Positions 1 to 64,000 of a stretch of DNA of 64,000 nucleotides are shown one piece after another; positions within the stretch are counted from its first letter, which is position 1; each line of letters begins with the position of its first letter. The DNA is from Patescibacteria group bacterium (GTDB lineage: Bacteria; Patescibacteriota; Patescibacteriia; PEXW01). Both the position numbers and the translations under genes were made by a program. The notes below the pieces were generated by a model. That model did no database searches. It saw only the letters and a program-made list of their open reading frames with translations, and was not told the DNA's origin. The stretch is from NCBI GenBank assembly GCA_038063455.1, contig JBBTVB010000001.1, positions 13,719 to 77,718 of the forward strand, written 5' to 3'.

Positions 1-138
1 TCCCTCGCAAATCCCAGGCACCCCTGCTCGCCCATCGCTTCGTGCATGCCTTACTTCACTTGCACGGCTACCGCCACGACACTGCCGCCGCTGACCGGCG
101 GATGGAAGCGCAGGTGCAACGGTGTCTTAACGCCTTCT

Positions 139-501
139 ATGGTCCAAATTACCTCACGCAGCATTAAGAATAGTTTCCGCTACGCCTTGCGGGGCCTGTT
201 GCACACCTTCCGCACGCAGCAAAGTTTTCGATTGCAGGTCGTGGCCACCGGTCTGGTTGTGCTACTCATGGTCATGCTCCAGGTAACGACGCGCGATGCC
301 ATCATTCTCATTACCATGCTGGCCGCTGTCCTTACCCTAGAGCTCATTAACACGGTGGTGGAGCACATTACCGACTTGCTGAGCGCCAAGCTCACTGCCG
401 TGGCAAAGTTTGCCAAGGATGCAATGGCTGCGGCAGTCCTGTTCGCGTCACTGGTCGCAATCGTTATTGGCTGCTTGGTTTTTTGGCCCTACGTTCGCTA
501 A
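139..501 (+). CDS. dgkA: diacylglycerol/undecaprenol kinase family membrane protein
   Basis: ORF 46..501. From Met at 139 the 120-aa product has a DgkA-like layout (SFRYALRGL, three TM helices, ELINTVVEHITD). The start was chosen by typical family length. Confidence 0.7.
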   Translation: MVQITSRSIKNSFRYALRGLLHTFRTQQSFRLQVVATGLVVLLMVMLQVTTRDAIILITMLAAVLTLELINTVVEHITDLLSAKLTAVAKFAKDAMAAAVLFASLVAIVIGCLVFWPYVR

Positions 502-549
502 GCGCAGCATTGCCGAAAACGGCTTTTTTTTGTATACTCAGTGCACCCT

Positions 550-1788
550 ATGGCTCGTGAATCTACTCTGGTTGGGCTCGATCTCGGCTCAACAACAATC
601 CGTGTCGTCGTTGCCGCCCCTGTTGAAGGTGTAGGGCAACTGCAGATTTTAGGCGTGGGCGAGCACGCCGCGGACGGCATAAGCAAAGGGGCGATCACCA
701 GCATTGAAGACGCTATTTCGTCTATTTCTGGCGCGCTCGAACAAGCCGAGCGCATGACCGGCGTGCCAGTAACGCACGCGTACATCGGCATCAACGGCAC
801 GCACATTACCTCGCAAGAAGTGCACGGGGTGGTGGCGGTGGCCAAAGCTGACGGCGAAATCCGCGAAGAAGATGTTGAGCGCGTCATCGATGCGGCCCAG
901 ACCACAGTCATCCCGTCGAACGTTGAAATTCTTCACGTTATCCCGCGCACGTTCACCGTCGACAACCAGAAGGGGATCAAAGACCCGGTCGGCATGTCTG
1001 GCATTCGGCTGGAAGTCGACGCGCAAATTATCCAGGGCCAGCACGCGCATATCAAAAACCTGACCAAGTGCATCTACCGCACCGGCGTCGAGATCGACGG
1101 CCTGGTGTTGGGCGTGCTCGCCGCCTCCGAAGCCGTGGTAACGAAGCGCCAGAAAGACATTGGCGTTGCCATTCTTAACATTGGCGCTTCGACCAGCAGC
1201 CTCATGGTCTTTGAAGAGGGTGACGTACTGCACACGGCCATTCTGCCGGTTGGTTCGGGCCACATTACCAACGACATTGCCATTGGCTTACGTACGTCCA
1301 TTGACGTGGCCGAGCGGGTCAAACTCGAATTCGGCACGGCGTTGCCGGAAGAGGTCAGCAAGCGCGACGAAATTAATCTCGCCGAACTCGACCCTAAGGA
1401 ATCCGGGGTGGTCTCCCGCAAGCACGTGGCCGAAATTATCGAGGCGCGGGCATCGGAGATTTTTACCATGGTCGATAAAGAGCTGCAAAAGGTGGACCGC
1501 TCCGGCTTGCTCCCCGCCGGCCTCATGTTGGTTGGTGGTGGTGCCAAACTCCCGGGGCTGGTAGATGTGGCCAAGCGCGAGTTTCGCCTGCCGGCCAGCG
1601 TCGGCAACCCGCTCAACGTCGTGACCGCTATCGACAAGGCGCACGAGCCCGAGTACGCTACGGCCATTGGCCTGGCCTTCTGGGGCGCGTCTCTGCAGCA
1701 CGCTGGGGGCAACCGTACGTCCAAGTTCTCCACGGTCAACGACGTGGTTGGCAAGCTTCGTGGTTGGGTCAAGAATCTCACTTCTTAA
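550..1788 (+). CDS. ftsA: cell division protein FtsA
   Basis: Actin-fold motif LVGLDLGSTTIRVVV and GGGAKLPGL; lies directly upstream of ftsZ. GTG 541 is an alternative start. Confidence 0.9.
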   Translation: MARESTLVGLDLGSTTIRVVVAAPVEGVGQLQILGVGEHAADGISKGAITSIEDAISSISGALEQAERMTGVPVTHAYIGINGTHITSQEVHGVVAVAKADGEIREEDVERVIDAAQTTVIPSNVEILHVIPRTFTVDNQKGIKDPVGMSGIRLEVDAQIIQGQHAHIKNLTKCIYRTGVEIDGLVLGVLAASEAVVTKRQKDIGVAILNIGASTSSLMVFEEGDVLHTAILPVGSGHITNDIAIGLRTSIDVAERVKLEFGTALPEEVSKRDEINLAELDPKESGVVSRKHVAEIIEARASEIFTMVDKELQKVDRSGLLPAGLMLVGGGAKLPGLVDVAKREFRLPASVGNPLNVVTAIDKAHEPEYATAIGLAFWGASLQHAGGNRTSKFSTVNDVVGKLRGWVKNLTS

Positions 1789-1800
1789 ATTCTCGCAGCA

Positions 1801-3003
1801 ATGGCTCGTAGCGCTATGGAGATAAAACCCGACATCGAAACATTTGCCAAGATTAAGGTGGTTGGCGTGGGCGGCTCGGGCGGCTCGGCCGTGGACCGCA
1901 TGATCAACGCTAAGATTCGCGGCGTCGAGTTTATTGCGATCAACACCGACGCGCAAGCCCTGCACCATTCCAAGGCCTCCACCAAAATTCACATCGGCAA
2001 GACCGTAACGCGCGGCCTGGGGGCCGGCATGGACCCAGATTTGGGCCGCAAAGCCGCCGAAGAAAGTCAGGACGAAATTCACGAGGCGCTCAAGGGCGCC
2101 GACATGGTATTCATTACCTGCGGGCTCGGCGGCGGCACCGGTACCGGGGCTTCGCCCGTGGTAGCGGACATTGCGAAAGACATTGGTGCCCTGACGGTTG
2201 CGGTGGTTACTAAGCCCTTTGCCTTTGAAGGTGCGCAGCGCAAAGCCTTGGCCGACCAAGGCCACGGCGACCTCGGCGACCGGGTGGATACGCTCATCAC
2301 CATCCCGAACGACCGCTTGCTCCAAATCATCGACAAGAAAACCAGCTTGCTGGACGCCTTTGGCACGGTGGACGAAGTGCTGCGTCAGGGTGTGCAGGGG
2401 ATTAGTGAGCTCATCACCATCCCGGGGCTTATCAACGTGGACTTTGCTGACGTGAAGTCGATTATGGAAAATGCCGGCTCGGCCCTAATGGGCATTGGCA
2501 AAGCGACGGGGGACAACCGAGCAGTGGATGCTGCCAAAGCTGCCATTGATAGCCCCCTACTCGAACTCTCCATTGACGGGGCGAAAGGCATCCTGTTTAC
2601 CGTCACCGGCGGTCCGGATTTGGGCATGTACGAGGTCAACGAGGCGGCGCGGGTGATTACTGCTTCGGTCGACCCAGCCGCAAAAGTCATTTTTGGTACG
2701 GTTATCGACGAGAGTTTGAAAGGTGAAGTCCGCATTACCGTTATTGCCACCGGTTTTGGCAAAGGTGCCCTGCCGCGGCCGTTAACGAAGAAGATTACGC
2801 CGCAGGGTTTTGAAAATTACGACGCACCAAAAGAGATGGAGCGCCGCCCCATGGCTAGCGAGTCAGCTCGGCCGGTCATACGGCAAGTGGTTCAGCCGCA
2901 ACCTCGGCCGCTTGAGCCAGCCCCACAGCCAAAGCCCCAACCACCCCAGAAACCGGAAGACGACCTTGAAATTCCAGCGTTTATCCGACGGAAGATGATG
3001 TGA
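1801..3003 (+). CDS. ftsZ: cell division GTPase FtsZ
   Basis: [10 protein letters not shown] and the tubulin signature [13 protein letters not shown]; proline-rich linker and C-terminal [11 protein letters not shown] tail. Confidence 0.97.
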
Positions 3004-3112
3004 CCTGGTATCCACAGGTCTCGGTCTGGTGCGGGAGAGCCCTCCCTTTCGCGACACACCCAAACTCCAGTAGCCATAGGGTATTTGCCCAGGAGGCGTT
3101 TTTGGGTTGGGA

Positions 3113-3167
3113 TTGACAATCCCATATGTAGTGGTATACTACCCCCTAGAGCTACTACATATAGTGT
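3113..3167 (+). promoter_or_regulatory. sigma70-type promoter (TTGACA 3113-3118, 16-nt spacer, TATACT 3135-3140) overlapped by two NrdR-box-like palindromes
   Basis: ATCCCATATGTAGTGG (3119-3134) and CTACTACATATAGTGT (3152-3167) match the NrdR box consensus acaCwAtATaTwGtgt at about 11/16 and 13/16 positions. They are spaced about three helical turns apart, upstream of nrdR-nrdJ. Confidence 0.6.
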
Positions 3168-3494
3168 TACCTAGGGCATTGGGCCCTAGCCCCTCGCTCT
3201 GGCGGGGGTCGGGAGCGTGCACGCTGGTTCTCACGCTTCTTTCAAAATCAACACCACGCCCGTCCCGCCGTCGGTTACGCCGAAGCGGTTCGAGGCGGAT
3301 CTGGCTCCGCTGGCTGCTTGCCCGCCTCGGCTCCGCCGAAGGCGAGACGGGTCCCTAGCCAACGCCGTCCAACGTTTTCCTCGTGTTCCTCGTCACAACT
3401 TGGCGAGGAGCGCTCATCGTTGTACGATAAGCTTCCTGCCTGCGGACGCCTCACCGTGACGCATGGTAGTCGGGCCGCGTTCTAGCCTCCTTTT

Positions 3495-3968
3495 ATGAAA
3501 TGCCCTGCCTGCCATAAACCAGATACCCGGGTCATGGATTCCCGCCTCATCGAGGACGGGCTGGCCATTCGCCGCCGCCGGGAGTGCACGCGCTGCAGCT
3601 TCCGCTTCTCGACCATGGAAGAGACGGAGATTCTCAACCTGACCGTGGTCAAGCGCGATGGCCGGCACGAGCCCTACAGCCGGGAGAAGCTCGAAGTGGG
3701 TTTGCGCCGTTCTTTCCAGAAGCTGGCCATTACCCAGGACGAGTTCAAGCGCCTGGTCAACCGCATCGAGCGGGACATCCAGATTACCGGCCGGCAAGAG
3801 ATGAAAAGTTCGGACATCGGCGAAATTCTGATGAAACACCTGAAGCGGGCCAATCAGGTTGCCTACATCCGCTTTGCCTCGGTGTACCGGTCGTTCAAAG
3901 ACGTGGCCACTTTCCAGCGCGAACTGCATACGCTGTTGAAACCCGGCAAGCGCGCCCGTCGAAAGTAA
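3495..3968 (+). CDS. nrdR: transcriptional repressor NrdR
   Basis: N-terminal zinc ribbon MKCPAC...CTRC followed by an ATP-cone; precedes the RNR gene. Confidence 0.95.
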   Translation: MKCPACHKPDTRVMDSRLIEDGLAIRRRRECTRCSFRFSTMEETEILNLTVVKRDGRHEPYSREKLEVGLRRSFQKLAITQDEFKRLVNRIERDIQITGRQEMKSSDIGEILMKHLKRANQVAYIRFASVYRSFKDVATFQRELHTLLKPGKRARRK

Positions 3969-4005
3969 ATGCTAAAAAATCATTCCTCTTAATCAGCAAC
4001 CTGCC

Positions 4006-7000
4006 ATGCCGCACCCCACCCTCGACATTGCCACCGCAAGAACTTCTGCTGGTGTGGGGAATATGTATCCGGCCAATGGCTTGCGCATAACTCGGCGCTA
4101 CACCACGGCCGGGGTCGATCCGCTGTTGCAGGTGGAGTACGAGTTACGTACCTCGGTCATCAAGAATACCGATGGCCGCATTGTGTATGAAATCAATGAT
4201 GTGGAAGTGCCAGTCACCTGGTCGCAGGTCGCCACCGATATCATTGCCCAAAAATATTTCCGCAAAGCTGGCGTGCCCGTGCGCAACCCGGACGGCAGCC
4301 CCAAGCTGGATAGCCAGGGTAACGCGGTCACGGGCCCGGAGCGCAGCGCGCGCCAAGTGGTCCATCGCCTGGCCTTGTGTTGGCGCACCTGGGCCGAGAC
4401 CTGGGGCTACTTTGCCTCGGCCGCCGATGCGCGGGCCTACCAGGACGAAATGGAGTACATGCTGATTCGTCAGCTCGGCGCGCCCAACTCGCCACAGTGG
4501 TTCAATACTGGCTTGCACACGGCTTACGGCATCACCGGCAAACCCCAGGGCCACTACTACGTGGATCCGGCCAATGGCGAACTCCATAAATCCGACGATG
4601 CCTACTCCCACCCCCAGCCGCACGCCTGCTTCATCCAGAGCGTTAACGACGACCTGGTAAACGAGGGTGGGATTTTCGACCTGGTCACGCGGGAGGCGCG
4701 CCTGTTCAAGTTCGGTTCTGGTACGGGCAGCAATTTTTCCAGCCTGCGGGGTCGGGGCGAGAAACTCGGCGGTGGCGGCAGCTCATCGGGCATGATGTCC
4801 TTCCTGCAAATTTTCGACAAAGCGGCCGGCGCCATTAAAAGCGGCGGCACCACGCGTCGGGCGGCCAAGATGGTCATCGTCAACATCGACCACCCGGACG
4901 TGGAAGAATTTATTAACTGGAAAGTGAAAGAAGAGCAGAAAGTGGCCGACCTGGTTACCGGTAGCCGCACCAACAGCAAATTCCTCAACCAGATTATGAG
5001 CACAGCGCACGCCGAAGGTGCCACCAGTGTGGCGCAGTCGCCGGCGCTCAAAGCGGTGGTTCAGCACGCCATCAAGCACGAAGTACCGCTCAACTACATT
5101 GCCCGCGCGCTCGACCTGGTCAAACAGGGCCACACCACCCTCGACTTCCCGGTGCTCGACACGCATTTTGAAGGCGAGGCTTACGCTACGGTTTCTGGCC
5201 AGAACAGCAACAACACCGTGCGCGTCACCAATGCGTACATGGAAGCCGTGCGCACCAACGCGCCGTGGCAGCTGACGGGCCGGGTGAGCAAAGAAGTCGT
5301 CAAGACTGTACCCGCGCGCCAGCTGTGGGACCAAATTGCCTACGCTGCCTGGTCGTGCGCCGATCCGGGCTTGCAGTTTGACGACGCAGTGAACGAGTGG
5401 CACACCTGCCCAGTGGACGGCCGCATCAACGGCTCTAACCCGTGCAGCGAGTACATGTTCCTGGACGACACCGCCTGCAACCTGGCGTCCATTAACTTGG
5501 CGCACTACCTGGACCCCGTCACCGGCATTGTGGATATGGACAGCTACCGCCACAGCATCCGCTTGTGGACTATCACCCTCGAAACTTCCGTGCTCATGGC
5601 CCAGTTCCCGGGCAAGGAAATTGCCCGCCGCAGCTACGAGTACCGCACGCTCGGCTTGGGCTACGCTAACCTCGGCACCATCCTGATGACCATGGGTATT
5701 GCCTATGATTCGCCCGAAGCCCTGGCTATTACCGGTGCGCTTTCGGCCGTGATGACCGGTGAGTCCTACGCCACCAGCGCCGAGATGGCCAGCGTGGTGG
5801 GGCCCTTCCCGGCGTACGAACGCAACAAGCGTCACATGCTACGGGTCATTCGCAACCACCGCCGCGCAGCCTACGACGCAGCCAAGGATGAGTATGAAGG
5901 CCTCACCATCACGCCCATGGGCATCGACCAGACCGTCGTGCCACCCTATCTGGGCGACGCGGCTAAGCGGGCCTGGGACCGCGCCATTACCCTGGGCGAG
6001 CAGCACGGCTTTAGGAACGCGCAAACCACCGTTATTGCCCCCACTGGTACCATTGGCCTCGTCATGGACTGCGATACCACGGGTATCGAGCCCGACTTCG
6101 CGCTGGTCAAATTTAAGAAACTCGCGGGTGGTGGCTTCTTCAAGATCGTTAACCAATCCATGGACAAAGCTCTGCGTCGTTTGGGCTACACCGAGCAGCA
6201 AGTCAAAGACATCGAGAACTATGCCAAGGGCCACGGCACGCTCCAGGGCTGCCCGGCTATCAATCCGCTCACTTTGCGTGAGAAAGGTTTTACCGACGCC
6301 GATTTGGAGAAGATTGAGTCTGGCCTGAAGACCGCATTCGACATTCGTTTTGCCTTCACGCCCTTTACCATGGGCGACGAGATGCTCAAGCGCATTGGCC
6401 TGAGCGACGAGCAAGTGGCTGACCACGAGCTTAATGTCCTAAAAGCTCTTGGCTTTACCGAAGCCCAAATTAACGAAGCCAACGAGTACGTCTGCGGCAC
6501 CATGACCATTGAGGGCGCGCCGCACATCAAACCCGAGCACCTGCCAGTGTTCGACTGCGCCAACAAGTGTGGGGCCAAAGGTACCCGCTACATCCAGTAC
6601 GAAGCCCACCTCAAGATGATGGCCGCGGCTCAGCCCTTTATCTCTGGTGCCATTTCCAAAACCATCAACCTGCCGGGCGATGCCACGCTGGTAGATATAG
6701 AGCAGGCCTACCACAAGAGCTGGAAGTACATGCTCAAGGCCGTGGCCCTGTACCGCGATGGTTCCAAACTCTCACAGCCGTTGAACAGCATTTCTGGTTT
6801 GGACGAAACCGGCCAGACCGATACCACCGAAGACGAGACCAACGAGCAGGTCACACCCAAGCACGTCAGCGATGCGGTGGCCGCGCAAGCCGTGAAAGTG
6901 TCTTTGCCCAGCAAGCGCCACGGCTTCGTGCAGAAGGCCTACGTCGGCGGGCACAAAGTCTACCTGCGCACCGGCGAGTACAATGACGGCAAGCTCGGCG

Positions 7001-7512
7001 AAATCTTCATCGATATGTACAAAGAGGGGACGGCCTACCGCAGTTTACTTTCCATGTTCGCCATTTCCATTTCCAAAGGGTTGCAGTACGGCATCCCGCT
7101 GGAAGAGTACGTCGACACCTTCACCTACACGCGTTTTGAACCGGCTGGCCCGGTGCAGGGCCACGACAACGTGAAGATGTCCACCTCCATTCTGGACTAC
7201 GTGTTCCGCGTGCTGGGCTTTGAATATTTGGGCCGTACGGATTTGGTCCACGTGAAGCCCGACACGAAGGATGAAAAAGATTTGCATCAACCCGCTGTTG
7301 TCCAGCAAGCCACCTTACCCATGAACCTGCAAACCGCCGAGCAGAAAGAAGCCACCAAGAGCAACATCAGCTTCGGCATGGATGGCAAAGACGAAGCGCG
7401 GCAGCAAGGCTTTACCGGCGACCAGTGTGTGGCCTGCGGGAGCATGAAGATGAAGCGCAATGGCACCTGCAACCTGTGCCTAGATTGCGGGGAAACCACG
7501 GGGTGTAGCTAG
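4006..7512 (+). CDS. nrdJ: adenosylcobalamin-dependent ribonucleotide reductase (class II)
   Basis: 1168-aa ORF with the catalytic-loop motif SNPCSEY, typical class II blocks ([22 protein letters not shown]) and a C-terminal CxxC...CxxC tail. ATG 4063 is an alternative start. Confidence 0.93.
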
Positions 7513-7538
7513 GCAACACCCACGATTATGTGCGTACA

Positions 7539-7566
7539 AGCGCGGGCGTTTCTGCCCGCGCTTTTG
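7539..7566 (+). terminator. intrinsic terminator after nrdJ
   Basis: AGCGCGGGC / GCCCGCGCT 9-bp stem with a 6-nt loop, followed by TTTT. Confidence 0.7.
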
Positions 7567-7658
7567 TGTCGCTACCAACGACATGAGTAAAATCACCCCG
7601 TCCACCTACGCCGAGGCTTCGGTGGCCACCCCTCCTCCCCTTACGAAGCAATGCCAAT

Positions 7659-7688
7659 AAAAAAGAGCGGTCCGCAGGGATCGCTCTT
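7659..7688 (-). terminator. intrinsic terminator (minus strand) after CDS 7704..8813
   Basis: AGAGCG...CGCTCT stem; on the minus strand it is followed by a T-run (A-run 7659-7664 on plus). Confidence 0.6.
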
Positions 7689-7703
7689 TAGGAAGAAGAA
7701 CTA

Positions 7704-8813
7704 TTACGTTGCAAATGGTTTGCACACCTGTGCTTTGAATGCAGAGAAGCGCAGGAGGAGAGTTTGTTTTTCGGCTGGGATGTCCGTCAACTTTCCACTT
7801 AAAGGCAGTTGATTGCACAAGAGCGGTTGAAGCTCAATGGTCATGTTGCGTCGGGCAAGTAGTCGCATCTTGAGCTCTTGCTGTCTTTTCCGATTTGCTC
7901 GTTTATCTAGAAACTTACTAAACGGAAAACTCTTTTGTAGTTTTCCAAAACCGATTACACACACCGAAGCCACAATTACGACGCCTATTATGGAGCCAAG
8001 AATGCTTATCATTGTCTGCATCGTTGGTTGCAAAAGTAGTTGAATGCAAAGCAATATCATGCCGATGGCGCTCCAGGTCGTCGGTCGTAACAACTCGGTC
8101 CAGCCACGTCCATCGAATATTGGCCAGTCAGGACGATACCACCATATAGACTTTAGTGATTGTTTCCATGGGTGTAGCAGTACGGTGAGCACAGGTCCTG
8201 GTACTTTTCCTCGACTAACCACGAAAACTGCGCCGATGAGCCCAATGATCGTTCGGGCTATAAGCCAGGCGGCGATGACAAAGGGTTGAACAGTAAATGC
8301 CGTAAGGGCTCGACGTCGAAGGTGGCATTGATCACGTGGCTTCGTTTCAAACCATAAGTTGCACCAGAAAGTGAGCCACTGGGGCGGCTTCTTGGCGAAG
8401 AATTCTAACGCAACATGAATTGGTCGCGTGTCGGCCCCACCTGAGACAGTAAATTTTTTCTCAATTCGTTGTCCACCCCTGTTGTACAGCCGATAGGTGT
8501 ACTGTTCTCCTTCGCGTTCGGTGTATTTGGCCAGATCACTTCCATTTGCATTATCACTCGATAGCATTATGGCGTAGAGTTCATGTTGACCAGCACTTTG
8601 AAACGTAATGTACGTTACAATTGCGTCCAGTCTACACAACATACGATGCTCATGGCTATTTTCCATGTTTCGATAGCCCACAAGCACGTAGGGGTGCAAT
8701 ATACTACCTGCTCGTAGACGTTCCACGGTTGTTGGAAGCAGACACCACCGAATCGGGATAGTTGCGCTTGTAGCTTCTTGGCTTTCAACCAGTAAACTAA
8801 GACTTTTTTGCAT
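7704..8813 (-). CDS. hypothetical membrane protein (soluble N-domain, about 4 TM helices, charged C-tail ending CKPFAT)
   Basis: Long ORF; GGAGG lies 8 nt upstream of ATG 8813; own terminator; AT-richer than the flanks by eye. No family recognised. Confidence 0.7.
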   Translation of the reverse strand: MQKSLSLLVESQEATSATIPIRWCLLPTTVERLRAGSILHPYVLVGYRNMENSHEHRMLCRLDAIVTYITFQSAGQHELYAIMLSSDNANGSDLAKYTEREGEQYTYRLYNRGGQRIEKKFTVSGGADTRPIHVALEFFAKKPPQWLTFWCNLWFETKPRDQCHLRRRALTAFTVQPFVIAAWLIARTIIGLIGAVFVVSRGKVPGPVLTVLLHPWKQSLKSIWWYRPDWPIFDGRGWTELLRPTTWSAIGMILLCIQLLLQPTMQTMISILGSIIGVVIVASVCVIGFGKLQKSFPFSKFLDKRANRKRQQELKMRLLARRNMTIELQPLLCNQLPLSGKLTDIPAEKQTLLLRFSAFKAQVCKPFAT

Positions 8814-8902
8814 TGTCAAAACCTCCAATGTGTATGATTCATTTGTATTGTATTTTCAGATGACTCTAGCAAGGGTGGTGTATACTGTCAATCTTATTAT
8901 TT

Positions 8903-8933
8903 AAAAAAGAGCGGATCCGTTAGGGTCCGCTCT
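8903..8933 (-). terminator. intrinsic terminator (minus strand) after CDS 8938..9342
   Basis: AGAGCGGATCC / GGGTCCGCTCT stem, followed by T6 on the minus strand. Confidence 0.75.
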
Positions 8934-8937
8934 TGCT

Positions 8938-9342
8938 TTAATGCGTTTTGCTTGAGGTTTCTTCCTCGGGCATTTGCGGCAGTGCTGCGAATAGATCCAC
9001 CAACTGGTTGTAGCGGAGCGCTAGCAGTGTATACGCGTCCGGTTGCAGGCGGCGCATTTCGTAGAGTGCAATAAGCAGTTCTTTCGTTTGAACACGTAGT
9101 AAAAGGCGACGGAAGAAAAACTGCTCAATCGTCTCATCGGAGACTTGCTTTTTTAGCAATTCGAGGAACGACTCAACAAGGCCGATATGCGGGCTTGCCG
9201 CATCAAACGCGTAGGCTAGCCTATCAAGATCCTGCGTTTTACTAATAGCCTTAATATACGCCTGAAGAATATGGGCTCGGCCAGTCTTTGACTTTTGCCG
9301 ACGGGCCCTCTTTAAGACTTTTTCGAGAGCCACTATGCTCAT
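8938..9342 (-). CDS. hypothetical helical protein (134 aa)
   Basis: ORF with an AGGAG site upstream, a TTGACG-17-TAGAGT promoter-like sequence at about 9385-9415 (minus strand), and its own terminator. Confidence 0.65.
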   Translation of the reverse strand: MSIVALEKVLKRARRQKSKTGRAHILQAYIKAISKTQDLDRLAYAFDAASPHIGLVESFLELLKKQVSDETIEQFFFRRLLLRVQTKELLIALYEMRRLQPDAYTLLALRYNQLVDLFAALPQMPEEETSSKTH

Positions 9343-9456
9343 GGCAGAACTCCTATGTGGTAAGGTGCGTAACTTTTACCTCACTCTACTTTTGTTGGAC
9401 TACGGCGTCAATACAATGTGTACAGGAAAATAGCCACCAGGGTTTGTGGTGGCTGG

Positions 9457-9669
9457 TTAGACAATCGGGCTGTGCGGGCGCAGAATTGGTCGAAGCACCG
9501 CTTCCAGCAGGTGCTCGCGGAAGCCTACGCTTTTAATAATTACGATGAGCTCGACAATCTGCTCGTCGGGCAAATCGTCGCAACGCTGCGCGTTTTTTAT
9601 TTGCAGTTTCAGCACCTCGTCAGAACGATTTGGATTTTTGCAATCCAACGAAAATGCTTGTATGTTCAT
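9457..9669 (-). CDS. hypothetical small protein (70 aa)
   Basis: GGAGGTGAGC-ATG at 9669. A hairpin (AGCCACCAC/TGGTGGCT, about 9431-9455) lies downstream on the minus strand. Confidence 0.55.
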   Translation of the reverse strand: MNIQAFSLDCKNPNRSDEVLKLQIKNAQRCDDLPDEQIVELIVIIKSVGFREHLLEAVLRPILRPHSPIV

Positions 9670-9762
9670 GCTCACCTCCGGTATTTTTTGTGTGAGCAGT
9701 ATACGCTCAACGCCCGAACCGGTCAAGGCCTTTGGGTCCGAACCAGAACATTCCCGCTGTAC

Positions 9763-9790
9763 AAAAAAAGAACCACCCGGGGATGGTTCT
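9763..9790 (-). terminator. intrinsic terminator (minus strand) after CDS 9801..10010
   Basis: AGAACCA / TGGTTCT stem, followed by T7 on the minus strand. Confidence 0.7.
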
Positions 9791-9800
9791 TACAAGGTGC

Positions 9801-10010
9801 TTAAGCAAAGTGGATGTGGAGGTCTGCGGCATCCAGCGCGGTTACATCTGGCATGTTCCGCAACACGTACTCTCGTGTTGCAATCCATGCCGGAAGGATG
9901 TTGTAGGAGTCCCTGGAGACTCGAGGTTCTTGCCAGCGGATTTCCACTTTGTCGTGGCGGCGGCCTTCTACGACTGCCCCAAGGAGTGTGAGGGTGTATT
10001 CTACCCGCAT
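9801..10010 (-). CDS. hypothetical small protein (69 aa)
   Basis: ORF ends 11 nt before a good minus-strand terminator; the ribosome-binding site is weak. Confidence 0.5.
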   Translation of the reverse strand: MRVEYTLTLLGAVVEGRRHDKVEIRWQEPRVSRDSYNILPAWIATREYVLRNMPDVTALDAADLHIHFA

Positions 10011-10085
10011 TGCTGTGCGCCTTTCTGGTGGCGCGTCCTATGCGAGGTTTATCCTGCTTCCTATTGTGCAGGGTGTATCATCGAT

Positions 10086-10448
10086 CTATCCATTTTTTGC
10101 TGAACAATGTTTATTTCGGGCCAAATGCAGTGCGCTCTTAATATTTTTATGCTGCGTCCACACCCAGATGGTAATGCATAGTGATGAGACCCATGCTGCT
10201 ACATTTTGGGAGTCAGGATAAGACAATGCTACTTCGGAAGGTACAGCATGCATCATTCCCAGAACACACAGGGCAGCGAACCAAATTAGCATGCCCAAGA
10301 AGATGTTTGTTACAAATCCAGCCACGAGGTAGTACAGGAAGCGCACAATGATTCCATCTTGCGATGCTTTTGTAATTACACCCTCCAGCTTTAGAAGGAT
10401 ATGCACGCAGAAGACAAAGCCAACGATACAGAGTATGAGAATGTCCAT
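10086..10448 (-). CDS. hypothetical membrane protein (about 120 aa, 3-4 TM)
   Basis: GGAGGAAACA-ATG at 10448; hydrophobic segments throughout. Confidence 0.65.
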   Translation of the reverse strand: MDILILCIVGFVFCVHILLKLEGVITKASQDGIIVRFLYYLVAGFVTNIFLGMLIWFAALCVLGMMHAVPSEVALSYPDSQNVAAWVSSLCITIWVWTQHKNIKSALHLARNKHCSAKNG

Positions 10449-10571
10449 TGTTTCCTCCACAGACTTTTGATTTTTTTATATCTTACTTACTTTGACGCTA
10501 ACAACTTTAGGGTGCCATTATTATGCTGTCAAGCTTAAAACCCGCTGTGTTGGCGGGTTTCGAAGCAGGGG

Positions 10572-10715
10572 CTAAGCAGCGTCGGGAGCAGGTTCAGTTT
10601 CTGGCTGCTCGTCCAATATGCTGTGTAAGGTTTCCAGTGCGGCGATAACGCCGTGCACCCCTAGGTCTGGTCGCTGATCCGTAAAACGTTCAGCATGAGC
10701 CTTGAGTTCTTCCAT
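10572..10715 (-). CDS. possible small acidic protein (47 aa); start uncertain
   Basis: C-terminal part of ORF 10572..10916. A weak hairpin lies downstream (10541-10565). No clear RBS. Confidence 0.25.
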   Translation of the reverse strand: MEELKAHAERFTDQRPDLGVHGVIAALETLHSILDEQPETEPAPDAA

Positions 10716-10975
10716 ATATCGACAAGGGATTAATGGCGAACCCAGAAGCATAGCGCAGCCTATGGGTTTTGTCAAGGCATAACAATAAAAGCGGCTGCCA
10801 ATCTGGGGTCGATTGGCAGCCATTCGAGAGGGGGGTGAGCGTGAGATTTTGTTTGTGCAATGAGTATACGGCCACCCTTTTGGAGAGTCAATAGCATCTT
10901 GACAGCCTGTGTGCAACGGGGTAGAGTAGCGTGTTTATAGGAGTAACAAGGCACATTACAAACCCAGGAGGTTGT

Positions 10976-11335
10976 ATGAACGTCGAAAAAATCGGCGTGA
11001 ATGATCCGCGCACAATAACCATTCACACCCGAAACTCGGAGTACACCTGTAGTCAGCCGAATGTCGCCAAACAGCGCCGCTTCTTTAAAGACGGAAAGTT
11101 TCTTTTTGAGGGCTTTATTTATGGCGTCGCTTTAATGGCAGATACCGCTGAGAGAGTTCTTGCCGGCATGAAGATAAAATTTACGGAAATGAAGCCGCTA
11201 GGTGATGGTCGTCAAAGTATAGGCTGCACGGATATTTTCGTTGGCCATGCAGCAGTGTTTCATTTTACCAACCTGAATACTTTCGAGTTGGACAGCTATG
11301 TGACTTCCGACGTTATAAAAATCGAAATCGATTGA
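10976..11335 (+). CDS. hypothetical protein (119 aa)
   Basis: AGGAGGTTGT-ATG at 10976; a strong terminator follows immediately. Confidence 0.65.
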   Translation: MNVEKIGVNDPRTITIHTRNSEYTCSQPNVAKQRRFFKDGKFLFEGFIYGVALMADTAERVLAGMKIKFTEMKPLGDGRQSIGCTDIFVGHAAVFHFTNLNTFELDSYVTSDVIKIEID

Positions 11336-11356
11336 TTGTCAGATTGTACTTTTACA

Positions 11357-11387
11357 AAAGACCGGGAATGTGTACCGGTCTTTTTTC
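11357..11387 (+). terminator. intrinsic terminator
   Basis: AAAGACCGG / CCGGTCTTT stem followed by a T-run. Confidence 0.8.
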
Positions 11388-11422
11388 TTGTCTCCACAAA
11401 CATATTCCCGTACCCTAGAGGC

Positions 11423-12004
11423 ATGCCAATCCGCAAAGCTCCACCCAAAAAATTGAAACCCCTCAACCGCGGCGTGACCATTGCCTACATTGGTGATGGC
11501 AAAGGCAAGACCACGGCCGCAGTTGGGGTGGCCACACGCGCAGCCGGCTATGGCTGGAAAGTCCTCTTCTTCCAATTCTACAAAAGTCCAGACTGGCCGT
11601 CGGGCGAGCGGGAGGCTTTGCGCAAACTGGGTGTCGACGTAGAAGTGCACGGCCAGGGCTTTGTGGGAATTTTGGGCGACCGCAAACCACTAGCCCAACA
11701 CAAAGCTGCAGCAAAAAAAGCCTTAGACCGAGCATGGATGCTCATCCATTCGGGCAAATACCAGCTGGTGGTTTTGGACGAGATTATTTCGTGCTTGGAG
11801 CAAAAGCTTTTCCCGGTGTCTGTGGTTGTGGCAATGCTGAAAAAGCATGCTGCATCGCCAACCGCAAAAAACGTTCACCTAGTTATGACTGGTCACGAAA
11901 AGTTTGCAGCCTTGCTCAAGCAGGTTGACCTAGTGACAGAAATGAAAATGCTGAAGCATCCGTACTACAAAGGCTTCATTGCGGTGAAGGGGATTGATTA
12001 CTAA
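11423..12004 (+). CDS. cobO: ATP:cob(I)alamin adenosyltransferase (CobA/CobO/BtuR family)
   Basis: P-loop GDGKGKTTAA, VVLDEI, and a C-terminal HPYYKG...KGIDY typical of the family. Start taken at ATG 11423, downstream of the preceding terminator. Confidence 0.85.
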   Translation: MPIRKAPPKKLKPLNRGVTIAYIGDGKGKTTAAVGVATRAAGYGWKVLFFQFYKSPDWPSGEREALRKLGVDVEVHGQGFVGILGDRKPLAQHKAAAKKALDRAWMLIHSGKYQLVVLDEIISCLEQKLFPVSVVVAMLKKHAASPTAKNVHLVMTGHEKFAALLKQVDLVTEMKMLKHPYYKGFIAVKGIDY

Positions 12005-12068
12005 TATGTTGTTGACTTTTTACTAGGCACGTATATTATGTAGTCAAAATACATATTGAGGAGGAAGC

Positions 12069-12212
12069 ATGTGGGAATTAGTAGGGTTTATAGTCACTAG
12101 TATTGTTCTCTCTTTTGTTGGAGCTCTGATCCTTAACTTTCGAAGCTGGGAAGACCTACGTGAGGCTTTTGGGAGATCCAAAAGTAAGACCGACAACCCT
12201 ACAAAACAGTAG
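12069..12212 (+). CDS. small single-TM peptide (47 aa, MWELVGFIVTSIVLSFVGALILNF...)
   Basis: Absent from the ORF track (under 60 aa). Has GAGGAGGAAGC-ATG, an upstream TTGACT-16-TATTAT, and a terminator overlapping the stop codon. Confidence 0.6.
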   Translation: MWELVGFIVTSIVLSFVGALILNFRSWEDLREAFGRSKSKTDNPTKQ

Positions 12213-12225
12213 GGTTGTTTTTTTT
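12194..12225 (+). terminator. intrinsic terminator
   Basis: CAACCCT / AGGGTTG stem followed by T8. Confidence 0.8.
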
Positions 12226-12238
12226 AGGTAGTCTGGTA

Positions 12239-12468
12239 TGGTAGATATGCTTTGAAAATTGAGCAGGCAAACCGGTGCGCCCCTCGACAAGCTCGGGATC
12301 AGGCAATTCCGGTACGGTCCCGCCACGGTATCCCGGCCCAGCAATGGGCGCAGGGGAGTCCGACGCCTATCTTGCCTCCTGGCAGGATGAAGATAAATCC
12401 TTCGGGAAAAAGGTCGAACAAGGATGGAACCCGTCCTGCGACTGCCCTGATGTCGCAGCTATTTTCGT
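12239..12468 (+). promoter_or_regulatory. candidate cobalamin riboswitch: extended -10 promoter, aptamer at about 12255-12385, terminator-type platform at 12436-12468
   Basis: TGgTAGATA at 12239-12247. The core GGGATCAGGCAATTCCGGTACGGTCCCGCCACGGTA resembles the conserved GGGAA..GGTG..AA..CC....C.G..CCCGC..C.GTA block. A B12-box-like AGTCCGACGCCT is present. The hairpin CTGCGAC/GTCGCAG is followed by CTATTTT. The downstream genes fit B12 uptake. Confidence 0.55.
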
Positions 12469-12488
12469 ATGTATAATACGTCATATCT

Positions 12489-12875
12489 ATGGAATTTTTG
12501 AAACGTTTCCGCATCCCGTTCTTAAGTGTTTTGGTTATCGCTGCACTCGCTGGGGTTGGGGTCTATGCATACCAGCATCGTACGGTTGCGTATACAGACT
12601 GCGCTAACGTTAACGCCCAGGCTGTTGCTACGACCTTTACGTATCCTGGGAAAGACGGCACGACCGCGCTTGAGCTGCTCAAGGGCAAGTATCCAAAGAC
12701 GAGCACCAAGAGCATGGCAGCGTTGGGTGAATTTGTGACCGGTATTAATTGTCGCGAAGCGGGGAAGAGCGAGTACTGGCAGTTTTTTGTGAACGGGAAA
12801 TCATCCGACGTCGGTGCAGGTTCGTACACCAGCAAGTCCACCGATACCATTGAGTGGAAACTGACGTCTTTCTAA
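12489..12875 (+). CDS. membrane-anchored DUF4430 / transcobalamin-C-terminal-like domain protein (putative corrinoid-binding)
   Basis: N-terminal TM/signal anchor. C-terminal YWQFFVNGKSSDVGAGSYTSKSTDTIEWKL matches the W.y.VNG....G...Y.l..gD.i.W pattern I associate with DUF4430. Confidence 0.75.
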   Translation: MEFLKRFRIPFLSVLVIAALAGVGVYAYQHRTVAYTDCANVNAQAVATTFTYPGKDGTTALELLKGKYPKTSTKSMAALGEFVTGINCREAGKSEYWQFFVNGKSSDVGAGSYTSKSTDTIEWKLTSF

Positions 12876-12885
12876 ACTCACGGAC

Positions 12886-13431
12886 ATGCACATCCGACGA
12901 TATCTTACGCCAACCAACATCGTGCTTGTGGTGCTTGTGGCATTTGCCAGTGTTGCGCGCTTGCTGCCCCACCCCCCGAATTTTGCCCCGGTGGCGGCAG
13001 TCGCGCTCTTTAGTGGCGTGTACTTGGGTAAGCGCGCGTCGTTGATTGCCCCAGTAGTAGCCATGGTTATTTCTGACGCCTTCTTGGGTTTTCATAACCT
13101 CGTATTCTTTACCTGGGGCGGCATGGCCCTGGTCGGCATTCTTGGTTGGTGGGTGCGCGAACGCAAAGGCGCGCGGATGATTGTGGCCGGCTCGCTGGCT
13201 GGCTCGGCGCTGTTCTACGTCCTGACCAATTTTGGGGCGTGGCTTACCAACCATGGCGGGTTGTACACGTACGATATAGCTGGACTGACGCAAGGGTTTA
13301 TCAACGGCCTTCCTTTCCTGCGCAATACCGTGGCCGGTGACCTGTTCTACACCGGAGTATTCTTCGGTATCGCGGAAATTGCTGTAGCGTGGGAGCGGAG
13401 CCGGGCCAAGCGCCAGGCAGTGCGCGCCTAA
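12886..13431 (+). CDS. integral membrane protein, ECF S-component-like (putative corrinoid transporter subunit)
   Basis: 181 aa with 5-6 TM helices and an HPPNFAPVAAVALFSG motif. Separated by 10 nt from the DUF4430 gene, so probably co-transcribed. Confidence 0.7.
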   Translation: MHIRRYLTPTNIVLVVLVAFASVARLLPHPPNFAPVAAVALFSGVYLGKRASLIAPVVAMVISDAFLGFHNLVFFTWGGMALVGILGWWVRERKGARMIVAGSLAGSALFYVLTNFGAWLTNHGGLYTYDIAGLTQGFINGLPFLRNTVAGDLFYTGVFFGIAEIAVAWERSRAKRQAVRA

Positions 13432-13498
13432 GGGGAAACTGCACGCCCGAGTATGCGGCCCGCGAGGGGCTTTGCGTTACCCTGGGAATCGCAGTACT

Positions 13499-14413
13499 AT
13501 GGGGCCTATGCGGAACTACCGTCGGTACACCTCAGCTTCGGGGCATATTGTTGGGCGCAGCCGGGGTACCCCCCCAGATCGCAGCCGGTTGGTGGTGGGG
13601 ATTGTTATTGTTGGCCTGATTTTGCTCTTCGTGGCGTACCTGCGCACCGGCAAGAAGGCGACGCCTGCAACTACCAGCAATACGAATGTCAGCACCAACG
13701 TGGCAGTGAGTGTGCCGCGGGCGGCAGGTTTGAGCACCGCTGCCTGTCCGAGCATACTTGACCGCGCGAATACCACCGAGAAAGCGGTCGCCCTTACGCT
13801 GGATATTGGCACTGTCCCTGGCGATCTATCAAAGACTCTCCCTGCGGCAAAAACTGCAGGCGTACCCGTTGCGTTTTTTATAACCGGGAAGCTCGTAGAA
13901 AATGATAAGGCGGCGGTAGAAAGCATCCGGGATGCGGGTTTCCCGATATACAACCATAGCTACGACAACCTCCGGTTTTCCAAACTGACGACCAAGGAAG
14001 TGCAGGCGCAGCTGCAAGCAACCGACGACCTGATTCGCAGCGTGACGAATGTGTCGACCAAGCCGTACGCGCGTCTGCCTTTTGGCGATAGTTCTGCCGA
14101 GGCGATTTCGGCAATGCGGGCTGCGGGCTACTGCGCGCTGACCTGGACCGTGGATGGTTTGGATATAAGTTCAACGGCAACCGTGCAGAGCGTTACCCAA
14201 CGCGTGCAGACCTACATAAAACCCGGCGGGATTATCCTGCTGCATGCCGGTAGCGACTTGGCCTACGCGGCAATTCCGGAAGTTGTGCGCACGCTGCAAG
14301 CGCAAGGCTACCGCTTTGTTGCGCTCGACGACCTGTTCCGCATAGCGGCGCCGATCAGCACCAATACGAATACCGCTACCGCAAACACGAACACGCCAGC
14401 GAGTCAGGAATAA
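13499..14413 (+). CDS. polysaccharide deacetylase (NodB homology domain), membrane-anchored
   Basis: TM anchor followed by ALTLDIG, HSYDN and LLHAGS blocks. ATG 13499 is preferred over TTG 13472. Confidence 0.85.
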   Translation: MGPMRNYRRYTSASGHIVGRSRGTPPDRSRLVVGIVIVGLILLFVAYLRTGKKATPATTSNTNVSTNVAVSVPRAAGLSTAACPSILDRANTTEKAVALTLDIGTVPGDLSKTLPAAKTAGVPVAFFITGKLVENDKAAVESIRDAGFPIYNHSYDNLRFSKLTTKEVQAQLQATDDLIRSVTNVSTKPYARLPFGDSSAEAISAMRAAGYCALTWTVDGLDISSTATVQSVTQRVQTYIKPGGIILLHAGSDLAYAAIPEVVRTLQAQGYRFVALDDLFRIAAPISTNTNTATANTNTPASQE

Positions 14414-14474
14414 ATCCGCAAGTCTACTACACAGTGTGGTATACTGTTTTTACTCGCATTTTTTGCGCATACCT

Positions 14475-15707
14475 ATGAACGATTTGCCAACCCCACCCCC
14501 GAAGCCGCAACCAACCGTGACGCAGCGTACGCTGGTCGGCGCAATCTTGCTGAGCATTGTGCTGGGGGCGCTGGCTGGGGCACTGGGCGGGGCCATGAGC
14601 TCTGGCCGTTTTGACACTTGGTTCCGCCAGGTTTTTGGCACCCAGGGAGATGCCATAGCTACCACCCCGTCAACAAAAAATGTGACCGTGCAGGAAGAGT
14701 CGGCAACTGTTGACGTTATTAAAAAGGTAAAAGGCTCGGTGGTGAGCATTATCGTGAGCAAAGATTTGAGCAAAATCTACAATCAATCGAACAACGCTTT
14801 TCCGTTCGACTTTTTTGGCATCCAGCAACCGGTGCCGCAAGGCAAGCGAGAGGTTGGCGGGGGCTCGGGCTTCATCGTTAGCGCGGACGGCTACATTATG
14901 ACCAACAAGCACGTGGTGGAAGACACCGACGCCGAGTACACGGTGCTCACCAACGACGCCAAGCGCTACACGGCAAAAATTATTGCCACCGACCCAGTCA
15001 ACGACCTGGCCGTGCTGAAGATTGATGCCAAAGACCTTACGCCCGTTGCTTTTGGCGACTCCACGGCATTGGATATTGGCCAAACCGTTATTGCCATAGG
15101 GAACGCGTTGGGTCAGTATCGCAATACCGTTACCAAAGGGGTTATCTCGGGGTTAGCGCGTCGCGTGACCGCCGGCGACGGCCAGTCTACCGAGACGCTG
15201 GAAGATGTTATCCAGACTGATGCGGCCATCAATCCGGGCAACTCCGGCGGGCCGCTGCTTAACATCGATGGCCAAGTGATTGGGGTGAACACCGCGGTGA
15301 GCCAGGAAGGCCAGCTGATTGGCTTTGCCATCCCAGTGAACCAGGCCAAGCTCGTGTTCGAGAGTGTGAAGAAGCATGGCAAGATCGTTCGTTCATTCCT
15401 GGGCGTGCGCTACGTGCCCGTGACCAAAGCCCTGCAAGAGCAGAACAAGCTGAGCGTGGACTACGGTGTGCTTATTCAGCGCGGCAACACGCAGGGCGAG
15501 CTGGCGGTTATTCCCGGCAGCCCAGCCGATAAAGCTGGCCTGGTGGAAAACGACATTATTCTAGAAATTGGCGGCCAAAAGTTGGAAGGCGATACCAGCT
15601 TGGCCAGCCTTATTCAAAAGCGCGCGCCAGGCGAGAGTATTACCCTTAAAGTACTGAGCAAGAGTAAGGAAAAAAGCGTTACGGTGACGCTGGAAGAGTT
15701 GAAGTGA
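14475..15707 (+). CDS. htrA: HtrA/DegP-family serine protease with PDZ domain
   Basis: TNKHVV (His), DLAVLK (Asp) and GNSGGPL (Ser) triad blocks with a C-terminal PDZ domain. TGgTATACT promoter at about 14441-14449. Confidence 0.9.
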   Translation: MNDLPTPPPKPQPTVTQRTLVGAILLSIVLGALAGALGGAMSSGRFDTWFRQVFGTQGDAIATTPSTKNVTVQEESATVDVIKKVKGSVVSIIVSKDLSKIYNQSNNAFPFDFFGIQQPVPQGKREVGGGSGFIVSADGYIMTNKHVVEDTDAEYTVLTNDAKRYTAKIIATDPVNDLAVLKIDAKDLTPVAFGDSTALDIGQTVIAIGNALGQYRNTVTKGVISGLARRVTAGDGQSTETLEDVIQTDAAINPGNSGGPLLNIDGQVIGVNTAVSQEGQLIGFAIPVNQAKLVFESVKKHGKIVRSFLGVRYVPVTKALQEQNKLSVDYGVLIQRGNTQGELAVIPGSPADKAGLVENDIILEIGGQKLEGDTSLASLIQKRAPGESITLKVLSKSKEKSVTVTLEELK

Positions 15708-15765
15708 GGAGCGTATAGTCAATAGCATATGGTTTTTGCATCTGAGCTATTTGCTATACGCCATT

Positions 15766-15801
15766 AAAAAACCCGCACTGGATAAACCAATGCGGATTTT
15801 T
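15766..15801. terminator. bidirectional hairpin terminator
   Basis: CCGCACTGG / CCAATGCGG stem flanked by A6 and T5; lies between convergent genes. Confidence 0.6.
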
Positions 15802-15814
15802 GAAAAAGATAATT

Positions 15815-16432
15815 CTATTTGCTGTTTGCGAAACGAGCTGCAGGATCATTTTTCAGCCATTCGAGACCGAAATAGCTCCAGTGTAGGATCACTTTGCCCG
15901 CGCGCACGTTGAGACACGGGACGCGGAGGTGACCGTCGCGGCGCCGCACAACTGATTTCCAGAAGTATACGGTTTTATTACCGAATATCTTTTGAAATGC
16001 AGGTACGCCGAGCTTTTGGATCGCCAGAGCGTCAGTGAGGCCAAGGCAGGACTCGAGCATGGCTTTCTTCTTGAGGTAGTCATATATGATCAGTCCATTG
16101 GTGACGCCTCTTTTCTGGTCGTTATGAAGCCATAACTCTACTGCAGTAGTAAGGTCATACTCGCTGGAACCGGTATTTTCCAATTCCGGATGCATCAGTA
16201 CTTTCAAGCAGGGGTAGGTTGGGCTAACCGAACGGTCTACACGGACGATGGTGTTGGCAGAAGTTTTTTCTTTGTGTGTAACCTTTACAATTTCTGAACG
16301 TCCATGTAGGACATCGAGCATTCCTGGCAAGTTATTACACTGACCAAGAAGAGTTATATCTGCAGCAGTAAAGCCTGCCGCTTCCAATTTTTCCATCAAC
16401 TGATGGACTTGACCTTCTGAATACGAAGACAT
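15815..16432 (-). CDS. hypothetical protein (206 aa) with a C-terminal module related to the CDS at 45720 and 46565
   Basis: AAAGGAGAGAAGAC-ATG at 16432. The tail ...DGHLRVPCLNVRAGKVILHWSYFGLEWLKNDPAARF aligns with ...EGYRCVAYAELNDFGRNLGLRGFGDRWFGQCRF of the 45720 CDS. Confidence 0.7.
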   Translation of the reverse strand: MSSYSEGQVHQLMEKLEAAGFTAADITLLGQCNNLPGMLDVLHGRSEIVKVTHKEKTSANTIVRVDRSVSPTYPCLKVLMHPELENTGSSEYDLTTAVELWLHNDQKRGVTNGLIIYDYLKKKAMLESCLGLTDALAIQKLGVPAFQKIFGNKTVYFWKSVVRRRDGHLRVPCLNVRAGKVILHWSYFGLEWLKNDPAARFANSK

Positions 16433-16626
16433 GTCTTCTCTCCTTTTGTGGCACATGTGCCGTTGTTTTTTTGCTAGCGGGCTATCTCTGTGGTAGCCAT
16501 AGCCAGAAAACACCGAATGCATCTCGGTCACTTTTGGCTATGGCCATTTATTGTAAGTGGATTGTCAATGTGCGCGGAATTACAGCCCACCTTAGCACCG
16601 TGGGATGGTTTGTCAATATTCCCTTT

Positions 16627-16752
16627 GTCATTCCGAGTGCCGCAACGGCGGCGCGACCTGCCCGCCGTACTTCGCTGGCGAAGGCAGGCGGGGGAATCTC
16701 GAATTTTCTCTCCAAATGCGAGATTCCTCCTCTCTCCGGTTGTCGGAATGAC
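16627..16752. repeat. MITE-like element, copy A (GTCATTCCG ... CGGAATGAC termini)
   Basis: 9-bp terminal inverted repeat enclosing nested hairpins (GGAATCTCG/CGAGATTCC). Same termini family as 53411 and 56044. Confidence 0.6.
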
Positions 16753-16766
16753 AGAATAGGAAGGCG

Positions 16767-16805
16767 AGCTTTACAGTCCTACCGCTTTACAGCTATCTTC
16801 CCCTC
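16767..16805 (+). promoter_or_regulatory. conserved 39-nt start-proximal module (AGCTTTAC...CAGCTATCTT-N6-ATG), putative promoter of a leaderless prfB mRNA
   Basis: Same motif at the same 39-nt distance from the ATG as upstream of the arnT-like gene and smpB. Confidence 0.5.
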
Positions 16806-17904
16806 ATGCCCAGTCTCACCGACCAGATCCGCGACCTCCAGGCGAAGCTTGCTTCGACTTGGGGGTTACTTTGACCTAGACCAGCGTCGGCAAAAACTCG
16901 GCGAACTTGACGACCAGATGGCGCAAGTTGATTTTTGGGCTGACCAGGAAAACGCGCGCAACGTAAGCCAGCAAGCTGAAGCCTTGCGCAAAGAAGTGGG
17001 GGAGTGGCAACAGCTGAAGGCCAACCTGGATGACCTAGGTAATTTAGCTGACGAGACTCATGAAGACGCGAAGCTGACCAAAGAAATTACGGAGCAGTTT
17101 GCCCAACTGAAAAAGCAGTTTGACGGTTTGGAGTTTCAGGTGCTGCTCGCCGGCGAGTACGATAGTAAGGACGCAATTTTTTCCGTCCACGCCGGCACGG
17201 GTGGTACCGACGCCCAGGATTGGGCCGAGATGCTGCTACGTATGCTGTTGCGTTTCTGTGAACGCCAAGGCTGGAGCGCGCGCGTCGTTGATGAATCGAA
17301 GGGCCAAGAAGCGGGTATAAAAAGTGCGACCGTTATTGTCCGTGGTCGATGGGCCTATGGCTACTTGAAGAGCGAAGCAGGTGTGCACCGCCTGGTGCGT
17401 ATTTCACCCTACGACGCGGAGAAGATGCGCCATACCTCATTTGCGCTGGTCGAAGTGTTACCCGAGTTTGCGGATGTGGAAGAGCAGGCGATTGACGAGA
17501 AAGATTTGCGCGTGGATACGTATCTCTCATCTGGTCACGGTGGGCAGAGCGTGCAGACGACGTACTCGGCGGTGCGTATTGTGCACATCCCGACGGGCAT
17601 TACCGTGACCTGCCAGAACGAGCGCTCGCAGCGGCAGAACCGCGAGACCGCCATGTCTATCCTGCGCGCCAAGTTGCACCAGCTCAACATTTCCAAGCAG
17701 CAAGAAGAGAAACAGGCTTTGCGCGGGGCCTACAGCGAGGCGGCCTGGGGCAACCAAATTCGCAGCTACGTGCTGCAGCCGTACCAGCTGGTGAAAGACC
17801 ACCGCACCAGCGTGGAAACCACCAACCCGGACGATGTGCTCAATGGCCATTTGGAACCGTTCATGGAAGGCTACCTGCGCTGGCAGAAGGGTAAAGGCAA
17901 ATAA
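16806..17904 (+). CDS. prfB: peptide chain release factor 2 (programmed +1 frameshift at 16869-16875)
   Basis: Frame 0 reads MPSLTDQIRDLQAKLASTWGLL then TGA. The GGGGG-TTA-CTT-TGA-C site shifts into the frame encoding DLDQRRQKLGEL...SPYDAEKMRHTSF...GGQSVQTT. The ORF-track extension back to 16471 is non-coding read-through. Confidence 0.92.
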
Positions 17905-17941
17905 AAAGCAGCGCGAATGCACTGCTTAGAAGAATGCCGAA

Positions 17942-18571
17942 TTAGTAACCATTGCTTGTTTTAGCGAATGTTTTGATGTGTTCCAGTGCATCGGCAGCAG
18001 CTTGAAAACTGACGAATGCCTGGGCATCAATTTCATCTACCATGGGGCCGAGCACGGCTTGCATTTTTGGCAAACTTGGCCGTGTGTTAATTGCGCCGAA
18101 GCAGCCATTCCACAGTAGCAGCAATCTGGGCAAGGGCTGCCGCGTGAGCGTCAGTGTGGCATCACTCCGCTGCTCGTTAAGTAGGCAAAGGATAGTGCCA
18201 ATATTGCCGCGGTTAATATCGAGGCAGATAACTGTCGATGCAGAGCTTACAAACTGGCTTCGCTCCAGCGATGTGCCGTGTCGTTTTGTGTAGTAGCCGT
18301 CATTTTCTGTCCAGCGAGAGAGTACGCTGGTATGGATGTCATGGATGTAATGGGTAGTGACGTGCCGGAGCGATGACTCAAACGCCCCTTTACGCACTGC
18401 CTCAGATGTTCCACTTCCAGCCCCAGTAACTAAAATTTTGTTACCGGGTATGCGAGCTGGGCGGGCATGTGTACCTTCAGTATCTGGCATTGAGAGCTCT
18501 TTACCAAGCAGTATTGCAATGTTATTGATGTCCTGGTTTTCTTGGCGTTTGCCGAGTATGGCAATGTTCAT
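17942..18571 (-). CDS. LOG/SLOG-like Rossmann-fold nucleotide-binding protein
   Basis: GGAGGAACA-ATG at 18571. LVTGAGSGTSEAVRKGA and RGNIGTILCLLNE resemble the LOG-family GxGGxG and PGGxGTxxE motifs. Confidence 0.55.
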   Translation of the reverse strand: MNIAILGKRQENQDINNIAILLGKELSMPDTEGTHARPARIPGNKILVTGAGSGTSEAVRKGAFESSLRHVTTHYIHDIHTSVLSRWTENDGYYTKRHGTSLERSQFVSSASTVICLDINRGNIGTILCLLNEQRSDATLTLTRQPLPRLLLLWNGCFGAINTRPSLPKMQAVLGPMVDEIDAQAFVSFQAAADALEHIKTFAKTSNGY

Positions 18572-18687
18572 TGTTCCTCCACTGGTTCGTTTTGTTGCTT
18601 CGAACCTAGCATAGCTTGATATTGCTAGCAAATTGACAGGCGCGACGGTGGTCGGTACTCTAGGTATGCAAGAGGGCGAGGTCCACT

Positions 18688-19821
18688 ATGACCCCGTCGC
18701 GTTGGCTATTCTTTACCGCTGCAGCTACGGCTGCCGCCACGAGCATACTAATAACCGAACCCCAATGGATTCGGGGTGTGGTCGTGTCCGCGCTGCTGGT
18801 TACACTCTACATACGTTGGCGACCAGGTTGGCGCGCAGTGTTTGTGTGCACTTGTATTTTTGCGGGCTTGGCGTTCCGCATCCACGTGAGCCCAACCCTG
18901 GAGCCGGCGCCGCCGGAAATCGGATGGGTGGGCAACGTGCGTGAAGACTTTGTCGAAAAGCTTATTGCCGCCATGCCCGAGCGGGAAGCGCGTCTGGGCG
19001 CGGGTATGCTGCTGGGTGATGTGGCTGAACCGGCAAAAGACCTGGTGCAATCTTTTCGGCGCGCCGGCATTAACCATTTACTCGCGGTATCGGGCGGGAA
19101 CCTGGCCGTCGTCTTAACTTTTATTAGCATTTTGGGTGCCAGCCGGTTTTCGAAGACCACAAATATGTGCGTGGTGCTCGTCGTGGCACCAGCCTTCTGC
19201 TTGCTGACCAATGTGGAAGCGTCCATTTTACGTGCCAGCGTCATGGCCGGGTTGGCGGTTGTCGTCCAGCGCTTGGGTCGGCCGGCGCAAGCCATGAATG
19301 TGCTGGTGGCCGCGGCGTTGCTGCTGGTGTGGGTGTGGCCAGGCTTGCTGTGGGAAAGTGTCGGCTTCCAACTTTCGCTGGCTGCTACCTTTGGGCTAGT
19401 AGCGTTTAGTGGGCCATTGGAAGAGCAGCTTGCGCGTCACCTCCCATCAAGCATTGCAACCGTGCTCGCTGCCACGCTTGGTGCAACTTTGGCTACGCTG
19501 CCACCAAGCTTAGTTACCTTTGGTCAAGTTTCCATTATTGGCCCGTTCGTAAATATTATAGTGGTGCCGCTGGTGCCTTTGGTCATGGCCTGCGTGGGTG
19601 CGGTGGCGGGTATGAGCATCCTGTTGCCCTTCCTGGCTACCTACGTTGGCTCGGCAGCATGGGCAGTGTTGCACGCAATTGAGTTGGTCGTGCTGTATGC
19701 CAGCCGGTTACCAGCCGCCAGTGTCTTGCTGCCCAGCAGTGCTGCGCTGGGGTTAGCTGGTATCATTACGTTTGCCTCACTCCGATTATCCCGACGTCAT
19801 GTCCGCCCCCTCTTCGACTAA
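18688..19821 (+). CDS. comEC: ComEC/Rec2 competence channel, membrane domain
   Basis: Polytopic membrane protein with the AGINHLLAVSGGNLAVV signature. Confidence 0.85.
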   Translation: MTPSRWLFFTAAATAAATSILITEPQWIRGVVVSALLVTLYIRWRPGWRAVFVCTCIFAGLAFRIHVSPTLEPAPPEIGWVGNVREDFVEKLIAAMPEREARLGAGMLLGDVAEPAKDLVQSFRRAGINHLLAVSGGNLAVVLTFISILGASRFSKTTNMCVVLVVAPAFCLLTNVEASILRASVMAGLAVVVQRLGRPAQAMNVLVAAALLLVWVWPGLLWESVGFQLSLAATFGLVAFSGPLEEQLARHLPSSIATVLAATLGATLATLPPSLVTFGQVSIIGPFVNIIVVPLVPLVMACVGAVAGMSILLPFLATYVGSAAWAVLHAIELVVLYASRLPAASVLLPSSAALGLAGIITFASLRLSRRHVRPLFD

Positions 19822-20659
19822 AATGTGGGCCCTGCGGTTTGCTTTGCTCGTTGTTGTGCTGGCAGCGGGCGTTACCTGGTCGTCGGGCCGCGAGCCAGCA
19901 GCATTGCGCGTGTGGTTTGCCGATGTCGGTCAGGGCGATGGCATCATTCTCCGCACCCCCAGCCGCGATACGATTGTGGTGGATGGGGGAGTGCATCAAG
20001 ATTTCGTGCAAGAAGTTGACAGCCATATTCCCATCAACGACCGCGCTATAGATTTGCTGGTGGCCACGCACGCCGATGCGGACCATATCACCGGCCTCGT
20101 GGGTGTGGTGGAAAGTGGGCGCGTCGCCAATGCGCTGATAAATCGTGATGCGATGAAGCAGACCAAAATCTACCAGCGATTGCTCACCGCATTAGAAAAG
20201 TATCACGTCAACGTTATCGAGGCGCAAGCTGGGCAGGGATACACTTTTGGTGACGTGCGCGTTCAGGTGCTGTGGCCAACCATTGAAGGCTTGGCGCACG
20301 CTAAAGAGAGCAATGAAAAATCTATTGTGCTGCGGGTGTCGTATGGCAGCCAGGATATTTTGCTCACCGGTGACGCGCCCGACACGGCAGAAAAGCAGTT
20401 GCTGGAGCAGGGGAGTAATGTGGCCGCAGAAGTGCTCAAAGTTGGCCACCATGGCAGCAAGTACTCTACAACCGAGGCTTTTCTTACTTCTGTCCACCCA
20501 AACATTGCCGTGGTATCCGTCGGCGCAAAGAATCGTTACGGCCATCCCGCAGCCCGGGTGCTGGAGCTGCTCGAGAAGCAGGGGATCCAGATTTTCCGCA
20601 CAGACCTGCTAGGCGACGTATTGGTGGAGTGTTCAGTGACGCAATGCCAGGTGCGCTAG
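19799..20659 (+). CDS. membrane-anchored metallo-beta-lactamase-fold protein (ComEC C-terminal domain as a separate ORF)
   Basis: DVGQGDGIIL, HADADH and KVGHHGSKYS blocks with its own N-terminal TM helix. Overlaps the comEC ORF by 23 nt in another frame. Confidence 0.85.
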   Translation: MSAPSSTKMWALRFALLVVVLAAGVTWSSGREPAALRVWFADVGQGDGIILRTPSRDTIVVDGGVHQDFVQEVDSHIPINDRAIDLLVATHADADHITGLVGVVESGRVANALINRDAMKQTKIYQRLLTALEKYHVNVIEAQAGQGYTFGDVRVQVLWPTIEGLAHAKESNEKSIVLRVSYGSQDILLTGDAPDTAEKQLLEQGSNVAAEVLKVGHHGSKYSTTEAFLTSVHPNIAVVSVGAKNRYGHPAARVLELLEKQGIQIFRTDLLGDVLVECSVTQCQVR

Positions 20660-20854
20660 CGGCAGAGGTTGACAAATTGACCACTTCTTGCTACTGTACA
20701 GCGTTACAAACAATAGGAAACTATTGGCTGTAGCCTCGGCCACAAGCTGAGCGTTCGTTGACAAGTGAATAACAAGTTAGCGAAAAAGATAGTAAATAAT
20801 ATGAAGTAACGTTATAAACGACTTCCGCCAATGGCGAGGAGTAGGAGGTTTCTC

Positions 20855-22684
20855 ATGTCTGAGCAAAACCGTGGTCCAAGAAGAGGTCCACAAAATCACG
20901 ATGACCGCCCAAAAGGTGGTAATCGCACACAAGATGATCGTACTGCTATCCATGCATTGCAAATCACCAAGTGTGTCTATGATCCCTACATTTCTGCCCT
21001 GGTGGTAGAAGTACAAGCAGTTCGCGGGAAAAAACCCTGGCGAACCACAATGCTTGAGCTCCTCGTCAATGGTAGTCCGGTTTTCACTGACACAACCAAT
21101 TGGTCTGGCATTTTGAAGTTCCTTATTAAGGATTTTAAATTGCCGATTAATAAACACCGCGTGACAGTTCGTGCGGTTGGCATGCTAGATGGTGACGAAA
21201 ATGAATTAACCATCCAAGCTTCTGAGCTTTTTGATGTCCTGCCCACGAGTGCCGTACCATCAAATGCTGTGCGCGCAAGTGTGCAGCATGTAGTAGAGAC
21301 ACAAGAGAACGCCTTTGCGGTTACTTGCGTTGTTTCCACTACACGTAACGACATTGTTGTGCCAGATGTGAAGGTGGATTTAGTAGGTTATTCCGAAACT
21401 GTACAGACCGTACAAACTGGTCCGCATGGTGAAGCGAAGGCGGTTCTCATTCTTCCATTTTTGGAAGATGGATCAAAAAGACTCGTACCTATCCGTGCAA
21501 TTGTGCAAGGGGTTGGTACAGTATTTTCTGATATTCTTGAATTGATTCCCCCGCCCGAACCCATCCCGTATCATGTCGATTTTAGCGACCCAGAGCAGAT
21601 GGAAACAAAAGGGACGTATACGGTTCGGGCAAAGGCCGAGTATAAAGACGGGCAGCCAGTGAAAGGTGCGCGTCTTACTGTCACCGGTTTTGGTAACGAG
21701 AAGCCCTTCGTTACCAATCTGCATGGGGTGGCAATCCTTGAGCTTGCTTGCGATCCGAACACCGATTGGACGAAATTCCGAGTCGATGTTTCGGGCAACA
21801 AGCAGAGCCAAATCTACGATTTACCCAGCGCGCTCGGGCAAGAATCCCGCGCTGTAAAGAGTGAAGAGAAGTTGTTGCTTCCCGTCCCTGTCCCGCAGCA
21901 TTTCATGCAGGCTTTCCGTCGTGGGGCCAGGATTATTCAGTACACACCGAATACCCAGCCGCCGCCATCGCCTGGTTTACTTGTGAGCAATCTTGCCGTA
22001 CCTACAGTTAAAGCGAGCCGCTTACAGCGCAAGACAAAAGCATTTACGCGTTTTGTCCGACGTAACGGCCGGCCGACTATAGTGTATGGTGTGGTTCGCC
22101 CGATTGCTGGCCTCCTCGGTTTTTGCTGGGGCACCAACAATCGACGTTCAAACATCCTGCTGTTTCTGGGCGTGCCAGTAATGTTTGCCTGGGTTGCCTG
22201 GACCCTTATGCTTGCCGTGCAAGCCTACCTCCAGCATCCCGTAAGCGAGCAATTGCCGAATGTGGTGGCGGGTGTCGAAACCACCCTCACTGCATACCGC
22301 AGCGTACCAATGAGCATTGGGAATTTTTTCCTGCTTGTTGGTGGAACTCTACTGCTCTCGCTGTTTGCAATGCCATACTGGGTAATTGCGCGGCGGGAAG
22401 AAATAGAGCGAGGTTTCAAGACTATCAAGCACCGCTTACAGCCTCATTCTGGGGGCGTGATTGAGCTTGAAGAGCCTGGCTTAGCAAAGCAGTGGGTGCA
22501 AACGTTACTCGCCAACCAGAAAAGACTTTCACAACAACCAACAACGAACACTGCAAATGCAACACCTGTAACTGTGGCGACTGCGCCAGCAGCGAGCGGC
22601 CATGGAACCTTGCTGATGCTTTTGACCATTGCGGAAGTTGTTGATTGGGTGTACACGATTTACAAAAAGCTTGTGAGAAGGTAA
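20855..22684 (+). CDS. large hypothetical protein: N-terminal beta-sandwich-like repeats, C-terminal TM helices
   Basis: GGAGTAGGAGGTTTCTC-ATG at 20855; AT-richer by eye; no family recognised. Confidence 0.7.
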   Translation: MSEQNRGPRRGPQNHDDRPKGGNRTQDDRTAIHALQITKCVYDPYISALVVEVQAVRGKKPWRTTMLELLVNGSPVFTDTTNWSGILKFLIKDFKLPINKHRVTVRAVGMLDGDENELTIQASELFDVLPTSAVPSNAVRASVQHVVETQENAFAVTCVVSTTRNDIVVPDVKVDLVGYSETVQTVQTGPHGEAKAVLILPFLEDGSKRLVPIRAIVQGVGTVFSDILELIPPPEPIPYHVDFSDPEQMETKGTYTVRAKAEYKDGQPVKGARLTVTGFGNEKPFVTNLHGVAILELACDPNTDWTKFRVDVSGNKQSQIYDLPSALGQESRAVKSEEKLLLPVPVPQHFMQAFRRGARIIQYTPNTQPPPSPGLLVSNLAVPTVKASRLQRKTKAFTRFVRRNGRPTIVYGVVRPIAGLLGFCWGTNNRRSNILLFLGVPVMFAWVAWTLMLAVQAYLQHPVSEQLPNVVAGVETTLTAYRSVPMSIGNFFLLVGGTLLLSLFAMPYWVIARREEIERGFKTIKHRLQPHSGGVIELEEPGLAKQWVQTLLANQKRLSQQPTTNTANATPVTVATAPAASGHGTLLMLLTIAEVVDWVYTIYKKLVRR

Positions 22685-22689
22685 GAAAC

Positions 22690-23607
22690 ATGAATAAGCA
22701 TTTGAATGGAAAAGAAGTGTTTTGGGCTATTGCTCTTACCTGGGTAATAGCGATACTCATTGCAACACAATGGGCTATCCCAAGTTGGTGCGAGTATATA
22801 CCAGGAGTAATTACCGCGCTCTTACTAGCTGCGTGGTTTCGTTACTGGGCAACGATCGTAGTGGGGGCACTGGTTACCCTGCTGTTGATGTATAGCCTCT
22901 TTTCGAAAGCTGCTTCAGCGTACGAATCTGTGCGTGACCCGTTAACAGTTACGCTTGAGAAGACTGATCGCACGTTAAAGAATAATGTCAGCCGCGAGGT
23001 TGGCAGGATTACCAGCAACCTTGACAGTGGTTCGATTCAGCTTTCGCAAGCAAAAAAGGATTCTATCCTTGCTGCTGCAAAAGTGTATCGCAAAAATCAG
23101 GAATTCCTACAGCAAGTTGCAGAAACAGCGCAGTTGAAGCAAGCGTCTAGTCCGCAACACCCACAGCTAAAAGACTCGGTTACAAGTGACTCATTGAACA
23201 TCGATACGCTGCTGAACTTGCAGAGTAACGAGCCGCTAACCTTTGTAGTGAAGCAAGGTTGGCGTGCAACAGTGTGCGTAGACTCGGCATGGTATTGCCC
23301 CGATCAGGTGTACGACAAGAAAATTGCTGGTATCCAAGATTGGTGGTGTGATGAAAAGGGCTACAACCGAAATGCGAGTGGCTTTCCGGATGCAGAAGAA
23401 TGCCGCGCGTCAGACGTCAATCGGTATGCGGTTATCTACAGCCAGAACAGCAGTCCCTGGCTACCCTTGCATAATGCACAGAGTAAGACCATCGTGCTTG
23501 CTGAGGAAGGCGATGCCACCTTGGAATTTTCCATTAACGATCCGCTCGACGGTTTCGAAAGCAACAAAGGCGCGGTACGGATCAGCATCCGCCTTGAACC
23601 TTTGTAA
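22690..23607 (+). CDS. hypothetical membrane protein with a Cys-rich C-terminal domain (possibly lectin/PA-IL-like)
   Basis: Starts 6 nt after the previous stop. Two or three TM helices. The tail ...ATLEFSINDPLDGFESNKGAVRISI recalls the l.iND...DN.G pattern. Confidence 0.65.
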   Translation: MNKHLNGKEVFWAIALTWVIAILIATQWAIPSWCEYIPGVITALLLAAWFRYWATIVVGALVTLLLMYSLFSKAASAYESVRDPLTVTLEKTDRTLKNNVSREVGRITSNLDSGSIQLSQAKKDSILAAAKVYRKNQEFLQQVAETAQLKQASSPQHPQLKDSVTSDSLNIDTLLNLQSNEPLTFVVKQGWRATVCVDSAWYCPDQVYDKKIAGIQDWWCDEKGYNRNASGFPDAEECRASDVNRYAVIYSQNSSPWLPLHNAQSKTIVLAEEGDATLEFSINDPLDGFESNKGAVRISIRLEPL

Positions 23608-23630
23608 GTAAACATTGTACCCTTCAACCA

Positions 23631-23666
23631 AGAGCACGTCGTCTTACGATGTGCTCTTTTCTTTTT
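23631..23666 (+). terminator. intrinsic terminator
   Basis: AGAGCACGTCG / CGATGTGCTCT stem followed by a T-rich run. Confidence 0.75.
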
Positions 23667-23709
23667 GTTTACAATATGCTACAATACATACAGAAACAAA
23701 AATTTCCCA

Positions 23710-26088
23710 ATGAAAAATATACTTATGCCTACACACGCTCGTTTGCGCGTGCTCGCACTTTCCGCTCTGGTTATCAGCGCGGCGTTTTTGTTTACCCCCA
23801 CGGTACAGGCTGCCTATGGCGATGTCTCGACTTTTTTAGGAAAAATGTATAGCGGCGATGGCGGCACACGTACCAATGCCCTTTTGGATTTTCCCGAAGA
23901 CTTCGAAGTTACCAGCAATGGGACCTTCTACATTGCAGACACGTATAACAATGTTATTCGTAAAGTCACACCCGCTGGTGTTGTGTCCACATTCGCCGGA
24001 ACAGGGGAATATGGCAATAAAGATGGTGCAGGGACGAGCGCAACCTTTGCTTTACCACGCGGCATAACCCTGGATAGCAGCGGCAATGTATACGTGGCCG
24101 ACTCTGCGAACAATGCAGTTCGAAAAATTACCCCAGCGGGCGTAGTTACGACATTGGTCAAAACCGGTTTAAAAAATCCGCAAGGCGTGACGCTACATAG
24201 CAGCACGCTTTTTATTGCCGATACGGATGGCAATGCGATCCGCAAAGTACGCACCACCGGCGGCAAGCTGCTGACTGTTTCGACACTGGTCAAGAAACCA
24301 AAGAAGCTTGCGCTCTCTGCAGATAGTGCGTCACTGTACGTGGCAGACAGTGGTTCGTACCGCGTGTTAGAAGTGAACATTGGTACAGGGTCGGCCAGCG
24401 TCGTTGCTGGTTCTGGCGCGGCGGGCTACTGGGAAGGCACGGGTGCGGCCGCGCAGTTTCGCAACGTTTGGGGCGTCACCCGGGATGGCAACACATTATA
24501 CGTCAGCGATGGCAACGGTCTCACTGACTACATTCGTACCATTGATTTAACGACCAAAGCCACAAGTCTCTTTGCGACGGATTTCCGCATGCGAGATTTA
24601 AACCTCCCAGTGGGCCTGCGCGTTTTTGGTGCAAACGTCTACGTTGCAAACTCAGGCATTGGTACGATCCACCGCTATAGCAAAACCGCGCCAAGCGATG
24701 AAGATGCGTACATTGGTTCAGTGCGTTTCGGCGACACGAACGGCGCTCAAGCCGATGTGCTGTTGGGGCGGCCAACGGCGTTTGCCATAACCCAGGATGG
24801 CAGCACTATGTACGCAGCCGTGAACAACCACGTGCGCAAGATTATTTTAGCTACCGGAGAAACGTCGGCAGTTATTGGCGATATCATTGATGACTACGGC
24901 GAAGGCCCAGCGGATCAAGTGAACCCACGAGTTCGCTTTAGTAGCATTGCGTCGCTTGTTCTAAGCCCTGATGACAGCACGCTCTACGTGACCGACCGTT
25001 GGAATAATCGTATTCGAAAGATACACGTAACTACCCCAGCTGTCTCCGCACTTATTTCTGGCGCGGGGCTTATCAACTCCAACGGCAGCATGGACAACGG
25101 CTACCAAGAGGGCGGTACCTGCGCTACCCAGAGTTTAGCCCAAGCAGGGTGTGCGTACTTTCGGGGGCCTCAGGGCATCGCCGTTTCGCCGGACGGCACC
25201 ACCCTGTATGTTGCCGACTCGGGGAACAATCGTATTCGTACGGTAAACAGTAGCAGCGGCCAAACCGCATTGCTGGCTGGTGGCAGCGCAGGATATGTAG
25301 ACGGCGTGGGTAGCGCTGCGAAGTTCCGCGCGCCCAAACGTCTGGCGCTGAGTTTGGACGGGACGACGCTCTACGTCGCGGATACTGGCAACAGTAGCAT
25401 TCGCGCTATTGTGGTTGCGACGGGCAAAGTGACCACCCTGGCTGGCAGTAAAGTTGGGTACGCGGAAGGTAAGGGAAGCGGCGCGGCCTTCTCATTGCCA
25501 AGTGGTTTGGCCATGGGTCCGGACAACCTCTTGTACCTGACGAGTTCTGGTTCTAGCCATGTGATGGTAGTAAACACTCAGACCGGCCTTTCCACGCTCG
25601 TTGCTGGTTCCGGCAAGCTTGGCTATCGTGATGGCGGCCGCTTGGTTACCCGGTTTAATGGGCTAGGGAGTTTAGCCATAAGTCGTGATGGTACAAAACT
25701 CTACGTTGCCGATAGTAACAATGACCTTATACGGATTGTTGACGTACGGGGTGGTCCAAAATTTGGTTTACCTGCTCCAGTTTTTAGTCGCTTCTTAGTG
25801 AGTAAGCTTAAGCAGGCAAAAGTCAACACGCAGACCGCCTACCTCGATATTTTTGGTAAGCACTTTCGCAGCGCAGCCAGCGTTACCGTCGGGCCGTACA
25901 AAGTAAAAACTTTTGTTAAAAGTAGTACAAACATGAATATGCTTATCCCGTACGGCAAAATGCAACCTGGCTACTACGATGTAAAAATTGTTAATCGCGA
26001 TACACAACAAGTTATCAAAAAAGGCGCCTTTGCCATAACCGATAGTAAGGGGAAAATACCCTCAGTATTTTTCCGAATCACGCCCTAG
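23710..26088 (+). CDS. secreted NHL-repeat beta-propeller protein with a C-terminal IPT/TIG-like domain
   Basis: Signal peptide ...TPTVQA. Many repeats of the form LYVADSGNNRIRKV. Confidence 0.85.
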   Translation: MKNILMPTHARLRVLALSALVISAAFLFTPTVQAAYGDVSTFLGKMYSGDGGTRTNALLDFPEDFEVTSNGTFYIADTYNNVIRKVTPAGVVSTFAGTGEYGNKDGAGTSATFALPRGITLDSSGNVYVADSANNAVRKITPAGVVTTLVKTGLKNPQGVTLHSSTLFIADTDGNAIRKVRTTGGKLLTVSTLVKKPKKLALSADSASLYVADSGSYRVLEVNIGTGSASVVAGSGAAGYWEGTGAAAQFRNVWGVTRDGNTLYVSDGNGLTDYIRTIDLTTKATSLFATDFRMRDLNLPVGLRVFGANVYVANSGIGTIHRYSKTAPSDEDAYIGSVRFGDTNGAQADVLLGRPTAFAITQDGSTMYAAVNNHVRKIILATGETSAVIGDIIDDYGEGPADQVNPRVRFSSIASLVLSPDDSTLYVTDRWNNRIRKIHVTTPAVSALISGAGLINSNGSMDNGYQEGGTCATQSLAQAGCAYFRGPQGIAVSPDGTTLYVADSGNNRIRTVNSSSGQTALLAGGSAGYVDGVGSAAKFRAPKRLALSLDGTTLYVADTGNSSIRAIVVATGKVTTLAGSKVGYAEGKGSGAAFSLPSGLAMGPDNLLYLTSSGSSHVMVVNTQTGLSTLVAGSGKLGYRDGGRLVTRFNGLGSLAISRDGTKLYVADSNNDLIRIVDVRGGPKFGLPAPVFSRFLVSKLKQAKVNTQTAYLDIFGKHFRSAASVTVGPYKVKTFVKSSTNMNMLIPYGKMQPGYYDVKIVNRDTQQVIKKGAFAITDSKGKIPSVFFRITP

Positions 26089-28171
26089 TTGGTGGCGCAA
26101 TGCGTCGGCGACGTTTGACCAGCCAGGTCCCGCCGATCAGCAGTAGTACACTACAGCCGCTTACCAAGGCGCCCAAGCGAACGCTGGTTGGTTCGTAGCG
26201 GAAGCTGATCGTATGCGTGCCAGTGGGTACGCTTACGCCGAGGAAGCTGGTGTTGACCTTTAGTACCGGTGCTGTTTTTTCATCAATGCGGGCTTGCCAC
26301 CCCGGATACCACTGCAGGTTAGTAACGACAACGGTCGAACCCGTTGTTTTTACTTCAGCTTCCAGGTTCGTTGCTTCCTGCGTATGTATTCGAATAGTAA
26401 CCAACGCACTCGCATCTATAGCAGGCACAGCACCTGTCACCAGTGCCTCGGTGGCTGGATTAATATTCTGTATCGCCGCGGGGTTACTGCTAGCGACGAG
26501 TCGCTGCACTGCATGGATGGGCGGCACGGGGGCAATGTGCTCTGCCAATGTCCAACGGCCTTGCGTGTTAAGCGCGCGCCAATCTGGCGGCAGGGGCTGG
26601 AGGGTCAAAACCGTTTGTGTCCCGGTTACGGCAAGGACTTGGGTATTTGGTGATCGCACCACTAGCTGATTCTTTTTTACCAGTTGGCTGTTTGCACGCC
26701 ACAATTCTAAGTAGGACAGCGGGTAGAGCGAATCATACCCAAAGATTGTGGGTATGCCATAGGCCATGTACTGGCTGAGGTCGCTATCTCTCGACCAAAG
26801 TCGCCCAGTTGTCGTGGCTTGCGCGGTTGCTTCCAGGATAGGTGATGTGGGGTACAGGTCGGCCCGAGGCCCAAAGGGCAGAACGTGCTGCCATTGCCAA
26901 AGTCCAACCACAACTAGCGCAGCCAGTGCAATTCTGCCGCCCCAGTGCTGGAAGCGTTGGCCAAGTATTTCTGCACCCAGGCCAGCGAGAATTGCCGCAC
27001 CAAACGTCAAGAAAAAGGAAAAGCGCCATACGGTGGCTAAGGCAAGGGGAGGGATAGTTTGGCTAATGAGCAATCCCTTAAGTGTGGGAAACGCAATGAA
27101 TACACCAACGACGGCTACGGTGCTAGCTGCAACCCACCAAAGTCTTCGTCGCCAGGCTGCAAAAGAGAGCATGGCCAACAACAGCACCACGGGGCCAATG
27201 TACAAATTTCCTTCCAGGTAGTTTGCCGGACCACGGAAATTTTTTGCGTTCCCAAGAATGTTCGGGTCTGCCAGAGTGGCAAAGGCGCGGAGGTTGCGGG
27301 TTTCAAGATTAAACAGCACACTTGGCCGCACTAACTGCGACCAACGTGCAGGCGCTGGTTGCCGATACGCATAACGCGAAGCCTCTGCAATAGGCAGTAA
27401 TTGTATTGCACTCAAACCTATGCCAAGAACGAAAGCAATTGTAAAAAGGCCAAGACGTTTTTGCCATTGGTTGCGTTGCCAGAAGGCCACCGCCCAAATA
27501 CCGCTAACCAGCATAACCAGCAAGCCAATTTGCACTTGGCCACTAAAAAATGTCGCCATGGTAAGCAGGGCAATACCCACGACCCAACGCCAAGCCAGGG
27601 TACGGTGCAAACCTTGAATGGCCCACACAAGCCAGGGTAGCCATGCGGCGACCGCGCTCATGATGCTGGTGGTGCTCCACAATACAAATGGTGCACTTAA
27701 TACATACGCCAGACCAGCAAGGATACGCGATGACCGGCGCCAGCCCCAAGCTCCAGCGCACACGTACAGTCCAAGGCCACCAAGTAGGAATTGGCCGAGT
27801 ATGGAGAATGTAAAGCTCACCGCTGGTGGCAAAGACCAGAAGAGCGCCTTAAGTGGCGAGAGTACTGCTGCCTGGCCATTGGCAAAGAACGGTGTACCGG
27901 CAAAGATGAGCGGATTCCAAAGCGGAAGCTTGCCTTGCCGAATAGCCGCGTTCGTAAAGACGTGGTATGGGTAGGCTTGTACCAGTGAGTCATGTAACAA
28001 GCTGTGTTCTGGCCCATCTGTAGTGATAACCGGTAAAATCTTTGAAAGGTAGCCGACGCCTAAAGGCACATAGCCACGCAGGACGGGCCCAAACAGAAAG
28101 AGTGTGACTCCAGCAAAAATGATGACGGCAACTACGGGACCACGTCGAAAAAATGCAAGAATGCGTGACAT
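26078..28171 (-). CDS. YfhO-family membrane glycosyltransferase-like protein
   Basis: Polytopic protein with GKLPLWNPLIFAGTPFFANGQ and a C-terminal WYPGWQARIDEK...GTHTISFRYEP block typical of YfhO. Confidence 0.8.
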   Translation of the reverse strand: MSRILAFFRRGPVVAVIIFAGVTLFLFGPVLRGYVPLGVGYLSKILPVITTDGPEHSLLHDSLVQAYPYHVFTNAAIRQGKLPLWNPLIFAGTPFFANGQAAVLSPLKALFWSLPPAVSFTFSILGQFLLGGLGLYVCAGAWGWRRSSRILAGLAYVLSAPFVLWSTTSIMSAVAAWLPWLVWAIQGLHRTLAWRWVVGIALLTMATFFSGQVQIGLLVMLVSGIWAVAFWQRNQWQKRLGLFTIAFVLGIGLSAIQLLPIAEASRYAYRQPAPARWSQLVRPSVLFNLETRNLRAFATLADPNILGNAKNFRGPANYLEGNLYIGPVVLLLAMLSFAAWRRRLWWVAASTVAVVGVFIAFPTLKGLLISQTIPPLALATVWRFSFFLTFGAAILAGLGAEILGQRFQHWGGRIALAALVVVGLWQWQHVLPFGPRADLYPTSPILEATAQATTTGRLWSRDSDLSQYMAYGIPTIFGYDSLYPLSYLELWRANSQLVKKNQLVVRSPNTQVLAVTGTQTVLTLQPLPPDWRALNTQGRWTLAEHIAPVPPIHAVQRLVASSNPAAIQNINPATEALVTGAVPAIDASALVTIRIHTQEATNLEAEVKTTGSTVVVTNLQWYPGWQARIDEKTAPVLKVNTSFLGVSVPTGTHTISFRYEPTSVRLGALVSGCSVLLLIGGTWLVKRRRRIAPPTRA

Positions 28172-28395
28172 GCTATTAGCCTAGGGGATTTTGCTAACAA
28201 CGACAAACGCTCAGTCACCACGTTGTGGCCCCAATGGGTCGCCAGCTTTGATTCCTTCAATACGGGGTCCCCGCGAATGTGGTGCGCACCCTGAGCTTGT
28301 CGAAGGGGAGCACGCGTTCGTGGGGTAAAGCGAGGATTCGCACGCAACCCGAAGAACCACCTTCGGTGGGGCGAAGGGTGAAGAGCGAAACGAGC

Positions 28396-28619
28396 TGGCG
28401 GACCCGAAGGGAATCGTCACTGCGTGACCGGCTTGCTCCCGATGGGTCGCAAGCTTCGATTCCCTTCAGACAAACGATCAGTCACCACGTTATGGTGCCT
28501 GTTCGTTTGGCGGACCCGAAGGGAATCGTCACTGCGTGACCGGCTTGCTCCCGATGGGTCGCAAGCTTCGATTCCCTTCAGACAAACGATCAGTCACCAC
28601 GTTATGGTGCCTGTTCGTT
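28396..28619 (-). repeat. perfect tandem repeat, 2 x 112 bp; each unit ends (minus strand) in the last 20 nt of tRNA-Asp including CCA
   Basis: Units 28396-28507 and 28508-28619 are identical by my reading. Internal helix GAAGGGAATCG/CGATTCCCTTC plus smaller hairpins. Confidence 0.9.
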
Positions 28620-28728
28620 TGGCGGACCCGAAGGGAATCGAACCCTCGATCTTCTCCGTGACCCGCGCACCACACGCACTAGGCTCGTGTGTGCGGGGCA
28701 GGCAGGGAGACGGTGCAGCGCTGTCGGC
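28620..28728 (-). repeat. partial tRNA-Asp copy (anticodon stem to CCA) with an insertion of about 40 nt in the anticodon loop
   Basis: CACCGTCTCCCTG + CCTGCCCCGCACACACGAGCCTAGTGCGTGTGGTGCGCGG + GTCACGGAGAAGATCGAGGGTTCGATTCCCTTCGGGTCCGCCA. No acceptor or D-arm 5' part. Confidence 0.85.
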
Positions 28729-28804
28729 TGGCGGACCCGAAGGGAATCGAACCCTCGATCTTCTCCGTGACAGGGAGACGTGTTAACCGCTACACTACGG
28801 GTCC
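28729..28804 (-). tRNA. tRNA-Asp (anticodon GUC), CCA encoded
   Basis: GGACCCG-TA-GTGT-AGCGGTTA-ACAC-G-TCTCC-CTGTCAC-GGAGA-AGATC-GAGGG-TTCGATT-CCCTT-CGGGTCC-G-CCA folds as a canonical cloverleaf. Confidence 0.92.
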
Positions 28805-28877
28805 AACCGACAACGCTGCAAACTCTTTTGACGTGCTCGCCCCGTACCATCCGAGCACCAGCGAGGATTGGTGCGGG

Positions 28878-28900
28878 GTTAACCGCTACACTACGGGTCC
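28878..28900 (-). repeat. 23-nt copy of the tRNA-Asp 5' end (acceptor 5' strand plus D-arm)
   Basis: GGACCCGTAGTGTAGCGGTTAAC is identical to positions 1-23 of the gene 73 nt downstream (minus strand), then diverges. Confidence 0.85.
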
Positions 28901-28972
28901 AAAATTGAGCTAGCCGATTGTAACACGGCCTTTAGGACATGCCAAGGTCGCTAGTGTTGTATACTGTAACGT

Positions 28973-29326
28973 ATGCAACACATTCAAGGAAGCAAGGCAG
29001 AATGGACGCACAAGCCAGGGTATAGCAAAAAAGTCTTGGCGACTCCGGAAGTGCTAAAGGCGCCTGGCCTTTTGGTGCAGGAACTTTCGATTGCTCCAGG
29101 GCAAGTGGCCGCGAGCCACTACCACAAGCAGCAAGTGGAAATTTTTTACTTCCTCAATACCGCTGGGGAATTTTGGGTAAACGGCGAAAAGATCCCACTG
29201 GCAGCCGGGGATATTCTCATCGTCGAACCCAATGACAAACACGAAGTTCGGAATACCAGCAATGAGCCGTACCGGTATGTAGCGTTCAAGTATAATTGGG
29301 TAGACGACGATTACTTTGAGGGCTAA
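28973..29326 (+). CDS. cupin-domain protein
   Basis: Two cupin motifs (G..AASHYHKQQVEIFYF...G and GDILIVEPNDKHEVRN). TATACT lies 7 nt before the ATG. Confidence 0.8.
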   Translation: MQHIQGSKAEWTHKPGYSKKVLATPEVLKAPGLLVQELSIAPGQVAASHYHKQQVEIFYFLNTAGEFWVNGEKIPLAAGDILIVEPNDKHEVRNTSNEPYRYVAFKYNWVDDDYFEG

Positions 29327-30915
29327 GGTGCAATGCGTACCAGCTGGAAATCTGGCGAGCTCAGCAGTAGGGTGCCAGGGAATGGCACGATTCCGTTTTG
29401 AATTTTTTCTAAAACCAGACCGCTGGTTGGTTGCAGGCCTTCAATGTGCACCAGCGTGGTCCCGGGTTCATTGCCCAGGTAGTAGCGAATAGTTGGTTCA
29501 TGGTGCACGTAGATATTCTGTATGTACAAGGTTTCCGGCTGTTCGGCCTGGAGGATTTTTCGCGTGGCGGGTAAGAGCGGTTCGCCTCGCTGCAGCATAA
29601 GTTCAGCCCGTTGCCCCGCCAGTGCGAGCGTGCCCACCCAGAGGAGTACGGCCATGGGTATTACTCGCCAGAGTAGTCGGGATTTACGGTAGTGCGCAAC
29701 AATAGTTAGCGCCACAGTCAACAGGCCTATACCCAGGGCGGTAAGCCACCGTCCGCTCTGGCCATCCAGCCCAGCAACATAGGCTTGGGGCACCAGCCAA
29801 TGGGTCAGGCCGTCATCGGGCACCATGCTCGGCAGCCGCCGCACGAATGCGACCACGCCCCACCCAATGAGCGCCACGGTCGTCCAGCGCAACGGCCAGG
29901 CAAACCAGCGCGTGAGCCACATTCCCATGACGAGTGCAAGAATCGGGTAGAGGGGTAGGAGATACCATGAGCTTTTGGTTGCGTTCACCGAGAGCAGGAT
30001 GATTCCGCTGGCGAGGTATATTAGGAAGAAGGTTAGCAGTTGGTCGCGTTTTTTTAAGGCCCGGCCGATTGCCCAGACGCTGGCTGGCAGGGCAAAGGCG
30101 GCAAAGGGGAAGAAGCGCTGAATAAAAACTTTCCAGTACCAGCCTGGTCCGGCCGAGAAGCCGTACAAGTTTGTTGAAGATCGTTCCACTACATCGTTGC
30201 TAATAGTGGTTTGTATAAATGTAAAGCCCCGAAGCAGCAACTGACTCACGATCCAGGGCGCGATAATTATTAGCCCTACACTAATGGACTGTAACCAAAT
30301 TTTTTTTGAGTATGTATTAAAGCCTCGTGTAAAAATGAGGTGGAGCAAGATTGGGATGCCGGCAAATGCAATGGCCGTAAATTTTGTAATAAAACCTAGT
30401 CCCAGCGCAGCCGCGACTAAGAGTAACCAGCGCGGCTTTGACCAACTCTTCCAGTAGGCCCACAGGCTAAGGACCGTAAAGAAGGTTAGCAACCCATCAG
30501 TCTCGCCAGTGCGGAAGGCGTGGCCAAAAAGGTATTTTCCCGAAAGAAAAACCATCACAGTCAACCAGATCGTTGAATGCTTTTTACTCATCTGCCATGC
30601 CCACAGTCCTATTAGTAACGTGGTCAGCGTGCCGGCAAGTGCAGACCAGAAGCGAATGGAGAACTCGTTTTCACCAAGCACGGCAGTTGCCACACCGCCC
30701 AACCAAAAACGCAGGGGCGGTTTCCAATAGTACGGCTCGTGGTTCCAGGTGAGCTCCAGCCAGTTACCGGATTCGACCATTTCGTGCGTCACTTGCGCGT
30801 GGATCGCCTCATCCCATTTTTCCAGCGGGTTGGTGCCCAAGCTCCAGAAGAACATGACGCTGGCAAGCACGGCAAGAGCAATGAACGACAGGAGTACGGA
30901 ACGAGGCGGAATCAT
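29323..30915 (-). CDS. ArnT/PMT-family (GT39/GT83-like) membrane glycosyltransferase
   Basis: Polytopic protein with N-terminal EKWDEAIHAQVTHEMVESGNW...YYWKPPLRFW typical of this family. Confidence 0.85.
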   Translation of the reverse strand: MIPPRSVLLSFIALAVLASVMFFWSLGTNPLEKWDEAIHAQVTHEMVESGNWLELTWNHEPYYWKPPLRFWLGGVATAVLGENEFSIRFWSALAGTLTTLLIGLWAWQMSKKHSTIWLTVMVFLSGKYLFGHAFRTGETDGLLTFFTVLSLWAYWKSWSKPRWLLLVAAALGLGFITKFTAIAFAGIPILLHLIFTRGFNTYSKKIWLQSISVGLIIIAPWIVSQLLLRGFTFIQTTISNDVVERSSTNLYGFSAGPGWYWKVFIQRFFPFAAFALPASVWAIGRALKKRDQLLTFFLIYLASGIILLSVNATKSSWYLLPLYPILALVMGMWLTRWFAWPLRWTTVALIGWGVVAFVRRLPSMVPDDGLTHWLVPQAYVAGLDGQSGRWLTALGIGLLTVALTIVAHYRKSRLLWRVIPMAVLLWVGTLALAGQRAELMLQRGEPLLPATRKILQAEQPETLYIQNIYVHHEPTIRYYLGNEPGTTLVHIEGLQPTSGLVLEKIQNGIVPFPGTLLLSSPDFQLVRIAP

Positions 30916-30954
30916 GTAGGCAGGATAGCTGTAGAGCTGTAGAGGCGTAAAGCT
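30916..30954 (-). promoter_or_regulatory. conserved 39-nt start-proximal module upstream of the arnT-like gene
   Basis: Minus strand reads AGCTTTACGCCTCTACAGCTCTACAGCTATCCTGCCTAC-ATG. Confidence 0.5.
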
Positions 30955-31063
30955 ATAGACATAAAACCAAGCGCAGCCTTCGCCTCCGCTTGGTACGCTG
31001 TCTATTAAAACTAAACGAGCGCACCCACGGAGAGGCGCGCTCGGGCTATATAGCTTTAATGGC

Positions 31064-31408
31064 TTAGCCTTTTGCCTTGGTTACAATCGCCTTGAATACT
31101 TCCGGGTGGAATTCGGCCAAGTGAGCTAGAATCTTGCGGTCCAGCTGGATATTTGCTTTCTTCAGGGCGTTGATAAGCTTGGAATAGGTTGTCTCATTCA
31201 AGCGGGCAGCAGCATTAATCTTAATCTGCCACAGGCTGCGGGCGTCGCGCTTCTTCAAGCGGCGGTGGATGTAGGCATAGCGGCCGGCTTTGCGGACGGC
31301 AACCTTAGCTAGCTTGACGCTGGACTTGCGCTTCCAACGATAGCCCTTGGCCCGCTCGAGAAGGTTTTTACGGTGTTTAATGTGGCTGGTACCTCGTTTG
31401 ACGCGCAT
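31064..31408 (-). CDS. rplT: 50S ribosomal protein L20
   Basis: MRVKRGTSHIKHRKNLLERAKGYRW... Confidence 0.97.
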   Translation of the reverse strand: MRVKRGTSHIKHRKNLLERAKGYRWKRKSSVKLAKVAVRKAGRYAYIHRRLKKRDARSLWQIKINAAARLNETTYSKLINALKKANIQLDRKILAHLAEFHPEVFKAIVTKAKG

Positions 31409-31411
31409 AGG

Positions 31412-31621
31412 TTAGGCAAATGGCGTGAGCTGCTTGATAGCGCGCACGTTGGTGGGGTGAGCTTCCTTGTCTTTCCGCTTTCCGCGAGTAATATTTCCAG
31501 ATTCTCGGGCATTAAAATGGTCTTGCCCCGCTGCACGGCGCATGATCTTTTGGCTGCCCTTTTTGGCGCCGGAGCGCCGAAAACGTTTGGCCGTTGCTTT
31601 GTGGGTCTTTACTTTCGGCAT
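31412..31621 (-). CDS. rpmI: 50S ribosomal protein L35
   Basis: MPKVKTHKATAKRFRRSG... Start at Met 31621 rather than the ORF-track start at 31678. Confidence 0.93.
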   Translation of the reverse strand: MPKVKTHKATAKRFRRSGAKKGSQKIMRRAAGQDHFNARESGNITRGKRKDKEAHPTNVRAIKQLTPFA

Positions 31622-31758
31622 AGTTTGTAGACTGTACCCGGTTTTGCCTTTGGCGTCAAGGGATGCAGATCCCGCCAAGGGGGCCTCAACTCTAAACTGT
31701 CGGCGGGATGATGCTTCGCTTAAACTTTATCATGAGGAATTGCTATTTCCGCGAAGCA

Positions 31759-32271
31759 TCACTTCTTCTTCCGGATAAGCACGCTCAAACGGCCGCCCAT
31801 GGCCGAAACGGGGGAGTCGACTACCACGCCCTCGCCCAGGCTGGCAATGAAGTCGGACAGGATTTTTTTGGCCAAATCCATGCGGGCGCGTTCACGGCCT
31901 CGCAGAATCATTTCCAGCTTCACCCGGTCGCCATGTTCGAAGAATTTCAAGCTTTGGTCGCGGCGCATGTCCAGGTCGTGCGCGCCGATTTTTAGGGACA
32001 GGCGGATACCCTTAATTTCGGACACTTTCACTTTGGCCTTCTGCTTGCGCTCGGCTTTTTCTTGCTGGTAGAGGTACGAACCCCAGTCAATGATTTTGCA
32101 AATGGGCGGGTTGGCCCGCGGGTTCACTTCGACCAGGTCGAGTTCTTGCTCTTTGGCCAGCGCAAGAGCCTGCTCGGTAGGCATTTTGCCAACGAACTTG
32201 CCATCCGCATCAATAATTTGCACCTCGGGTAAGCGAATCTGAAGGTTGATGCGGAAACGTTTGGTACTTAT
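31759..32271 (-). CDS. infC: translation initiation factor IF-3 (non-AUG start, probably ATA at 32271)
   Basis: The open frame continues upstream of the ORF-track GTG as (I)STKRFRINLQIRLPEVQIIDADGK, the conserved IF-3 N-terminus. The only start candidates there are ATA, ATC and ATT. Confidence 0.88.
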   Translation of the reverse strand: MSTKRFRINLQIRLPEVQIIDADGKFVGKMPTEQALALAKEQELDLVEVNPRANPPICKIIDWGSYLYQQEKAERKQKAKVKVSEIKGIRLSLKIGAHDLDMRRDQSLKFFEHGDRVKLEMILRGRERARMDLAKKILSDFIASLGEGVVVDSPVSAMGGRLSVLIRKKK

Positions 32272-32316
32272 ACGCGTGAGGAGTTAGGAAACGAGATGGG
32301 AGTAGTATAGCAGAAT

Positions 32317-32586
32317 TTACTTGCTTTCCAGGGTGTCTTTCAGGATGGTACGGAGGGCGATTTTACCTTTCGTGGTTTTGAAGTACGCCTCGCGCCGTCG
32401 GGCTTCTGGAGCAGTTAGGAAGCCTTCAAAGAAGATGAGTTTGAATGGACGACGGTTTGCCGTCGAAATATTCTGGCCGGCGTTGTGTGCTTTTAGGCGT
32501 TTCTCAAGGTCTCCCGTGGAACCGATGTAGAGTTTTCGATCCTTGAGGCTTTGGAGCGCGTAGACGTAATGAAAGTCCGTAATCAT
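32317..32586 (-). CDS. GIY-YIG nuclease superfamily protein
   Basis: YVYALQS...KLYIGSTGDLEKRLKAHNAG. Confidence 0.85.
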   Translation of the reverse strand: MITDFHYVYALQSLKDRKLYIGSTGDLEKRLKAHNAGQNISTANRRPFKLIFFEGFLTAPEARRREAYFKTTKGKIALRTILKDTLESK

Positions 32587-32604
32587 CTATACATTATAAC
32601 CGAA

Positions 32605-32908
32605 GTGCCCCACACCAGTCGCTTCTCGCCTGACGGCGAGGCTCCGGTGCAGGGCATGAACCACTCGTCACACTTTCATGGCTTGGTCATTTATAAGAGG
32701 TTGGTACTTCTTAAAGATGGCCTGCCATGAACCCGAGCGAAGCGTGGGCGACTTTGGAAATTTGCCCCGAACCACTCGCTACTCCGCTTTCGCGGAGGCT
32801 CGGGTTCAGGGCATGCCCCAGTCGCTAGAAGCTTTTCTTATAGAAAGGCTTGTTAGCAGGTGGCCTGCCATGCACCGGAGTCCGAGCGAAGCTCGGGCGA
32901 CTGGTGCA
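32605..32908. repeat. diverged tandem duplication (about 150 bp unit) of palindromic elements abutting the tmRNA 3' end
   Basis: GCCCCACACCAGTCGC.../GCCCCGAACCACTCGC... at 32607 and 32764. TGGCCTGCCATG.ACC.GAG..CGAGCGAAGC..GGGCGACT at 32719 and 32860. A related palindrome lies at 61304-61345. Confidence 0.75.
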
Positions 32909-33312
32909 TGGTGGAGATGAGGGGTCTTGCACCCCTGTCTAGAATGCGGCGGGCAGGTGGTCTACAGGTGTAGGGCGTTCACGGGTGTTTCGATTGTGCC
33001 GCATGGAGCGCCCAAGCCCGGCAGAATCTAGTGGAAGTAATTTTCGGTTGCGTTGTTACCACCCCCGCGCAACCTACGCCTGGAATATAACACTCGCGAT
33101 TCCCGCGCCAGGTCGCGGGGCGAATGGGCTATCGGTTTTTAAGCGAACGCCGGAGCAAAGCTGGGAACTGTGAACGCGTTAGCGAACGCAGTCTTCACCT
33201 TGCTGACAATGCTATTGGCAGTTGTCGAGTTGTCCAGCAGTTTTACGCCGTGCCGAACGCGGGCGACCCGCACACCAACCGTAATGCAATCTATCAACTT
33301 CTGAACATCCCC
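32909..33312 (-). ncRNA. ssrA: tmRNA (ssrA)
   Basis: 5' GGGGATG pairs with 3' CATCTCC-A-CCA (G3:U70). T-arm-like GGGGTGCAAGACCCC. Internal tag frame 33219..33139 reads ANSIVSKVKTAFANAFTVPSFAPAFA*. Adjacent to smpB. Confidence 0.85.
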
Positions 33313-33405
33313 GTGGAGACTAGGGCTAGTCCTAGGCTCAACGGGACTTTTCAGTATTGGCCAGCAAGCTGGCCCGCTACCTGTAGTGGCAGAGCTTGCT
33401 CTGCT

Positions 33406-33858
33406 TTAACCCTTTTGCCGCATCGCGCGGGCAACGTCACGCGACACTTCTCGTTTTTTAATCGATGCTCGTTTATCATGTGCTTTTTTCCCACGCGCTA
33501 GGCCAATGCTCACTTTTACCAAGCCGCGGTGGGTAAAGAATTTTAGCGGGATAAGCGTGCAGCCCGCGCTGTGCATTTTTCCAATGAGCGTAGAAATCTC
33601 TGAGCGCTTCATCAGCAAGTGTCGGTCGCGCTCAGGATTGTAACCGACTTGGACAGTAGCTGCGGGTTTGTACGGCGCAATGTAGGCGTGGACAAGCCAC
33701 AGCGATCTTTCCCGCAAACTCACGTATGCGCCCTGCAGGTTCATATTGCCAGTTTTGGCTGACTTTACTTCCGGCCCGGTAAGGACAATGCCAGCATCGT
33801 ACGTTTCTAGTACGTCGTAGTTAAAGGTCGCTTTTTTGTTGCGGGCCAGTTGAGGCAT
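33406..33858 (-). CDS. smpB: SsrA-binding protein SmpB
   Basis: NKKATFNYDVLETYDAGIVLTGPEVKS... Confidence 0.95.
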   Translation of the reverse strand: MPQLARNKKATFNYDVLETYDAGIVLTGPEVKSAKTGNMNLQGAYVSLRERSLWLVHAYIAPYKPAATVQVGYNPERDRHLLMKRSEISTLIGKMHSAGCTLIPLKFFTHRGLVKVSIGLARGKKAHDKRASIKKREVSRDVARAMRQKG

Positions 33859-33897
33859 AGGAGAAGGGTAGCTGGAGAGCTATAGAGCCGTAAAGCT
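33859..33897 (-). promoter_or_regulatory. conserved 39-nt start-proximal module upstream of smpB
   Basis: Minus strand reads AGCTTTACGGCTCTATAGCTCTCCAGCTACCCTTCTCCT-ATG. Confidence 0.5.
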
Positions 33898-33990
33898 CGC
33901 CTCGCTCCGCGAGTCGGAGCGGGCCGTAGCGTAGAAAAAATGAGGCCCGCGTCCGGTAAAGGATAGCGGGCCAAGGTTGGGGTGCATGGT

Positions 33991-34410
33991 TTAGACACAT
34001 GCAGGTAGACGTTCCGGCAGGAGCCCACTGGTTAGCGGGTGATGGCGCAACACAGCCTCGAAGTCATCATCGGTCTGGGCACCGAATGCCAGTCCCAGGA
34101 CTTGAAGTGCTTCGGAGCACATGTACATTTCGCTCGTTGGGTTGCCAATTACTTGGCAACGTTGCTTGATTGCCCGGGCTATGGCCCTGCCAATGGCGAC
34201 AGCGTTATTTGAACGTACCGGCATAAAGCTCGGCGGCAAATCGGTTGCCGCAAGCAGCCTTGTAAATGCCATACTCATGCGCCCAGAGTCGCTCACAAGC
34301 GCCTTACGAAGAGCTTCTGGAATTTCATTCATCTTGACCTCAAAACGGATCTCTTCAAGAAGCGCGTGAATGATTGCGGCAAAGAATGGACTAGAGTTCG
34401 AAGCCTTCAA
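33991..34410 (-). CDS. hypothetical protein (139 aa)
   Basis: GAGGAGG lies 7 nt upstream of a TTG start at 34410; helical; no family recognised. Confidence 0.6.
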   Translation of the reverse strand: MKASNSSPFFAAIIHALLEEIRFEVKMNEIPEALRKALVSDSGRMSMAFTRLLAATDLPPSFMPVRSNNAVAIGRAIARAIKQRCQVIGNPTSEMYMCSEALQVLGLAFGAQTDDDFEAVLRHHPLTSGLLPERLPACV

Positions 34411-34515
34411 AGTACTACCTCCTCAAGGTTTGATTTTCGGTCTGTTTTAAGGTGCTTTCTACCGACATCAAATATTACAAGAGTGAGCGTATTTTGTCAA
34501 TGCTATACTTTAGCC

Positions 34516-36138
34516 ATGAACATTCGTACTGAACTGCAGGAGTTGATAGCCAAGGTTGCCGGAATGCCGCAGCCGAAAATTGAACGCACACCGCGCCCGG
34601 AGTTTGGCGACTACGCTACCAACGTCGCCTTAGGCGTGGCGCAAAAGCAAGATGCCTTGCCGCGCGACGTGGCCCAGCAGTTGAGTTTGCGACTAGCGGC
34701 AACGAAGGCAGAGTGTATTCAAAAGGTGGATGTGGCTGGTCCAGGGTTCATCAACATTACCTTGAGCGACAAGTGGTTAGTTGCCCAGGCCAAAGGCCTG
34801 CAAAAGTCTGCGGCATCACTAAGCAAGTCAACAGCGTTCAAGGGCCAACACGCGCACTTAGAATTCATTTCGGCTAACCCCACTGGACCCCTCACGTTGG
34901 CTAATGCCCGCGGCGGCTTTTTGGGCGATATACTGGGGAACGTCCTGCAGCGGGTCGGCTACAAAGTCTATCGCGAGTATTACGTGAATGACCGGGGCAA
35001 CCAGATTAACGTGCTGGCCGAGTCGGTGCTGCGCCGGTACTTCCAGCAACAGGGGATTACCATTGATTACCCAGAGACGTGTTACCAAGGCGTGTACATC
35101 GAAGAGTTGGCCCGCAAGTTAAAGCTGCCGAATTATAAAATGACCGACGTGGCTAAACTCGCCGAGATCCGCGACAAGATTAAAGACAAGGTCGTTGCCA
35201 CGATGCTCAAAGAAATTCAACGCGTGGTTACGAAGGTTATGGGCATCCAGTTTGATAATTGGCTCTCGGAAAAGGCGCTGGTTGCCTCGGGCGTGCTGGA
35301 CAAACTTCTAGCCCAGCTCAAAGCGCACAACATGGTCTACGAGAAAGACGGTGCGACCTGGCTGGCAACCACAAAGTATGGTGACGACAAAGATCGCGTG
35401 CTCGTCAAAGCCGATGGCGAAATGACCTATTTCCTGCCCGACATCGCCAACCACTGGTTGAAATTTACGAAGCATAAGGCAAACATCGGCATTAACATCC
35501 TTGGCCCTGACCACCATGGCTATACCGGCCGTATGCGGGCTGCACTTGCAGGTTTGAATATCGACCCAAAACGCTTCTCCCCACTTATTTTTCAAATTGT
35601 GAGGGCGATTAAAGACGGCCAGGAGCTACGAATGTCAAAACGCCGGGGAACTTACGTAGAAATTGAAGAAATTGTTCAGGACGTTGGCTTGGATGCCGCC
35701 CGGTTTTTCTTTTTGATGTATGACACGACCACACCCCTAGATTTCAATTTGGATCTGGCCAAGGAGCGGAGCGAGAAAAATCCGGTGTACTATATCCAGT
35801 ATGCGCACGCCCGGCTGTGTAGCATTTTGGCCAAGGTGAAGAAACTACCCGCCGCAAAACAGCGGCTTGATGTATTGCACCCCGCCAGCCGAAAGCTTAT
35901 ACTGGAATTCCTTCACTGGCCGGAAGTACTGGAAGATGTCAGTCGCGACTACGGTGCGCAACGGATTCCGCAGTACGCCTTGCACCTGGCCCGTACATTC
36001 CATGAGTTTTACACCCAGGTCCGCGTGATTGATAATGACAAGGTCCAGGCATTGCCACTCGCGCTGGTTCGCGCTACAAAGAATGTACTGGCAGACGTGC
36101 TGGCAACCATGGGAATAAGCGCGCCAACAAAAATGTGA
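34516..36138 (+). CDS. argS: arginine--tRNA ligase
   Basis: Class I aaRS HIGH-type SANPTGPLTLANARGG and MSKRRG (KMSK), plus a DALR anticodon-binding tail. TGcTATACT lies 6 nt before the ATG. Confidence 0.95.
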   Translation: MNIRTELQELIAKVAGMPQPKIERTPRPEFGDYATNVALGVAQKQDALPRDVAQQLSLRLAATKAECIQKVDVAGPGFINITLSDKWLVAQAKGLQKSAASLSKSTAFKGQHAHLEFISANPTGPLTLANARGGFLGDILGNVLQRVGYKVYREYYVNDRGNQINVLAESVLRRYFQQQGITIDYPETCYQGVYIEELARKLKLPNYKMTDVAKLAEIRDKIKDKVVATMLKEIQRVVTKVMGIQFDNWLSEKALVASGVLDKLLAQLKAHNMVYEKDGATWLATTKYGDDKDRVLVKADGEMTYFLPDIANHWLKFTKHKANIGINILGPDHHGYTGRMRAALAGLNIDPKRFSPLIFQIVRAIKDGQELRMSKRRGTYVEIEEIVQDVGLDAARFFFLMYDTTTPLDFNLDLAKERSEKNPVYYIQYAHARLCSILAKVKKLPAAKQRLDVLHPASRKLILEFLHWPEVLEDVSRDYGAQRIPQYALHLARTFHEFYTQVRVIDNDKVQALPLALVRATKNVLADVLATMGISAPTKM

Positions 36139-36233
36139 AACTTCGGAGCAAAGTACATTATTCAAAATCACGGCAGGTCGAAGTTTCATCCCGCCTTGGC
36201 GGGATCCCTCAACTCGCAGCTCATCCGATAACT

Positions 36234-37379
36234 ATGCGCATCGGTATCGACTGCAGAACTATCCTCAATCCACACTCTGGCGAACGTGCCGGCGTGGGCC
36301 ACTACGTGCATGGCTTGGTGAACGCGCTCATCCGGCAGAACCCCAAGGACGAATTCGTCCTATATTTTGATTACCGCACGCCAGATATGGGCATGTTTAG
36401 CCGGCCCAACGTGAAGGTGAAGCACTTTCCCTTCTCGCAGTACGGCAAGTACTTATCGTTTGGGTACTCGCACATGCTCATTACTGCCTACTTGCTGAAA
36501 GAAGGGTTGGATGTGCTGCACATCCCGGCCGGGTCCATTCCGCTGACGTACCCGAAAAAGGTGGTGTACACCATGCACGACGTGGCAATTTTCAAACACC
36601 CCGAGTGGTTCCCGTCATCTTTTGTTTCGCGCAACGTGCTGGTGCCGCAAACCCTGCGCAAAGCCGACGCTATTATTGCCGTGTCGGGCAGTACGGCAAA
36701 AGACCTCAAGCAGTTATTCAACATCAATGCCAAAAAGATTACGACCATTCACCACGGCTTCGACGTGCAGAAAATTCCGCTCAAGCGCCGCGCTACCGAA
36801 ACGTTGGCCAAGTTCAAATTGCCGAAGCAGTACTTCCTGTTCGTCGGCACGCTAGAGCCGCGCAAAAACGTCGAAAACCTAATGCGCGCCTTCAAACAGC
36901 TGCAAGAAAAAACCCCGGCTGCCAAAGATGTGGTGCTAGTGCTAGCTGGCCAGTACGGCTACCACTCCGAACAGATCATGCAGGAGATGCTCGACTTAGG
37001 GCTTAAACGGAGTATCCGCTACCTTGGGTATGTTAGCCACAACGAAAAGTTAGAACTTATCAAGCACGCTACGGCCTTTACCTTCCCCACGCTGTACGAA
37101 GGGTTTGGCTTGCCCGTGCTGGAAGCGCTCGCTTTGGGCGTACCGGTTATCACCAGTAATAACTCTTCGTTGCCAGAAATTACCGGTAAGGCTGCAATCC
37201 TGGTTGACCCGAAGAACGTCAACGACATTGCCCGCGCCATGCGCGACATTTTGACCAAGCCCGCAACCGTGCAGCGCCTGCAAGCAGCCGGGCCCAAGCA
37301 AGCGCTGTCGTTCTCTTGGGACACCTGCGCGCAAGAAACCATGAAGGTGTACCGCAAAGTGGTGGGGAAGAGGGCGTAG
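36234..37379 (+). CDS. glycosyltransferase family 4 (GT-B fold)
   Basis: MRIGIDCR... with a C-terminal EGFGLPVLEALALGVPVITSN motif. Confidence 0.88.
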   Translation: MRIGIDCRTILNPHSGERAGVGHYVHGLVNALIRQNPKDEFVLYFDYRTPDMGMFSRPNVKVKHFPFSQYGKYLSFGYSHMLITAYLLKEGLDVLHIPAGSIPLTYPKKVVYTMHDVAIFKHPEWFPSSFVSRNVLVPQTLRKADAIIAVSGSTAKDLKQLFNINAKKITTIHHGFDVQKIPLKRRATETLAKFKLPKQYFLFVGTLEPRKNVENLMRAFKQLQEKTPAAKDVVLVLAGQYGYHSEQIMQEMLDLGLKRSIRYLGYVSHNEKLELIKHATAFTFPTLYEGFGLPVLEALALGVPVITSNNSSLPEITGKAAILVDPKNVNDIARAMRDILTKPATVQRLQAAGPKQALSFSWDTCAQETMKVYRKVVGKRA

Positions 37380-37399
37380 GGGCGAAGCTTGCTTCGCCC
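37376..37399 (+). repeat. REP element (GTAG + hairpin) left of the RAYT gene
   Basis: GTAGGGGCGAAGCTTGCTTCGCCC; overlaps the GT4 stop codon. Confidence 0.7.
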
Positions 37400-37408
37400 A
37401 GACTATCG

Positions 37409-37885
37409 ATGCACCCCTTAGGCCGTCGTTCAATTCGTTTGCAAGAGTATGACTACCGTTCTGATGGGGCGTATTTTGTTACCATATGTACATTTAATAG
37501 AAAACGGTCAATTACCGAATCGCGCAAACTATTACTCAAACATGAGCTCAAAGCCCTTGAAGTCAGGTTCCAAGGCCTCCACCTAGATTTTTACATATTC
37601 ATGGCTAATCATATTCACGTCATTTTTACATTTCGCAATGTAGCAACGGAATTATCAAAAGTTGTCCAAACATACAAATCTCGAACAACAATCGGTATAC
37701 GCAAGGGCGGGTATACTGCGCCGAAGTTCTGGCAAAGAAATTATTATGAGCGAGTTATCCGAAATCAAGAAGAGTTAAATGTGCTGCGTGAATATATCCG
37801 TCTTAATCCAGAGCAAGAACGTTTTGATTTTCAAGAAATTTTACGTCAGAAGGGTCGAGCAAGCTCGACCCCTACGGCACTATAA
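37409..37885 (+). mobile_element. REP-associated tyrosine transposase (RAYT; IS200/IS605 Y1 transposase-like)
   Basis: YDYRSDGAYFVTICT, the MANHIHVIF HUH motif, and KFWQRNYYERVIR with the catalytic Tyr region. AT-richer by eye. Flanked by GTAG hairpins. Confidence 0.85.
37852..37875 (-). repeat. REP element, inverted orientation, overlapping the RAYT 3' end
   Basis: Minus strand reads GTAGGGGTCGAGCTTGCTCGACCC. Confidence 0.65.
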
Positions 37886-37897
37886 ATATTGAGACCT

Positions 37898-37923
37898 GTA
37901 GGGGCAGAACTTGCCTCTGCCCC
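37898..37923 (+). repeat. REP element right of the RAYT gene
   Basis: GTAGGGGCAGAACTTGCCTCTGCCCC. Confidence 0.7.
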
Positions 37924-38012
37924 ATAATTTAAAATTCATGCTACTCCTTGACAGAGTTGCGTTTCGGTGATAGATTAGCCGGAAACATAAAACAACATTG
38001 CAGGAGGAGTAT

Positions 38013-38363
38013 ATGCCAAATGTCTTGGTGCAGTATAGGGTTACGGAGCATGGCACCCCATCATTGCTTTTGAAGGCCGATCTGGCAAGAATTGTTGCCA
38101 ACAGGCTGAATGTCGGGGAAGCTTCACCGATAAGCTGCGACGATGTTACTGTCGTGTTCCAAAAGTTCGGCTTCAATGACGTACATAAACGTGATGTGGT
38201 AATACAGGTAACTGCGCACGACTTCCCTGATCGTGTCCGGGAGCACAAGGCAATTACAGAAGCGATCGCTGACGACATTGTGCCGACGCTGAAAAATTTT
38301 AGCTTCGGAGTGATCGTCAACTTGACGCCGCTGGAGTGGGCCGCTCGCGAACCCAAAATGTAG
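38013..38363 (+). CDS. hypothetical 116-aa protein, possibly tautomerase superfamily (N-terminal Met-Pro)
   Basis: CAGGAGGAGTAT-ATG at 38013. MPNVLVQY... together with a MIF/CHMI-like length. Functional assignment is weak. Confidence 0.6.
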   Translation: MPNVLVQYRVTEHGTPSLLLKADLARIVANRLNVGEASPISCDDVTVVFQKFGFNDVHKRDVVIQVTAHDFPDRVREHKAITEAIADDIVPTLKNFSFGVIVNLTPLEWAAREPKM

Positions 38364-38384
38364 CCGACATCATTTTCCTCTTTT

Positions 38385-38414
38385 GAAAGCTCTCAACTCA
38401 ATGAGGGCTTTTTT
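38385..38414 (+). terminator. intrinsic terminator
   Basis: GAAAGCTCTC / GAGGGCTTTT stem followed by a T-run. Confidence 0.7.
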
Positions 38415-38470
38415 CATTCCTCTTGCCAATGAGGCTGCTTTATCGTAAAGTATATTTTGCACATACGGCT

Positions 38471-41400
38471 ATGAAGAAAAAGGCAGCGCAGCAAGAAAAG
38501 GCCGCGACGCAGGAACCGCAAATGCGCGCCGCCCCCGTGAACCACTCACAGAGTTCGGATTCACGGCAAACCCCCTTCCCCGCACTGGAGGAAGCGGTTT
38601 TGCAATTGTGGGAGCAGGAACAGGTATTTGCCAAAACCTTGGCGCAGACCAAAAACGGTCCGCGCTTTGTCTTTTACGAAGGTCCGCCCACGGCCAACGG
38701 CAAACCCGGCATCCACCACGTACTGGCGCGTGCGTATAAAGATGTGATTGTTCGCTACAAAACCATGCGCGGTTTTTACGTGGAGCGCAAAGCCGGCTGG
38801 GACACGCACGGCCTGCCCGTGGAGTTGCAGGTGGAGAAGGCCCTAAACATTTCGGGCAAGCAGCAAATTGAAGACATTGTCCCCGGTGACAAGCGCGCGA
38901 GCATTGAAAAATTCAACCAAGAGTGCAAAACCAGTGTCATGGCGTACCGGCAGGACTGGGAAGCGCTAACCCGCCGCATGGGCTACTGGCTCGATGTAGA
39001 CCACCCGTACATTACCTACGATGCAGGCTACATCGAGAGTGTGTGGTCGGTGTTGAAACAGGTGTGGGATAAAGGTCTCGTCTACAAAGGCCATAAAGTT
39101 GTCCCGCACTGCCCGCGCTGCGAGACGGCGCTGTCTTCACACGAAGTCGCGCAGGGCTATAAGAGCGTTATCGACACGTCGGTGTACGTAAAGTTTAAAG
39201 TGACGAACAGCAACGTGAAAGCTATTCAGAACCTTACGAGTAAAGGCGAAGACGTTTTCATCCTCTCCTGGACCACAACGCCGTGGACGCTGCCGGGCAA
39301 CGTCGCCTTGGCGATTGGTAAAAAAATTGCCTACCAACTGGTCAAAGCGGATGGCGCGTACTTGGTCGTTGCGAAAGAACGCCTGCACGTCGTGGGCGAA
39401 GATGCCAAAGTGCTGGAAGACTTGAAAGGCGAGCAACTCATTGGGACGACGTACGAGCCACTGTTTGCAGGCGCGGTAGAGCGAGGCAATGCACAAACTG
39501 CCTGGACGGTGTTGGACGCTGCTTTTGTAAACACAACCGATGGTACCGGCGTGGTGCACACCGCAGTGATGTATGGCGAAGACGACTACCAACTCGGAGC
39601 CACGGCGGGTTTGCCGAAGCAGCACACCGTGGATACGACGGGAAAATTTTTACCCTCGGTTCCCAAATGGGCCGGGAAGTTTGTGAAGAGCAAAACCGTT
39701 GAAACCGAAATTATTACCGACCTTAAAGAACGTGGCTTGCTTTTTAAAGTGGAAGCATACACGCACGACTACCCGTTCTGCTGGCGGTGCAGCACGCCGC
39801 TGCTCTACTACGCTAAGGATAGCTGGTTTATTAAGATGTCGGCCGTGCGGGACCAGCTCATAAAAAATAACCAGACCATCAATTGGGTGCCGGCGCACTT
39901 GCGTGACGGCCGCTTCGGCGAATGGCTGAAAGACGTGAAAGACTGGGCCATCTCCCGCGAGCGTTACTGGGGCACGCCGCTGCCGATCTGGGAGTGCGAG
40001 CAGTGCCAGGCGCAGAAAATGGTGGGGAGCTTTGCTGAGCTGAACCTCCAAGAAACTGGCGTTGAAGTTATGATTATGCGGCACGGTTTTTCGAAGAAGA
40101 ATGAGCCGTCTATTATTCAAGGGAACCTTGAAGAAAGCGAGGCATGGGGGTTAACCGCAGCAGGGCAGGCCGAGGTACAAAAAACCGCAGTCAAACTGGT
40201 TGGCAAGGTTGACGTTATTGTGGCATCAGATTTTGGTCGTACGCGCGAGACCGCCGCCATAGTCCAAAAAGCAACTGGCGCCTCGGTCCACTATGATGCT
40301 GACTTGCGGGAAATTTACACTCCGGCTTGGGAAGGCCAGCTGGTTGACGAAGTGCTGCGTACGGTACCCGAACCTATACCGCTCAATTACCGTATGGGTG
40401 CGGGCGAAACGTACTACGCTCTCCGCGAACGCATGCAACGTGCAGTGCAGCGCGCTATTCGCCAGCACCCAGGCAAGCGCATTGTGTTTGTTTCGCACGG
40501 CGACCCGTTGTGGATCCTCAAGTGGTCATACTCGGACGTACCAGAAAACACGTATCACGAAACGGCATACCCGAAGAAAGGCGAAGTGGAGACCCTCCAC
40601 GTTCCCGTGCAATTCGATCCCCACCGGCCATACGTTGATGACCTAACGCTGGTGTGTGAAAAATGCCAAGGCACCATGCGCCGGGTGCCCGAAGTACTGG
40701 ATGTGTGGTTTGACTCGGGGGCTGTGCCCTATGCCCAGTGGCACTATCCATTTGAACAGCTGGCGCGCGTGGATGAAGGCACGAACTTCCCAGCAGATTA
40801 CATTGCTGAAGCTATTGACCAGACCCGCGGGTGGTTTTACACCCTACTCGCCATTTCCACGTTGCTTGGCAAAGGCGCGCCCTACAAGAACGTCATTTCG
40901 CTGGCGCACATTTTGGATGCCAAAGGCCAGAAAATGAGTAAGTCGAAAGGTAATGTGGTAGAGCCAAACGCCGTCATGAATACATATGGAGCTGATGCAT
41001 TACGACTCCATCTTTTTGGTATGAACCAGGCGGGGGATAATAAGCTTTTCGACGTGCGCGACGTGGATGGCGTAGTAAAGAAAACCTTGTTGATTTTTTG
41101 GAATGTGGTGACGTTTTATATAACGTACGTTGTAGAAGCTGCGCAAGATCCTTCGTCCCGCCGCGGCGGGACTCAGGATGACAATGGGAGTAAACCCGAG
41201 CACGTTATGGACCGGTGGATTTTGGCGCGGCTGGCGCAGGTAACCAAGCTGGTAGCCGACAAGTTGGATGCCTACGATCCAACTACAGCCGTGCGCGGGC
41301 TGCAGGAGTTTATAACCGAGCTTTCCACGTGGTATTTGCGCCGTAGCCGCGACCGGTTGCGCACCAAGGGCGGGGAAGAAACTGGCGCTATCCTTGGTCA

Positions 41401-42067
41401 GGTTATTCAACACACCGCTATGCTCTTGGCGCCCTTTACTCCGTTCATTGCGGATACAGTGTATGGTGAATTACGGGCAGAAAGTGATCCAGTGAGCGTC
41501 CATTTAGCAAGCTGGCCAAAAGCCGTGGTTTCGAGCCAGAAACTTTTGGAATCGATGCAGATGTTGCGCGACGCTGTGGAGTTAGGTCACGCCATTCGGA
41601 AAGATGGCAACCTCAAGCTTCGTCAACCGCTTGCTTGCGTCTTTGTGAACTATGAAATGTCGGCGGAACTGCAGAGCGTGTTGAAAGAAGAGCTCAATGT
41701 TGAAAGCTGCAAAGTTGGCAAGGCTGTTCCTGCTGGAACGTCGTGGCTGCAAAAAGGCAAGGGTGCGTTGCTAGTGGCTATGGATACAGCAATGACCGAT
41801 GACCTGAAGCACAAAGGCCTTGTGCGCGAACTTGCCCGCCACATTAACGATTTACGCAAAGTCGCTGGCCTCACCGTGAAAGATTTGGTGGATGTCGAAT
41901 GGATGACCGACGACCAAACCTTGCAGCATGCCTTTACCGAGCACACCGCTGAACTGCGTGACCTTACTCGCACCCGTGGTATAAAAGCGTCGACGGTGAC
42001 AAACGTCACACACAAGAAAGAACTCGTCATGGGTGGGGCACGCGTGACTATTGGGATTAGCGCATAA
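38471..42067 (+). CDS. ileS: isoleucine--tRNA ligase with an inserted histidine-phosphatase (PGAM-like) domain
   Basis: PPTANGKPGIHH (HIGH), KMSKSKG, and CP1 editing blocks. Codons 40061-40612 encode RHG...GRTRETA...SHGD between the CxxC knuckle and FDPHRPYVD. Start is ATG 38471 or 38522. Confidence 0.92.
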   Translation: MKKKAAQQEKAATQEPQMRAAPVNHSQSSDSRQTPFPALEEAVLQLWEQEQVFAKTLAQTKNGPRFVFYEGPPTANGKPGIHHVLARAYKDVIVRYKTMRGFYVERKAGWDTHGLPVELQVEKALNISGKQQIEDIVPGDKRASIEKFNQECKTSVMAYRQDWEALTRRMGYWLDVDHPYITYDAGYIESVWSVLKQVWDKGLVYKGHKVVPHCPRCETALSSHEVAQGYKSVIDTSVYVKFKVTNSNVKAIQNLTSKGEDVFILSWTTTPWTLPGNVALAIGKKIAYQLVKADGAYLVVAKERLHVVGEDAKVLEDLKGEQLIGTTYEPLFAGAVERGNAQTAWTVLDAAFVNTTDGTGVVHTAVMYGEDDYQLGATAGLPKQHTVDTTGKFLPSVPKWAGKFVKSKTVETEIITDLKERGLLFKVEAYTHDYPFCWRCSTPLLYYAKDSWFIKMSAVRDQLIKNNQTINWVPAHLRDGRFGEWLKDVKDWAISRERYWGTPLPIWECEQCQAQKMVGSFAELNLQETGVEVMIMRHGFSKKNEPSIIQGNLEESEAWGLTAAGQAEVQKTAVKLVGKVDVIVASDFGRTRETAAIVQKATGASVHYDADLREIYTPAWEGQLVDEVLRTVPEPIPLNYRMGAGETYYALRERMQRAVQRAIRQHPGKRIVFVSHGDPLWILKWSYSDVPENTYHETAYPKKGEVETLHVPVQFDPHRPYVDDLTLVCEKCQGTMRRVPEVLDVWFDSGAVPYAQWHYPFEQLARVDEGTNFPADYIAEAIDQTRGWFYTLLAISTLLGKGAPYKNVISLAHILDAKGQKMSKSKGNVVEPNAVMNTYGADALRLHLFGMNQAGDNKLFDVRDVDGVVKKTLLIFWNVVTFYITYVVEAAQDPSSRRGGTQDDNGSKPEHVMDRWILARLAQVTKLVADKLDAYDPTTAVRGLQEFITELSTWYLRRSRDRLRTKGGEETGAILGQVIQHTAMLLAPFTPFIADTVYGELRAESDPVSVHLASWPKAVVSSQKLLESMQMLRDAVELGHAIRKDGNLKLRQPLACVFVNYEMSAELQSVLKEELNVESCKVGKAVPAGTSWLQKGKGALLVAMDTAMTDDLKHKGLVRELARHINDLRKVAGLTVKDLVDVEWMTDDQTLQHAFTEHTAELRDLTRTRGIKASTVTNVTHKKELVMGGARVTIGISA

Positions 42068-42089
42068 CTTAGTTAAAAGTATTTTTGTC

Positions 42090-42623
42090 ATGATACATTC
42101 GCCAACACCCGTTGATGAAATACTTGATCTTGTTGATAGCAATGACATTGTAGTAGGACAAAAAACACGCTCGGAAGTCTATGAACAAGAGTTAAGTAAT
42201 TTTCGAGTCATCAACGTGTTTGTAGTCAATGACCGTGGAGAATTATGGATTCCTCGACGTACTGCGCAGAAACGAATTTTTCCACTGCACCTCGATGTCA
42301 GCGTAGGCGGACATGTCGAAAGCGGAGAAAACTATGAAGATGCATTTCATCGCGAAGTGTTAGAAGAAATAAATATTGATACGAGAATTACTCCCTATAA
42401 GCTATTGGGGAAGCTCACACCTACGGACGGTATTTCAGCGTTCATGCAAGTGTATGAGATTAAAAAAAATTCAGCACCCCGGTATAATCAAGAAGACTTT
42501 ATAGAATACTTCTGGTTGAAACCACAGGCTCTTATGCAGAAAATTGCAAAAGGGGAAAAAGTAAAAAGCGATTTACCGAAACTTATCCAGATGTTTTACC
42601 CACCACAGCATGAGCTTGCTTGA
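42090..42623 (+). CDS. NUDIX hydrolase (IDI-like subfamily)
   Basis: Nudix box GGHVESGENYEDAFHREVLEEINI. Markedly AT-rich by eye. Overlaps the recO start by 14 nt. Confidence 0.8.
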   Translation: MIHSPTPVDEILDLVDSNDIVVGQKTRSEVYEQELSNFRVINVFVVNDRGELWIPRRTAQKRIFPLHLDVSVGGHVESGENYEDAFHREVLEEINIDTRITPYKLLGKLTPTDGISAFMQVYEIKKNSAPRYNQEDFIEYFWLKPQALMQKIAKGEKVKSDLPKLIQMFYPPQHELA

Positions 42624-43389
42624 CGTTTCCGGCGTCGTGCTCAACCGCCGTGACGTACGCGAGGACAGTCGCTTGTATAGCGTCTACACCCACGAACGCG
42701 GCAAGGTAGAAGTTTTTGGCCGTGGCATTCGCAAGGGGAGCGCAAAGCTCGGCGGTCACTTGGAACCTGGTGCAACTGTCCGGCTCACACTTGCCCAAGG
42801 CAAGAGCGGGGAGACCATTACGGCGGTCGAGCGCGATCACTATCCTGCTGCCACGATGCAAAGCCTGCCGCGGTTGGCGAGTTTAGGTTTTGTACTCGGC
42901 CTTGTTGATGCGCTTACTAAAGCAGATTCGCCCGACCCAGCGCTAGCCACTTTTTTGCAAGAAGCGGTTGGCATTATCGAAACCTTTGATGAGCCTAGTA
43001 ACCACTTTGCGCGCTTTCGCATGTGGTTTGCTTGGCACGTGCTTGGCCTAACAGGCGTGGGTCCAGAGTTGGACCGGTGCGTGCAGTGTCGGCGGGAGTT
43101 GCCAGAAGCTAAAGTACGCTTTAGCGCATTGCTGGGCGGCTGGCTGGGACCAGAGTGTAGCGATAAAGATGTTGATGCCATTGCCGTCACCGCTGACGTA
43201 CGGGATTGCGTGCGCGTGTTGGTACGCAGCAATTGGACAGAAGCTTTTGCGTACGGTGCGCCAATTAGCGTGGAGCAGACTGTTGCAAAGCTGACGCGCG
43301 CAGCTTTGGACCATGCCCTAGAGCGTCGCCTGCCCGCCGAACGCTTCGTCGCCTTTGTCCGTTCGCTGTCGGTGCCGTATACTGCCTAG
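42610..43389 (+). CDS. recO: DNA repair protein RecO
   Basis: N-terminal OB fold (VVLNRRDVREDSRLYSVYTHERGKVEVFGRG) and a CVQC...C zinc motif. Confidence 0.88.
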   Translation: MSLLDVSGVVLNRRDVREDSRLYSVYTHERGKVEVFGRGIRKGSAKLGGHLEPGATVRLTLAQGKSGETITAVERDHYPAATMQSLPRLASLGFVLGLVDALTKADSPDPALATFLQEAVGIIETFDEPSNHFARFRMWFAWHVLGLTGVGPELDRCVQCRRELPEAKVRFSALLGGWLGPECSDKDVDAIAVTADVRDCVRVLVRSNWTEAFAYGAPISVEQTVAKLTRAALDHALERRLPAERFVAFVRSLSVPYTA

Positions 43390-43393
43390 CGAT

Positions 43394-45436
43394 ATGCCCA
43401 AAGCAAAAGTCCCAAACGAAAAAGTGAGCAAAATTCCTGTCCGCCGTACCAAACCCAAGGCAGACCCAGAGGCGGAGCGGGATGCAATCGTGCTGGAGGA
43501 ATTGCCAGCCATGGATGCGGCCAAAGACACGCGGGACACGGAAGCCTCGGTCGGCATGACCAAGCTCGACCGGGCCAAGCGGGAAAATGTGCTGGAAGAA
43601 ATTTATCACCCAGATGAACCCACGGCTGGCAATGGCTCGAACGTTCAAAAAATCGACCAGCAAAAACGCCGGTCACGGAAGTTGCTCATTAGCTTTATCG
43701 TGCTGGGCGTGCTGGCCGCCGCTGCCGCGGCTGGCTACGTGGTGTTTAGCCACGGCAGCAAGTTCAGCGAGCGCGTCACGCTGTCGGTTAACGCGCCGGC
43801 CGACGTGGCGGCAGGTGACCAAATAACCTTGAGCATTGCCATCAAGAACGAAGAGCGCACGGCCCTGCGGAATGCCGAGCTCACCTTTAACGCGCCCGAA
43901 GGTTTTACCTTCCAGTCCAGCACGCCTGCCGCCTCGAACGAGTTTAACAACGCCTGGTCGCTGGGCACGCTCAAAGATAATGCCGGCACCACCGTGACTA
44001 TCACTGGGCGGCTACTGGGCAACCAGGGTGAGGAAAAGCAGTTTAGCTTCACGCTCGGCTACCGGCCGGCAGACTTTAACTACGACTTCCAGAAAACCAC
44101 CGAAACCAAAGTGCGCATTAGCAGCTCGGTGTTGCGGCTAACCCCCGAAGTGCCCCTGCGACTTATCCCGAGCGCGCCCACAGAAATTCCCATCGCCATT
44201 GAGAATACCAGTGCCGAACCGCTCACGGATATTACCCTGGTCGCGGAGTACCCCGAAGCTTTTACCTTTACCAAAGCCGACCCCAAGCCCTCCGAAAAAA
44301 ATACTATTTGGAATGTACCCGATATCCCGGCGAATGGAAAAGTAAAAGTAACACTTACCGGCACGTTTGCAGGCAAGCCCGGGGATACGCCAGAATTTAA
44401 ATTCCGCGCGGGCAAAACCTTGAACCAAGGCTTCGACGTGCAGGCCGAGGCCAATGGCATTGGCACGCTGGTGCAAGCCGGCATGACGCTGACCACCAAG
44501 ATTACCAACCCAGGCAGCGGCGCGGCCGTGGGCTGGGGTGACACGCTCAACTACGTCGTCAGTTATAAAAACAACAGCGACGGCGACATGCAAGATGCCA
44601 GCGTGACGCTGGAATTTGCCCAGAAGAATGCGGGCGGCAAAGACGTGCGGATTCTGGACCTGGATAACCGGTCGGGGAGTGCGAGTAGCAAACTTGATGG
44701 CCGCACGCTGACCTGGACCAAGCAGGACATTCCTGCCTTGGCACTGGTGAAGGCGAACACGGGCGGCGACATTCTGCTGCGGGTTGCCGTGGTGTCTGGC
44801 CCGGAGATAAAGGGCCAAGATGATCGCAACTTTACTATTACCACCGCCTCACGTGTGGCAGTGGGCAAGATAGAGGGCGTGGAAGGCAAGAATTTCGAAA
44901 CGCAAGCGGACCAGATTGTTACCAAGGTTACTAGCAAGCTCAACGTGGAGTCGGAAGGCCGCTTCTACAATGACGAACAGCTACCAGTGGGTATGGGCGC
45001 GTTGCCGCCGCAAGTCGGTCAAACCACCACGTACCAGCTCATTTGGTCGCTCACCAACCCAACGAATGAGGTAACCCAAGTGGTTGTCTCGGCGACCCTG
45101 CCAGACAATGTGATCTGGACCGGAACGCAGGCGGTAACTGCTGGGCAAGCGGTGGCGTTTGATGCGGTGACGCGAGAAATAACGTGGCGCGTGAACCGCG
45201 TGCCGCCCGGTACCGGCAGCTTGTTCCCCAGCCTGGAAGCAACGTTCAAAGTGTCCATCACACCTGTTACCACCGACCTGGGCCAGCTGATGCTGCTGCT
45301 CAACAGAACCGTGGTCACGGCACGGGACGAATTCACGGCCAAAGATATTCGCTTGGAAAAAGCCATTGTGACTACCGACCTCACCACCGACGTCGCCGCG
45401 CAGGGCAAGGGCTTGGTGGTTGCGGCACAGCCGTAG
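43394..45436 (+). CDS. membrane-anchored surface protein with DUF11/CARDB-like beta-sandwich repeats
   Basis: Charged N-terminus, one TM helix, then repeats of the LNYVVSYKNNSDGDMQDASVTLEF type. Confidence 0.75.
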   Translation: MPKAKVPNEKVSKIPVRRTKPKADPEAERDAIVLEELPAMDAAKDTRDTEASVGMTKLDRAKRENVLEEIYHPDEPTAGNGSNVQKIDQQKRRSRKLLISFIVLGVLAAAAAAGYVVFSHGSKFSERVTLSVNAPADVAAGDQITLSIAIKNEERTALRNAELTFNAPEGFTFQSSTPAASNEFNNAWSLGTLKDNAGTTVTITGRLLGNQGEEKQFSFTLGYRPADFNYDFQKTTETKVRISSSVLRLTPEVPLRLIPSAPTEIPIAIENTSAEPLTDITLVAEYPEAFTFTKADPKPSEKNTIWNVPDIPANGKVKVTLTGTFAGKPGDTPEFKFRAGKTLNQGFDVQAEANGIGTLVQAGMTLTTKITNPGSGAAVGWGDTLNYVVSYKNNSDGDMQDASVTLEFAQKNAGGKDVRILDLDNRSGSASSKLDGRTLTWTKQDIPALALVKANTGGDILLRVAVVSGPEIKGQDDRNFTITTASRVAVGKIEGVEGKNFETQADQIVTKVTSKLNVESEGRFYNDEQLPVGMGALPPQVGQTTTYQLIWSLTNPTNEVTQVVVSATLPDNVIWTGTQAVTAGQAVAFDAVTREITWRVNRVPPGTGSLFPSLEATFKVSITPVTTDLGQLMLLLNRTVVTARDEFTAKDIRLEKAIVTTDLTTDVAAQGKGLVVAAQP

Positions 45437-45561
45437 GGAGAAGCCATGAAGCGCGTAGGCGGGAATCCCTATTCCCGCCGAGGTTGGGGAACCTCGGCTA
45501 CGCGTAAAAAAATCCGAGTGCACGCTCTCCAGCGTGCGCTCATGTTTACGTTAACTATTGA

Positions 45562-45627
45562 CCCAGCACCACTTTTGTAACTCAAAAGTGGTGCTGGGTT
45601 GACATTTTCCCGATACCGCGCTATAGT
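45562..45627 (+). promoter_or_regulatory. perfect 15-bp inverted repeat abutting a consensus-like promoter (TTGACA-17-TATAGT)
   Basis: CCCAGCACCACTTTT-gtaactc-AAAAGTGGTGCTGGG (45562-45598) is followed directly by TTGACA (45599-45604) and TATAGT (45622-45627). Confidence 0.6.
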
Positions 45628-45719
45628 AATCTGTAAATTTCTTTGAAAAACGTGGGCACTAACGCCCACCACTGTGGTTCCGACAGCATTCGGACAAAAC
45701 GAAGATAAAGGAGCTGATC

Positions 45720-46301
45720 ATGGCTAGTACCAAGATCGGGGACACGCGGGAGCAAGAAACTCTGCGCGTGATTGCGGACATTACCATCAAGTTGGCCAAC
45801 GGGTCACTCACTCTCGAATCGGCAAAACGGTTTGCAAAGAAGGAAAGTCCCTTTACCATGCCGCAGAAGCTGTCTGTCGACGGCAGCGAACCACGCTTTC
45901 AGAGTATCTCGAAAGACGCGTACTACTACGTGAACCCGAATTTGAAAATCGAGCACTTCCCGCTAACGAATCCGGCGGTTCGCGACGTGGAGTACGAAAT
46001 TGTCGAATTTAACCATGACCCGACGACGCAGGAAATTCTGGACGCTTGCGAGACGGGTACCCTGCGCCGACCCGAACGCGACGAAGCTGAAATCTACTTT
46101 GACAATGTTCCAGACTCCAGAGACCAGCTGGGCAAATCACCGATTGTTGCTTTGTGCGGCTCTCTCCTAGAGCTCGAGGGCTACCGGTGCGTCGCGTACG
46201 CTGAGCTCAACGACTTCGGTCGCAACCTGGGCCTCCGCGGCTTCGGCGATCGCTGGTTCGGGCAGTGCCGTTTCCTCGCCGTCCGCAAGTTTGCACTTTG
46301 A
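45720..46301 (+). CDS. hypothetical protein, 'RFLAVR-tail' family (193 aa)
   Basis: AAAGGAG RBS. C-terminus PIVALCGSLLELEGYRCVAYAELNDFGRNLGLRGFGDRWFGQCRFLAVRKFAL. Terminator at 46348-46382. Confidence 0.75.
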   Translation: MASTKIGDTREQETLRVIADITIKLANGSLTLESAKRFAKKESPFTMPQKLSVDGSEPRFQSISKDAYYYVNPNLKIEHFPLTNPAVRDVEYEIVEFNHDPTTQEILDACETGTLRRPERDEAEIYFDNVPDSRDQLGKSPIVALCGSLLELEGYRCVAYAELNDFGRNLGLRGFGDRWFGQCRFLAVRKFAL

Positions 46302-46347
46302 GACTTGGACACTTCGCTCTTTTGGACCCTTAGTCCCTTAGCGTTTT

Positions 46348-46382
46348 CCCCCACACCAATACGTTGGTGTGGGGGAATTTTT
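46348..46382 (+). terminator. intrinsic terminator, followed by a TGcTATACT promoter (46389-46397)
   Basis: CCCCCACACCAA / TTGGTGTGGGGG 12-bp stem followed by AATTTTT. Confidence 0.8.
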
Positions 46383-46564
46383 ATATTTTGCTATACTCCC
46401 AAACGGACAGTAGGCGAATCTGCCCGCGACTACGGTTTCGGGCGGCCGAACTCTAGGACGCAGGATCTGGCCAGAATGCCGTCGGGCATGCCTTACGGCA
46501 GCGCGCCCCCGCGATTCCTCTACAACCGTAAAGGTACTTGGTGCAGAGTGCTGGCGGGTTACCC

Positions 46565-47077
46565 ATGACCCCGAAGAATATACAGCCCGAAGAGTACTCA
46601 ACGGGCAGTGTCACGGATGGCACCCTGCACATTACTGACGGCTCTCTCCTAGAGCTCAAGGGCAACCGGTACGTCGCGTACGCTGAACTCAACGACAACG
46701 GTCGCAACCTGAACCTCAACGACTTCGACAATCGCTGGAACAGGCAGTACCGTTTCCTCGCCGTCCGCAACTCCCTTTACGTGCACAACCTCACCCATCA
46801 AAAATGGTGGGGTTGTTTGTGGTTGTTTTTGCTATACTCTATGCATGCCCGATGCGCTTGCCAAAACTGCTACCCGGTTCATCCTTCGCGAATTTGTGGG
46901 GGATATTTTGCTGTTCCCGGTATGGTGGTTTGGCAAAGGCCTGCAACGCGTTGGCCAAGCGACTTGGGCGCGCCAAGTGCGGTTTACGAACCGCAGCCGC
47001 TGGAGCCCCAAAGTGTGGTTCCAGAATATTTTTGTGCCCATGTACGGCGACTACTCGCGCAGCGGCCGGGCGATTAG
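46565..47077 (+). pseudogene. truncated paralogue of the 45720 CDS lacking an in-frame stop before its terminator
   Basis: Codons 46565 to about 46770 encode MTPKNIQ...GSLLELKGNRYVAYAELNDNGRNLNLNDFDNRWNRQYRFLAVRN, highly similar at the DNA level to the 45720 CDS tail. The frame then runs through a terminator hairpin (46786-46830) and overlaps CDS 46845..47234. Confidence 0.45.
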
Positions 47078-47234
47078 TTTTTTCGTGCGCCTTGTGGTGG
47101 CCCTCGCGCTCTCCCTCGTCTTTATTATCTACACCCTCCTCGTCTGTACGAGCTTTGTGCTGTACCTGCTGCTGCCGCTAGGCGTGGTGTACTTTTTCTT
47201 GCGTCAACTCGTCGGCCTGCCTTGGCCAGTCTAA
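46845..47234 (+). CDS. hypothetical membrane protein (129 aa)
   Basis: TGcTATACT (46830-46838) lies 6 nt before the ATG. C-terminal TM helices. Precedes the clp-like gene by 3 nt. Confidence 0.7.
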   Translation: MPDALAKTATRFILREFVGDILLFPVWWFGKGLQRVGQATWARQVRFTNRSRWSPKVWFQNIFVPMYGDYSRSGRAISFFVRLVVALALSLVFIIYTLLVCTSFVLYLLLPLGVVYFFLRQLVGLPWPV

Positions 47235-47237
47235 GCA

Positions 47238-49970
47238 ATGGCAACCAAACCCATCCAACCTTTTGCTTTCATCACCTGCCCGGCGTGTGCGAACGCACCC
47301 GAAGGCTGCCCCGCGTGCAAGAACCGCCGCGCAACATTGTGGTTTTTGGGCCGACTGTTTGTGTGGGACAAAGCCATTGACCGGTGGACCATTGCCGAAG
47401 AGCGCATTCAACGCTTGCTGCATCGCGGTTTTAACATTGCGCTCGGCGTCTTCGGCATCCTGGGTATGTTTCTCCTCGTCTTGCAGGCGATGGACCAAAA
47501 CCTTATCGCTGACGTAGGTGCGGTCGTGCAATTCCTTGGTACGCGTTCGGTGCCGCACTTGGTCGTTGCGCTTGCCTTGGTCGGGGATCTCATTTTGGTC
47601 AGCCGGTTGTTGAAAGCCAGACAAGAACGCACGCTGGTGGTGCCCCGCGATAGCGAGCTCATGCGGGTTCCTGCCCCAACCCTTTCGTGGACCGACGTCA
47701 TGGCGAGCGAGGCGCGATTCCAAAATATTGCCCCGGCATTTTTGCAACCGGCCGAGCGAGCCATCGAAGGGGCGTGGACCTTAGCCGAGCGCATGCAGCA
47801 TGCCGACGTTGCGCCGCTCCACATTTTTGCTAGCCTCTTCGCCTTCCACGACACGCAAGTCGTGTTTGGCCGGCTCGGCATTCAAAGCAAACCCTTGAGC
47901 GAGCGGGTGACGCGCGCCCTGGTCACGTTGCCGAAGAGCGCCACCACCCCGCGGCTGGGGCAGGATGCGACGGTGGTAATTCTGCGGGCCTATTTGGAAG
48001 CCGCCCTGGAAGGCCGGCCCGTGGTGGATATTACGGAACTCCTCGTGGCGCTTGGGCACGACCCAGTGGTTGCAGATATTTTGGCTGACCTGGCAATTGA
48101 CGAGCAGAAACTTCGGAACGTCGTCGCCTGGATCGCTATTAGCCGGCGGATGTCGCGCAGCTACCAGCGCTGGCGCGGGCAGGCCCGGTACCGCGGCAAG
48201 GGCGGTATGAACCGGGCATTTACCGCCATTGCCACGCCGATGCTGGACCAGTACAGCCACGACCTCACCGAGCTGGCGCGCAGCGGCGCCCTGGCCCGCT
48301 GCATTGGCCGCGAGCGCGAGTTTGAAGAAATTTTCCGGGTGTTCGAAAGCGGCCGCTCTAACCCGCTGCTCGTTGGGCTACCCGGCGTGGGCAAGACGGC
48401 AATCGTCGACGGGCTGGCCTACCGCATGGTGGCGGATGACGTGCCGCCCGTGCTGCAAGATAAACGGTTGGTGAGCTTGTCCGTGGCCTCGCTTGTTGGT
48501 GCTGCCGGCCGGCAAGGCGAGTTAGAAGAACGCTTTACTATTATCCTCAACGAAGTCGTACGCTCGGGCAATATCCTGCTCTACATCGACAACATTCAAA
48601 ATCTCATGGGTCTTACGACCGAGGGCGGAAGCCGTTTGGACTTGGCCGAGATTCTGGCCCAGGCGTTGGGCCACCAGGCATTCTTGTGCATTGCTACCAC
48701 CAACCCCACAGACGAGCACCGCTACGTCGAGCGTTCGGGTTTAGCGTCTACCCTGCAACGCGTGCCTATTAACGAAGTCGATACCAATGGCGCCATTCAA
48801 ATTTTAGAAGGCAAAGTAGGTGCTGCAGAACACAAGCAGGAAGTGCTATTCAGCTACGATGCTATTGAGCGGGCGGTCACCTTGTCGCAACGCTACATCC
48901 ACGACCGGTACTTGCCCGAGAAAGCCGTCAGCCTGGCCGAAGAGGCAGCAGTGTACGTCCGCAAAACGCGCGGGAAGGGGAGTATTATTTCCGGTGAGGA
49001 CGTTGCCGCGATTGTTTCGGAGCGCACGAACGTGCCGGTGACGCAAGTGACCGAGGCTGAAACTGCAAAACTCCTGCACTTGGAGGAGCACATCCACGAG
49101 CGGGTCGTTGGCCAGGATGAAGCCGTCAAAGCCGTGTCCGCATCGTTGCGTCGCGCCCGTGCCGAACTGCGGGATGCCAAACGGCCAATTGCAAACTTCC
49201 TCTTTCTCGGCCCCACTGGCGTGGGCAAAACCGAGCTGGCCAAAGCCGTGGCCGAAGTGTACTTTGGCGACGAGCAGAGCATGATTCGGCTGGACATGTC
49301 CGAATACCAGGTGCAGTCGAGTCTGGGCCGGCTTATTGGCACGGCCGAAGGCGAGGGTGGCTTCCTCACCGAGGCAGTGCGCAAAAATCCGTTTACCATG
49401 CTGCTGCTGGACGAATTGGAAAAAGCCCACCCGGATATTCTCAACGTCTTCTTGCAGGTTATGGATGACGGGCGCCTGACCGATAGTACTGGCCGTACCG
49501 TTGACTTCACCAACGTCATTCTCATTGCTACGTCCAACGCTGGCACGCCAATTATTCAAGCGGGGATCGATGCCGGCGAACCACTGGAGCACATCAAGCA
49601 GCGTCTGGTTACCCAAGAGCTCGGTCAGCACTTTCGGCCCGAATTCCTCAACCGTTTCGACGGCATCATCGTCTTCACGCCGCTGGACTTTGAACAGGTT
49701 ATTGCCATTACCCGCCTAATGCTGGCGCAGCTAGCGAAGCTGCTTAAAGACAAGGGTGTGCAGTTGCAAGTGTCTGAAGCGGCAATAATTGAGTTGGCGC
49801 AAACGGGTTTTGATCCACAGTTTGGAGCGCGGCCGTTGCGCCGTGCATTGCAAGAGCACGTCGATAATGCGCTCGCTAATGCGCTGCTCACCGGTGAGCT
49901 TGCCCGGCGGGATATAGCCATATTGGAACCCGGCGGTAAGATTCGGGTGGAGAAGGCAAAGGCTGTGTAA
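47238..49970 (+). CDS. Clp/Hsp100-type double-AAA+ ATPase with N-terminal zinc ribbon and TM helices
   Basis: CPAC...CPAC followed by two hydrophobic helices and a Clp_N-like repeat. Walker A motifs GLPGVGKTAIV and GPTGVGKTELAKA. I saw no long M-domain and no IGF/L loop. Confidence 0.88.
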   Translation: MATKPIQPFAFITCPACANAPEGCPACKNRRATLWFLGRLFVWDKAIDRWTIAEERIQRLLHRGFNIALGVFGILGMFLLVLQAMDQNLIADVGAVVQFLGTRSVPHLVVALALVGDLILVSRLLKARQERTLVVPRDSELMRVPAPTLSWTDVMASEARFQNIAPAFLQPAERAIEGAWTLAERMQHADVAPLHIFASLFAFHDTQVVFGRLGIQSKPLSERVTRALVTLPKSATTPRLGQDATVVILRAYLEAALEGRPVVDITELLVALGHDPVVADILADLAIDEQKLRNVVAWIAISRRMSRSYQRWRGQARYRGKGGMNRAFTAIATPMLDQYSHDLTELARSGALARCIGREREFEEIFRVFESGRSNPLLVGLPGVGKTAIVDGLAYRMVADDVPPVLQDKRLVSLSVASLVGAAGRQGELEERFTIILNEVVRSGNILLYIDNIQNLMGLTTEGGSRLDLAEILAQALGHQAFLCIATTNPTDEHRYVERSGLASTLQRVPINEVDTNGAIQILEGKVGAAEHKQEVLFSYDAIERAVTLSQRYIHDRYLPEKAVSLAEEAAVYVRKTRGKGSIISGEDVAAIVSERTNVPVTQVTEAETAKLLHLEEHIHERVVGQDEAVKAVSASLRRARAELRDAKRPIANFLFLGPTGVGKTELAKAVAEVYFGDEQSMIRLDMSEYQVQSSLGRLIGTAEGEGGFLTEAVRKNPFTMLLLDELEKAHPDILNVFLQVMDDGRLTDSTGRTVDFTNVILIATSNAGTPIIQAGIDAGEPLEHIKQRLVTQELGQHFRPEFLNRFDGIIVFTPLDFEQVIAITRLMLAQLAKLLKDKGVQLQVSEAAIIELAQTGFDPQFGARPLRRALQEHVDNALANALLTGELARRDIAILEPGGKIRVEKAKAV

Positions 49971-50402
49971 TACGAAAAAAAATTCACCCACCCGCATTGC
50001 TGCAGGTGGGTGGTTGTGCATTGCACTGTCCAGCCAGACCCCGGAGTAGGAATTCGCCTCTGGTGCCTTGAAATGAGCAAGAAGGACACCATTCACTGAC
50101 CCTAATTAAAGGGGTGAGTTTTCACCAAGTCGAGTGCTCGGCCAGCGGCTAGTACGATGACGAGGCCCCTGCATCCGTAGACGCAGGGCTTTGCTGGAGC
50201 GGCGATTATAACAAACTCGATCTCCGTATTCGCACTTCAGTGCAATGCTGGAAAGGGCTGGAATGTGGACTTTACCGAGTCCCGCCGCGTGATGTCAAGA
50301 AGAGACCAGGGGTGTTGACCAACTACCCAAAAAAGCCTAAGCTTTTTTGCCAATACAAAAAACTCTTTAACAACCATACAGAAAGCGAGGCACACATTGT
50401 TG

Positions 50403-51536
50403 ATGCATATTGGCGGTTCGAAGCGTGTGCTGCAGTCGGCATGCGTTGGCGAAAAAGTGTACCGGTTTCATTGCCGCTTACTTTTTTCGAGCAGCATTGC
50501 GGTCGTTACCGACATCAGCTACCCAGATTTTTCTGGGGCGCTACTCATGCCGCGGTGGAGCGAAAAAGGCAAGCACAATTACGTAGTATATTCTGACATA
50601 TACGCATTGCACCGTGCATTGGCTCATGGACAAGATACGTACGAGCAATCCACACAGGGCGAAATACCCCGTATGGCCAAAGCACTTACAGCGGCAACGA
50701 TTTTGCAAGGTATACAATTGGGTGTCAACACGCAGAATGCCGGAGCCTATCAGGATGAGCTTCTCACTGCCGCCGCTACAGCGATAGATGCAATTGGCCC
50801 AAACGCACGCCTGGTGGGGAAGCGTGAAGCCCTGGATCAACTTGCGGCTATTGCAAAAGGTCGGGACAGTCGCGGCCGCGTAAACCCTACAGTGTTACTC
50901 ACGCGCCTCGCCGCAGTTATCCGGCGTGTCGATGCGCGAGAACAAGATGCCACCAATATCGATGGCGTGTTTGCTTTTCGTCGTCAGATAGTACGAACCA
51001 CTATTCAGCTATTAGAAACCCAAGTAGCAGTGGCAAGGAGTTTTCTGGCACAAGTGTTGGCAAATTGGCCGCAGATTGCGTCACACAAGCGTCACCTCAT
51101 TGCAGGGCACGTAGATGCGATGGCCGAAGTATTCCGGACAATAGACATTCAACCCTTTCGGACAAACTTTGCATTTGCCGCTATCGAATATAATTTTGCC
51201 GCCAGCGCATTACGTAATGGCAACCCTGACACAGCTAAAGTGTTTCTGCAGCGTTCGGCCGCGGGCTTTGCTTTACGTAGTCTGCGGGCAGAGCTGGAAC
51301 GTGCGTACTTTTCGATCAGTCGGGTTGTGCGTTTGCGACAACCATTAGACACGAGCGCTACCCTATTGGTGCTGTCAGATTGCACGCAGGAATTAGAAAA
51401 TCTGTACACCGACAACTTACGCCAGTTTGATAAGCCAGTTGTTTCGGCAGGTATCAAGCATGCAGCGCAGCACCTTAGAGATGCGAAGTTGCACGATGCG
51501 TACACCACATTGCAACAGGTTGTTCGGCTAGTCTAG
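50403..51536 (+). CDS. hypothetical all-helical protein; start uncertain (50403 or 50547)
   Basis: Long ORF in high-GC core-like sequence; no family recognised. Confidence 0.55.
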   Translation: MHIGGSKRVLQSACVGEKVYRFHCRLLFSSSIAVVTDISYPDFSGALLMPRWSEKGKHNYVVYSDIYALHRALAHGQDTYEQSTQGEIPRMAKALTAATILQGIQLGVNTQNAGAYQDELLTAAATAIDAIGPNARLVGKREALDQLAAIAKGRDSRGRVNPTVLLTRLAAVIRRVDAREQDATNIDGVFAFRRQIVRTTIQLLETQVAVARSFLAQVLANWPQIASHKRHLIAGHVDAMAEVFRTIDIQPFRTNFAFAAIEYNFAASALRNGNPDTAKVFLQRSAAGFALRSLRAELERAYFSISRVVRLRQPLDTSATLLVLSDCTQELENLYTDNLRQFDKPVVSAGIKHAAQHLRDAKLHDAYTTLQQVVRLV

Positions 51537-51597
51537 CATTGGCCTTGACCGGCTGCCATATGTACAGTACAGTGAGGTTCTTGCATTTGCTCTTTCG

Positions 51598-51678
51598 GGT
51601 GTGTAGTTCAGGGGTAGAACGCTGACAAACGATTGGTCCGGAGTCAGAGGTCGCTGGTTCGAAACCGGCCACACCCAT
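51598..51678 (+). tRNA. aberrant tRNA-Arg(CCG)-like gene with a 16-nt anticodon loop (9 extra nt), no encoded CCA
   Basis: GGGTGTG-TA-GTTC-AGGGGTA-GAAC-G-CTGAC-[AAACGATTGGTCCGGA]-GTCAG-AGGTC-GCTGG-TTCGAAA-CCGGC-CACACCC-A. The 3' part of the loop (TCCGGA), the stem and the variable loop resemble tRNA-Arg(CCG). Confidence 0.55.
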
Positions 51679-51684
51679 TGGTTT

Positions 51685-51714
51685 GGACGTCTCACATGAG
51701 GCGTCCGTTTTTTT
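51685..51714 (+). terminator. intrinsic terminator after the tRNA-like gene
   Basis: GGACGTCTC / GAGGCGTCC stem followed by GTTTTTTT. Confidence 0.8.
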
Positions 51715-51716
51715 AT

Positions 51717-51750
51717 AAAAAAAGAGTCCCAACTATAGAAGTTGGGACTC
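51717..51750 (-). terminator. intrinsic terminator (minus strand) with no annotated gene feeding it
   Basis: GAGTCCCAAC / GTTGGGACTC 10-bp stem, followed by T7 on the minus strand. Confidence 0.7.
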
Positions 51751-52097
51751 GTACGTACACCTGCTGATCGGCAGAGCTGGGGTATGCTCAACTCCTAGAG
51801 CCCACGTTCAGGCAACACAAGCGACTCGCTCACATTCGTGCGATTTTAGCCTGCCCGAGTACAGACTAAAAAAATGTGAGATTTCGGAGACCGACAGTAT
51901 CAGCAACCAAGAAATGGACGTAACGTGACTAGAGGTTCCCAATGAAAAAGCGTTAAGAACTCGGACCCACGGTGTACGTAATAGAAAGAACAAATTGCAT
52001 GGCCAGCCTACCTGATTATACGCACTATGTCAACGCTGCTGGGGTGCGCCCCGTAGTTCTTGTCCGAATGCCAAAATCCTCGTAGAGTATAGGCACT

Positions 52098-53408
52098 ATG
52101 CCTGTATCCATGGAAACTCTGGTTTCGTTTGCCAAGCGTCGCGGCTTTATTTTCCCCACTGCCGAAATCTACGGTGGTCTGGGCGGCTTTTGGGATTTTG
52201 GCCCTTTGGGTGTGGAACTCAAGAACAATATTAAGCGGGAATGGTGGAAGCGCTTCGTGCAGCAGCGCAACGATGTGGTTGGTTTGGATTCGTCGATTGT
52301 GACTAACCCGAAGGTTTTTGAAAAAAGCGGCCACCTGGTGAATTTTCACGACGCCCTGGTCGAATGTAAAAAATGCCACCAGCGTTTCAAAGCGGATGAC
52401 CTTGGGCAAGAATGTACGAATTGTGGCGGGAAAGAATTTACCAATCCTGCCAACTTTAACTTGATGTTTAAGACGTTCATCGGCTCGACCGAGGAAAGCG
52501 TCTCTACAGCCTACCTTCGCCCCGAAACCGCGCAGGGCATCTTCGTCAATTTTCAAAACGTCCAGCAGAGCATGCGACTCAAGCTGCCCTTTGGCATTGG
52601 CCAAATTGGCAAAGCTTTCCGCAACGAAATTACGCCCGGTAACTTTATCTTCCGCTCGCGCGAGTTCGAGCAAATGGAGCTGGAGTTTTTCTGCAAACCC
52701 GGCGAAGACGACCAGTGGTTTGATTACTGGCGCAAAGAAAGTATGCAGTGGTTCTTGGACTTGGGCATAAAAAAAGACCATATCCGTTTCACCGACCAGC
52801 CCAAGTCCGAGCTAGCACACTACTCCAAAGCCACCACCGATATTGAATATCATTTCCCCTTCGAAAAAGGTTGGAGTGAACTCATGGGCGTTGCCAACCG
52901 TACCGACTTTGACCTTAAAGCGCACGGTCAGGTTCTGCGTGACGAAGAAGCCAAAGGGGACATCATCCCATTCTGCATCGAACCATCAGCAGGCGTGGAC
53001 CGCGCGGCACTCGCTTTTCTTATTGATGCCTACGAAGAAGTAGAGGGCGGCCGCTCTACCACCACGGAAGCCACCAAAGAAAAAGAAGTTGTGCTACGGT
53101 TGCACAAATCTCTTGCACCGATTAAAGTCGCCATTTTGCCGCTATCTAAAAGAGAGCCACTCGCAACAAAGGCCAAAGAAGTGCAAGCACTCATCAACAA
53201 AGACTTCACCACTTGGTACGACGACACGCAGTCTATTGGCCGCCGCTACCGCCGCCAGGATGAAATTGGCACACCGTATTGCGTGACCATCGACTTTGAA
53301 ACCGTGGAAAAAGACAACGCCGTTACCGTCCGCGACCGCGACACCATGGCGCAGGAGCGGGTAGCAATTGCGGAATTGCCGGGTATGTTGAAAGAGCAGT
53401 TTGCCTAA
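52098..53408 (+). CDS. glyQS: glycine--tRNA ligase (dimeric GlyQS type)
   Basis: SFAKRRGFIFPTAEIYGGLGGFWDFGPLG, FRNEITPGNFIFRSREFEQMELEFF and an anticodon-binding tail. Confidence 0.95.
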   Translation: MPVSMETLVSFAKRRGFIFPTAEIYGGLGGFWDFGPLGVELKNNIKREWWKRFVQQRNDVVGLDSSIVTNPKVFEKSGHLVNFHDALVECKKCHQRFKADDLGQECTNCGGKEFTNPANFNLMFKTFIGSTEESVSTAYLRPETAQGIFVNFQNVQQSMRLKLPFGIGQIGKAFRNEITPGNFIFRSREFEQMELEFFCKPGEDDQWFDYWRKESMQWFLDLGIKKDHIRFTDQPKSELAHYSKATTDIEYHFPFEKGWSELMGVANRTDFDLKAHGQVLRDEEAKGDIIPFCIEPSAGVDRAALAFLIDAYEEVEGGRSTTTEATKEKEVVLRLHKSLAPIKVAILPLSKREPLATKAKEVQALINKDFTTWYDDTQSIGRRYRRQDEIGTPYCVTIDFETVEKDNAVTVRDRDTMAQERVAIAELPGMLKEQFA

Positions 53409-53410
53409 TT

Positions 53411-53503
53411 GTCATTGCGAGCCCCGCTACTGCGGGGCGAAGCAATCTTACGTTTCTTAGCGAAGGCAAGATTGCCGCGGTCGCTTCGCTCCCTCGCAAT
53501 GAC
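53411..53503. repeat. MITE-like element, copy B (GTCATTGCGAG ... CTCGCAATGAC)
   Basis: Perfect 11-bp terminal inverted repeat filling the glyQS-tatD spacer. Inner hairpin CCCCGC/GCGGGG. Confidence 0.7.
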
Positions 53504-53513
53504 AAGAGAAAAT

Positions 53514-54356
53514 ATGCTCATCGACACGCACTGCCACCTCAACTTCCAAGCCTACAAAGCTGACGTGGATGACGTTATCCAGCGCACGCTGGCCGCGGGC
53601 ATGCGGGTTATTAACGTGGGCACGCAACGCGACACCAGTAAAGCCGCGGTTGATTTAGCGCAGAAATATCCGGGTAAGCTTTTCGCCGCAGTCGCTATCC
53701 ACCCCGTGCACTTACACAGCCAGCATGTTGATGAAGAAGAATCCTCATTCAATACGCGGGAAGAGGACTTTGATCACGTATATTATTCTGACTTAGCTAG
53801 CCAGCCGGGCGTCATCGCCATAGGAGAATGCGGGCTGGATTATTTTCGTGCCCCGGATGGCGTGGATGAGCAAACCTACAAACACAAGCAGAAAGAGGTT
53901 TTTCTGCAGCACATCCAACTGGCCAAAGAAAAAGACTTGCCACTCATTTTGCACGTCCGGCCCAGCAAGGCCGAACCGCAAGGCGCGTACCTGGATGTGC
54001 TTAAGCTCTTACAGCAAGCCCAGTACACCCGTGGCGTCGTGCACTGCTACACTGGCGACTTGGAAACTGCCAAGAAGTTTTTGGCTGCCGGTTGCTTACT
54101 ATCTTTCACCGGCATCATTACCTTTCCCAACGCGAAAGAGCTTCTTGAGGTGGCGAAGTTTGTGCCACTCGATCGCGTGATGGTCGAGACCGACGCGCCC
54201 TATCTCACACCCCAGCAATTCCGCGGCAAGCGGAATGAGCCGCTCTTTGTGCAGTTTGTGGCGCAAAAAATTGCCGAAGCCAAGGGCGCCAACTACGAAC
54301 AGGTAGAGCAGCAGACCACAATTAACGCGGAAACTTTTTTTAGATTGCCAGCCTAA
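53514..54356 (+). CDS. tatD: TatD-family metal-dependent hydrolase/DNase
   Basis: MLIDTHCHLN..., GECGLDY, ILHVR, VHCYTG, ETDAPYL. The ORF-track N-extension is read-through of the MITE. Confidence 0.92.
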   Translation: MLIDTHCHLNFQAYKADVDDVIQRTLAAGMRVINVGTQRDTSKAAVDLAQKYPGKLFAAVAIHPVHLHSQHVDEEESSFNTREEDFDHVYYSDLASQPGVIAIGECGLDYFRAPDGVDEQTYKHKQKEVFLQHIQLAKEKDLPLILHVRPSKAEPQGAYLDVLKLLQQAQYTRGVVHCYTGDLETAKKFLAAGCLLSFTGIITFPNAKELLEVAKFVPLDRVMVETDAPYLTPQQFRGKRNEPLFVQFVAQKIAEAKGANYEQVEQQTTINAETFFRLPA

Positions 54357-54388
54357 AAAAACCGCGCTCTCCATATTGGAAAGCGCGG
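54355..54388. terminator. hairpin terminator shared by tatD and the convergent small ORF
   Basis: CCGCGCT / AGCGCGG stem. A7 on the plus strand gives a T-run on the minus strand. Confidence 0.65.
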
Positions 54389-54420
54389 ATCACATTTTGC
54401 TTTTTCGGCTAGGTATTTGA

Positions 54421-54624
54421 CTAGATAGTCGAGAGACCTTTGTTGCCGACTTTTGTGCGTGCAGTTTTGGTAAATTCCTTACCAACGCCTCCTGTGCAGT
54501 AGCCTGACCCCTTCCCATCTTGCTCAGCAATAGTTAAGAATCTTTTTGGCTTTCCATCCGGTCCTGTTGGCGGTGGGCTGTCCTGAAAATGTGTACCGGT
54601 AGGCAAGGTGGGTTTGTATGACAC
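54421..54624 (-). CDS. small Gly/Pro/Lys-rich hypothetical protein (67 aa, GTG start)
   Basis: On the minus strand: TTGACA-16-TATTCT promoter (about 54690-54721), AAAGGAG 10 nt before the GTG, and a terminator downstream. Confidence 0.5.
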   Translation of the reverse strand: MSYKPTLPTGTHFQDSPPPTGPDGKPKRFLTIAEQDGKGSGYCTGGVGKEFTKTARTKVGNKGLSTI

Positions 54625-54763
54625 TTTGAAAGAGCTCCTTTTTGCGCTTCCTTTGCGCAGTTTTTTGGGTTACGGTCTGTTTTCCGAAGTTGGTAGAATA
54701 TCAGAAAGTACCTATTTGTCAAGCAAACTTTCCACATTGAAGGCCCTAAGGTAGAATGCCCGC

Positions 54764-55831
54764 ATGGACATTGTCCCCATAATTCTTACAGTTCTCGTGC
54801 TTATTGGCATTGGTTTGCTTTACGCCCGCATGGGCAAGGGCGGTGGTGGTGCTGACCCGCAAACCCAGGAAAAACTTATCCGCATGGAAGAGCGTTTGCA
54901 GCAGCTCAATGAGAAAAGCACCGAACAAACCCGCGTGCTGGACGCCAAGCTCGGGGAGTCAACCAAAGCCCTGCAGCAGCAGTTTGGCCAGTCCACCAAG
55001 ATCGTGCAGGATGTTACGGAGAAACTTACCAAACTGGATGAGACCAACCGGCAGGTGCTCAATTTTTCTGATCAGCTCCGCAACCTCCAAGACATCCTGC
55101 AAAACCCTAAGCAGCGCGGCATCCTCGGCGAGTACTTTTTAGATAGCTTACTCAAGAACGTTTTGCCCCCTGGTTCGTACCAAATGCAGTACAAGTTCAA
55201 AGATGGGGAGATTGTAGACGCGGTCGTCAAAATTAAAGACCGGCTGGTGCCTATCGACTCCAAGTTCAGTTTGGAGAACTACAACCGCATGGCCGACACG
55301 CACATGGAAAGCGAGAAGAAAATTTTGGAAAAAGCCTTTGTCAACGACCTCAAGGTGCGTATCCAAGAAACCGCCAAGTACATTCGGCCCAACGAAGACA
55401 CCATGGACTTTGCGTTCATGTTCATCCCGTCCGAAGCTATTTATTACGACCTGCTCGTCAACAAGGTCGGCGCACTGACCGAAGAAACTGAAAACCTGAT
55501 CCAGCGGGCGGCCAACAAGTATCACGTTATCATTGTGTCACCCACGTCTTTCCTAGCGTACTTGCAAACCGTGCTGGAAGGTTTGCGCGCCATGCAGATT
55601 GAAGAGTCGGCCAAAGAGATTCGAAAAAATGTGGAGCTGCTGGGCAAACACATTTCGGCGTATGATGCGTACATGCTCAAGCTCGGTAACAACTTGGGCA
55701 CAACCGTGAATGCCTACAACACAGCGTACAAAGAGTTTAAGAAGGTAGATAAAGACGTTTTCAAAATTGCGGACGTCGGCGGCAAGATTGAACCCCTGGA
55801 ACTCGAAAAGCCGAAATCAAACGAGTTATGA
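54764..55831 (+). CDS. rmuC: DNA recombination protein RmuC
   Basis: N-terminal TM helix, coiled coil, and a C-terminal nuclease-like FMFIPSEAIY block. TAGAAT lies 6 nt before the ATG. Confidence 0.9.
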   Translation: MDIVPIILTVLVLIGIGLLYARMGKGGGGADPQTQEKLIRMEERLQQLNEKSTEQTRVLDAKLGESTKALQQQFGQSTKIVQDVTEKLTKLDETNRQVLNFSDQLRNLQDILQNPKQRGILGEYFLDSLLKNVLPPGSYQMQYKFKDGEIVDAVVKIKDRLVPIDSKFSLENYNRMADTHMESEKKILEKAFVNDLKVRIQETAKYIRPNEDTMDFAFMFIPSEAIYYDLLVNKVGALTEETENLIQRAANKYHVIIVSPTSFLAYLQTVLEGLRAMQIEESAKEIRKNVELLGKHISAYDAYMLKLGNNLGTTVNAYNTAYKEFKKVDKDVFKIADVGGKIEPLELEKPKSNEL

Positions 55832-56037
55832 CTTTTGTAGAATTCCAAAAAGTTATTCATCAGCACGATTTTCTTATCGTCTGTTTGAATGATTACAAGC
55901 GAGAAGGAATCTTCTATACTTTTGTAGCTATTCAAAATAAACTTGGCCATGGTTATCATGCAGAAGGTCGTACGGATGTACTCTCGGATACTTTAGAAGA
56001 ATTAGTAGCGCAAATGCAGAAGTCGAAAGGGGAGTAA
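55828..56037 (+). CDS. hypothetical small protein (69 aa)
   Basis: ATGA overlap with the rmuC stop codon; AT-rich. Confidence 0.5.
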   Translation: MTFVEFQKVIHQHDFLIVCLNDYKREGIFYTFVAIQNKLGHGYHAEGRTDVLSDTLEELVAQMQKSKGE

Positions 56038-56043
56038 CCCTCT

Positions 56044-56133
56044 GTCATTCTGAGCGAGGTCTCCTGACCGAGCGAAGAATCTTGCGCTATTTCATTCCAG
56101 CATGATCCTTCGTCCTGATGGCCTCAGGATGAC
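56044..56133. repeat. MITE-like element, copy C (GTCATTCTGAG ... CTCAGGATGAC)
   Basis: Imperfect terminal inverted repeat of the same family; contains CCGAGCGAAGAATC. Confidence 0.6.
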
Positions 56134-56185
56134 AAATACTTGCCAAAAGTATTTTTTTGTGTTAGAATGTATTTATAAAATAAAT

Positions 56186-58432
56186 ATGCATACGTATTTA
56201 CGCAACACATTCGCTTGGTACCACAAGTGGCACGAAGATTGGGTCCATGGCCCCTCGCACTGGGCAATTTTTGCGTGCGCAGTTGTAACGGTCGTCGCGC
56301 TCGGTGTGTATGCAGTACAAACGGGTTCGCCAAGTATCGTCGAGACAGCACAGGCCCAGGTTGCAGCCTGCAGTAACCGCAGTCCTATAACCAGTGCATG
56401 TTCCTGCAACGGCGCAACCGTAAGCACGGGCTTTTGCTGCTACAACAAAGTGTACCCGGCTAACCAGAAGAGCATCGTGCACCAAACCACCCAGTGCGGG
56501 TACACCGAAGTCAGCCCGCACTTTCAAGGTTTGCAATCCAATTCGCACGGTAATATTTATTTTACCGGCGGTACGCAGCGTAAGAACAACCCGCCCGGTA
56601 CGCCCACACCGTATCCTGCCAGCTTTGCCGATGACCGCACCAATTGGGCGCGACACTATGATGTCATTATCAATGGCAACGACCAGCTGTACGACCTGAC
56701 GAAGCCGATTAACCCGAATATCCAGATGACCAAGTACATGACCGGCAACGAACTGGACTGTGTTTTAGAGAACCACACGTTGTGCGAGAAGTATGACTAC
56801 ATGCAAGCGCGTGCCACCGCCGATGGTATAAATTTTGAAGATCTTTTCTTACACTTCAAGAAGAACACCACTATCACTGCCAGTGGGCAAACGCGTGTTT
56901 TCCCCGGTTGGAACCCGGCGGACGACCAAGGCCAGTGTGGTGGCACGGCCAACGACGGGACAAATGACCGCATTGTCTCGTGCGGGCAAGCGGCGAGTGA
57001 TGCGAATGCCACAGCGCGTACGCGCTTCTTCGCGCGCGTCCCGTTTGGGTACGACGAGTACTGGCGTAACACCAGCGCGTCGCAGTACTACCCGCAAGAT
57101 TGGCGCTGGCGCGTGAATGGGAAAAATGCCAAGTACCAGCAGTACAATGCCGAATACTATGCGGATGCCGTGCGCAGCAGCAACACCGGTGGGCGTGACT
57201 ACAGCGGCATTTTCGTGGACAACATGGGCCGCAGCCCGTATGGCTCCAAAACCGATCCCGTCCTAGAAAATGGCAACACGCACGAACTGGTTTCGGTGTT
57301 TAACACCTACAGCAATAGCAGCAACTACACCAACGACTGGTACGATAATCACATTTTGCCGACGCTGCAGGCGGCAAAAGCCAGCTTGAATGCCATTGGC
57401 AAAAAACTGTACATCAACGCCATCACTGCCGAATACTGGTACCCAAACTTTTTGAACGGTGCCGATGCCTTTGTTCGCGAGTGGGTCATTAAAGCGAAGT
57501 CCACCAACACTACCACGGTCGGTCGCTTCCTGAACGATTTGTGGCCGCAGGTACAAGCGAGCCGGGCGCAAAGCAAAGAGCAGCACTTTAATTTCACCAT
57601 GGAAACGTCGTGGGACGATGGTGGTAGTGGTGGATGTTTTCAGGGCTATACCTTGGACCAAGAAAAAATGTGGAGCTTGGGCACGTACCATTTGCTCCGC
57701 TACCCGGGATTGCATTTTTATCCGGGCTGGAAAACCTGGACTGGCTACTACTTTGGCGCCATGGCAACAGATTTAGGCGACCCCGTGGGCGATTGGTTTG
57801 AGTGGAAAACCGGCCTCAAAGATAGTGCCGACCAAGGGACGCGTACGCACAAAATTTATCGACGCAATTTTGCCAAGGGTACAGTCTTCGTGCGCTTCTA
57901 TGAAGGGCCCGAAGGCTACTGTCCAACGGCGAATTTTACGGCCACCCCGGCCACTGCCGCATTTGATGCGGCAGACTTGACCAAAGATTACCGCAAGGTG
58001 AATGTAGACGGTACGCTCTCGAGCTTGCCGGCCAACGTATCCTTGGGTACGGCCCAAGCACTTGTTTTGGTGCAGGCCGCCAGCGGCCCGTCGGCCGACA
58101 CCACAGCCCCAACGGTGACGGTGTCTTCACCGGCAGCCGGCGCAACCGTAAGCGGCACGGTAACCCTGGCAGCGAATGCCTTGGATAACGTCGGGGTGGT
58201 TGGCGTGCAATTTAAAGTGGATGGTGCAAATGTTGGCGCCGAAGATACAACTAGTGGTTATGCCGTAAGTTGGAATGCAGCCAGTGTGAGCTCGGGTTCG
58301 CACGTCATTACTGCAGTGGCCCGCGATGCCGCCGGCAACACCACAACTTCAGCTAGCGTCACGGTGACGGTCAACAACGTGCCCACAGACAGCACGGCCC
58401 CGGGCCAGGTGATAGACTTGCGGTTGCAGTAG
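56186..58432 (+). CDS. membrane-anchored extracellular protein: putative glycosyl-hydrolase-like central domain plus C-terminal bacterial Ig-like domains
   Basis: TM helix after the start. The IFVDNMG block recalls GHL-type TIM barrels (weak). The C-terminal APTVTVSSPAAGATVSGTVTL...HVITAVARDAAGNTT is an Ig-like domain. Confidence 0.75.
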   Translation: MHTYLRNTFAWYHKWHEDWVHGPSHWAIFACAVVTVVALGVYAVQTGSPSIVETAQAQVAACSNRSPITSACSCNGATVSTGFCCYNKVYPANQKSIVHQTTQCGYTEVSPHFQGLQSNSHGNIYFTGGTQRKNNPPGTPTPYPASFADDRTNWARHYDVIINGNDQLYDLTKPINPNIQMTKYMTGNELDCVLENHTLCEKYDYMQARATADGINFEDLFLHFKKNTTITASGQTRVFPGWNPADDQGQCGGTANDGTNDRIVSCGQAASDANATARTRFFARVPFGYDEYWRNTSASQYYPQDWRWRVNGKNAKYQQYNAEYYADAVRSSNTGGRDYSGIFVDNMGRSPYGSKTDPVLENGNTHELVSVFNTYSNSSNYTNDWYDNHILPTLQAAKASLNAIGKKLYINAITAEYWYPNFLNGADAFVREWVIKAKSTNTTTVGRFLNDLWPQVQASRAQSKEQHFNFTMETSWDDGGSGGCFQGYTLDQEKMWSLGTYHLLRYPGLHFYPGWKTWTGYYFGAMATDLGDPVGDWFEWKTGLKDSADQGTRTHKIYRRNFAKGTVFVRFYEGPEGYCPTANFTATPATAAFDAADLTKDYRKVNVDGTLSSLPANVSLGTAQALVLVQAASGPSADTTAPTVTVSSPAAGATVSGTVTLAANALDNVGVVGVQFKVDGANVGAEDTTSGYAVSWNAASVSSGSHVITAVARDAAGNTTTSASVTVTVNNVPTDSTAPGQVIDLRLQ

Positions 58433-58491
58433 GCGGCCCCCACCTTGGTACAGGTTTCCACTAGCTGTCTATATCTTTAATCTTCGGCCCT

Positions 58492-58677
58492 ATGTTCGAC
58501 CTTAATATCACCAAGCGCAGCGGTGAAGTAGTGTACGGCCTAGGTTTCGTCGGCGCGGTCATTTACTACATTTCCGTGGCCAATGGTTTTTGGGAAGGTG
58601 TGCTTGGCATTTTGCAAGCTATTGTCTGGCCCGTATTCTTTGTGTACGAAGCCTTGCAATTTTTTTACACCCGCTAA
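58492..58677 (+). CDS. small 2-TM membrane protein (61 aa)
   Basis: Hydrophobic ORF between two genes on the same strand. Confidence 0.5.
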   Translation: MFDLNITKRSGEVVYGLGFVGAVIYYISVANGFWEGVLGILQAIVWPVFFVYEALQFFYTR

Positions 58678-58695
58678 TTTTTTATCCTGACGCAT

Positions 58696-59316
58696 ATGGA
58701 AACTAAAACGGTTGATGTTGGCAAAGCCTTCCGGTACGGTTGGGAAACGCTGAAGAAAGATTTCTGGTATTTCATTGGCATCTCGGTGCTATATGTGGTT
58801 ATAACGAGCGTGCCGAATGCAGGGGACAATGATAGTGGCTTGGGTATTCTGGGCATCTTCATTGGCGCCTGGCTCACTGGCGGTTTGTACCGTATCTTGC
58901 TCGATTATCACGTTGGCAAGAAGCAGGAGTTCACCGTGCTCTTCACGCAGCTTAAGCATTTTTGGCGCATCCTGTTAGGTACGCTGTTACTGCTCCTCAT
59001 CATTGCCGGCGGGCTCATTCTGCTTATCGTGCCGGGCATTATCTGGGCGCTCAAGTACCAGTTCACCATAATGCTCATTGTGGACAAGGACATGCAGATT
59101 ATGGATGCCCTGCGCGCGAGCGGGGAGATGACCAAGGGCATCAAATGGCCGCTTTTCGTCTTTGGCCTGGCCGCCTTGGGCGCTCTCGCCCTCGGGCTCA
59201 TTGCGTTGGGCGTCGGCGTATTCGTTGCTGTCCCGGTTATCTGGCTGGCCTACGTCTACGTGTACCGCAACTTGCCCAGCCCGAGTGCAACCCCGGCAGT
59301 CGCGGCAAAGAGCTAG
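58696..59316 (+). CDS. integral membrane protein (206 aa, 4-5 TM)
   Basis: TATCCT lies 7 nt before the ATG. Terminator at 59335-59357. Confidence 0.7.
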   Translation: METKTVDVGKAFRYGWETLKKDFWYFIGISVLYVVITSVPNAGDNDSGLGILGIFIGAWLTGGLYRILLDYHVGKKQEFTVLFTQLKHFWRILLGTLLLLLIIAGGLILLIVPGIIWALKYQFTIMLIVDKDMQIMDALRASGEMTKGIKWPLFVFGLAALGALALGLIALGVGVFVAVPVIWLAYVYVYRNLPSPSATPAVAAKS

Positions 59317-59334
59317 ACACTTGTACTATCCGCA

Positions 59335-59357
59335 AAACCCGCCGCAGTGCGGGTTTT
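59335..59357 (+). terminator. intrinsic terminator
   Basis: AAACCCGC / GCGGGTTT stem followed by T. Confidence 0.75.
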
Positions 59358-59463
59358 GCATTTACTACCAACCCGGGAAGAGGGGTGGGGAATGAAACAA
59401 AAAGGTGGCTTGTTCTAATGTCTTTTAGGGTATAAGATCGAGGCGCGTTTTATTGTCATTTTT

Positions 59464-61251
59464 ATGAAAATTGTTGAGATAAAAATTGATGGTTTTCGGG
59501 GTTTTAGTAATTTTTCGGTCACATCCGGTGATACCGGAGGATTTATAGTACTGGCCGGAAACAATGGCACAGGCAAATCGACTATTTTGGAAATTGCAGA
59601 GAGTTTAATTAATGGAAGAGCACATACAAATTTTAATGTTGAAGTACTTTCGGGCATTACAAAGGAAAAGACAGATTGGGAGGTTACTGTGGAGTTTAGC
59701 GATGATGATTTAGAATATCTTGCAAAATACTTGACCAGAACACAGCCCCAAACATTCTCAAATAGTTGGGAGTCTTTATTGCTATCTATGAAAAGTGATT
59801 TAAAAAATGAACATGGCAAACATTTTTCTACTATTTCTCTCAGCGTAAATAAGAATTTTCCGATTGGCAGGTCCGGGTTGACCCTTAACTATAATGGCAA
59901 TCCGAATGTTGTGCCACAGTGGTATTCAACTCTTGGCAGCTCTAATTTTTTTGCTGTTTATCTTAGATCCCACCAACAAATACAAGAAACTAACTTAACG
60001 ATTTTTAACGCTTCGGAAGATCAAAACACTCTTTCTCAAGTCGTAGGAGGCGAGAAAAGTCTTAGCCAACGTACTGCAATAGCCACAATTCAATTAGGAC
60101 AGATTCTCTCGCAACTAACTCTTAGTGAGATTTGGAATAATTATCGGTCAAATGGTGGTTCGTTTACGACAGTAAAAGAAGTCCTCGACCCTATAAATGA
60201 AGTCATTGAACCACTTGAGATGACATTCCAGGACGAGGGCTTACAAACGGGAAATATATTTTTTGTAATCCGAAACAAGAAAAGTGGTAAACAGTACTCA
60301 TTAAACTACGCGAGTTCTGGCGAAAGACACGTAATTGCTTTGGCGGCCACACTAATACAGTGGCAAAGACAAAAATTTAAAAGCATTATCTTAATTGATG
60401 AACCAGAAATTCATTTACACCCTGATTATATCTCGAAACTTGGCGCCTTGTTCTCAAAAGTTTTTGGTCCAGAAAATAGTTATACATGTATGGTAGCCAC
60501 ACATTCACCAGACTTTATTGCAACAAATCCAGACAGGGTCTTTCAAATTTCCGTAGACTCAAAGACAATTGTCCCAGTAGAAAACCTTCCGCAAAGAGTT
60601 GCTCTATTTGAAGCCCTAGGAAAAAAGTTCGATCTCTCATTTCTTATTAAAAGGATTGTTTGGGTTGAAGGTGTAACATCACCGAGTAAAGATCACCTAC
60701 AAGATCATGAGGTTTATCAATACTTGATTGACCCGAATAAAGTCACGACAGTGTTTTTACCAGCTGGTGTAGACCCCTCAAGAGACGGAAGTAAGGAAGG
60801 CGTACGCGCGGCAATGAAAGGTTCGAGCATCTTTTTAGAGTTTATTAAGTCAGTTTCAAGTATTGATAGTGGGCTAAATATTATAGCCTTGGTTGATAAA
60901 GATGATGATAAAGGTGCAATAAAGTCGCTGACAATAAAATATACACCTTTTACAAATTTAGAGAATATATTTTTATTGGATTTTCAAGCAGTAGCTGAAG
61001 CTGCGAGTTTAGAAGGAAAGAAACAATATACGCCCATTGAAATATCAAAAATTCTTGATAATATTACTGGTCAAACTTCAACTCAAACTATGAGCGTAAA
61101 TGGCAAGAAAGTGTTTGATAGTTTATATGGCACACTATTTACAATCCCAGATATTTCGCATAAAGAATTCCAAGAGCGTATCTTAAAAAAGATTTTAGTT
61201 GAAAGACTGCCACAAGAAGTTAAAGATTTGTTTGCTGAACTACGCGCATAA
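59464..61251 (+). CDS. ABC/SMC-like ATPase fused to a Toprim/DUF4435-like domain (OLD / PARIS-merge / AbiL-like defence candidate)
   Basis: Walker A GNNGTGKST, signature-like SSGER, Walker B IILIDEPEIHLHP, and THSPDF. C-terminal VWVEGVTS...ALVDKDDD (Toprim Glu and DxD). Strongly AT-rich by eye. Confidence 0.8.
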   Translation: MKIVEIKIDGFRGFSNFSVTSGDTGGFIVLAGNNGTGKSTILEIAESLINGRAHTNFNVEVLSGITKEKTDWEVTVEFSDDDLEYLAKYLTRTQPQTFSNSWESLLLSMKSDLKNEHGKHFSTISLSVNKNFPIGRSGLTLNYNGNPNVVPQWYSTLGSSNFFAVYLRSHQQIQETNLTIFNASEDQNTLSQVVGGEKSLSQRTAIATIQLGQILSQLTLSEIWNNYRSNGGSFTTVKEVLDPINEVIEPLEMTFQDEGLQTGNIFFVIRNKKSGKQYSLNYASSGERHVIALAATLIQWQRQKFKSIILIDEPEIHLHPDYISKLGALFSKVFGPENSYTCMVATHSPDFIATNPDRVFQISVDSKTIVPVENLPQRVALFEALGKKFDLSFLIKRIVWVEGVTSPSKDHLQDHEVYQYLIDPNKVTTVFLPAGVDPSRDGSKEGVRAAMKGSSIFLEFIKSVSSIDSGLNIIALVDKDDDKGAIKSLTIKYTPFTNLENIFLLDFQAVAEAASLEGKKQYTPIEISKILDNITGQTSTQTMSVNGKKVFDSLYGTLFTIPDISHKEFQERILKKILVERLPQEVKDLFAELRA

Positions 61252-61278
61252 AAATTTTGGCATCCCTCATCCTGCCTG

Positions 61279-61345
61279 GTAGACTAGGGGCATGACCCTT
61301 CTGCCCCGCACCAGTCGTCCCGCGGGGCGGGACTCCGGTGCGGGA
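61279..61345 (+). repeat. GTAG-type REP (61279-61307) overlapping a CACCAGTCG...CTCCGGTG palindrome (61304-61345)
   Basis: GTAGACTAGGGGCATGACCCTTCTGCCCC, then CCCCGCACCAGTCGTCCCGCGGGGCGGGACTCCGGTGCGGG. Relatives at 37898 and at 32607/32871. Confidence 0.65.
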
Positions 61346-61438
61346 TGTTGCGCCGCGAATTAGGGGTAATTTTTAATGCGGCACTCCACCATCTTGGGCT
61401 GTTTTGTTGCATTCATGCTAGTGCGATAGACTGTAGCC

Positions 61439-64000
61439 ATGACTCTTTTGCCATCCTTAAATGAAGCTCAAAAACAGGCGGTTACGCATGCGGCCGGGCC
61501 GCTATTGATAGTTGCTGGCGCGGGGACGGGCAAAACTACGGTCGTCACCCAGCGCATTGCCTGGCTTATTGCTGAGCAGAAGATTAAGCCGGACCATATC
61601 CTGGCCCTCACCTTTACGGACAAGGCTGCCGGGGAGCTGGAAGAGCGCGTAGACAAGTTGCTGCCCATGGGCTATGTGGACTTGTGGGTAAGCACGTTTC
61701 ACAGTTTTTGCGAGCGCATTTTGCGGGACCACGCCCTAGATATTGGCCTCACACCGGACTTCACTTTGTTGGACGAAACCGACCAGGCAATTTTGATGCG
61801 CGAGAATTTGGAGAAGTTTGAGCTCAACTACTACCGGCCGCTCGGGAATCCAACGAAGTTTGTTTCGAGTCTGATTAAACATTTCTCGCGCTGCAAAGAT
61901 GAGGCTATTCGGCCGGAAGAGTACATTGAATTTGCAAAGAATTTACAATTGGATCAGGACGCGGACCCCGCAATGCACAAAGGTAAAAAGCGTGTGCGGG
62001 GTGCGACTCCAGACAAAGCTGAAAGCGGGGAAGAGCAAGACGCACTGGAGTCGCAACGCATCAACGAAATTGCGAATGCCTACCATACCTACCAACAGCT
62101 CCTTTTTGAAAAAGGTGCGTTAGACTTTGGCGATCTTATTACCCAAGCTTTGTACCTGTTCCAACAGCGGCCGAAGATTTTAGAGCGCTACCGCAAGCAG
62201 TTTGAGTACATTCTGGTAGACGAGTTCCAAGACACCAACTGGGCGCAGTATGAATTGGTGAAGCTACTCGCCAGCCCGCAGAACAATTTGACCGTGGTGG
62301 GGGATGACGACCAGAGCATTTACAAGTTCCGCGGGGCCAGCGTGGCCAATATTCTGGCATTCAAGGCGGACTTTCCAAAAGCCGCGGAGGTTGTGCTCAC
62401 GGAAAACTATCGCTCCACGCAAAATATTTTGGACCTGGCGTACGCATTTATCCAGGCGAATAATCCGAACCGGCTGGAGGTGCAATTGGGGAGCAGTAAA
62501 GCTGTAAAGCCAGAGAGCCGTAAGGGCAAGAAGGGCTCTAAAGCTTTACCGCTCTATAGCTCTACGGCTATCAGTAAAAAACTTGTTGCTCAAGAGAAAG
62601 GCGCTGGAACCATAGAGTATTCCGTCGCACCGATCCTGGAACAAGAAGCGACGGGCGTAGTGGAAAAAATTATCGAGCTCAAGAAAAAGAAAGGCACGTC
62701 GTACAACGACTTTGCCATTCTGGTGCGCGCTAATGATTCGGCCCAACCGTTCTTGCAGCGTCTACGCGCCGCGGACGTTCCGTTCCAGTTTGTGGCCACG
62801 GCGGGCCTATACCGCCAGCCGATTGTGCTGGACATTCTCAACTACCTCAAGCTGCTGGATAACTTCCACGAGAGTGCCAGCCTGTACCGCATTCTCACTT
62901 TGCCTTCGCTCGGCATTCCGCTGCAGGATGTAATGACCATGATGGCCACGGCGCGACGGGAGACGAAGTCGTTGTTTGAAGTGTCTAAGAATATCCGGGC
63001 TTTACCTGGTATGAAGCCGGAAACCATTACCGCCGTGGAAAAATTGCATGGCTGGCTGGAGGCGCACGGACAACTGGCCCGCACGCAGCCGGTGGGGGAA
63101 GTCGCCCTCAAATTTTTGGAAGACTCGGGTTTGATGAAGCAGCTTACCAGCTCTACGGATGCCGACCATTTGGAAGTGGTCAACTACATGAACCAGCTCT
63201 TCCAGGTGTTTCAAGGTTTCCAAACGCGGCACGACGATCCGACCGTGACGAATTTCTTGCACGAGTTGGCGTTTGCCCAGGACGCTGGGGACAGCGGCAG
63301 TCTGCGGCCGCCGGAGTGGGAGCAGGGGCCGGAGGCGGTAAAGGTAATGACCATTCACAGTGCCAAAGGCTTGGAGTTTCCGTACGTGTTTATTGCGAAC
63401 CTCGTTGATAAACGTTTCCCAACAATAGAGCGGCGCGACGCCATTGCACTGCCAGACGCCCTAGTGCGCGAAAAGCTGCCTGAAGGGGACTGGCACTTGC
63501 AGGAAGAGCGGCGGCTCATGTACGTAGCAATTACCCGCGCCAAGCAAGGCGTGTTCTTCACGGCGGCCGAGGACTATGGCGGTGCACGCAAGAAAAAACC
63601 TTCGCGGTTTATTGAAGAGCTTGGACTCAAAGCCAAACCCTTCAAGCTCAAAGGGGGATTGCTCGATAGGCCGAAAGCTCCGGCTCGTGAAGAGAACGAT
63701 GCGGATGTACTCCGCAAAGCCCTGCCGCCGTATTTCAGCTTCACGCAGCTGAAGGCGTTTGAAAAATGCCCAAAGCAGTATGCGTTCGCGCACTTGCTCA
63801 AAATTCCCGTGCCTGGCCAGGCGACGTTGAGTTTTGGCCAGACCGTTCATAACACTTTGCTCAACTTCTACAAGCTGGCGCGGGAGCGGGGGAGTGCGGG
63901 GCAAGCCGATTTGTTCAGGAAGAAAGATACGGTCACTGTTGGCCCACTGGTGACGTGGTCAGATTTAATCACGATTTACCAAGCCGCGTGGATAGACCAG
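61439..64000 (+). CDS. UvrD/PcrA/AddA-type DNA helicase with the start of a C-terminal PD-(D/E)XK nuclease-like region (3' partial)
   Basis: Missing from the ORF track because it has no stop in the window. I translated AGAGTGKTT (Walker A), VGDDDQSIYKFRGA, TIHSAKGLEF, MYVAITRAK, and later FTQLKAFEKCPKQYAF. The frame is open through 64000. Confidence 0.9.
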   Translation, partial: MTLLPSLNEAQKQAVTHAAGPLLIVAGAGTGKTTVVTQRIAWLIAEQKIKPDHILALTFTDKAAGELEERVDKLLPMGYVDLWVSTFHSFCERILRDHALDIGLTPDFTLLDETDQAILMRENLEKFELNYYRPLGNPTKFVSSLIKHFSRCKDEAIRPEEYIEFAKNLQLDQDADPAMHKGKKRVRGATPDKAESGEEQDALESQRINEIANAYHTYQQLLFEKGALDFGDLITQALYLFQQRPKILERYRKQFEYILVDEFQDTNWAQYELVKLLASPQNNLTVVGDDDQSIYKFRGASVANILAFKADFPKAAEVVLTENYRSTQNILDLAYAFIQANNPNRLEVQLGSSKAVKPESRKGKKGSKALPLYSSTAISKKLVAQEKGAGTIEYSVAPILEQEATGVVEKIIELKKKKGTSYNDFAILVRANDSAQPFLQRLRAADVPFQFVATAGLYRQPIVLDILNYLKLLDNFHESASLYRILTLPSLGIPLQDVMTMMATARRETKSLFEVSKNIRALPGMKPETITAVEKLHGWLEAHGQLARTQPVGEVALKFLEDSGLMKQLTSSTDADHLEVVNYMNQLFQVFQGFQTRHDDPTVTNFLHELAFAQDAGDSGSLRPPEWEQGPEAVKVMTIHSAKGLEFPYVFIANLVDKRFPTIERRDAIALPDALVREKLPEGDWHLQEERRLMYVAITRAKQGVFFTAAEDYGGARKKKPSRFIEELGLKAKPFKLKGGLLDRPKAPAREENDADVLRKALPPYFSFTQLKAFEKCPKQYAFAHLLKIPVPGQATLSFGQTVHNTLLNFYKLARERGSAGQADLFRKKDTVTVGPLVTWSDLITIYQAAWIDQ

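What the first reader, a model, noticed from the sequence alone, without database searches (positions are those of the whole stretch)
40061..40612. Histidine-phosphatase (PGAM-like) domain inserted inside the catalytic core of isoleucyl-tRNA synthetase
IleRS is 1199-1214 aa here. Between the conserved [21 protein letters not shown]...GSFAEL block and the [36 protein letters not shown] block there are about 184 extra in-frame residues; in the IleRS sequences I remember these blocks are only a few tens of residues apart. The extra residues carry all hallmark motifs of the histidine phosphatase superfamily: MRHGFS (RHG), SDFGRTRETA, and a late VSHGDPL. The catalytic residues look intact, so this is not a decayed relic. 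A phosphatase embedded in an aaRS could act on a nucleotide by-product or on a tRNA or small-molecule phosphate. The family also includes the alpha-ribazole phosphatase CobC, which is only a loose link to the B12 theme of this window. I am not aware of a described IleRS with this insertion.
Basis: partly seen in the sequence, partly recalled or inferred. Interest (0 to 1): 0.65.

Follow-up and report, generated by a model that had tools for sequence, protein, structure and literature searches.

The report
Active phosphatase domain embedded in IleRS
The isoleucyl-tRNA synthetase here carries a complete, apparently active histidine-phosphatase domain spliced into a surface zinc-knuckle loop; the same phosphatase is a separate gene wedged between argS and ileS in related Patescibacteria, so an undescribed phosphatase step seems tied to tRNA charging in this large bacterial radiation.

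Summary
The ileS ORF (38423-42067) encodes a bona fide type-2 IleRS: TIGR00392 scores 877 bits and all catalytic and editing motifs are intact. It is interrupted at aa 546/547-730 by a His_Phos_1 domain (Pfam E=1e-28).

The insert lies between the two CxxC halves of the CP3 zinc knuckle. It folds as a complete PhoE/PspA-like domain (pLDDT 91, TM 0.82 to PhoE). It is not an artefact: six species-representative genomes share the junctions, and more than 130 protein clusters (50% identity) have the same architecture.

Catalytic Arg/His/Arg/Glu/His are conserved in about 175 copies, and dN in the insert is no higher than in the IleRS body.

New findings:
- The closest free-standing homologues sit between argS and ileS in 9 of 10 Patescibacteria contexts examined.
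- Embedded and free-standing forms are mutually exclusive in the loci examined.
- Other IleRS carry the domain at two or three further loops, in up to three copies, sometimes with GNAT domains.
- The closest IleRS (81% identity) has cleanly deleted it.

The substrate is unknown. CobC, dPGM and PspA membership all fail the curated cut-offs. I found no description in the searchable literature. I rate it a new variant of a known kind (an aaRS with an accessory domain), of moderately high interest.

The parts
38423..42067 (+). ileS ORF: type-2 isoleucyl-tRNA synthetase with an embedded phosphatase. It is 1214 aa from TTG; the ATG at 38471 gives 1198 aa, and the true start is uncertain.
   Evidence: ORF. 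(TIGR00392, 877 bits against a cut-off of 621). (best PDB hits are IleRS2 8C8W and T. thermophilus 1ILE). (full-length AF2 model, pLDDT 89.7, pTM 0.81; the first 32 residues are disordered).
38705..38719 (+). Class I signature motif in its non-canonical form, P-G-I-H-H (G/AXHH in place of HXGH).
   Evidence: The motif class is described in PMC10485003.
39269..39559 (+). CP1 editing-domain hallmark motifs, WTTTPWT (39269-39289) and GTGVVH (39542-39559), both intact.
39995..40006 (+). Left half of the CP3 zinc knuckle (CEQC, aa 525-528).
   Evidence: Aligns to the T. thermophilus IleRS CxxC. CP3 naming and zinc motif from PMC7191050.
40061..40612 (+). Embedded histidine-phosphatase domain (aa 547-730; the Pfam envelope is aa 550-716, 40070-40570).
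   Evidence: HMMs. (AF2 model, pLDDT 91.3, pTM 0.88). (Foldseek, PhoE 1H2E, TM 0.82). (conservation and dN).
40079..40087 (+). RHG motif: Arg553, nucleophile His554, Gly555.
   Evidence: Arg and His are invariant in 175/175 domain copies.
40238..40240 (+). Second phosphate-binding arginine (Arg606 in SDFGRTRETA).
   Evidence: Conserved in 174/175 copies.
40310..40312 (+). Predicted general acid Glu630 (L-R-E-I).
   Evidence: Glu in 162 and Asp in 11 of 175 copies.
40496..40498 (+). Second catalytic histidine, His692, in the family-typical SHGDPL.
   Evidence: Conserved in 175/175 copies.
40613..40666 (+). Resumption of IleRS CP3: [10 protein letters not shown], then the right half of the zinc knuckle (CEKC, aa 745-748).
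40700..40945 (+). Second half of the Rossmann fold with DVWFDSG, DQTRGWF and KMSKS, all intact.
41138..41203 (+). Disordered surface loop at the start of the anticodon-binding domain. This is 'site C', where other IleRS carry a further phosphatase copy.
   Evidence: pLDDT below 50 at residues 894-905 of the 1198-aa model..
34213..36135 (+). argS, upstream member of the conserved smpB<- ->argS-[phosphatase]-ileS-recO neighbourhood.
   Evidence: phmmer against L010 ArgRS, E=2.5e-38. (ORF 34366-36138).
42051..42623 (+). Nudix-family gene that overlaps the ileS stop. The same ileS-Nudix pair occurs in L028.
   Evidence: PF00293.. (below the cut-off for IDI and YfcD models).
42610..43389 (+). recO, the conserved downstream neighbour.

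Best explanation
This is a bifunctional protein. A fully functional type-2 IleRS carries a catalytically competent PhoE/PspA-type histidine phosphomonoesterase as an autonomous lobe. The lobe is inserted into the loop between the two CxxC halves of the CP3 zinc knuckle.

The domain belongs to the same family as a ~190-aa stand-alone phosphatase that is encoded between argS and ileS across Patescibacteria. In the window's lineage that partner sits inside ileS instead, while the rest of the neighbourhood (tmRNA, smpB, argS ... ileS, recO) is kept.

Inferred mechanism: the phosphatase uses the standard phospho-histidine route (His554 nucleophile, Arg553/Arg606/His692 phosphate pocket, Glu630 acid) on a phosphomonoester. 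It does not take part in adenylate formation, transfer or editing. Embedding guarantees 1:1 co-expression and co-localisation with IleRS.

My best guess for the substrate class is a small phosphorylated metabolite or nucleotide connected with aminoacylation, not tRNA or protein.

Shown: the architecture, fold, conservation, purifying selection, distribution, synteny, and mutual exclusivity in the loci examined. Inferred: catalytic activity, independence from aminoacylation chemistry, and substrate class.
For: Identity and integrity:
- Pfam and NCBIfam hits.
- IleRS motifs all intact.
- Insert model pLDDT 91.3, pTM 0.88. The best structural matches are small-molecule phosphatases: PhoE TM 0.82, then PspA, GpgP and CobC (profile search).
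- Full-length model pLDDT 89.7, pTM 0.81, with confidence dips only at the two junction blocks.

Selection:
- Arg and His of RHG 175/175, second Arg 174/175, Glu or Asp 173/175, second His 175/175.
- dN of the insert is no higher than that of the IleRS body. For L001/L002, dN is 0.081 against 0.176 and dN/dS is 0.036 against 0.117.

Not an artefact:
- Six GTDB representative genomes share the junctions.
- More than 130 clusters at 50% identity match across flank, insert and flank in a single stretch.

Functional and evolutionary link to ileS:
- 9 of 10 free-standing homologues examined lie between argS and ileS on the same strand, with gaps as small as 1-2 nt.
- The window keeps smpB and argS upstream and recO downstream.
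- Every locus has exactly one copy, embedded or free, and never both.
- The domain was inserted independently at other IleRS loops and in multiple copies.
- It also occurs in lineages without the argS synteny.

Small-molecule preference:
- The nearest solved relatives all act on small phosphomonoesters.
- The domains are near-neutral or acidic: median pI 6.5 embedded and 5.6 free; the window insert has pI 5.8 and net charge -5.
Against: - No substrate is identified. No curated equivalog model is reached: CobC, GpmB, PspA and dPGM are all far below their cut-offs.
- Gene order in small genomes can be conserved without functional coupling; recO is also in the cluster.
- L007, whose IleRS is the closest to the window's (81% identity), has lost the domain cleanly, with no replacement within 12 kb. 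The function is therefore dispensable, or supplied elsewhere, in at least one lineage.
- Up to three intact copies in a single IleRS are hard to explain by co-expression alone.
- No coordinates were available, so the distance from the phosphatase pocket to the IleRS active site or the tRNA path is unknown.
Confidence: 0.55

Rival explanations
1. tRNA end-healing. The phosphatase removes a 3'-phosphate, 2',3'-cyclic-derived phosphate or 3'-pyrophosphate from the CCA end of tRNA, for example after attack by toxSAS-type or RNase toxins. IleRS can then recharge the tRNA. Embedding in IleRS, or encoding the enzyme beside argS and ileS, places it where uncharged tRNA is bound.
For: - Persistent genetic coupling with two class I synthetase genes, and repeated fusion to IleRS.
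- Toxins that pyrophosphorylate the tRNA CCA end and block aminoacylation exist (bioRxiv 10.1101/2021.04.30.441581 and PMC11782079).
- The best NCBIfam hit of the insert is the phosphatase half of a bifunctional RNase H/acid phosphatase, a precedent for pairing this fold with a nucleic-acid enzyme.
Against: - The domains are not basic (median pI 6.5; window insert net charge -5).
- The nearest structural relatives are small-molecule phosphatases.
- No member of the histidine phosphatase superfamily known to me acts on RNA ends (from memory).
- Only IleRS is seen to carry the domain.
- CP3 is described as lying on the side opposite CP2 and is not reported as a tRNA-contacting element (PMC7191050).
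Confidence: 0.15
2. Housecleaning or self-defence around the aminoacyl-adenylate. Together with neighbouring or co-embedded HIT, Nudix and GNAT modules, the phosphatase degrades a phosphorylated by-product or a phosphorylated adenylate-mimicking inhibitor aimed at IleRS.
For: - A HIT gene lies between the free phosphatase and ileS in L020-L024.
- A Nudix gene overlaps the ileS stop in the window and in L028.
- GNAT domains are co-embedded with the phosphatase in several IleRS.
- HIT hydrolases give resistance to peptide-nucleotide aaRS inhibitors (PMC7157772). MccE-type acetylation of aminoacyl-nucleotides is a second route (PMC9239234 and PMC3817062).
- The window's IleRS has the G/AXHH motif that confers mupirocin hyper-resistance (PMC10485003), which suggests inhibitor pressure on this enzyme.
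Against: - Histidine phosphatases cleave phosphomonoesters. Adenylates and their mimics are mixed anhydrides, diesters or phosphoramidates.
- No phosphorylated natural IleRS inhibitor is known to me.
- HIT and Nudix neighbours are present in only some loci.
- G/AXHH occurs in 25 of 68 phosphatase-bearing representatives and also in IleRS without the domain.
Confidence: 0.12
3. Unrelated hitch-hiker. The phosphatase is a general metabolic enzyme, for example a sugar-phosphate or phosphoserine phosphatase, with no connection to translation. It was captured into permissive IleRS loops because the genes were neighbours, and it is retained because it is the cell's only copy.
For: - The families found embedded in CPR IleRS (His_Phos, Nudix, Y1_Tnp, GNAT) overlap with the genes that flank ileS.
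- The insertion sites are surface loops, one of them disordered.
- recO is in the same cluster without any obvious functional link.
- L007 lost the domain with IleRS otherwise unchanged.
Against: - Internal in-frame insertion at three or four different loops, tandem duplication within IleRS, and occurrence in lineages without the argS synteny are not expected from neighbour accident alone.
- Only IleRS is seen as host, although argS is equally adjacent.
Confidence: 0.12
4. Protein phosphatase. The domain reverses inhibitory phosphorylation of IleRS itself, for example on the KMSKS loop by HipA-like kinases, or of another translation factor.
For: The superfamily includes protein phosphatases such as SixA, PGAM5 and Sts-1, and kinase toxins are known to target class I aaRS (both from memory). 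A weak SixA hit is present (E=3.5e-4, 20 bits against a cut-off of 74.5).
Against: - The fold and sequence are closest to the PhoE/PspA/CobC small-molecule phosphatases and not to SixA.
- Two or three copies per IleRS are not needed for self-repair.
- No kinase is seen in the neighbourhoods examined.
Confidence: 0.04
5. CobC-like alpha-ribazole-5'-phosphate phosphatase, linked to a B12 theme in the window.
For: TIGR03162 is among the hits (60 bits), and CobC structures appear in the fold search.
Against: - 60 bits against a cut-off of 162.9.
- No cobalamin riboswitch in the window.
- The only B12 element found is a class II B12-dependent ribonucleotide reductase.
- The family's conserved context is argS-ileS, not cob genes.
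Confidence: 0.01
6. Assembly chimera, intein or intron: the segment is not part of the mature IleRS.
For: None found.
Against: - Identical junctions in seven independent assemblies and more than 130 clusters.
- Uniform GC content.
- No intein junction residues: the insert starts G/V and ends VQ|F.
- No Rfam intron hit.
- dN of the insert is like that of the host.
Confidence: 0.01

Closest known systems
PhoE (YhfR) broad-specificity phosphatase of Geobacillus stearothermophilus (PDB 1H2E, 1EBB)
   Same: It is the best structural match (TM 0.82, 27% identity) and among the best sequence-profile matches. It has the same catalytic set: RHG, a second Arg, Glu and a second His. It is of similar size, about 200 aa.
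   Different: PhoE is a free-standing protein. The domain here is embedded in IleRS, or encoded between argS and ileS, and has the family-typical SHGDPL in place of SHGG. The substrate is unknown.
Metal-independent phosphoserine phosphatase PspA of Hydrogenobacter thermophilus (PDB 4IJ5, 4IJ6)
   Same: It is the top phosphatase hit in the profile search (E=1e-31) and second in the fold search.
   Different: NF045917 scores 49.6 bits against a cut-off of 350, so this is not an equivalog. There is no serine-biosynthesis context.
Stand-alone Patescibacteria 'histidine phosphatase family protein' encoded between argS and ileS (e.g. P0268, P0270, P0302; unnamed family)
   Same: It is the same family. 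Mean distance from embedded to free copies (1.51) is about equal to the distance among embedded copies (1.53). It shares the SHGDPL signature and C-terminal hairpin, and the same neighbourhood.
   Different: It is a separate gene of about 187-222 aa. The window has the domain inside ileS and no free copy.
T. thermophilus IleRS (1ILE) and P. megaterium IleRS2 (8C8U/8C8W)
   Same: They are the closest solved IleRS (E about 1e-235). The CP3 zinc knuckle has the same CxxC...CxxC arrangement, and the type-2 C-terminal domains are shared. 8C8W carries the engineered GVHH motif that matches the window's GIHH.
   Different: They have only about 7 residues where the window has about 186.
NCBIfam NF040702 'isoleucine--tRNA ligase, N-acetyltransferase domain-containing'
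   Same: It is a curated precedent for an IleRS that carries an extra enzymatic domain. Some phosphatase-bearing IleRS also carry GNAT domains.
   Different: The window protein scores 311 bits, and the GNAT-bearing representatives 241-292 bits, against a cut-off of 1999. They are not members, and the domain here is a phosphatase.
Bifunctional RNase H/acid phosphatase (NF005567, Rv2228c-type)
   Same: It is the best NCBIfam hit of the insert (63 bits). It is a precedent for a CobC/PhoE-like phosphatase fused to a nucleic-acid enzyme.
   Different: It is an end-to-end fusion and not an internal insertion. The score is far below the cut-off of 326.

Membership tests
Histidine phosphatase superfamily, branch 1 (Pfam PF00300) | Matches the family HMM above the gathering threshold | tested here: met
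   100.4 bits against a cut-off of 21.7, covering profile positions 2-171 of 194.
Histidine phosphatase superfamily, branch 1 (Pfam PF00300) | RHG motif with nucleophilic His, plus a second Arg, a second His and an acidic proton donor | tested here: met
   Arg553, His554, Arg606, Glu630 and His692 are present. They are conserved in 173-175 of 175 family copies.
Histidine phosphatase superfamily, branch 1 (Pfam PF00300) | The alpha/beta fold of dPGM/PhoE | tested here: met
   AF2 model pLDDT 91.3. Foldseek TM 0.82 to PhoE, with 301 PDB matches at E<=0.001, the top 50 listed all from this superfamily.
Histidine phosphatase superfamily, branch 1 (Pfam PF00300) | Phosphomonoesterase or mutase activity through a phospho-histidine intermediate | not testable with these tools
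   Requires an enzyme assay.
Isoleucyl-tRNA synthetase (TIGR00392), type 2 | Equivalog HMM above the cut-off, with class I signature, KMSKS and CP1 editing motifs | tested here: met
   877.3 bits against a cut-off of 621.4. PGIHH, KMSKS, WTTTPWT and GTGVVH are present. The best PDB hits are IleRS2.
Mupirocin hyper-resistant IleRS2 (G/AXHH signature, PMC10485003) | First and third positions of HXGH swapped | tested here: met
   G-I-H-H at aa 96-99 (definition). Resistance itself is not testable here.
Alpha-ribazole phosphatase CobC (TIGR03162, NF011580) | Equivalog HMM above the cut-off, in a cobalamin-biosynthesis context | tested here: not met
   60.3 bits against 162.9, and 31.4 against 250. 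No cobalamin riboswitch and no cob genes among the ORFs scanned.
2,3-BPG-dependent phosphoglycerate mutase (GpmA/GpmB, dPGM_arch) | Equivalog HMM above the cut-off | tested here: not met
   GpmB scores 53.2 bits against 261 and dPGM_arch 47.9 against 225. The sequence has L-R-E-I..WEG and SHGDPL, not the mutase-type motifs (the latter comparison is from memory).
Phosphoserine phosphatase PspA (NF045917) | Equivalog HMM above the cut-off | tested here: not met
   49.6 bits against a cut-off of 350.
IleRS with GNAT domain (NF040702) | Exception-level HMM above the cut-off | tested here: not met
   311.6 bits against a cut-off of 1999. The GNAT-bearing relatives are also below it.
Intein or other self-splicing insert | Cys/Ser at the N-junction, His-Asn followed by Cys/Ser/Thr at the C-junction, or an intron RNA structure | tested here: not met
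   The junctions read ...ELNLQET|GVEV... and ...HVPVQ|FDPH.... There are no Rfam intron matches.

The most novel reading that the evidence does not exclude
The phosphatase is a third catalytic activity of the synthetase, beside synthesis and editing, and is directly coupled to tRNA charging. It would either heal phosphorylated or pyrophosphorylated tRNA 3' ends, or destroy a phosphorylated inhibitor or by-product at the enzyme. This would be a previously unknown quality-control or defence step, built into IleRS or encoded between argS and ileS, across much of the Patescibacteria.
Probability: 0.25. Interest if true: 0.85.

Novelty: new variant of a known kind. Interest (0 to 1): 0.66.

Why it matters
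Aminoacyl-tRNA synthetases are among the best-studied enzymes. Accessory domains on them have repeatedly revealed new biology, such as editing, signalling and resistance.

Here, an apparently active phosphatase under purifying selection at least as strong as on IleRS itself is genetically welded to IleRS across a major and poorly understood bacterial radiation. It occurs either as the gene next door or as one to three embedded copies.

This points to a phosphate-removal step connected with translation that no current model of aminoacylation contains. It also gives a directly testable handle: one recombinant protein and one His-to-Ala mutant.

Finally, it shows IleRS in these lineages to be an unusually permissive scaffold, carrying phosphatase, GNAT, Nudix and even IS200-type transposase domains. 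That is relevant to protein engineering and to annotating CPR genomes, where these proteins are currently labelled simply 'class I tRNA ligase family protein'.

Tried and rejected
- **Insert-only word-indexed homologue search.** It gave only 3 hits and was too insensitive. I replaced it with a profile of the free-standing forms.
- **NJ tree of 214 embedded and free domains.** It was star-like, with saturated distances of about 1.5. It could not decide whether there was one capture event or many, or the direction of transfer (gene to insert, or insert to gene).
- **dN/dS.** Synonymous sites are saturated for most pairs, so only dN comparisons and a few ratios are usable.
- **Full-length AF2 with locus-derived sequences.** I repeated it with representative proteins. 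No coordinates or PAE are returned, so the position of the phosphatase pocket relative to the IleRS active site and tRNA path could not be measured.
- **AFDB fold search.** Unavailable.
- **Capture model in two other embedded lineages, P0201 and P0216.** There is no argS synteny there, so the neighbour-capture scenario is supported only for the Patescibacteria clade that includes the window.
- **CobC/B12 link.** Rejected.
- **Intein, intron or chimera.** Rejected.
- **Basic-charge test for RNA binding.** Negative, but weak evidence.
- **Literature searches.** I found no description. Subscription-only literature is not covered.
Full report
**1. Observation**

The window has a single uninterrupted ORF at 38423-42067 (+). 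It is 1214 aa from a TTG start, or 1198 aa from the ATG at 38471.

Pfam finds tRNA-synt_1 (E=9e-119) split into two stretches, with His_Phos_1 (PF00300) at aa 550-716 (E=1.3e-28, 100 bits against a gathering score of 21.7). Anticodon_1 and DUF5915 follow. The 184 residues encoded by 40061-40612 alone give E=3e-30.

NCBIfam calls the protein IleRS: TIGR00392 scores 877 bits against a cut-off of 621.

In phmmer alignments to solved IleRS, query residue 541 pairs with residue 475 of 8C8W, and query 728 with residue 483. The window therefore has about 186 residues where the reference has 7. The profile search gives the same gap for T. thermophilus 1ILE, residues 481 to 488.

- RHG, 40079-40087
- SDFGRTRETA, 40226-40255
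- SHGDPL, 40493-40510

GC content is even across both junctions.

**2. Where the insert sits and what it looks like**

The insert lies between CEQC (aa 525-528) and CEKC (aa 745-748). This is the CxxC...CxxC pair that forms the zinc-binding motif of the CP3 subdomain in T. thermophilus IleRS. CP3 links CP2 to the second half of the Rossmann fold and lies on the side opposite CP2 (PMC7191050).

Both cysteine pairs are retained in 76 of 119 site-A proteins in which both flanks could be located.

All IleRS hallmarks are intact: signature motif, WTTTPWT and GTGVVH of the editing domain, DVWFDSG, DQTRGWF and KMSKS.

AlphaFold2 results:

| Model | Mean pLDDT | pTM |
|---|---|---|
| Insert alone (43-sequence alignment) | 91.3 | 0.88 |
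| Full-length protein (53-sequence alignment) | 89.7 | 0.81 |

Foldseek against the PDB places the insert model closest to the broad-specificity phosphatase PhoE (1H2E, TM 0.82, 27% identity). Next come phosphoserine phosphatase PspA, glucosyl-3-phosphoglycerate phosphatase and CobC.

In the full-length model, confidence dips only at the two junction blocks (521-530 and 711-720). Only the N-terminal 32 residues and the loop at 894-905 are disordered.

The insert is therefore a complete, separately folding lobe on a surface loop, and the IleRS core is undisturbed. No coordinates are returned, so I could not measure its position relative to the active site or the tRNA.

**3. It is real and widespread**

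A scan of GTDB species representatives found six genomes (L001-L006) with the full insert at the same position. Identity is 59-72% over the junction region and 56-69% over the insert itself.

An exhaustive phmmer search of 1.84 billion cluster representatives with aa 507-770 gave 88 hits at E<=1e-30. More than 130 of the best 150 match flank, insert and flank as one stretch, at 31-46% identity.

Source names, where present, are Patescibacteria, Parcubacteria, Nealsonbacteria, Paceibacterota and Colwellbacteria. Some clusters recur on many contigs of up to 1-2 Mb.

A chimeric assembly is excluded for practical purposes.

**4. It is an active enzyme under selection**

Conservation over 175 domain copies:

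| Residue | Conserved |
|---|---|
| Arg of RHG | 175/175 |
| His of RHG | 175/175 |
| Second Arg | 174/175 |
| Acid (Glu 162, Asp 11) | 173/175 |
| Second His | 175/175 |

Non-synonymous divergence of the insert is equal to or lower than that of the IleRS body. For L001 against L002, dN is 0.081 against 0.176 and dN/dS is 0.036 against 0.117. Synonymous sites are mostly saturated.

**5. Context: the key new result**

The closest free-standing homologues are proteins of about 187-222 aa. A profile of them finds 2898 hits at E<=1e-10, and the named ones are Patescibacteria or Moranbacteria 'histidine phosphatase family protein'.

I looked up or read ten genomic contexts spanning 28-100% identity. 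In nine of them the phosphatase gene lies between argS and ileS on the same strand. smpB and infC-rpmI-rplT are upstream on the opposite strand, and recO usually follows ileS.

| Locus | Gene order |
|---|---|
| L020-L024 | argS, 51-aa ORF, phosphatase, HIT, ileS, recO |
| L010 | argS, phosphatase |
| L025 | argS, 91-aa ORF, phosphatase |
| L028 | argS, phosphatase, two hemerythrins, ileS, Nudix |
| L029, L030, L032 | one to three extra small genes within the cluster |
| L031, L033 | argS, phosphatase, ileS, with gaps of 1-41 nt |

The exception is the most distant homologue, P0269, in an unrelated context.

The window has the same frame:
- tmRNA (32909-33312, minus strand)
- smpB (33409-33879, minus strand)
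- argS (34213-36135)
- a glycosyltransferase
- an IS200-like gene
- a 121-aa ORF
- ileS with the embedded phosphatase
- Nudix
- recO

Across all 34 sequences held, each has exactly one phosphatase copy or none. It is embedded in the window and L001-L006, and free in L010 and L020-L033. The two forms never occur together.

This complementary pattern, plus the fusion itself, is classical Rosetta-stone evidence that the phosphatase and IleRS belong together.

The NJ tree of embedded and free domains is unresolved. I therefore cannot say how many capture events occurred, or in which direction.

**6. Variations on the theme**

Other IleRS in the representative set carry the domain at other places:
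- Between DCWFESGSMPYA and PADFIAEGLDQTRGWF (site B).
- In the loop after YANIDGW at the start of the anticodon-binding domain (site C). This is the loop that is disordered in the window's model.
- As a second copy within CP3, after the DLHK..VD motif.

Combinations seen are A+A', A+C and B+C. P0208 has A+B plus the start of a third copy at site C.

Almost all of these copies keep the five catalytic residues.

Some IleRS also carry other domains:
- One or two GNAT domains (P0198, P0216, P0241, P0190).
- An IS200-type Y1 transposase domain (P0190).

None of the representatives scanned (P0198, P0216, P0241, P0196, P0122) reaches NCBI's curated IleRS-with-GNAT model.

Two multi-domain lineages, P0201 and P0216, have no argS upstream and sit on contigs with biosynthetic genes. 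The IleRS-phosphatase association is therefore not confined to the syntenic Patescibacteria clade.

**7. Loss**

L007 has the IleRS most similar to the window's, at 81% identity over the body, and the same argS-glycosyltransferase-ileS-recO order. It lacks the domain.

Its sequence reads ...[21 protein letters not shown]... The four residues VKKS align to the window's LQET. This loop is shorter than in any insert-free IleRS I aligned, which indicates a clean secondary deletion.

No free copy lies within its 12 kb. The function is therefore dispensable, or supplied elsewhere, in at least one lineage.

**8. What it does**

Shown:
- A PhoE/PspA-type histidine phosphatase fold with an intact catalytic apparatus.
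- Strong purifying selection.
- An obligate genetic association with ileS.

Not shown: the substrate. No curated equivalog is reached:

| Model | Score (bits) | Cut-off (bits) |
|---|---|---|
| CobC | 60 | 163 |
| GpmB | 53 | 261 |
| PspA | 50 | 350 |
| dPGM_arch | 48 | 225 |

The B12 idea fails. There is no cobalamin riboswitch, and the window's only B12 element found is a class II B12-dependent ribonucleotide reductase at 4006-7512.

I commit to the following as most likely, at about 0.55. The domain is an autonomous phosphomonoesterase lobe that uses the usual phospho-histidine mechanism on a small phosphorylated metabolite or nucleotide. It does not take part in the aminoacylation chemistry. 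Embedding secures stoichiometric co-expression and co-localisation with its long-standing partner IleRS.

Three points favour a small-molecule substrate:
- The nearest solved relatives all act on small molecules.
- The charge is near-neutral or acidic: median pI 6.5, and the window insert has pI 5.8.
- The insertion sites are peripheral loops.

Rivals:
- **tRNA 3'-end healing (0.15).** Toxins that pyrophosphorylate the CCA end exist.
- **Clean-up or defence around the adenylate, with HIT, Nudix and GNAT partners (0.12).** HIT and acetyltransferase immunity to adenylate mimics is established.
- **An unrelated hitch-hiker captured from the neighbouring gene (0.12).**
- **A protein phosphatase (0.04).**
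- **CobC (0.01).**
- **Artefact, intein or intron (0.01).**

**9. Comparison with what is known, and novelty**

Synthetases with appended or inserted accessory domains are a known kind, and NCBI curates an IleRS with a GNAT domain.

Five full-text searches found no description of a histidine phosphatase in or beside IleRS. This includes a 2026 preprint that annotated 96,219 IleRS architectures.

Databases hold many such sequences, labelled only 'isoleucine--tRNA ligase' or 'class I tRNA ligase family protein'.

I classify it as a new variant of a known kind. If the phosphatase proves to act on tRNA or on an IleRS-directed inhibitor, it would be a new functional category.

**10. Verdict**

The second look adds three things that raise its interest:
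- The conserved argS-phosphatase-ileS operon, with mutual exclusivity between free and embedded forms.
- The multiplicity of insertion sites and copies.
- A clean recent loss in the closest relative.

Interest is 0.66.

Noticed in passing
window 38705-38719: The IleRS class I signature motif reads P-G-I-H-H. This is the non-canonical G/AXHH form, which PMC10485003 links to mupirocin hyper-resistance in IleRS2. Among phosphatase-bearing representatives, 25 have GxHH and 40 have HxGH.
   Followed up: partly
L007 4519-7560 (site around 6110-6125): The IleRS closest to the window's (81% identity, same synteny) lacks the phosphatase domain. Only 'VKKS' remains between GSFAELN and FDPHRP, which indicates a clean secondary deletion. 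No free phosphatase gene lies within the 12-kb locus.
   Followed up: yes
P0196, P0198, P0201, P0208, P0172, P0197, P0205, P0221, P0163 (representative IleRS): Other IleRS carry the same phosphatase at two or three further loops and in two or three copies. The combinations are CP3 tandem, before PADFIAEG, and after YANIDGW. Nearly all copies keep the catalytic residues.
   Followed up: partly
P0198, P0216, P0241, P0190, P0210: IleRS in these lineages also host other embedded domains. Pfam confirms one or two GNAT acetyltransferase domains in P0198, P0216 and P0190, and an IS200-type Y1 transposase domain inside the editing region of P0190. GNAT in P0241 and a Nudix-like insert in P0210 were judged by eye from the sequences and not run through Pfam. 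P0198, P0216 and P0241 all fall below the cut-off of NCBI's ileS_w_GNAT model; P0190 and P0210 were not scanned against it.
   Followed up: partly
window 42051-42623: A Nudix-family gene overlaps the ileS stop codon by 17 nt and precedes recO. The same ileS-Nudix overlap occurs in L028 (9712-10251). It scores below the cut-off for IDI and YfcD models, so its specificity is unknown.
   Followed up: partly
window 37316-37885 and 37998-38363: An IS200-like Y1 transposase gene and a 121-aa ORF with no Pfam hit lie immediately upstream of ileS. In other Patescibacteria this position holds the free phosphatase gene.
   Followed up: partly
L020 6558-7043 (also L021-L024): A HIT-family hydrolase gene overlaps the end of the free phosphatase gene and precedes ileS. 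HIT enzymes are known to hydrolyse aminoacyl-adenylate-like compounds.
   Followed up: partly
L029 6301-6963; L030 7465-8025: A 23S_rRNA_IVP-family gene (PF05635) sits between the free phosphatase gene and ileS in two unrelated loci.
   Followed up: no
window 4006-7512: A 1168-aa class II B12-dependent ribonucleotide reductase with a C-terminal TSCPD domain. No cobalamin riboswitch was found anywhere in the window.
   Followed up: partly
window 32909-33312 (-) and 33409-33879 (-): tmRNA (Rfam, 79.7 bits) lies directly beside smpB, at the upstream edge of the conserved argS-ileS neighbourhood.
   Followed up: no
window 59464-61251: A 595-aa AAA_15/AAA_21 (AbiEii-like) ATPase, a family common in defence systems.
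   Followed up: no
window 16471-17904: A peptide-chain release factor ORF (PCRF and RF-1 domains) of 477 aa, in which the PCRF domain starts only at residue 141. Either the start codon is over-called or there is an N-terminal extension.
   Followed up: no

Follow-up and report, generated by a model that had tools for sequence, protein, structure and literature searches.

Can an RNA gene that keeps the complete tRNA cloverleaf and carries a 16-nt anticodon loop still decode, and if it cannot, what might it do instead? The question is raised by a locus in a 64,000-nt stretch of DNA from a Patescibacteria group bacterium; this whole stretch is referred to below as the window. An earlier note had described there a tRNA-Arg(CCG)-like gene with nine extra nucleotides in the anticodon loop, and had offered four options: a pseudogene, a micro-intron or otherwise processed tRNA, an expanded-loop decoder, and a tRNA-like regulatory or decoy RNA. 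A tRNA-like, non-decoding RNA was found to fit the comparative data best. We hold with moderate confidence that the window gene is a functional non-decoding tRNA mimic, putatively transcribed independently, within a lineage-specific variable cassette.

The tRNA-like gene and its signals

ARAGORN and the Rfam tRNA model agreed on a tRNA-like gene at 51597-51677 on the plus strand, with an Rfam score of 52.5 bits (gathering score 29; E = 2e-8 for the window). The gene seen earlier was thereby recovered, with a start one base 5′ of the 51598-51678 given at the time. The gene and its signals are as follows.

51545-51573, plus strand: promoter-like site TTGACC-17-TACAGT, ending 23 nt 5′ of the gene; implied leader of ~16 nt
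51597-51677, plus strand: tRNA-shaped RNA gene of 81 nt, discriminator A at 51677, CCA not encoded
51627-51635, plus strand: nine extra nucleotides, AAACGATTG, on the 5′ side of the anticodon loop; placement ambiguous by one base
51636-51642, plus strand: Arg(CCG)-like 7-nt loop remnant GTCCGGA, with U33, C34 C35 G36, G37 and A38
51684-51714, plus strand: intrinsic terminator GGACGTCTC-ACAT-GAGGCGTCC followed by a T run, homologous to the cassette-ending hairpin of all relatives

A scripted parse reproduced the anatomy originally described, with every stem fully paired: 7/7 pairs in the acceptor stem, 4/4 in the D stem (D loop AGGGGTA), 5/5 in the anticodon stem (CTGAC/GTCAG), and 5/5 in the T arm (GCTGG-TTCGAAA-CCGGC), with a variable loop of AGGTC. 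The elbow nucleotides are present in both the D loop (G18 G19) and the T loop (TTCGAAA). Free-energy folding of the RNA alone returned the same cloverleaf, and also contained the weak 2-bp extension inside the anticodon loop that had been proposed as an alternative fold. The body is that of an elongator tRNA, with its 7-bp acceptor stem, its D arm containing G18 G19 and its T-loop consensus, and the anticodon loop is not, since 16 nt (AAACGATTGGTCCGGA, 51627-51642) stand in place of a 7-nt loop with U33 and a purine at position 37. The gene thus has the character of a pseudo-tRNA, in which the tRNA fold is kept and appears incompatible with decoding. The 3′ flank reads TTGGTT in place of an encoded CCA; CCA is encoded by both the tRNA-Asp (28729-28804, minus strand), the sole bona fide tRNA of the window, and the tmRNA (32909-33312, minus strand).

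The strong terminator noted earlier was found as a hairpin at 51684-51707 with a T run, 6 nt downstream of the gene. Over the tRNA 3′ half and the terminator, blastn aligned the window with a related locus (L007) at 76% identity. With a promoter-like site on its 5′ side and a terminator hairpin on its 3′ side, the gene therefore looks like a stand-alone transcription unit, as judged from these motifs. The cassette terminator was also considered as a dispersed REP-like repeat, which was rejected because it is not dispersed within the window. Apart from the tRNA model, Rfam had no match in 51300-52200, T-boxes and riboswitches included.

Likeness to tRNA-Arg(CCG)

The resemblance of the anticodon arm to tRNA-Arg(CCG) stood up well. 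When the nine nucleotides were left out, 20/23 positions (position 26, the anticodon arm and the variable loop) were identical to E. coli tRNA-Arg(CCG), the reference sequence of which was verified against 5,426 genomes. Shared with this tRNA, the product of argX, are position 26, the anticodon stem, the segment U33-CCG-G37-A38 and the variable loop AGGUC, and the discriminator of the window gene is a purine. C35 and G36 lie within the 3′ seven nucleotides of the loop, in a non-canonical loop geometry. Unlike tRNA-Arg(CCG), the window gene has nine extra loop nucleotides, does not encode CCA, and carries a U (in our numbering) at D-loop position 20, where Arg tRNAs have A20, a major determinant of recognition by ArgRS in E. 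coli. Over 43 fixed positions, its body is 63% identical to the E. coli Arg tRNA, which is the background level, and the tRNA-Asp of the window gives the same score. The proposal of a tRNA-Arg with an insert therefore holds for the arm and not for the body, which is not Arg-specific.

The window copy apparently derives from an anticodon arm of the tRNA-Arg(CCG) type, which a 9-nt insertion 5′ of U33 has disabled. The nearly intact state of this arm suggests either that the insertion is recent or that an Arg function persists, and fits a recent event or continued Arg function better than it fits an arm that has long been free. CGG accounts for 29% of the Arg codons in the window genes (67/228), and is the second most used of them. 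It accounts for 27% in two related loci, L003 and L007, which have no CCG-type gene at the corresponding slot, and a CGG-decoding tRNA must therefore be encoded elsewhere in those genomes. By parsimony, the present genome likewise decodes CGG with a tRNA encoded elsewhere.

Searches for further copies gave little. The 21-mer spanning the T arm and acceptor stem had no exact match in the genome contigs, and the loop and scaffold patterns had none in viral contigs. BLAST of the region against phages returned nothing at 1e-5 and merely generic matches of 72% to phage tRNA-Ile at E ~0.06, and a search of E. coli genomes found nothing. These searches assigned no isotype to the body. A diverged tandem duplication was rejected as the source of the insert, the by-hand alignment with the preceding 10 nt giving 5/10 matches, which is not significant. 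An antisense guide was rejected as well: the loop, taken as its reverse complement, matches nowhere else in the window when up to 3 mismatches are allowed, and the longest stretches of complementarity or identity for all the arms measure 8-12 nt, the chance level.

The same slot in related lineages

Syntenic loci of relatives were fetched via GlyRS, and the identities given below are those of GlyRS to the window. The database twin of the window GlyRS (MEK7569873.1) and the nearest relatives by GlyRS are annotated as Patescibacteria (CPR) metagenome-assembled genomes (MAGs) near Kerfeldbacteria. Gene order is kept among them: a ClpB-like gene, a ~390-aa protein, an intergenic cassette and glyS. 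The slot directly upstream of glyS holds one to three differing tRNA-like genes in each of seven related lineages; such genes are present in the cassette of each lineage whose GlyRS is at least 75% identical, and they differ between lineages.

L012 and L013 (GlyRS 93%): 78 nt, 6-bp anticodon stem, 10-nt loop containing AUCCGAC
L001 (92%): D-armless form, recognised by eye; the contig breaks just upstream
L008 and L014 (92%): three genes in tandem
First gene of L008/L014: loop CACAGGA with A33, two acceptor mismatches
Second gene of L008/L014: 3-bp anticodon stem plus 14 nt
Third gene of L008/L014: 6-nt loop UAUCAA
L003-L006 and L010 (92%): 72 nt, loop AUCUAUU, that is, anticodon CUA with U37
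L007, L009 and L011 (83%): 70 nt, 6-nt loop UUGUUG
L015 (75%): 94 nt, 8-bp anticodon stem plus 21-nt loop

This comparison of orthologous loci did not bear out the picture of an isolated oddity, since the slot of the relatives holds varied look-alikes with aberrant anticodon loops. A non-canonical anticodon loop was found in 9/9 look-alikes at the slot, and none has a canonical sense-decoding loop; among the relatives, the loops are of 5-6, 10-12 or ~27 nt, have A33, or have CUA with U37. CCA is encoded in 0/9. Scripted parsing of eight copies showed full pairing of the D and T stems in all of them, and no mismatch in 7/8 anticodon stems and 6/8 acceptor stems. Two outgroup loci (L016 and L017, ~70% GlyRS identity) have no tRNA-like gene at the slot. 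A close relative of the window copy was not found among the fetched loci, the best body identities being 63-70%. The gene of the closest lineage (L012) was called Arg(CCG) with extra loop nucleotides by ARAGORN.

The body of the L003 type is tRNA-Gly-like, being 79% identical to E. coli tRNA-Gly(GCC), with G1-C72, C2-G71 and U73, and its occurrence beside glyS is notable. This Gly-bodied gene with CUA and U37 (L003 5277-5348; identical in L004, L005, L006 and L010) was labelled tRNA-Pyl by ARAGORN. TAG serves as a stop codon in the L003-type loci, which makes efficient suppression by the CUA look-alike unlikely.

Several further elements were observed in the cassettes. A conserved structured leader, confined to one type of cassette, lies 5′ of the tRNA-like genes in four loci (L003 5191-5262; L007 5771-5842; L008 4196-4266; L014 3595-3665), and consists of a P1 helix (CCAGCGG/CCGCTGG), invariant AAAGCGAAAT and AGTAGT, and an inner helix with some covariation; it has no Rfam match and is absent from the window. 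An ORF of 142-149 aa, with an apparent promoter-like site and terminator of its own, lies between the tRNA-like gene and glyS in L003 (5482-5910) and in L004-L006. It matched no family, and is absent from the window and L007. Two independent assemblies break within 170 nt 5′ of glyS, in or beside the cassette (L001 1-167; L002 1-85), which is consistent with strain heterogeneity at the slot. The L002 contig breaks nearer glyS than L001 does, and keeps only the last bases of the cassette. Positions 22-92 of L001, the D-armless form, fold as a tRNA-like RNA that was called by neither ARAGORN nor Rfam.

Selection on the relatives' copies

The three tRNA-like genes of L008 and L014 differ at 1 position in 218 nt, which is the unpaired position 26, and the glyS genes of the same loci have diverged by 9.4% at third positions and 12% at four-fold sites; tested against the third-position divergence, the conservation has P ~1e-8. 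Between the L003 gene and the third gene of L008, four-fold sites have diverged by 0.50, near saturation, and 0/43 fixed body positions differ (P ~1e-13). In the anticodon arm and variable loop of the same pair, 14/22 positions differ, with both stems 5/5 paired, and the contrast between body and arm is significant (Fisher P = 8e-8). The L012 gene and the second gene of L008 have bodies that are 88% identical and anticodon arms that are unrelated (P ~7e-8).

These substitution patterns show the relatives' copies to be under purifying selection, with bodies kept and anticodon arms free. In real tRNAs, the anticodon arm is the most strongly conserved part. A frozen body with a drifting yet helical arm is, on the evidence of at least one ortholog pair, the reverse of what ordinary tRNAs display, and from this inverse pattern it follows that the relatives' RNAs probably work through the acceptor/D/T body and need the anticodon arm only as a helix. 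The option of a neutral pseudogene is contradicted by purifying selection for the relatives' copies, and is possible for the window copy.

Neighbourhood of the cassette

The features flanking the tRNA-like gene in the window, and the ATPase gene further downstream, are listed below.

50397-51536, plus strand: upstream neighbour, a 379-aa protein, fast-evolving, with a grouping discordant with GlyRS
51724-51750, minus strand: convergent terminator-like hairpin, for a minus-strand transcript
51751-52039, minus strand: window-specific insert of ~290 nt, between the cassette terminator and the glyS promoter
52040-52097, plus strand: second hairpin and conserved glyS promoter region (TTCTTGTCC ... 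TAGAGT)
52098-53408, plus strand: glyS, dimeric-type glycine--tRNA ligase, the conserved anchor of the locus
59464-61251, plus strand: 595-aa ABC-type ATPase with PtuA/AriA/OLD/ATPase-Toprim-like matches

The 379-aa protein had no match in Pfam, NCBIfam, PADLOC or PDB, homologue searches with it returned almost only itself, and its AF2 model (pLDDT 45) was unusable. Its identity is 48% with the L012 homologue and 27-34% with the others, against 75-93% for GlyRS. The ~390-aa proteins of L003, L007 and L008 are 61-71% identical to one another, and identity between this group and that of the window and L012 is ~30%, where GlyRS gives 92-95%. Given this divergence and the discordance with GlyRS, the cassette and the gene for this protein appear to form a single variable block that recombines, and the versions found in L003-L017 suggest old allelic types exchanged by recombination. 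The protein also occurs in the outgroups, which have no cassette, and is therefore not an obligate partner.

The window-specific insert has no similarity to the intergenic regions of the relatives, and its ORFs are short, none of them convincing. A fold z-score of -3.1 was obtained for 51724-52012 on the minus strand, which makes this segment a candidate for a structured small RNA transcribed from that strand. In front of glyS, a TTGTCC -35-like box is followed by a -10 hexamer resembling that of the tRNA-like gene, TAGAGT in the window or TACAGT in the relatives, and the glyS mRNA is nearly leaderless.

A link to the Toprim/ABC defence-type gene 8 kb away, which had been put forward in favour of a decoy RNA, was not supported. 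The ATPase gene is separated from the tRNA-like gene by housekeeping genes, and is absent in L001, the only relative locus that reaches past RmuC, where an ABC-transporter pair is found instead. The ATPase lies in a low-GC stretch (43% over 60001-62000), and its region is probably a small defence island.

Comparison with known systems

The closest functional analogue would be tRNA-Other of Bacillus cereus, a pseudo-tRNA that serves as a structural element of a longer regulatory RNA (PMC3399842). The B. cereus RNA is tRNA-shaped and non-translational, as the RNAs described here probably are, and both lie beside a variable region; in relatives L003, L007, L008, L012 and L015, the tRNA-like module is likewise flanked by ~85-130 nt of leader or trailer. 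The two differ in that they come from different phyla and have no sequence relation, and in that a family is found here, with one to three copies per locus, always 5′ of glyS, and with an anticodon arm that is demonstrably unconstrained. The window copy also differs in standing alone between promoter and terminator, without a long leader.

Anticodon loops longer than 7 nt are shared with the frameshift suppressors SufB2 and SufJ and the yeast mitochondrial tRNA-Thr(UAG). These have one extra nucleotide (8-nt loops) and still decode, whereas the loop here has 16 nt and the relatives at the locus have loops of 5-6 and ~27 nt. Expanded-loop suppressors have 8-nt, at most 9-10-nt, loops in which the anticodon stack is kept, a range that the 16 nt of the window gene exceed. 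A review of natural non-canonical tRNAs gives the anticodon loop as 7 nt, and the one enlarged loop that a term search located in it has 8 nt (PMC7609411).

Group I introns, which splice themselves as ribozymes, measure a few hundred nucleotides. They are common in the anticodon loops of Patescibacteria tRNAs, where the last base is U in the 5′ exon and G in the intron (PMC13011429). Phylum and target are thus the same as here; the window insert, unlike these introns, has 9 nt and no match to an intron model. The earlier judgement that nine nucleotides are too few for a group I intron was upheld, with no Intron_gpI match even at E <= 5, as was the judgement that they are too few for a bulge-helix-bulge intron: by inspection, they leave no room for a 4-bp helix with a 3-nt bulge at each end, and the predicted fold shows just the 2-bp extension.

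The non-proteinogenic tRNA-Gly species of staphylococci donate glycine to the cell wall; their Gly anticodon loop is normal, and GlyRS charges them. They resemble the present family as extra tRNA-type genes for a non-ribosomal role, and the subfamily formed by L003 and the third gene of L008 is Gly-bodied and lies beside glyS. Unlike them, the genes at this locus have lost the anticodon, and the window copy is without Gly features.

A proposed non-decoding tRNA mimic and the alternatives

The best-supported reading of the family as a whole is that of lineage-specific, non-decoding RNAs with a tRNA body, of the pseudo-tRNA or tRNA-mimic kind. We infer that the tRNA-body RNA is expressed, processed and lost to decoding. 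A small, independently transcribed RNA would fold into an acceptor stem, D and T arms with an elbow, and a helical anticodon arm, and would not decode. Its transcript would mature in the manner of a tRNA precursor, with RNase P cutting at the 5′ end and trimming at the 3′ end, and CCA may or may not be added to the trimmed RNA. The body (acceptor, T arm and elbow) would mimic tRNA, and might bind, titrate or serve a tRNA-recognising protein; alternatively, the RNA may provide a regulatory RNA with a stable structural module. Of the anticodon arm, no more than a helix would be required.

A young pseudogene or relic is a possible, though unlikely, account of the window copy: a duplicated tRNA-Arg(CCG)-type gene, or a recombinant assembled from pieces of tRNA, would have entered a slot prone to recombination and been disabled by the 9-nt insertion, and would be as yet undecayed and functionless. 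The arm that is still 20/23 identical to E. coli tRNA-Arg(CCG) is as expected of a recent insertion, the slot is a clear turnover hot spot, the array of tRNA-Asp fragments in the same window indicates that tRNA-gene rearrangement occurs in this genome, and no ortholog of the window copy was found among the fetched loci in which constraint could be seen. A relic sits poorly with the perfect pairing of all stems and with the intact promoter-like site and terminator. The recurrence of non-canonical loops in all nine slot look-alikes is unlike random decay; other defects are few (two copies have 1-2 mismatches in the acceptor stem, and one lacks a D arm), and selection on the relatives' copies is strong and purifying. 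The near-exact match of the 3′ seven nucleotides, stem and variable loop to tRNA-Arg(CCG) also speaks for a working tRNA-Arg(CCG), from which the nine nucleotides would be removed by short-insert processing, or in which they would be looped out on the 5′ side while U33-CCG-G37-A38 keeps its normal stacking and reads CGG. This reading, which we regard as improbable, gains from the rank of CGG as the second most used Arg codon, from the ARAGORN call of the L012 gene as Arg(CCG) with extra loop nucleotides, and from the precedent of the frameshift suppressor SufJ, which reportedly tolerates one inserted nucleotide on the 5′ side of its anticodon stem-loop. Natural and engineered functional loops, however, reach 8-10 nt, compared with 16 nt here; to our knowledge, bacteria have no endonuclease for short tRNA inserts, and nine nucleotides can form neither a bulge-helix-bulge motif nor a group I intron. 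The lack of A20 and of an encoded CCA sets the gene apart from the real tRNA of the window, and relatives with equal CGG use have dispensed with the slot or replaced its content.

The frequency of group I introns in the anticodon loops of Patescibacteria tRNAs (PMC13011429) also raises the possibility of a mobile-element scar, that is, a loop left by an integrase crossover or by the imprecise loss of a group I intron. A tRNA-Asp fragment with a ~40-nt insert ending in G (28620-28712, minus strand) and a Y1 transposase gene 3′ of glyS in L012 point the same way. The variable segment that distinguishes L003 from the third gene of L008 is nevertheless bounded on both sides, with an identical 3′ half, and is not the 3′-half replacement of an integrase; the stems differ as well, and loops of 5-6 nt cannot be intron scars. 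No integrase was found near the locus or beside the tRNA-Asp fragment array, and there were no matches in viral contigs or phage records. A scar is therefore rated as highly improbable. An assembly or sequencing artefact is more improbable still, even though the source is a MAG and the contigs of two relatives break just 5′ of glyS, as in a region that is hard to assemble. A 9-nt insertion within an otherwise perfect cloverleaf is an atypical error, and aberrant loops recur across independent assemblies, projects and samples, some of them identical in 2-5 assemblies.

Taken further, the reading as a non-decoding tRNA mimic would point to an undescribed class of RNA, with a conserved scaffold and a free or swappable anticodon arm, that acts as decoys or adaptors from a recombining cassette with a hypervariable protein beside glyS; we consider this extension improbable. 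If it were true, the RNAs could be decoys for tRNA-targeting toxins, or tuners of an aminoacyl-tRNA synthetase or transferase, and would be a new, RNA-based level at which conflict or regulation operates in ultra-small bacteria. In the literature searched, no publication joins Patescibacteria with tRNA-like RNAs. The combination of a frozen body and a free helical arm may serve as a sequence signature of a tRNA-shaped RNA outside decoding, and in a phylum with tiny genomes each retained gene is informative. The locus offers a concrete and testable way to approach tRNA mimicry outside translation in bacteria that have not been cultivated: by which protein, if any, is the body read, and is the RNA charged? 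For annotation, the Arg, Val, Pyl, Leu and Trp tRNA calls at this locus are misleading, and the CUA copy in particular is no evidence of stop-codon recoding.

Other observations in the window

A sub-threshold match to the cobalamin riboswitch aptamer was seen at 12222-12388 on the plus strand (23.4 bits against a gathering score of 31.5; E = 0.07).

The region 28150-28910 on the minus strand contains an array of tRNA-Asp fragments around the intact tRNA-Asp(GTC). A 5′ fragment lies 71 nt upstream of the intact gene, and two 112-nt units, 100% identical, each end in the last 21 nt of tRNA-Asp. The 3′ fragment at 28620-28712, which runs from G34 to CCA, is preceded by CGTCTCCCTG and a hairpin insert of ~40 nt ending in G. 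This insert lies after U33/G34, and is possibly the remnant of a group I intron. No integrase was found near the array.

ARAGORN did not call the tmRNA at 32909-33312 (minus strand; Rfam 79.7 bits). A long insertion interrupts its tag-coding region, and its tag apparently ends in ...APAFA.
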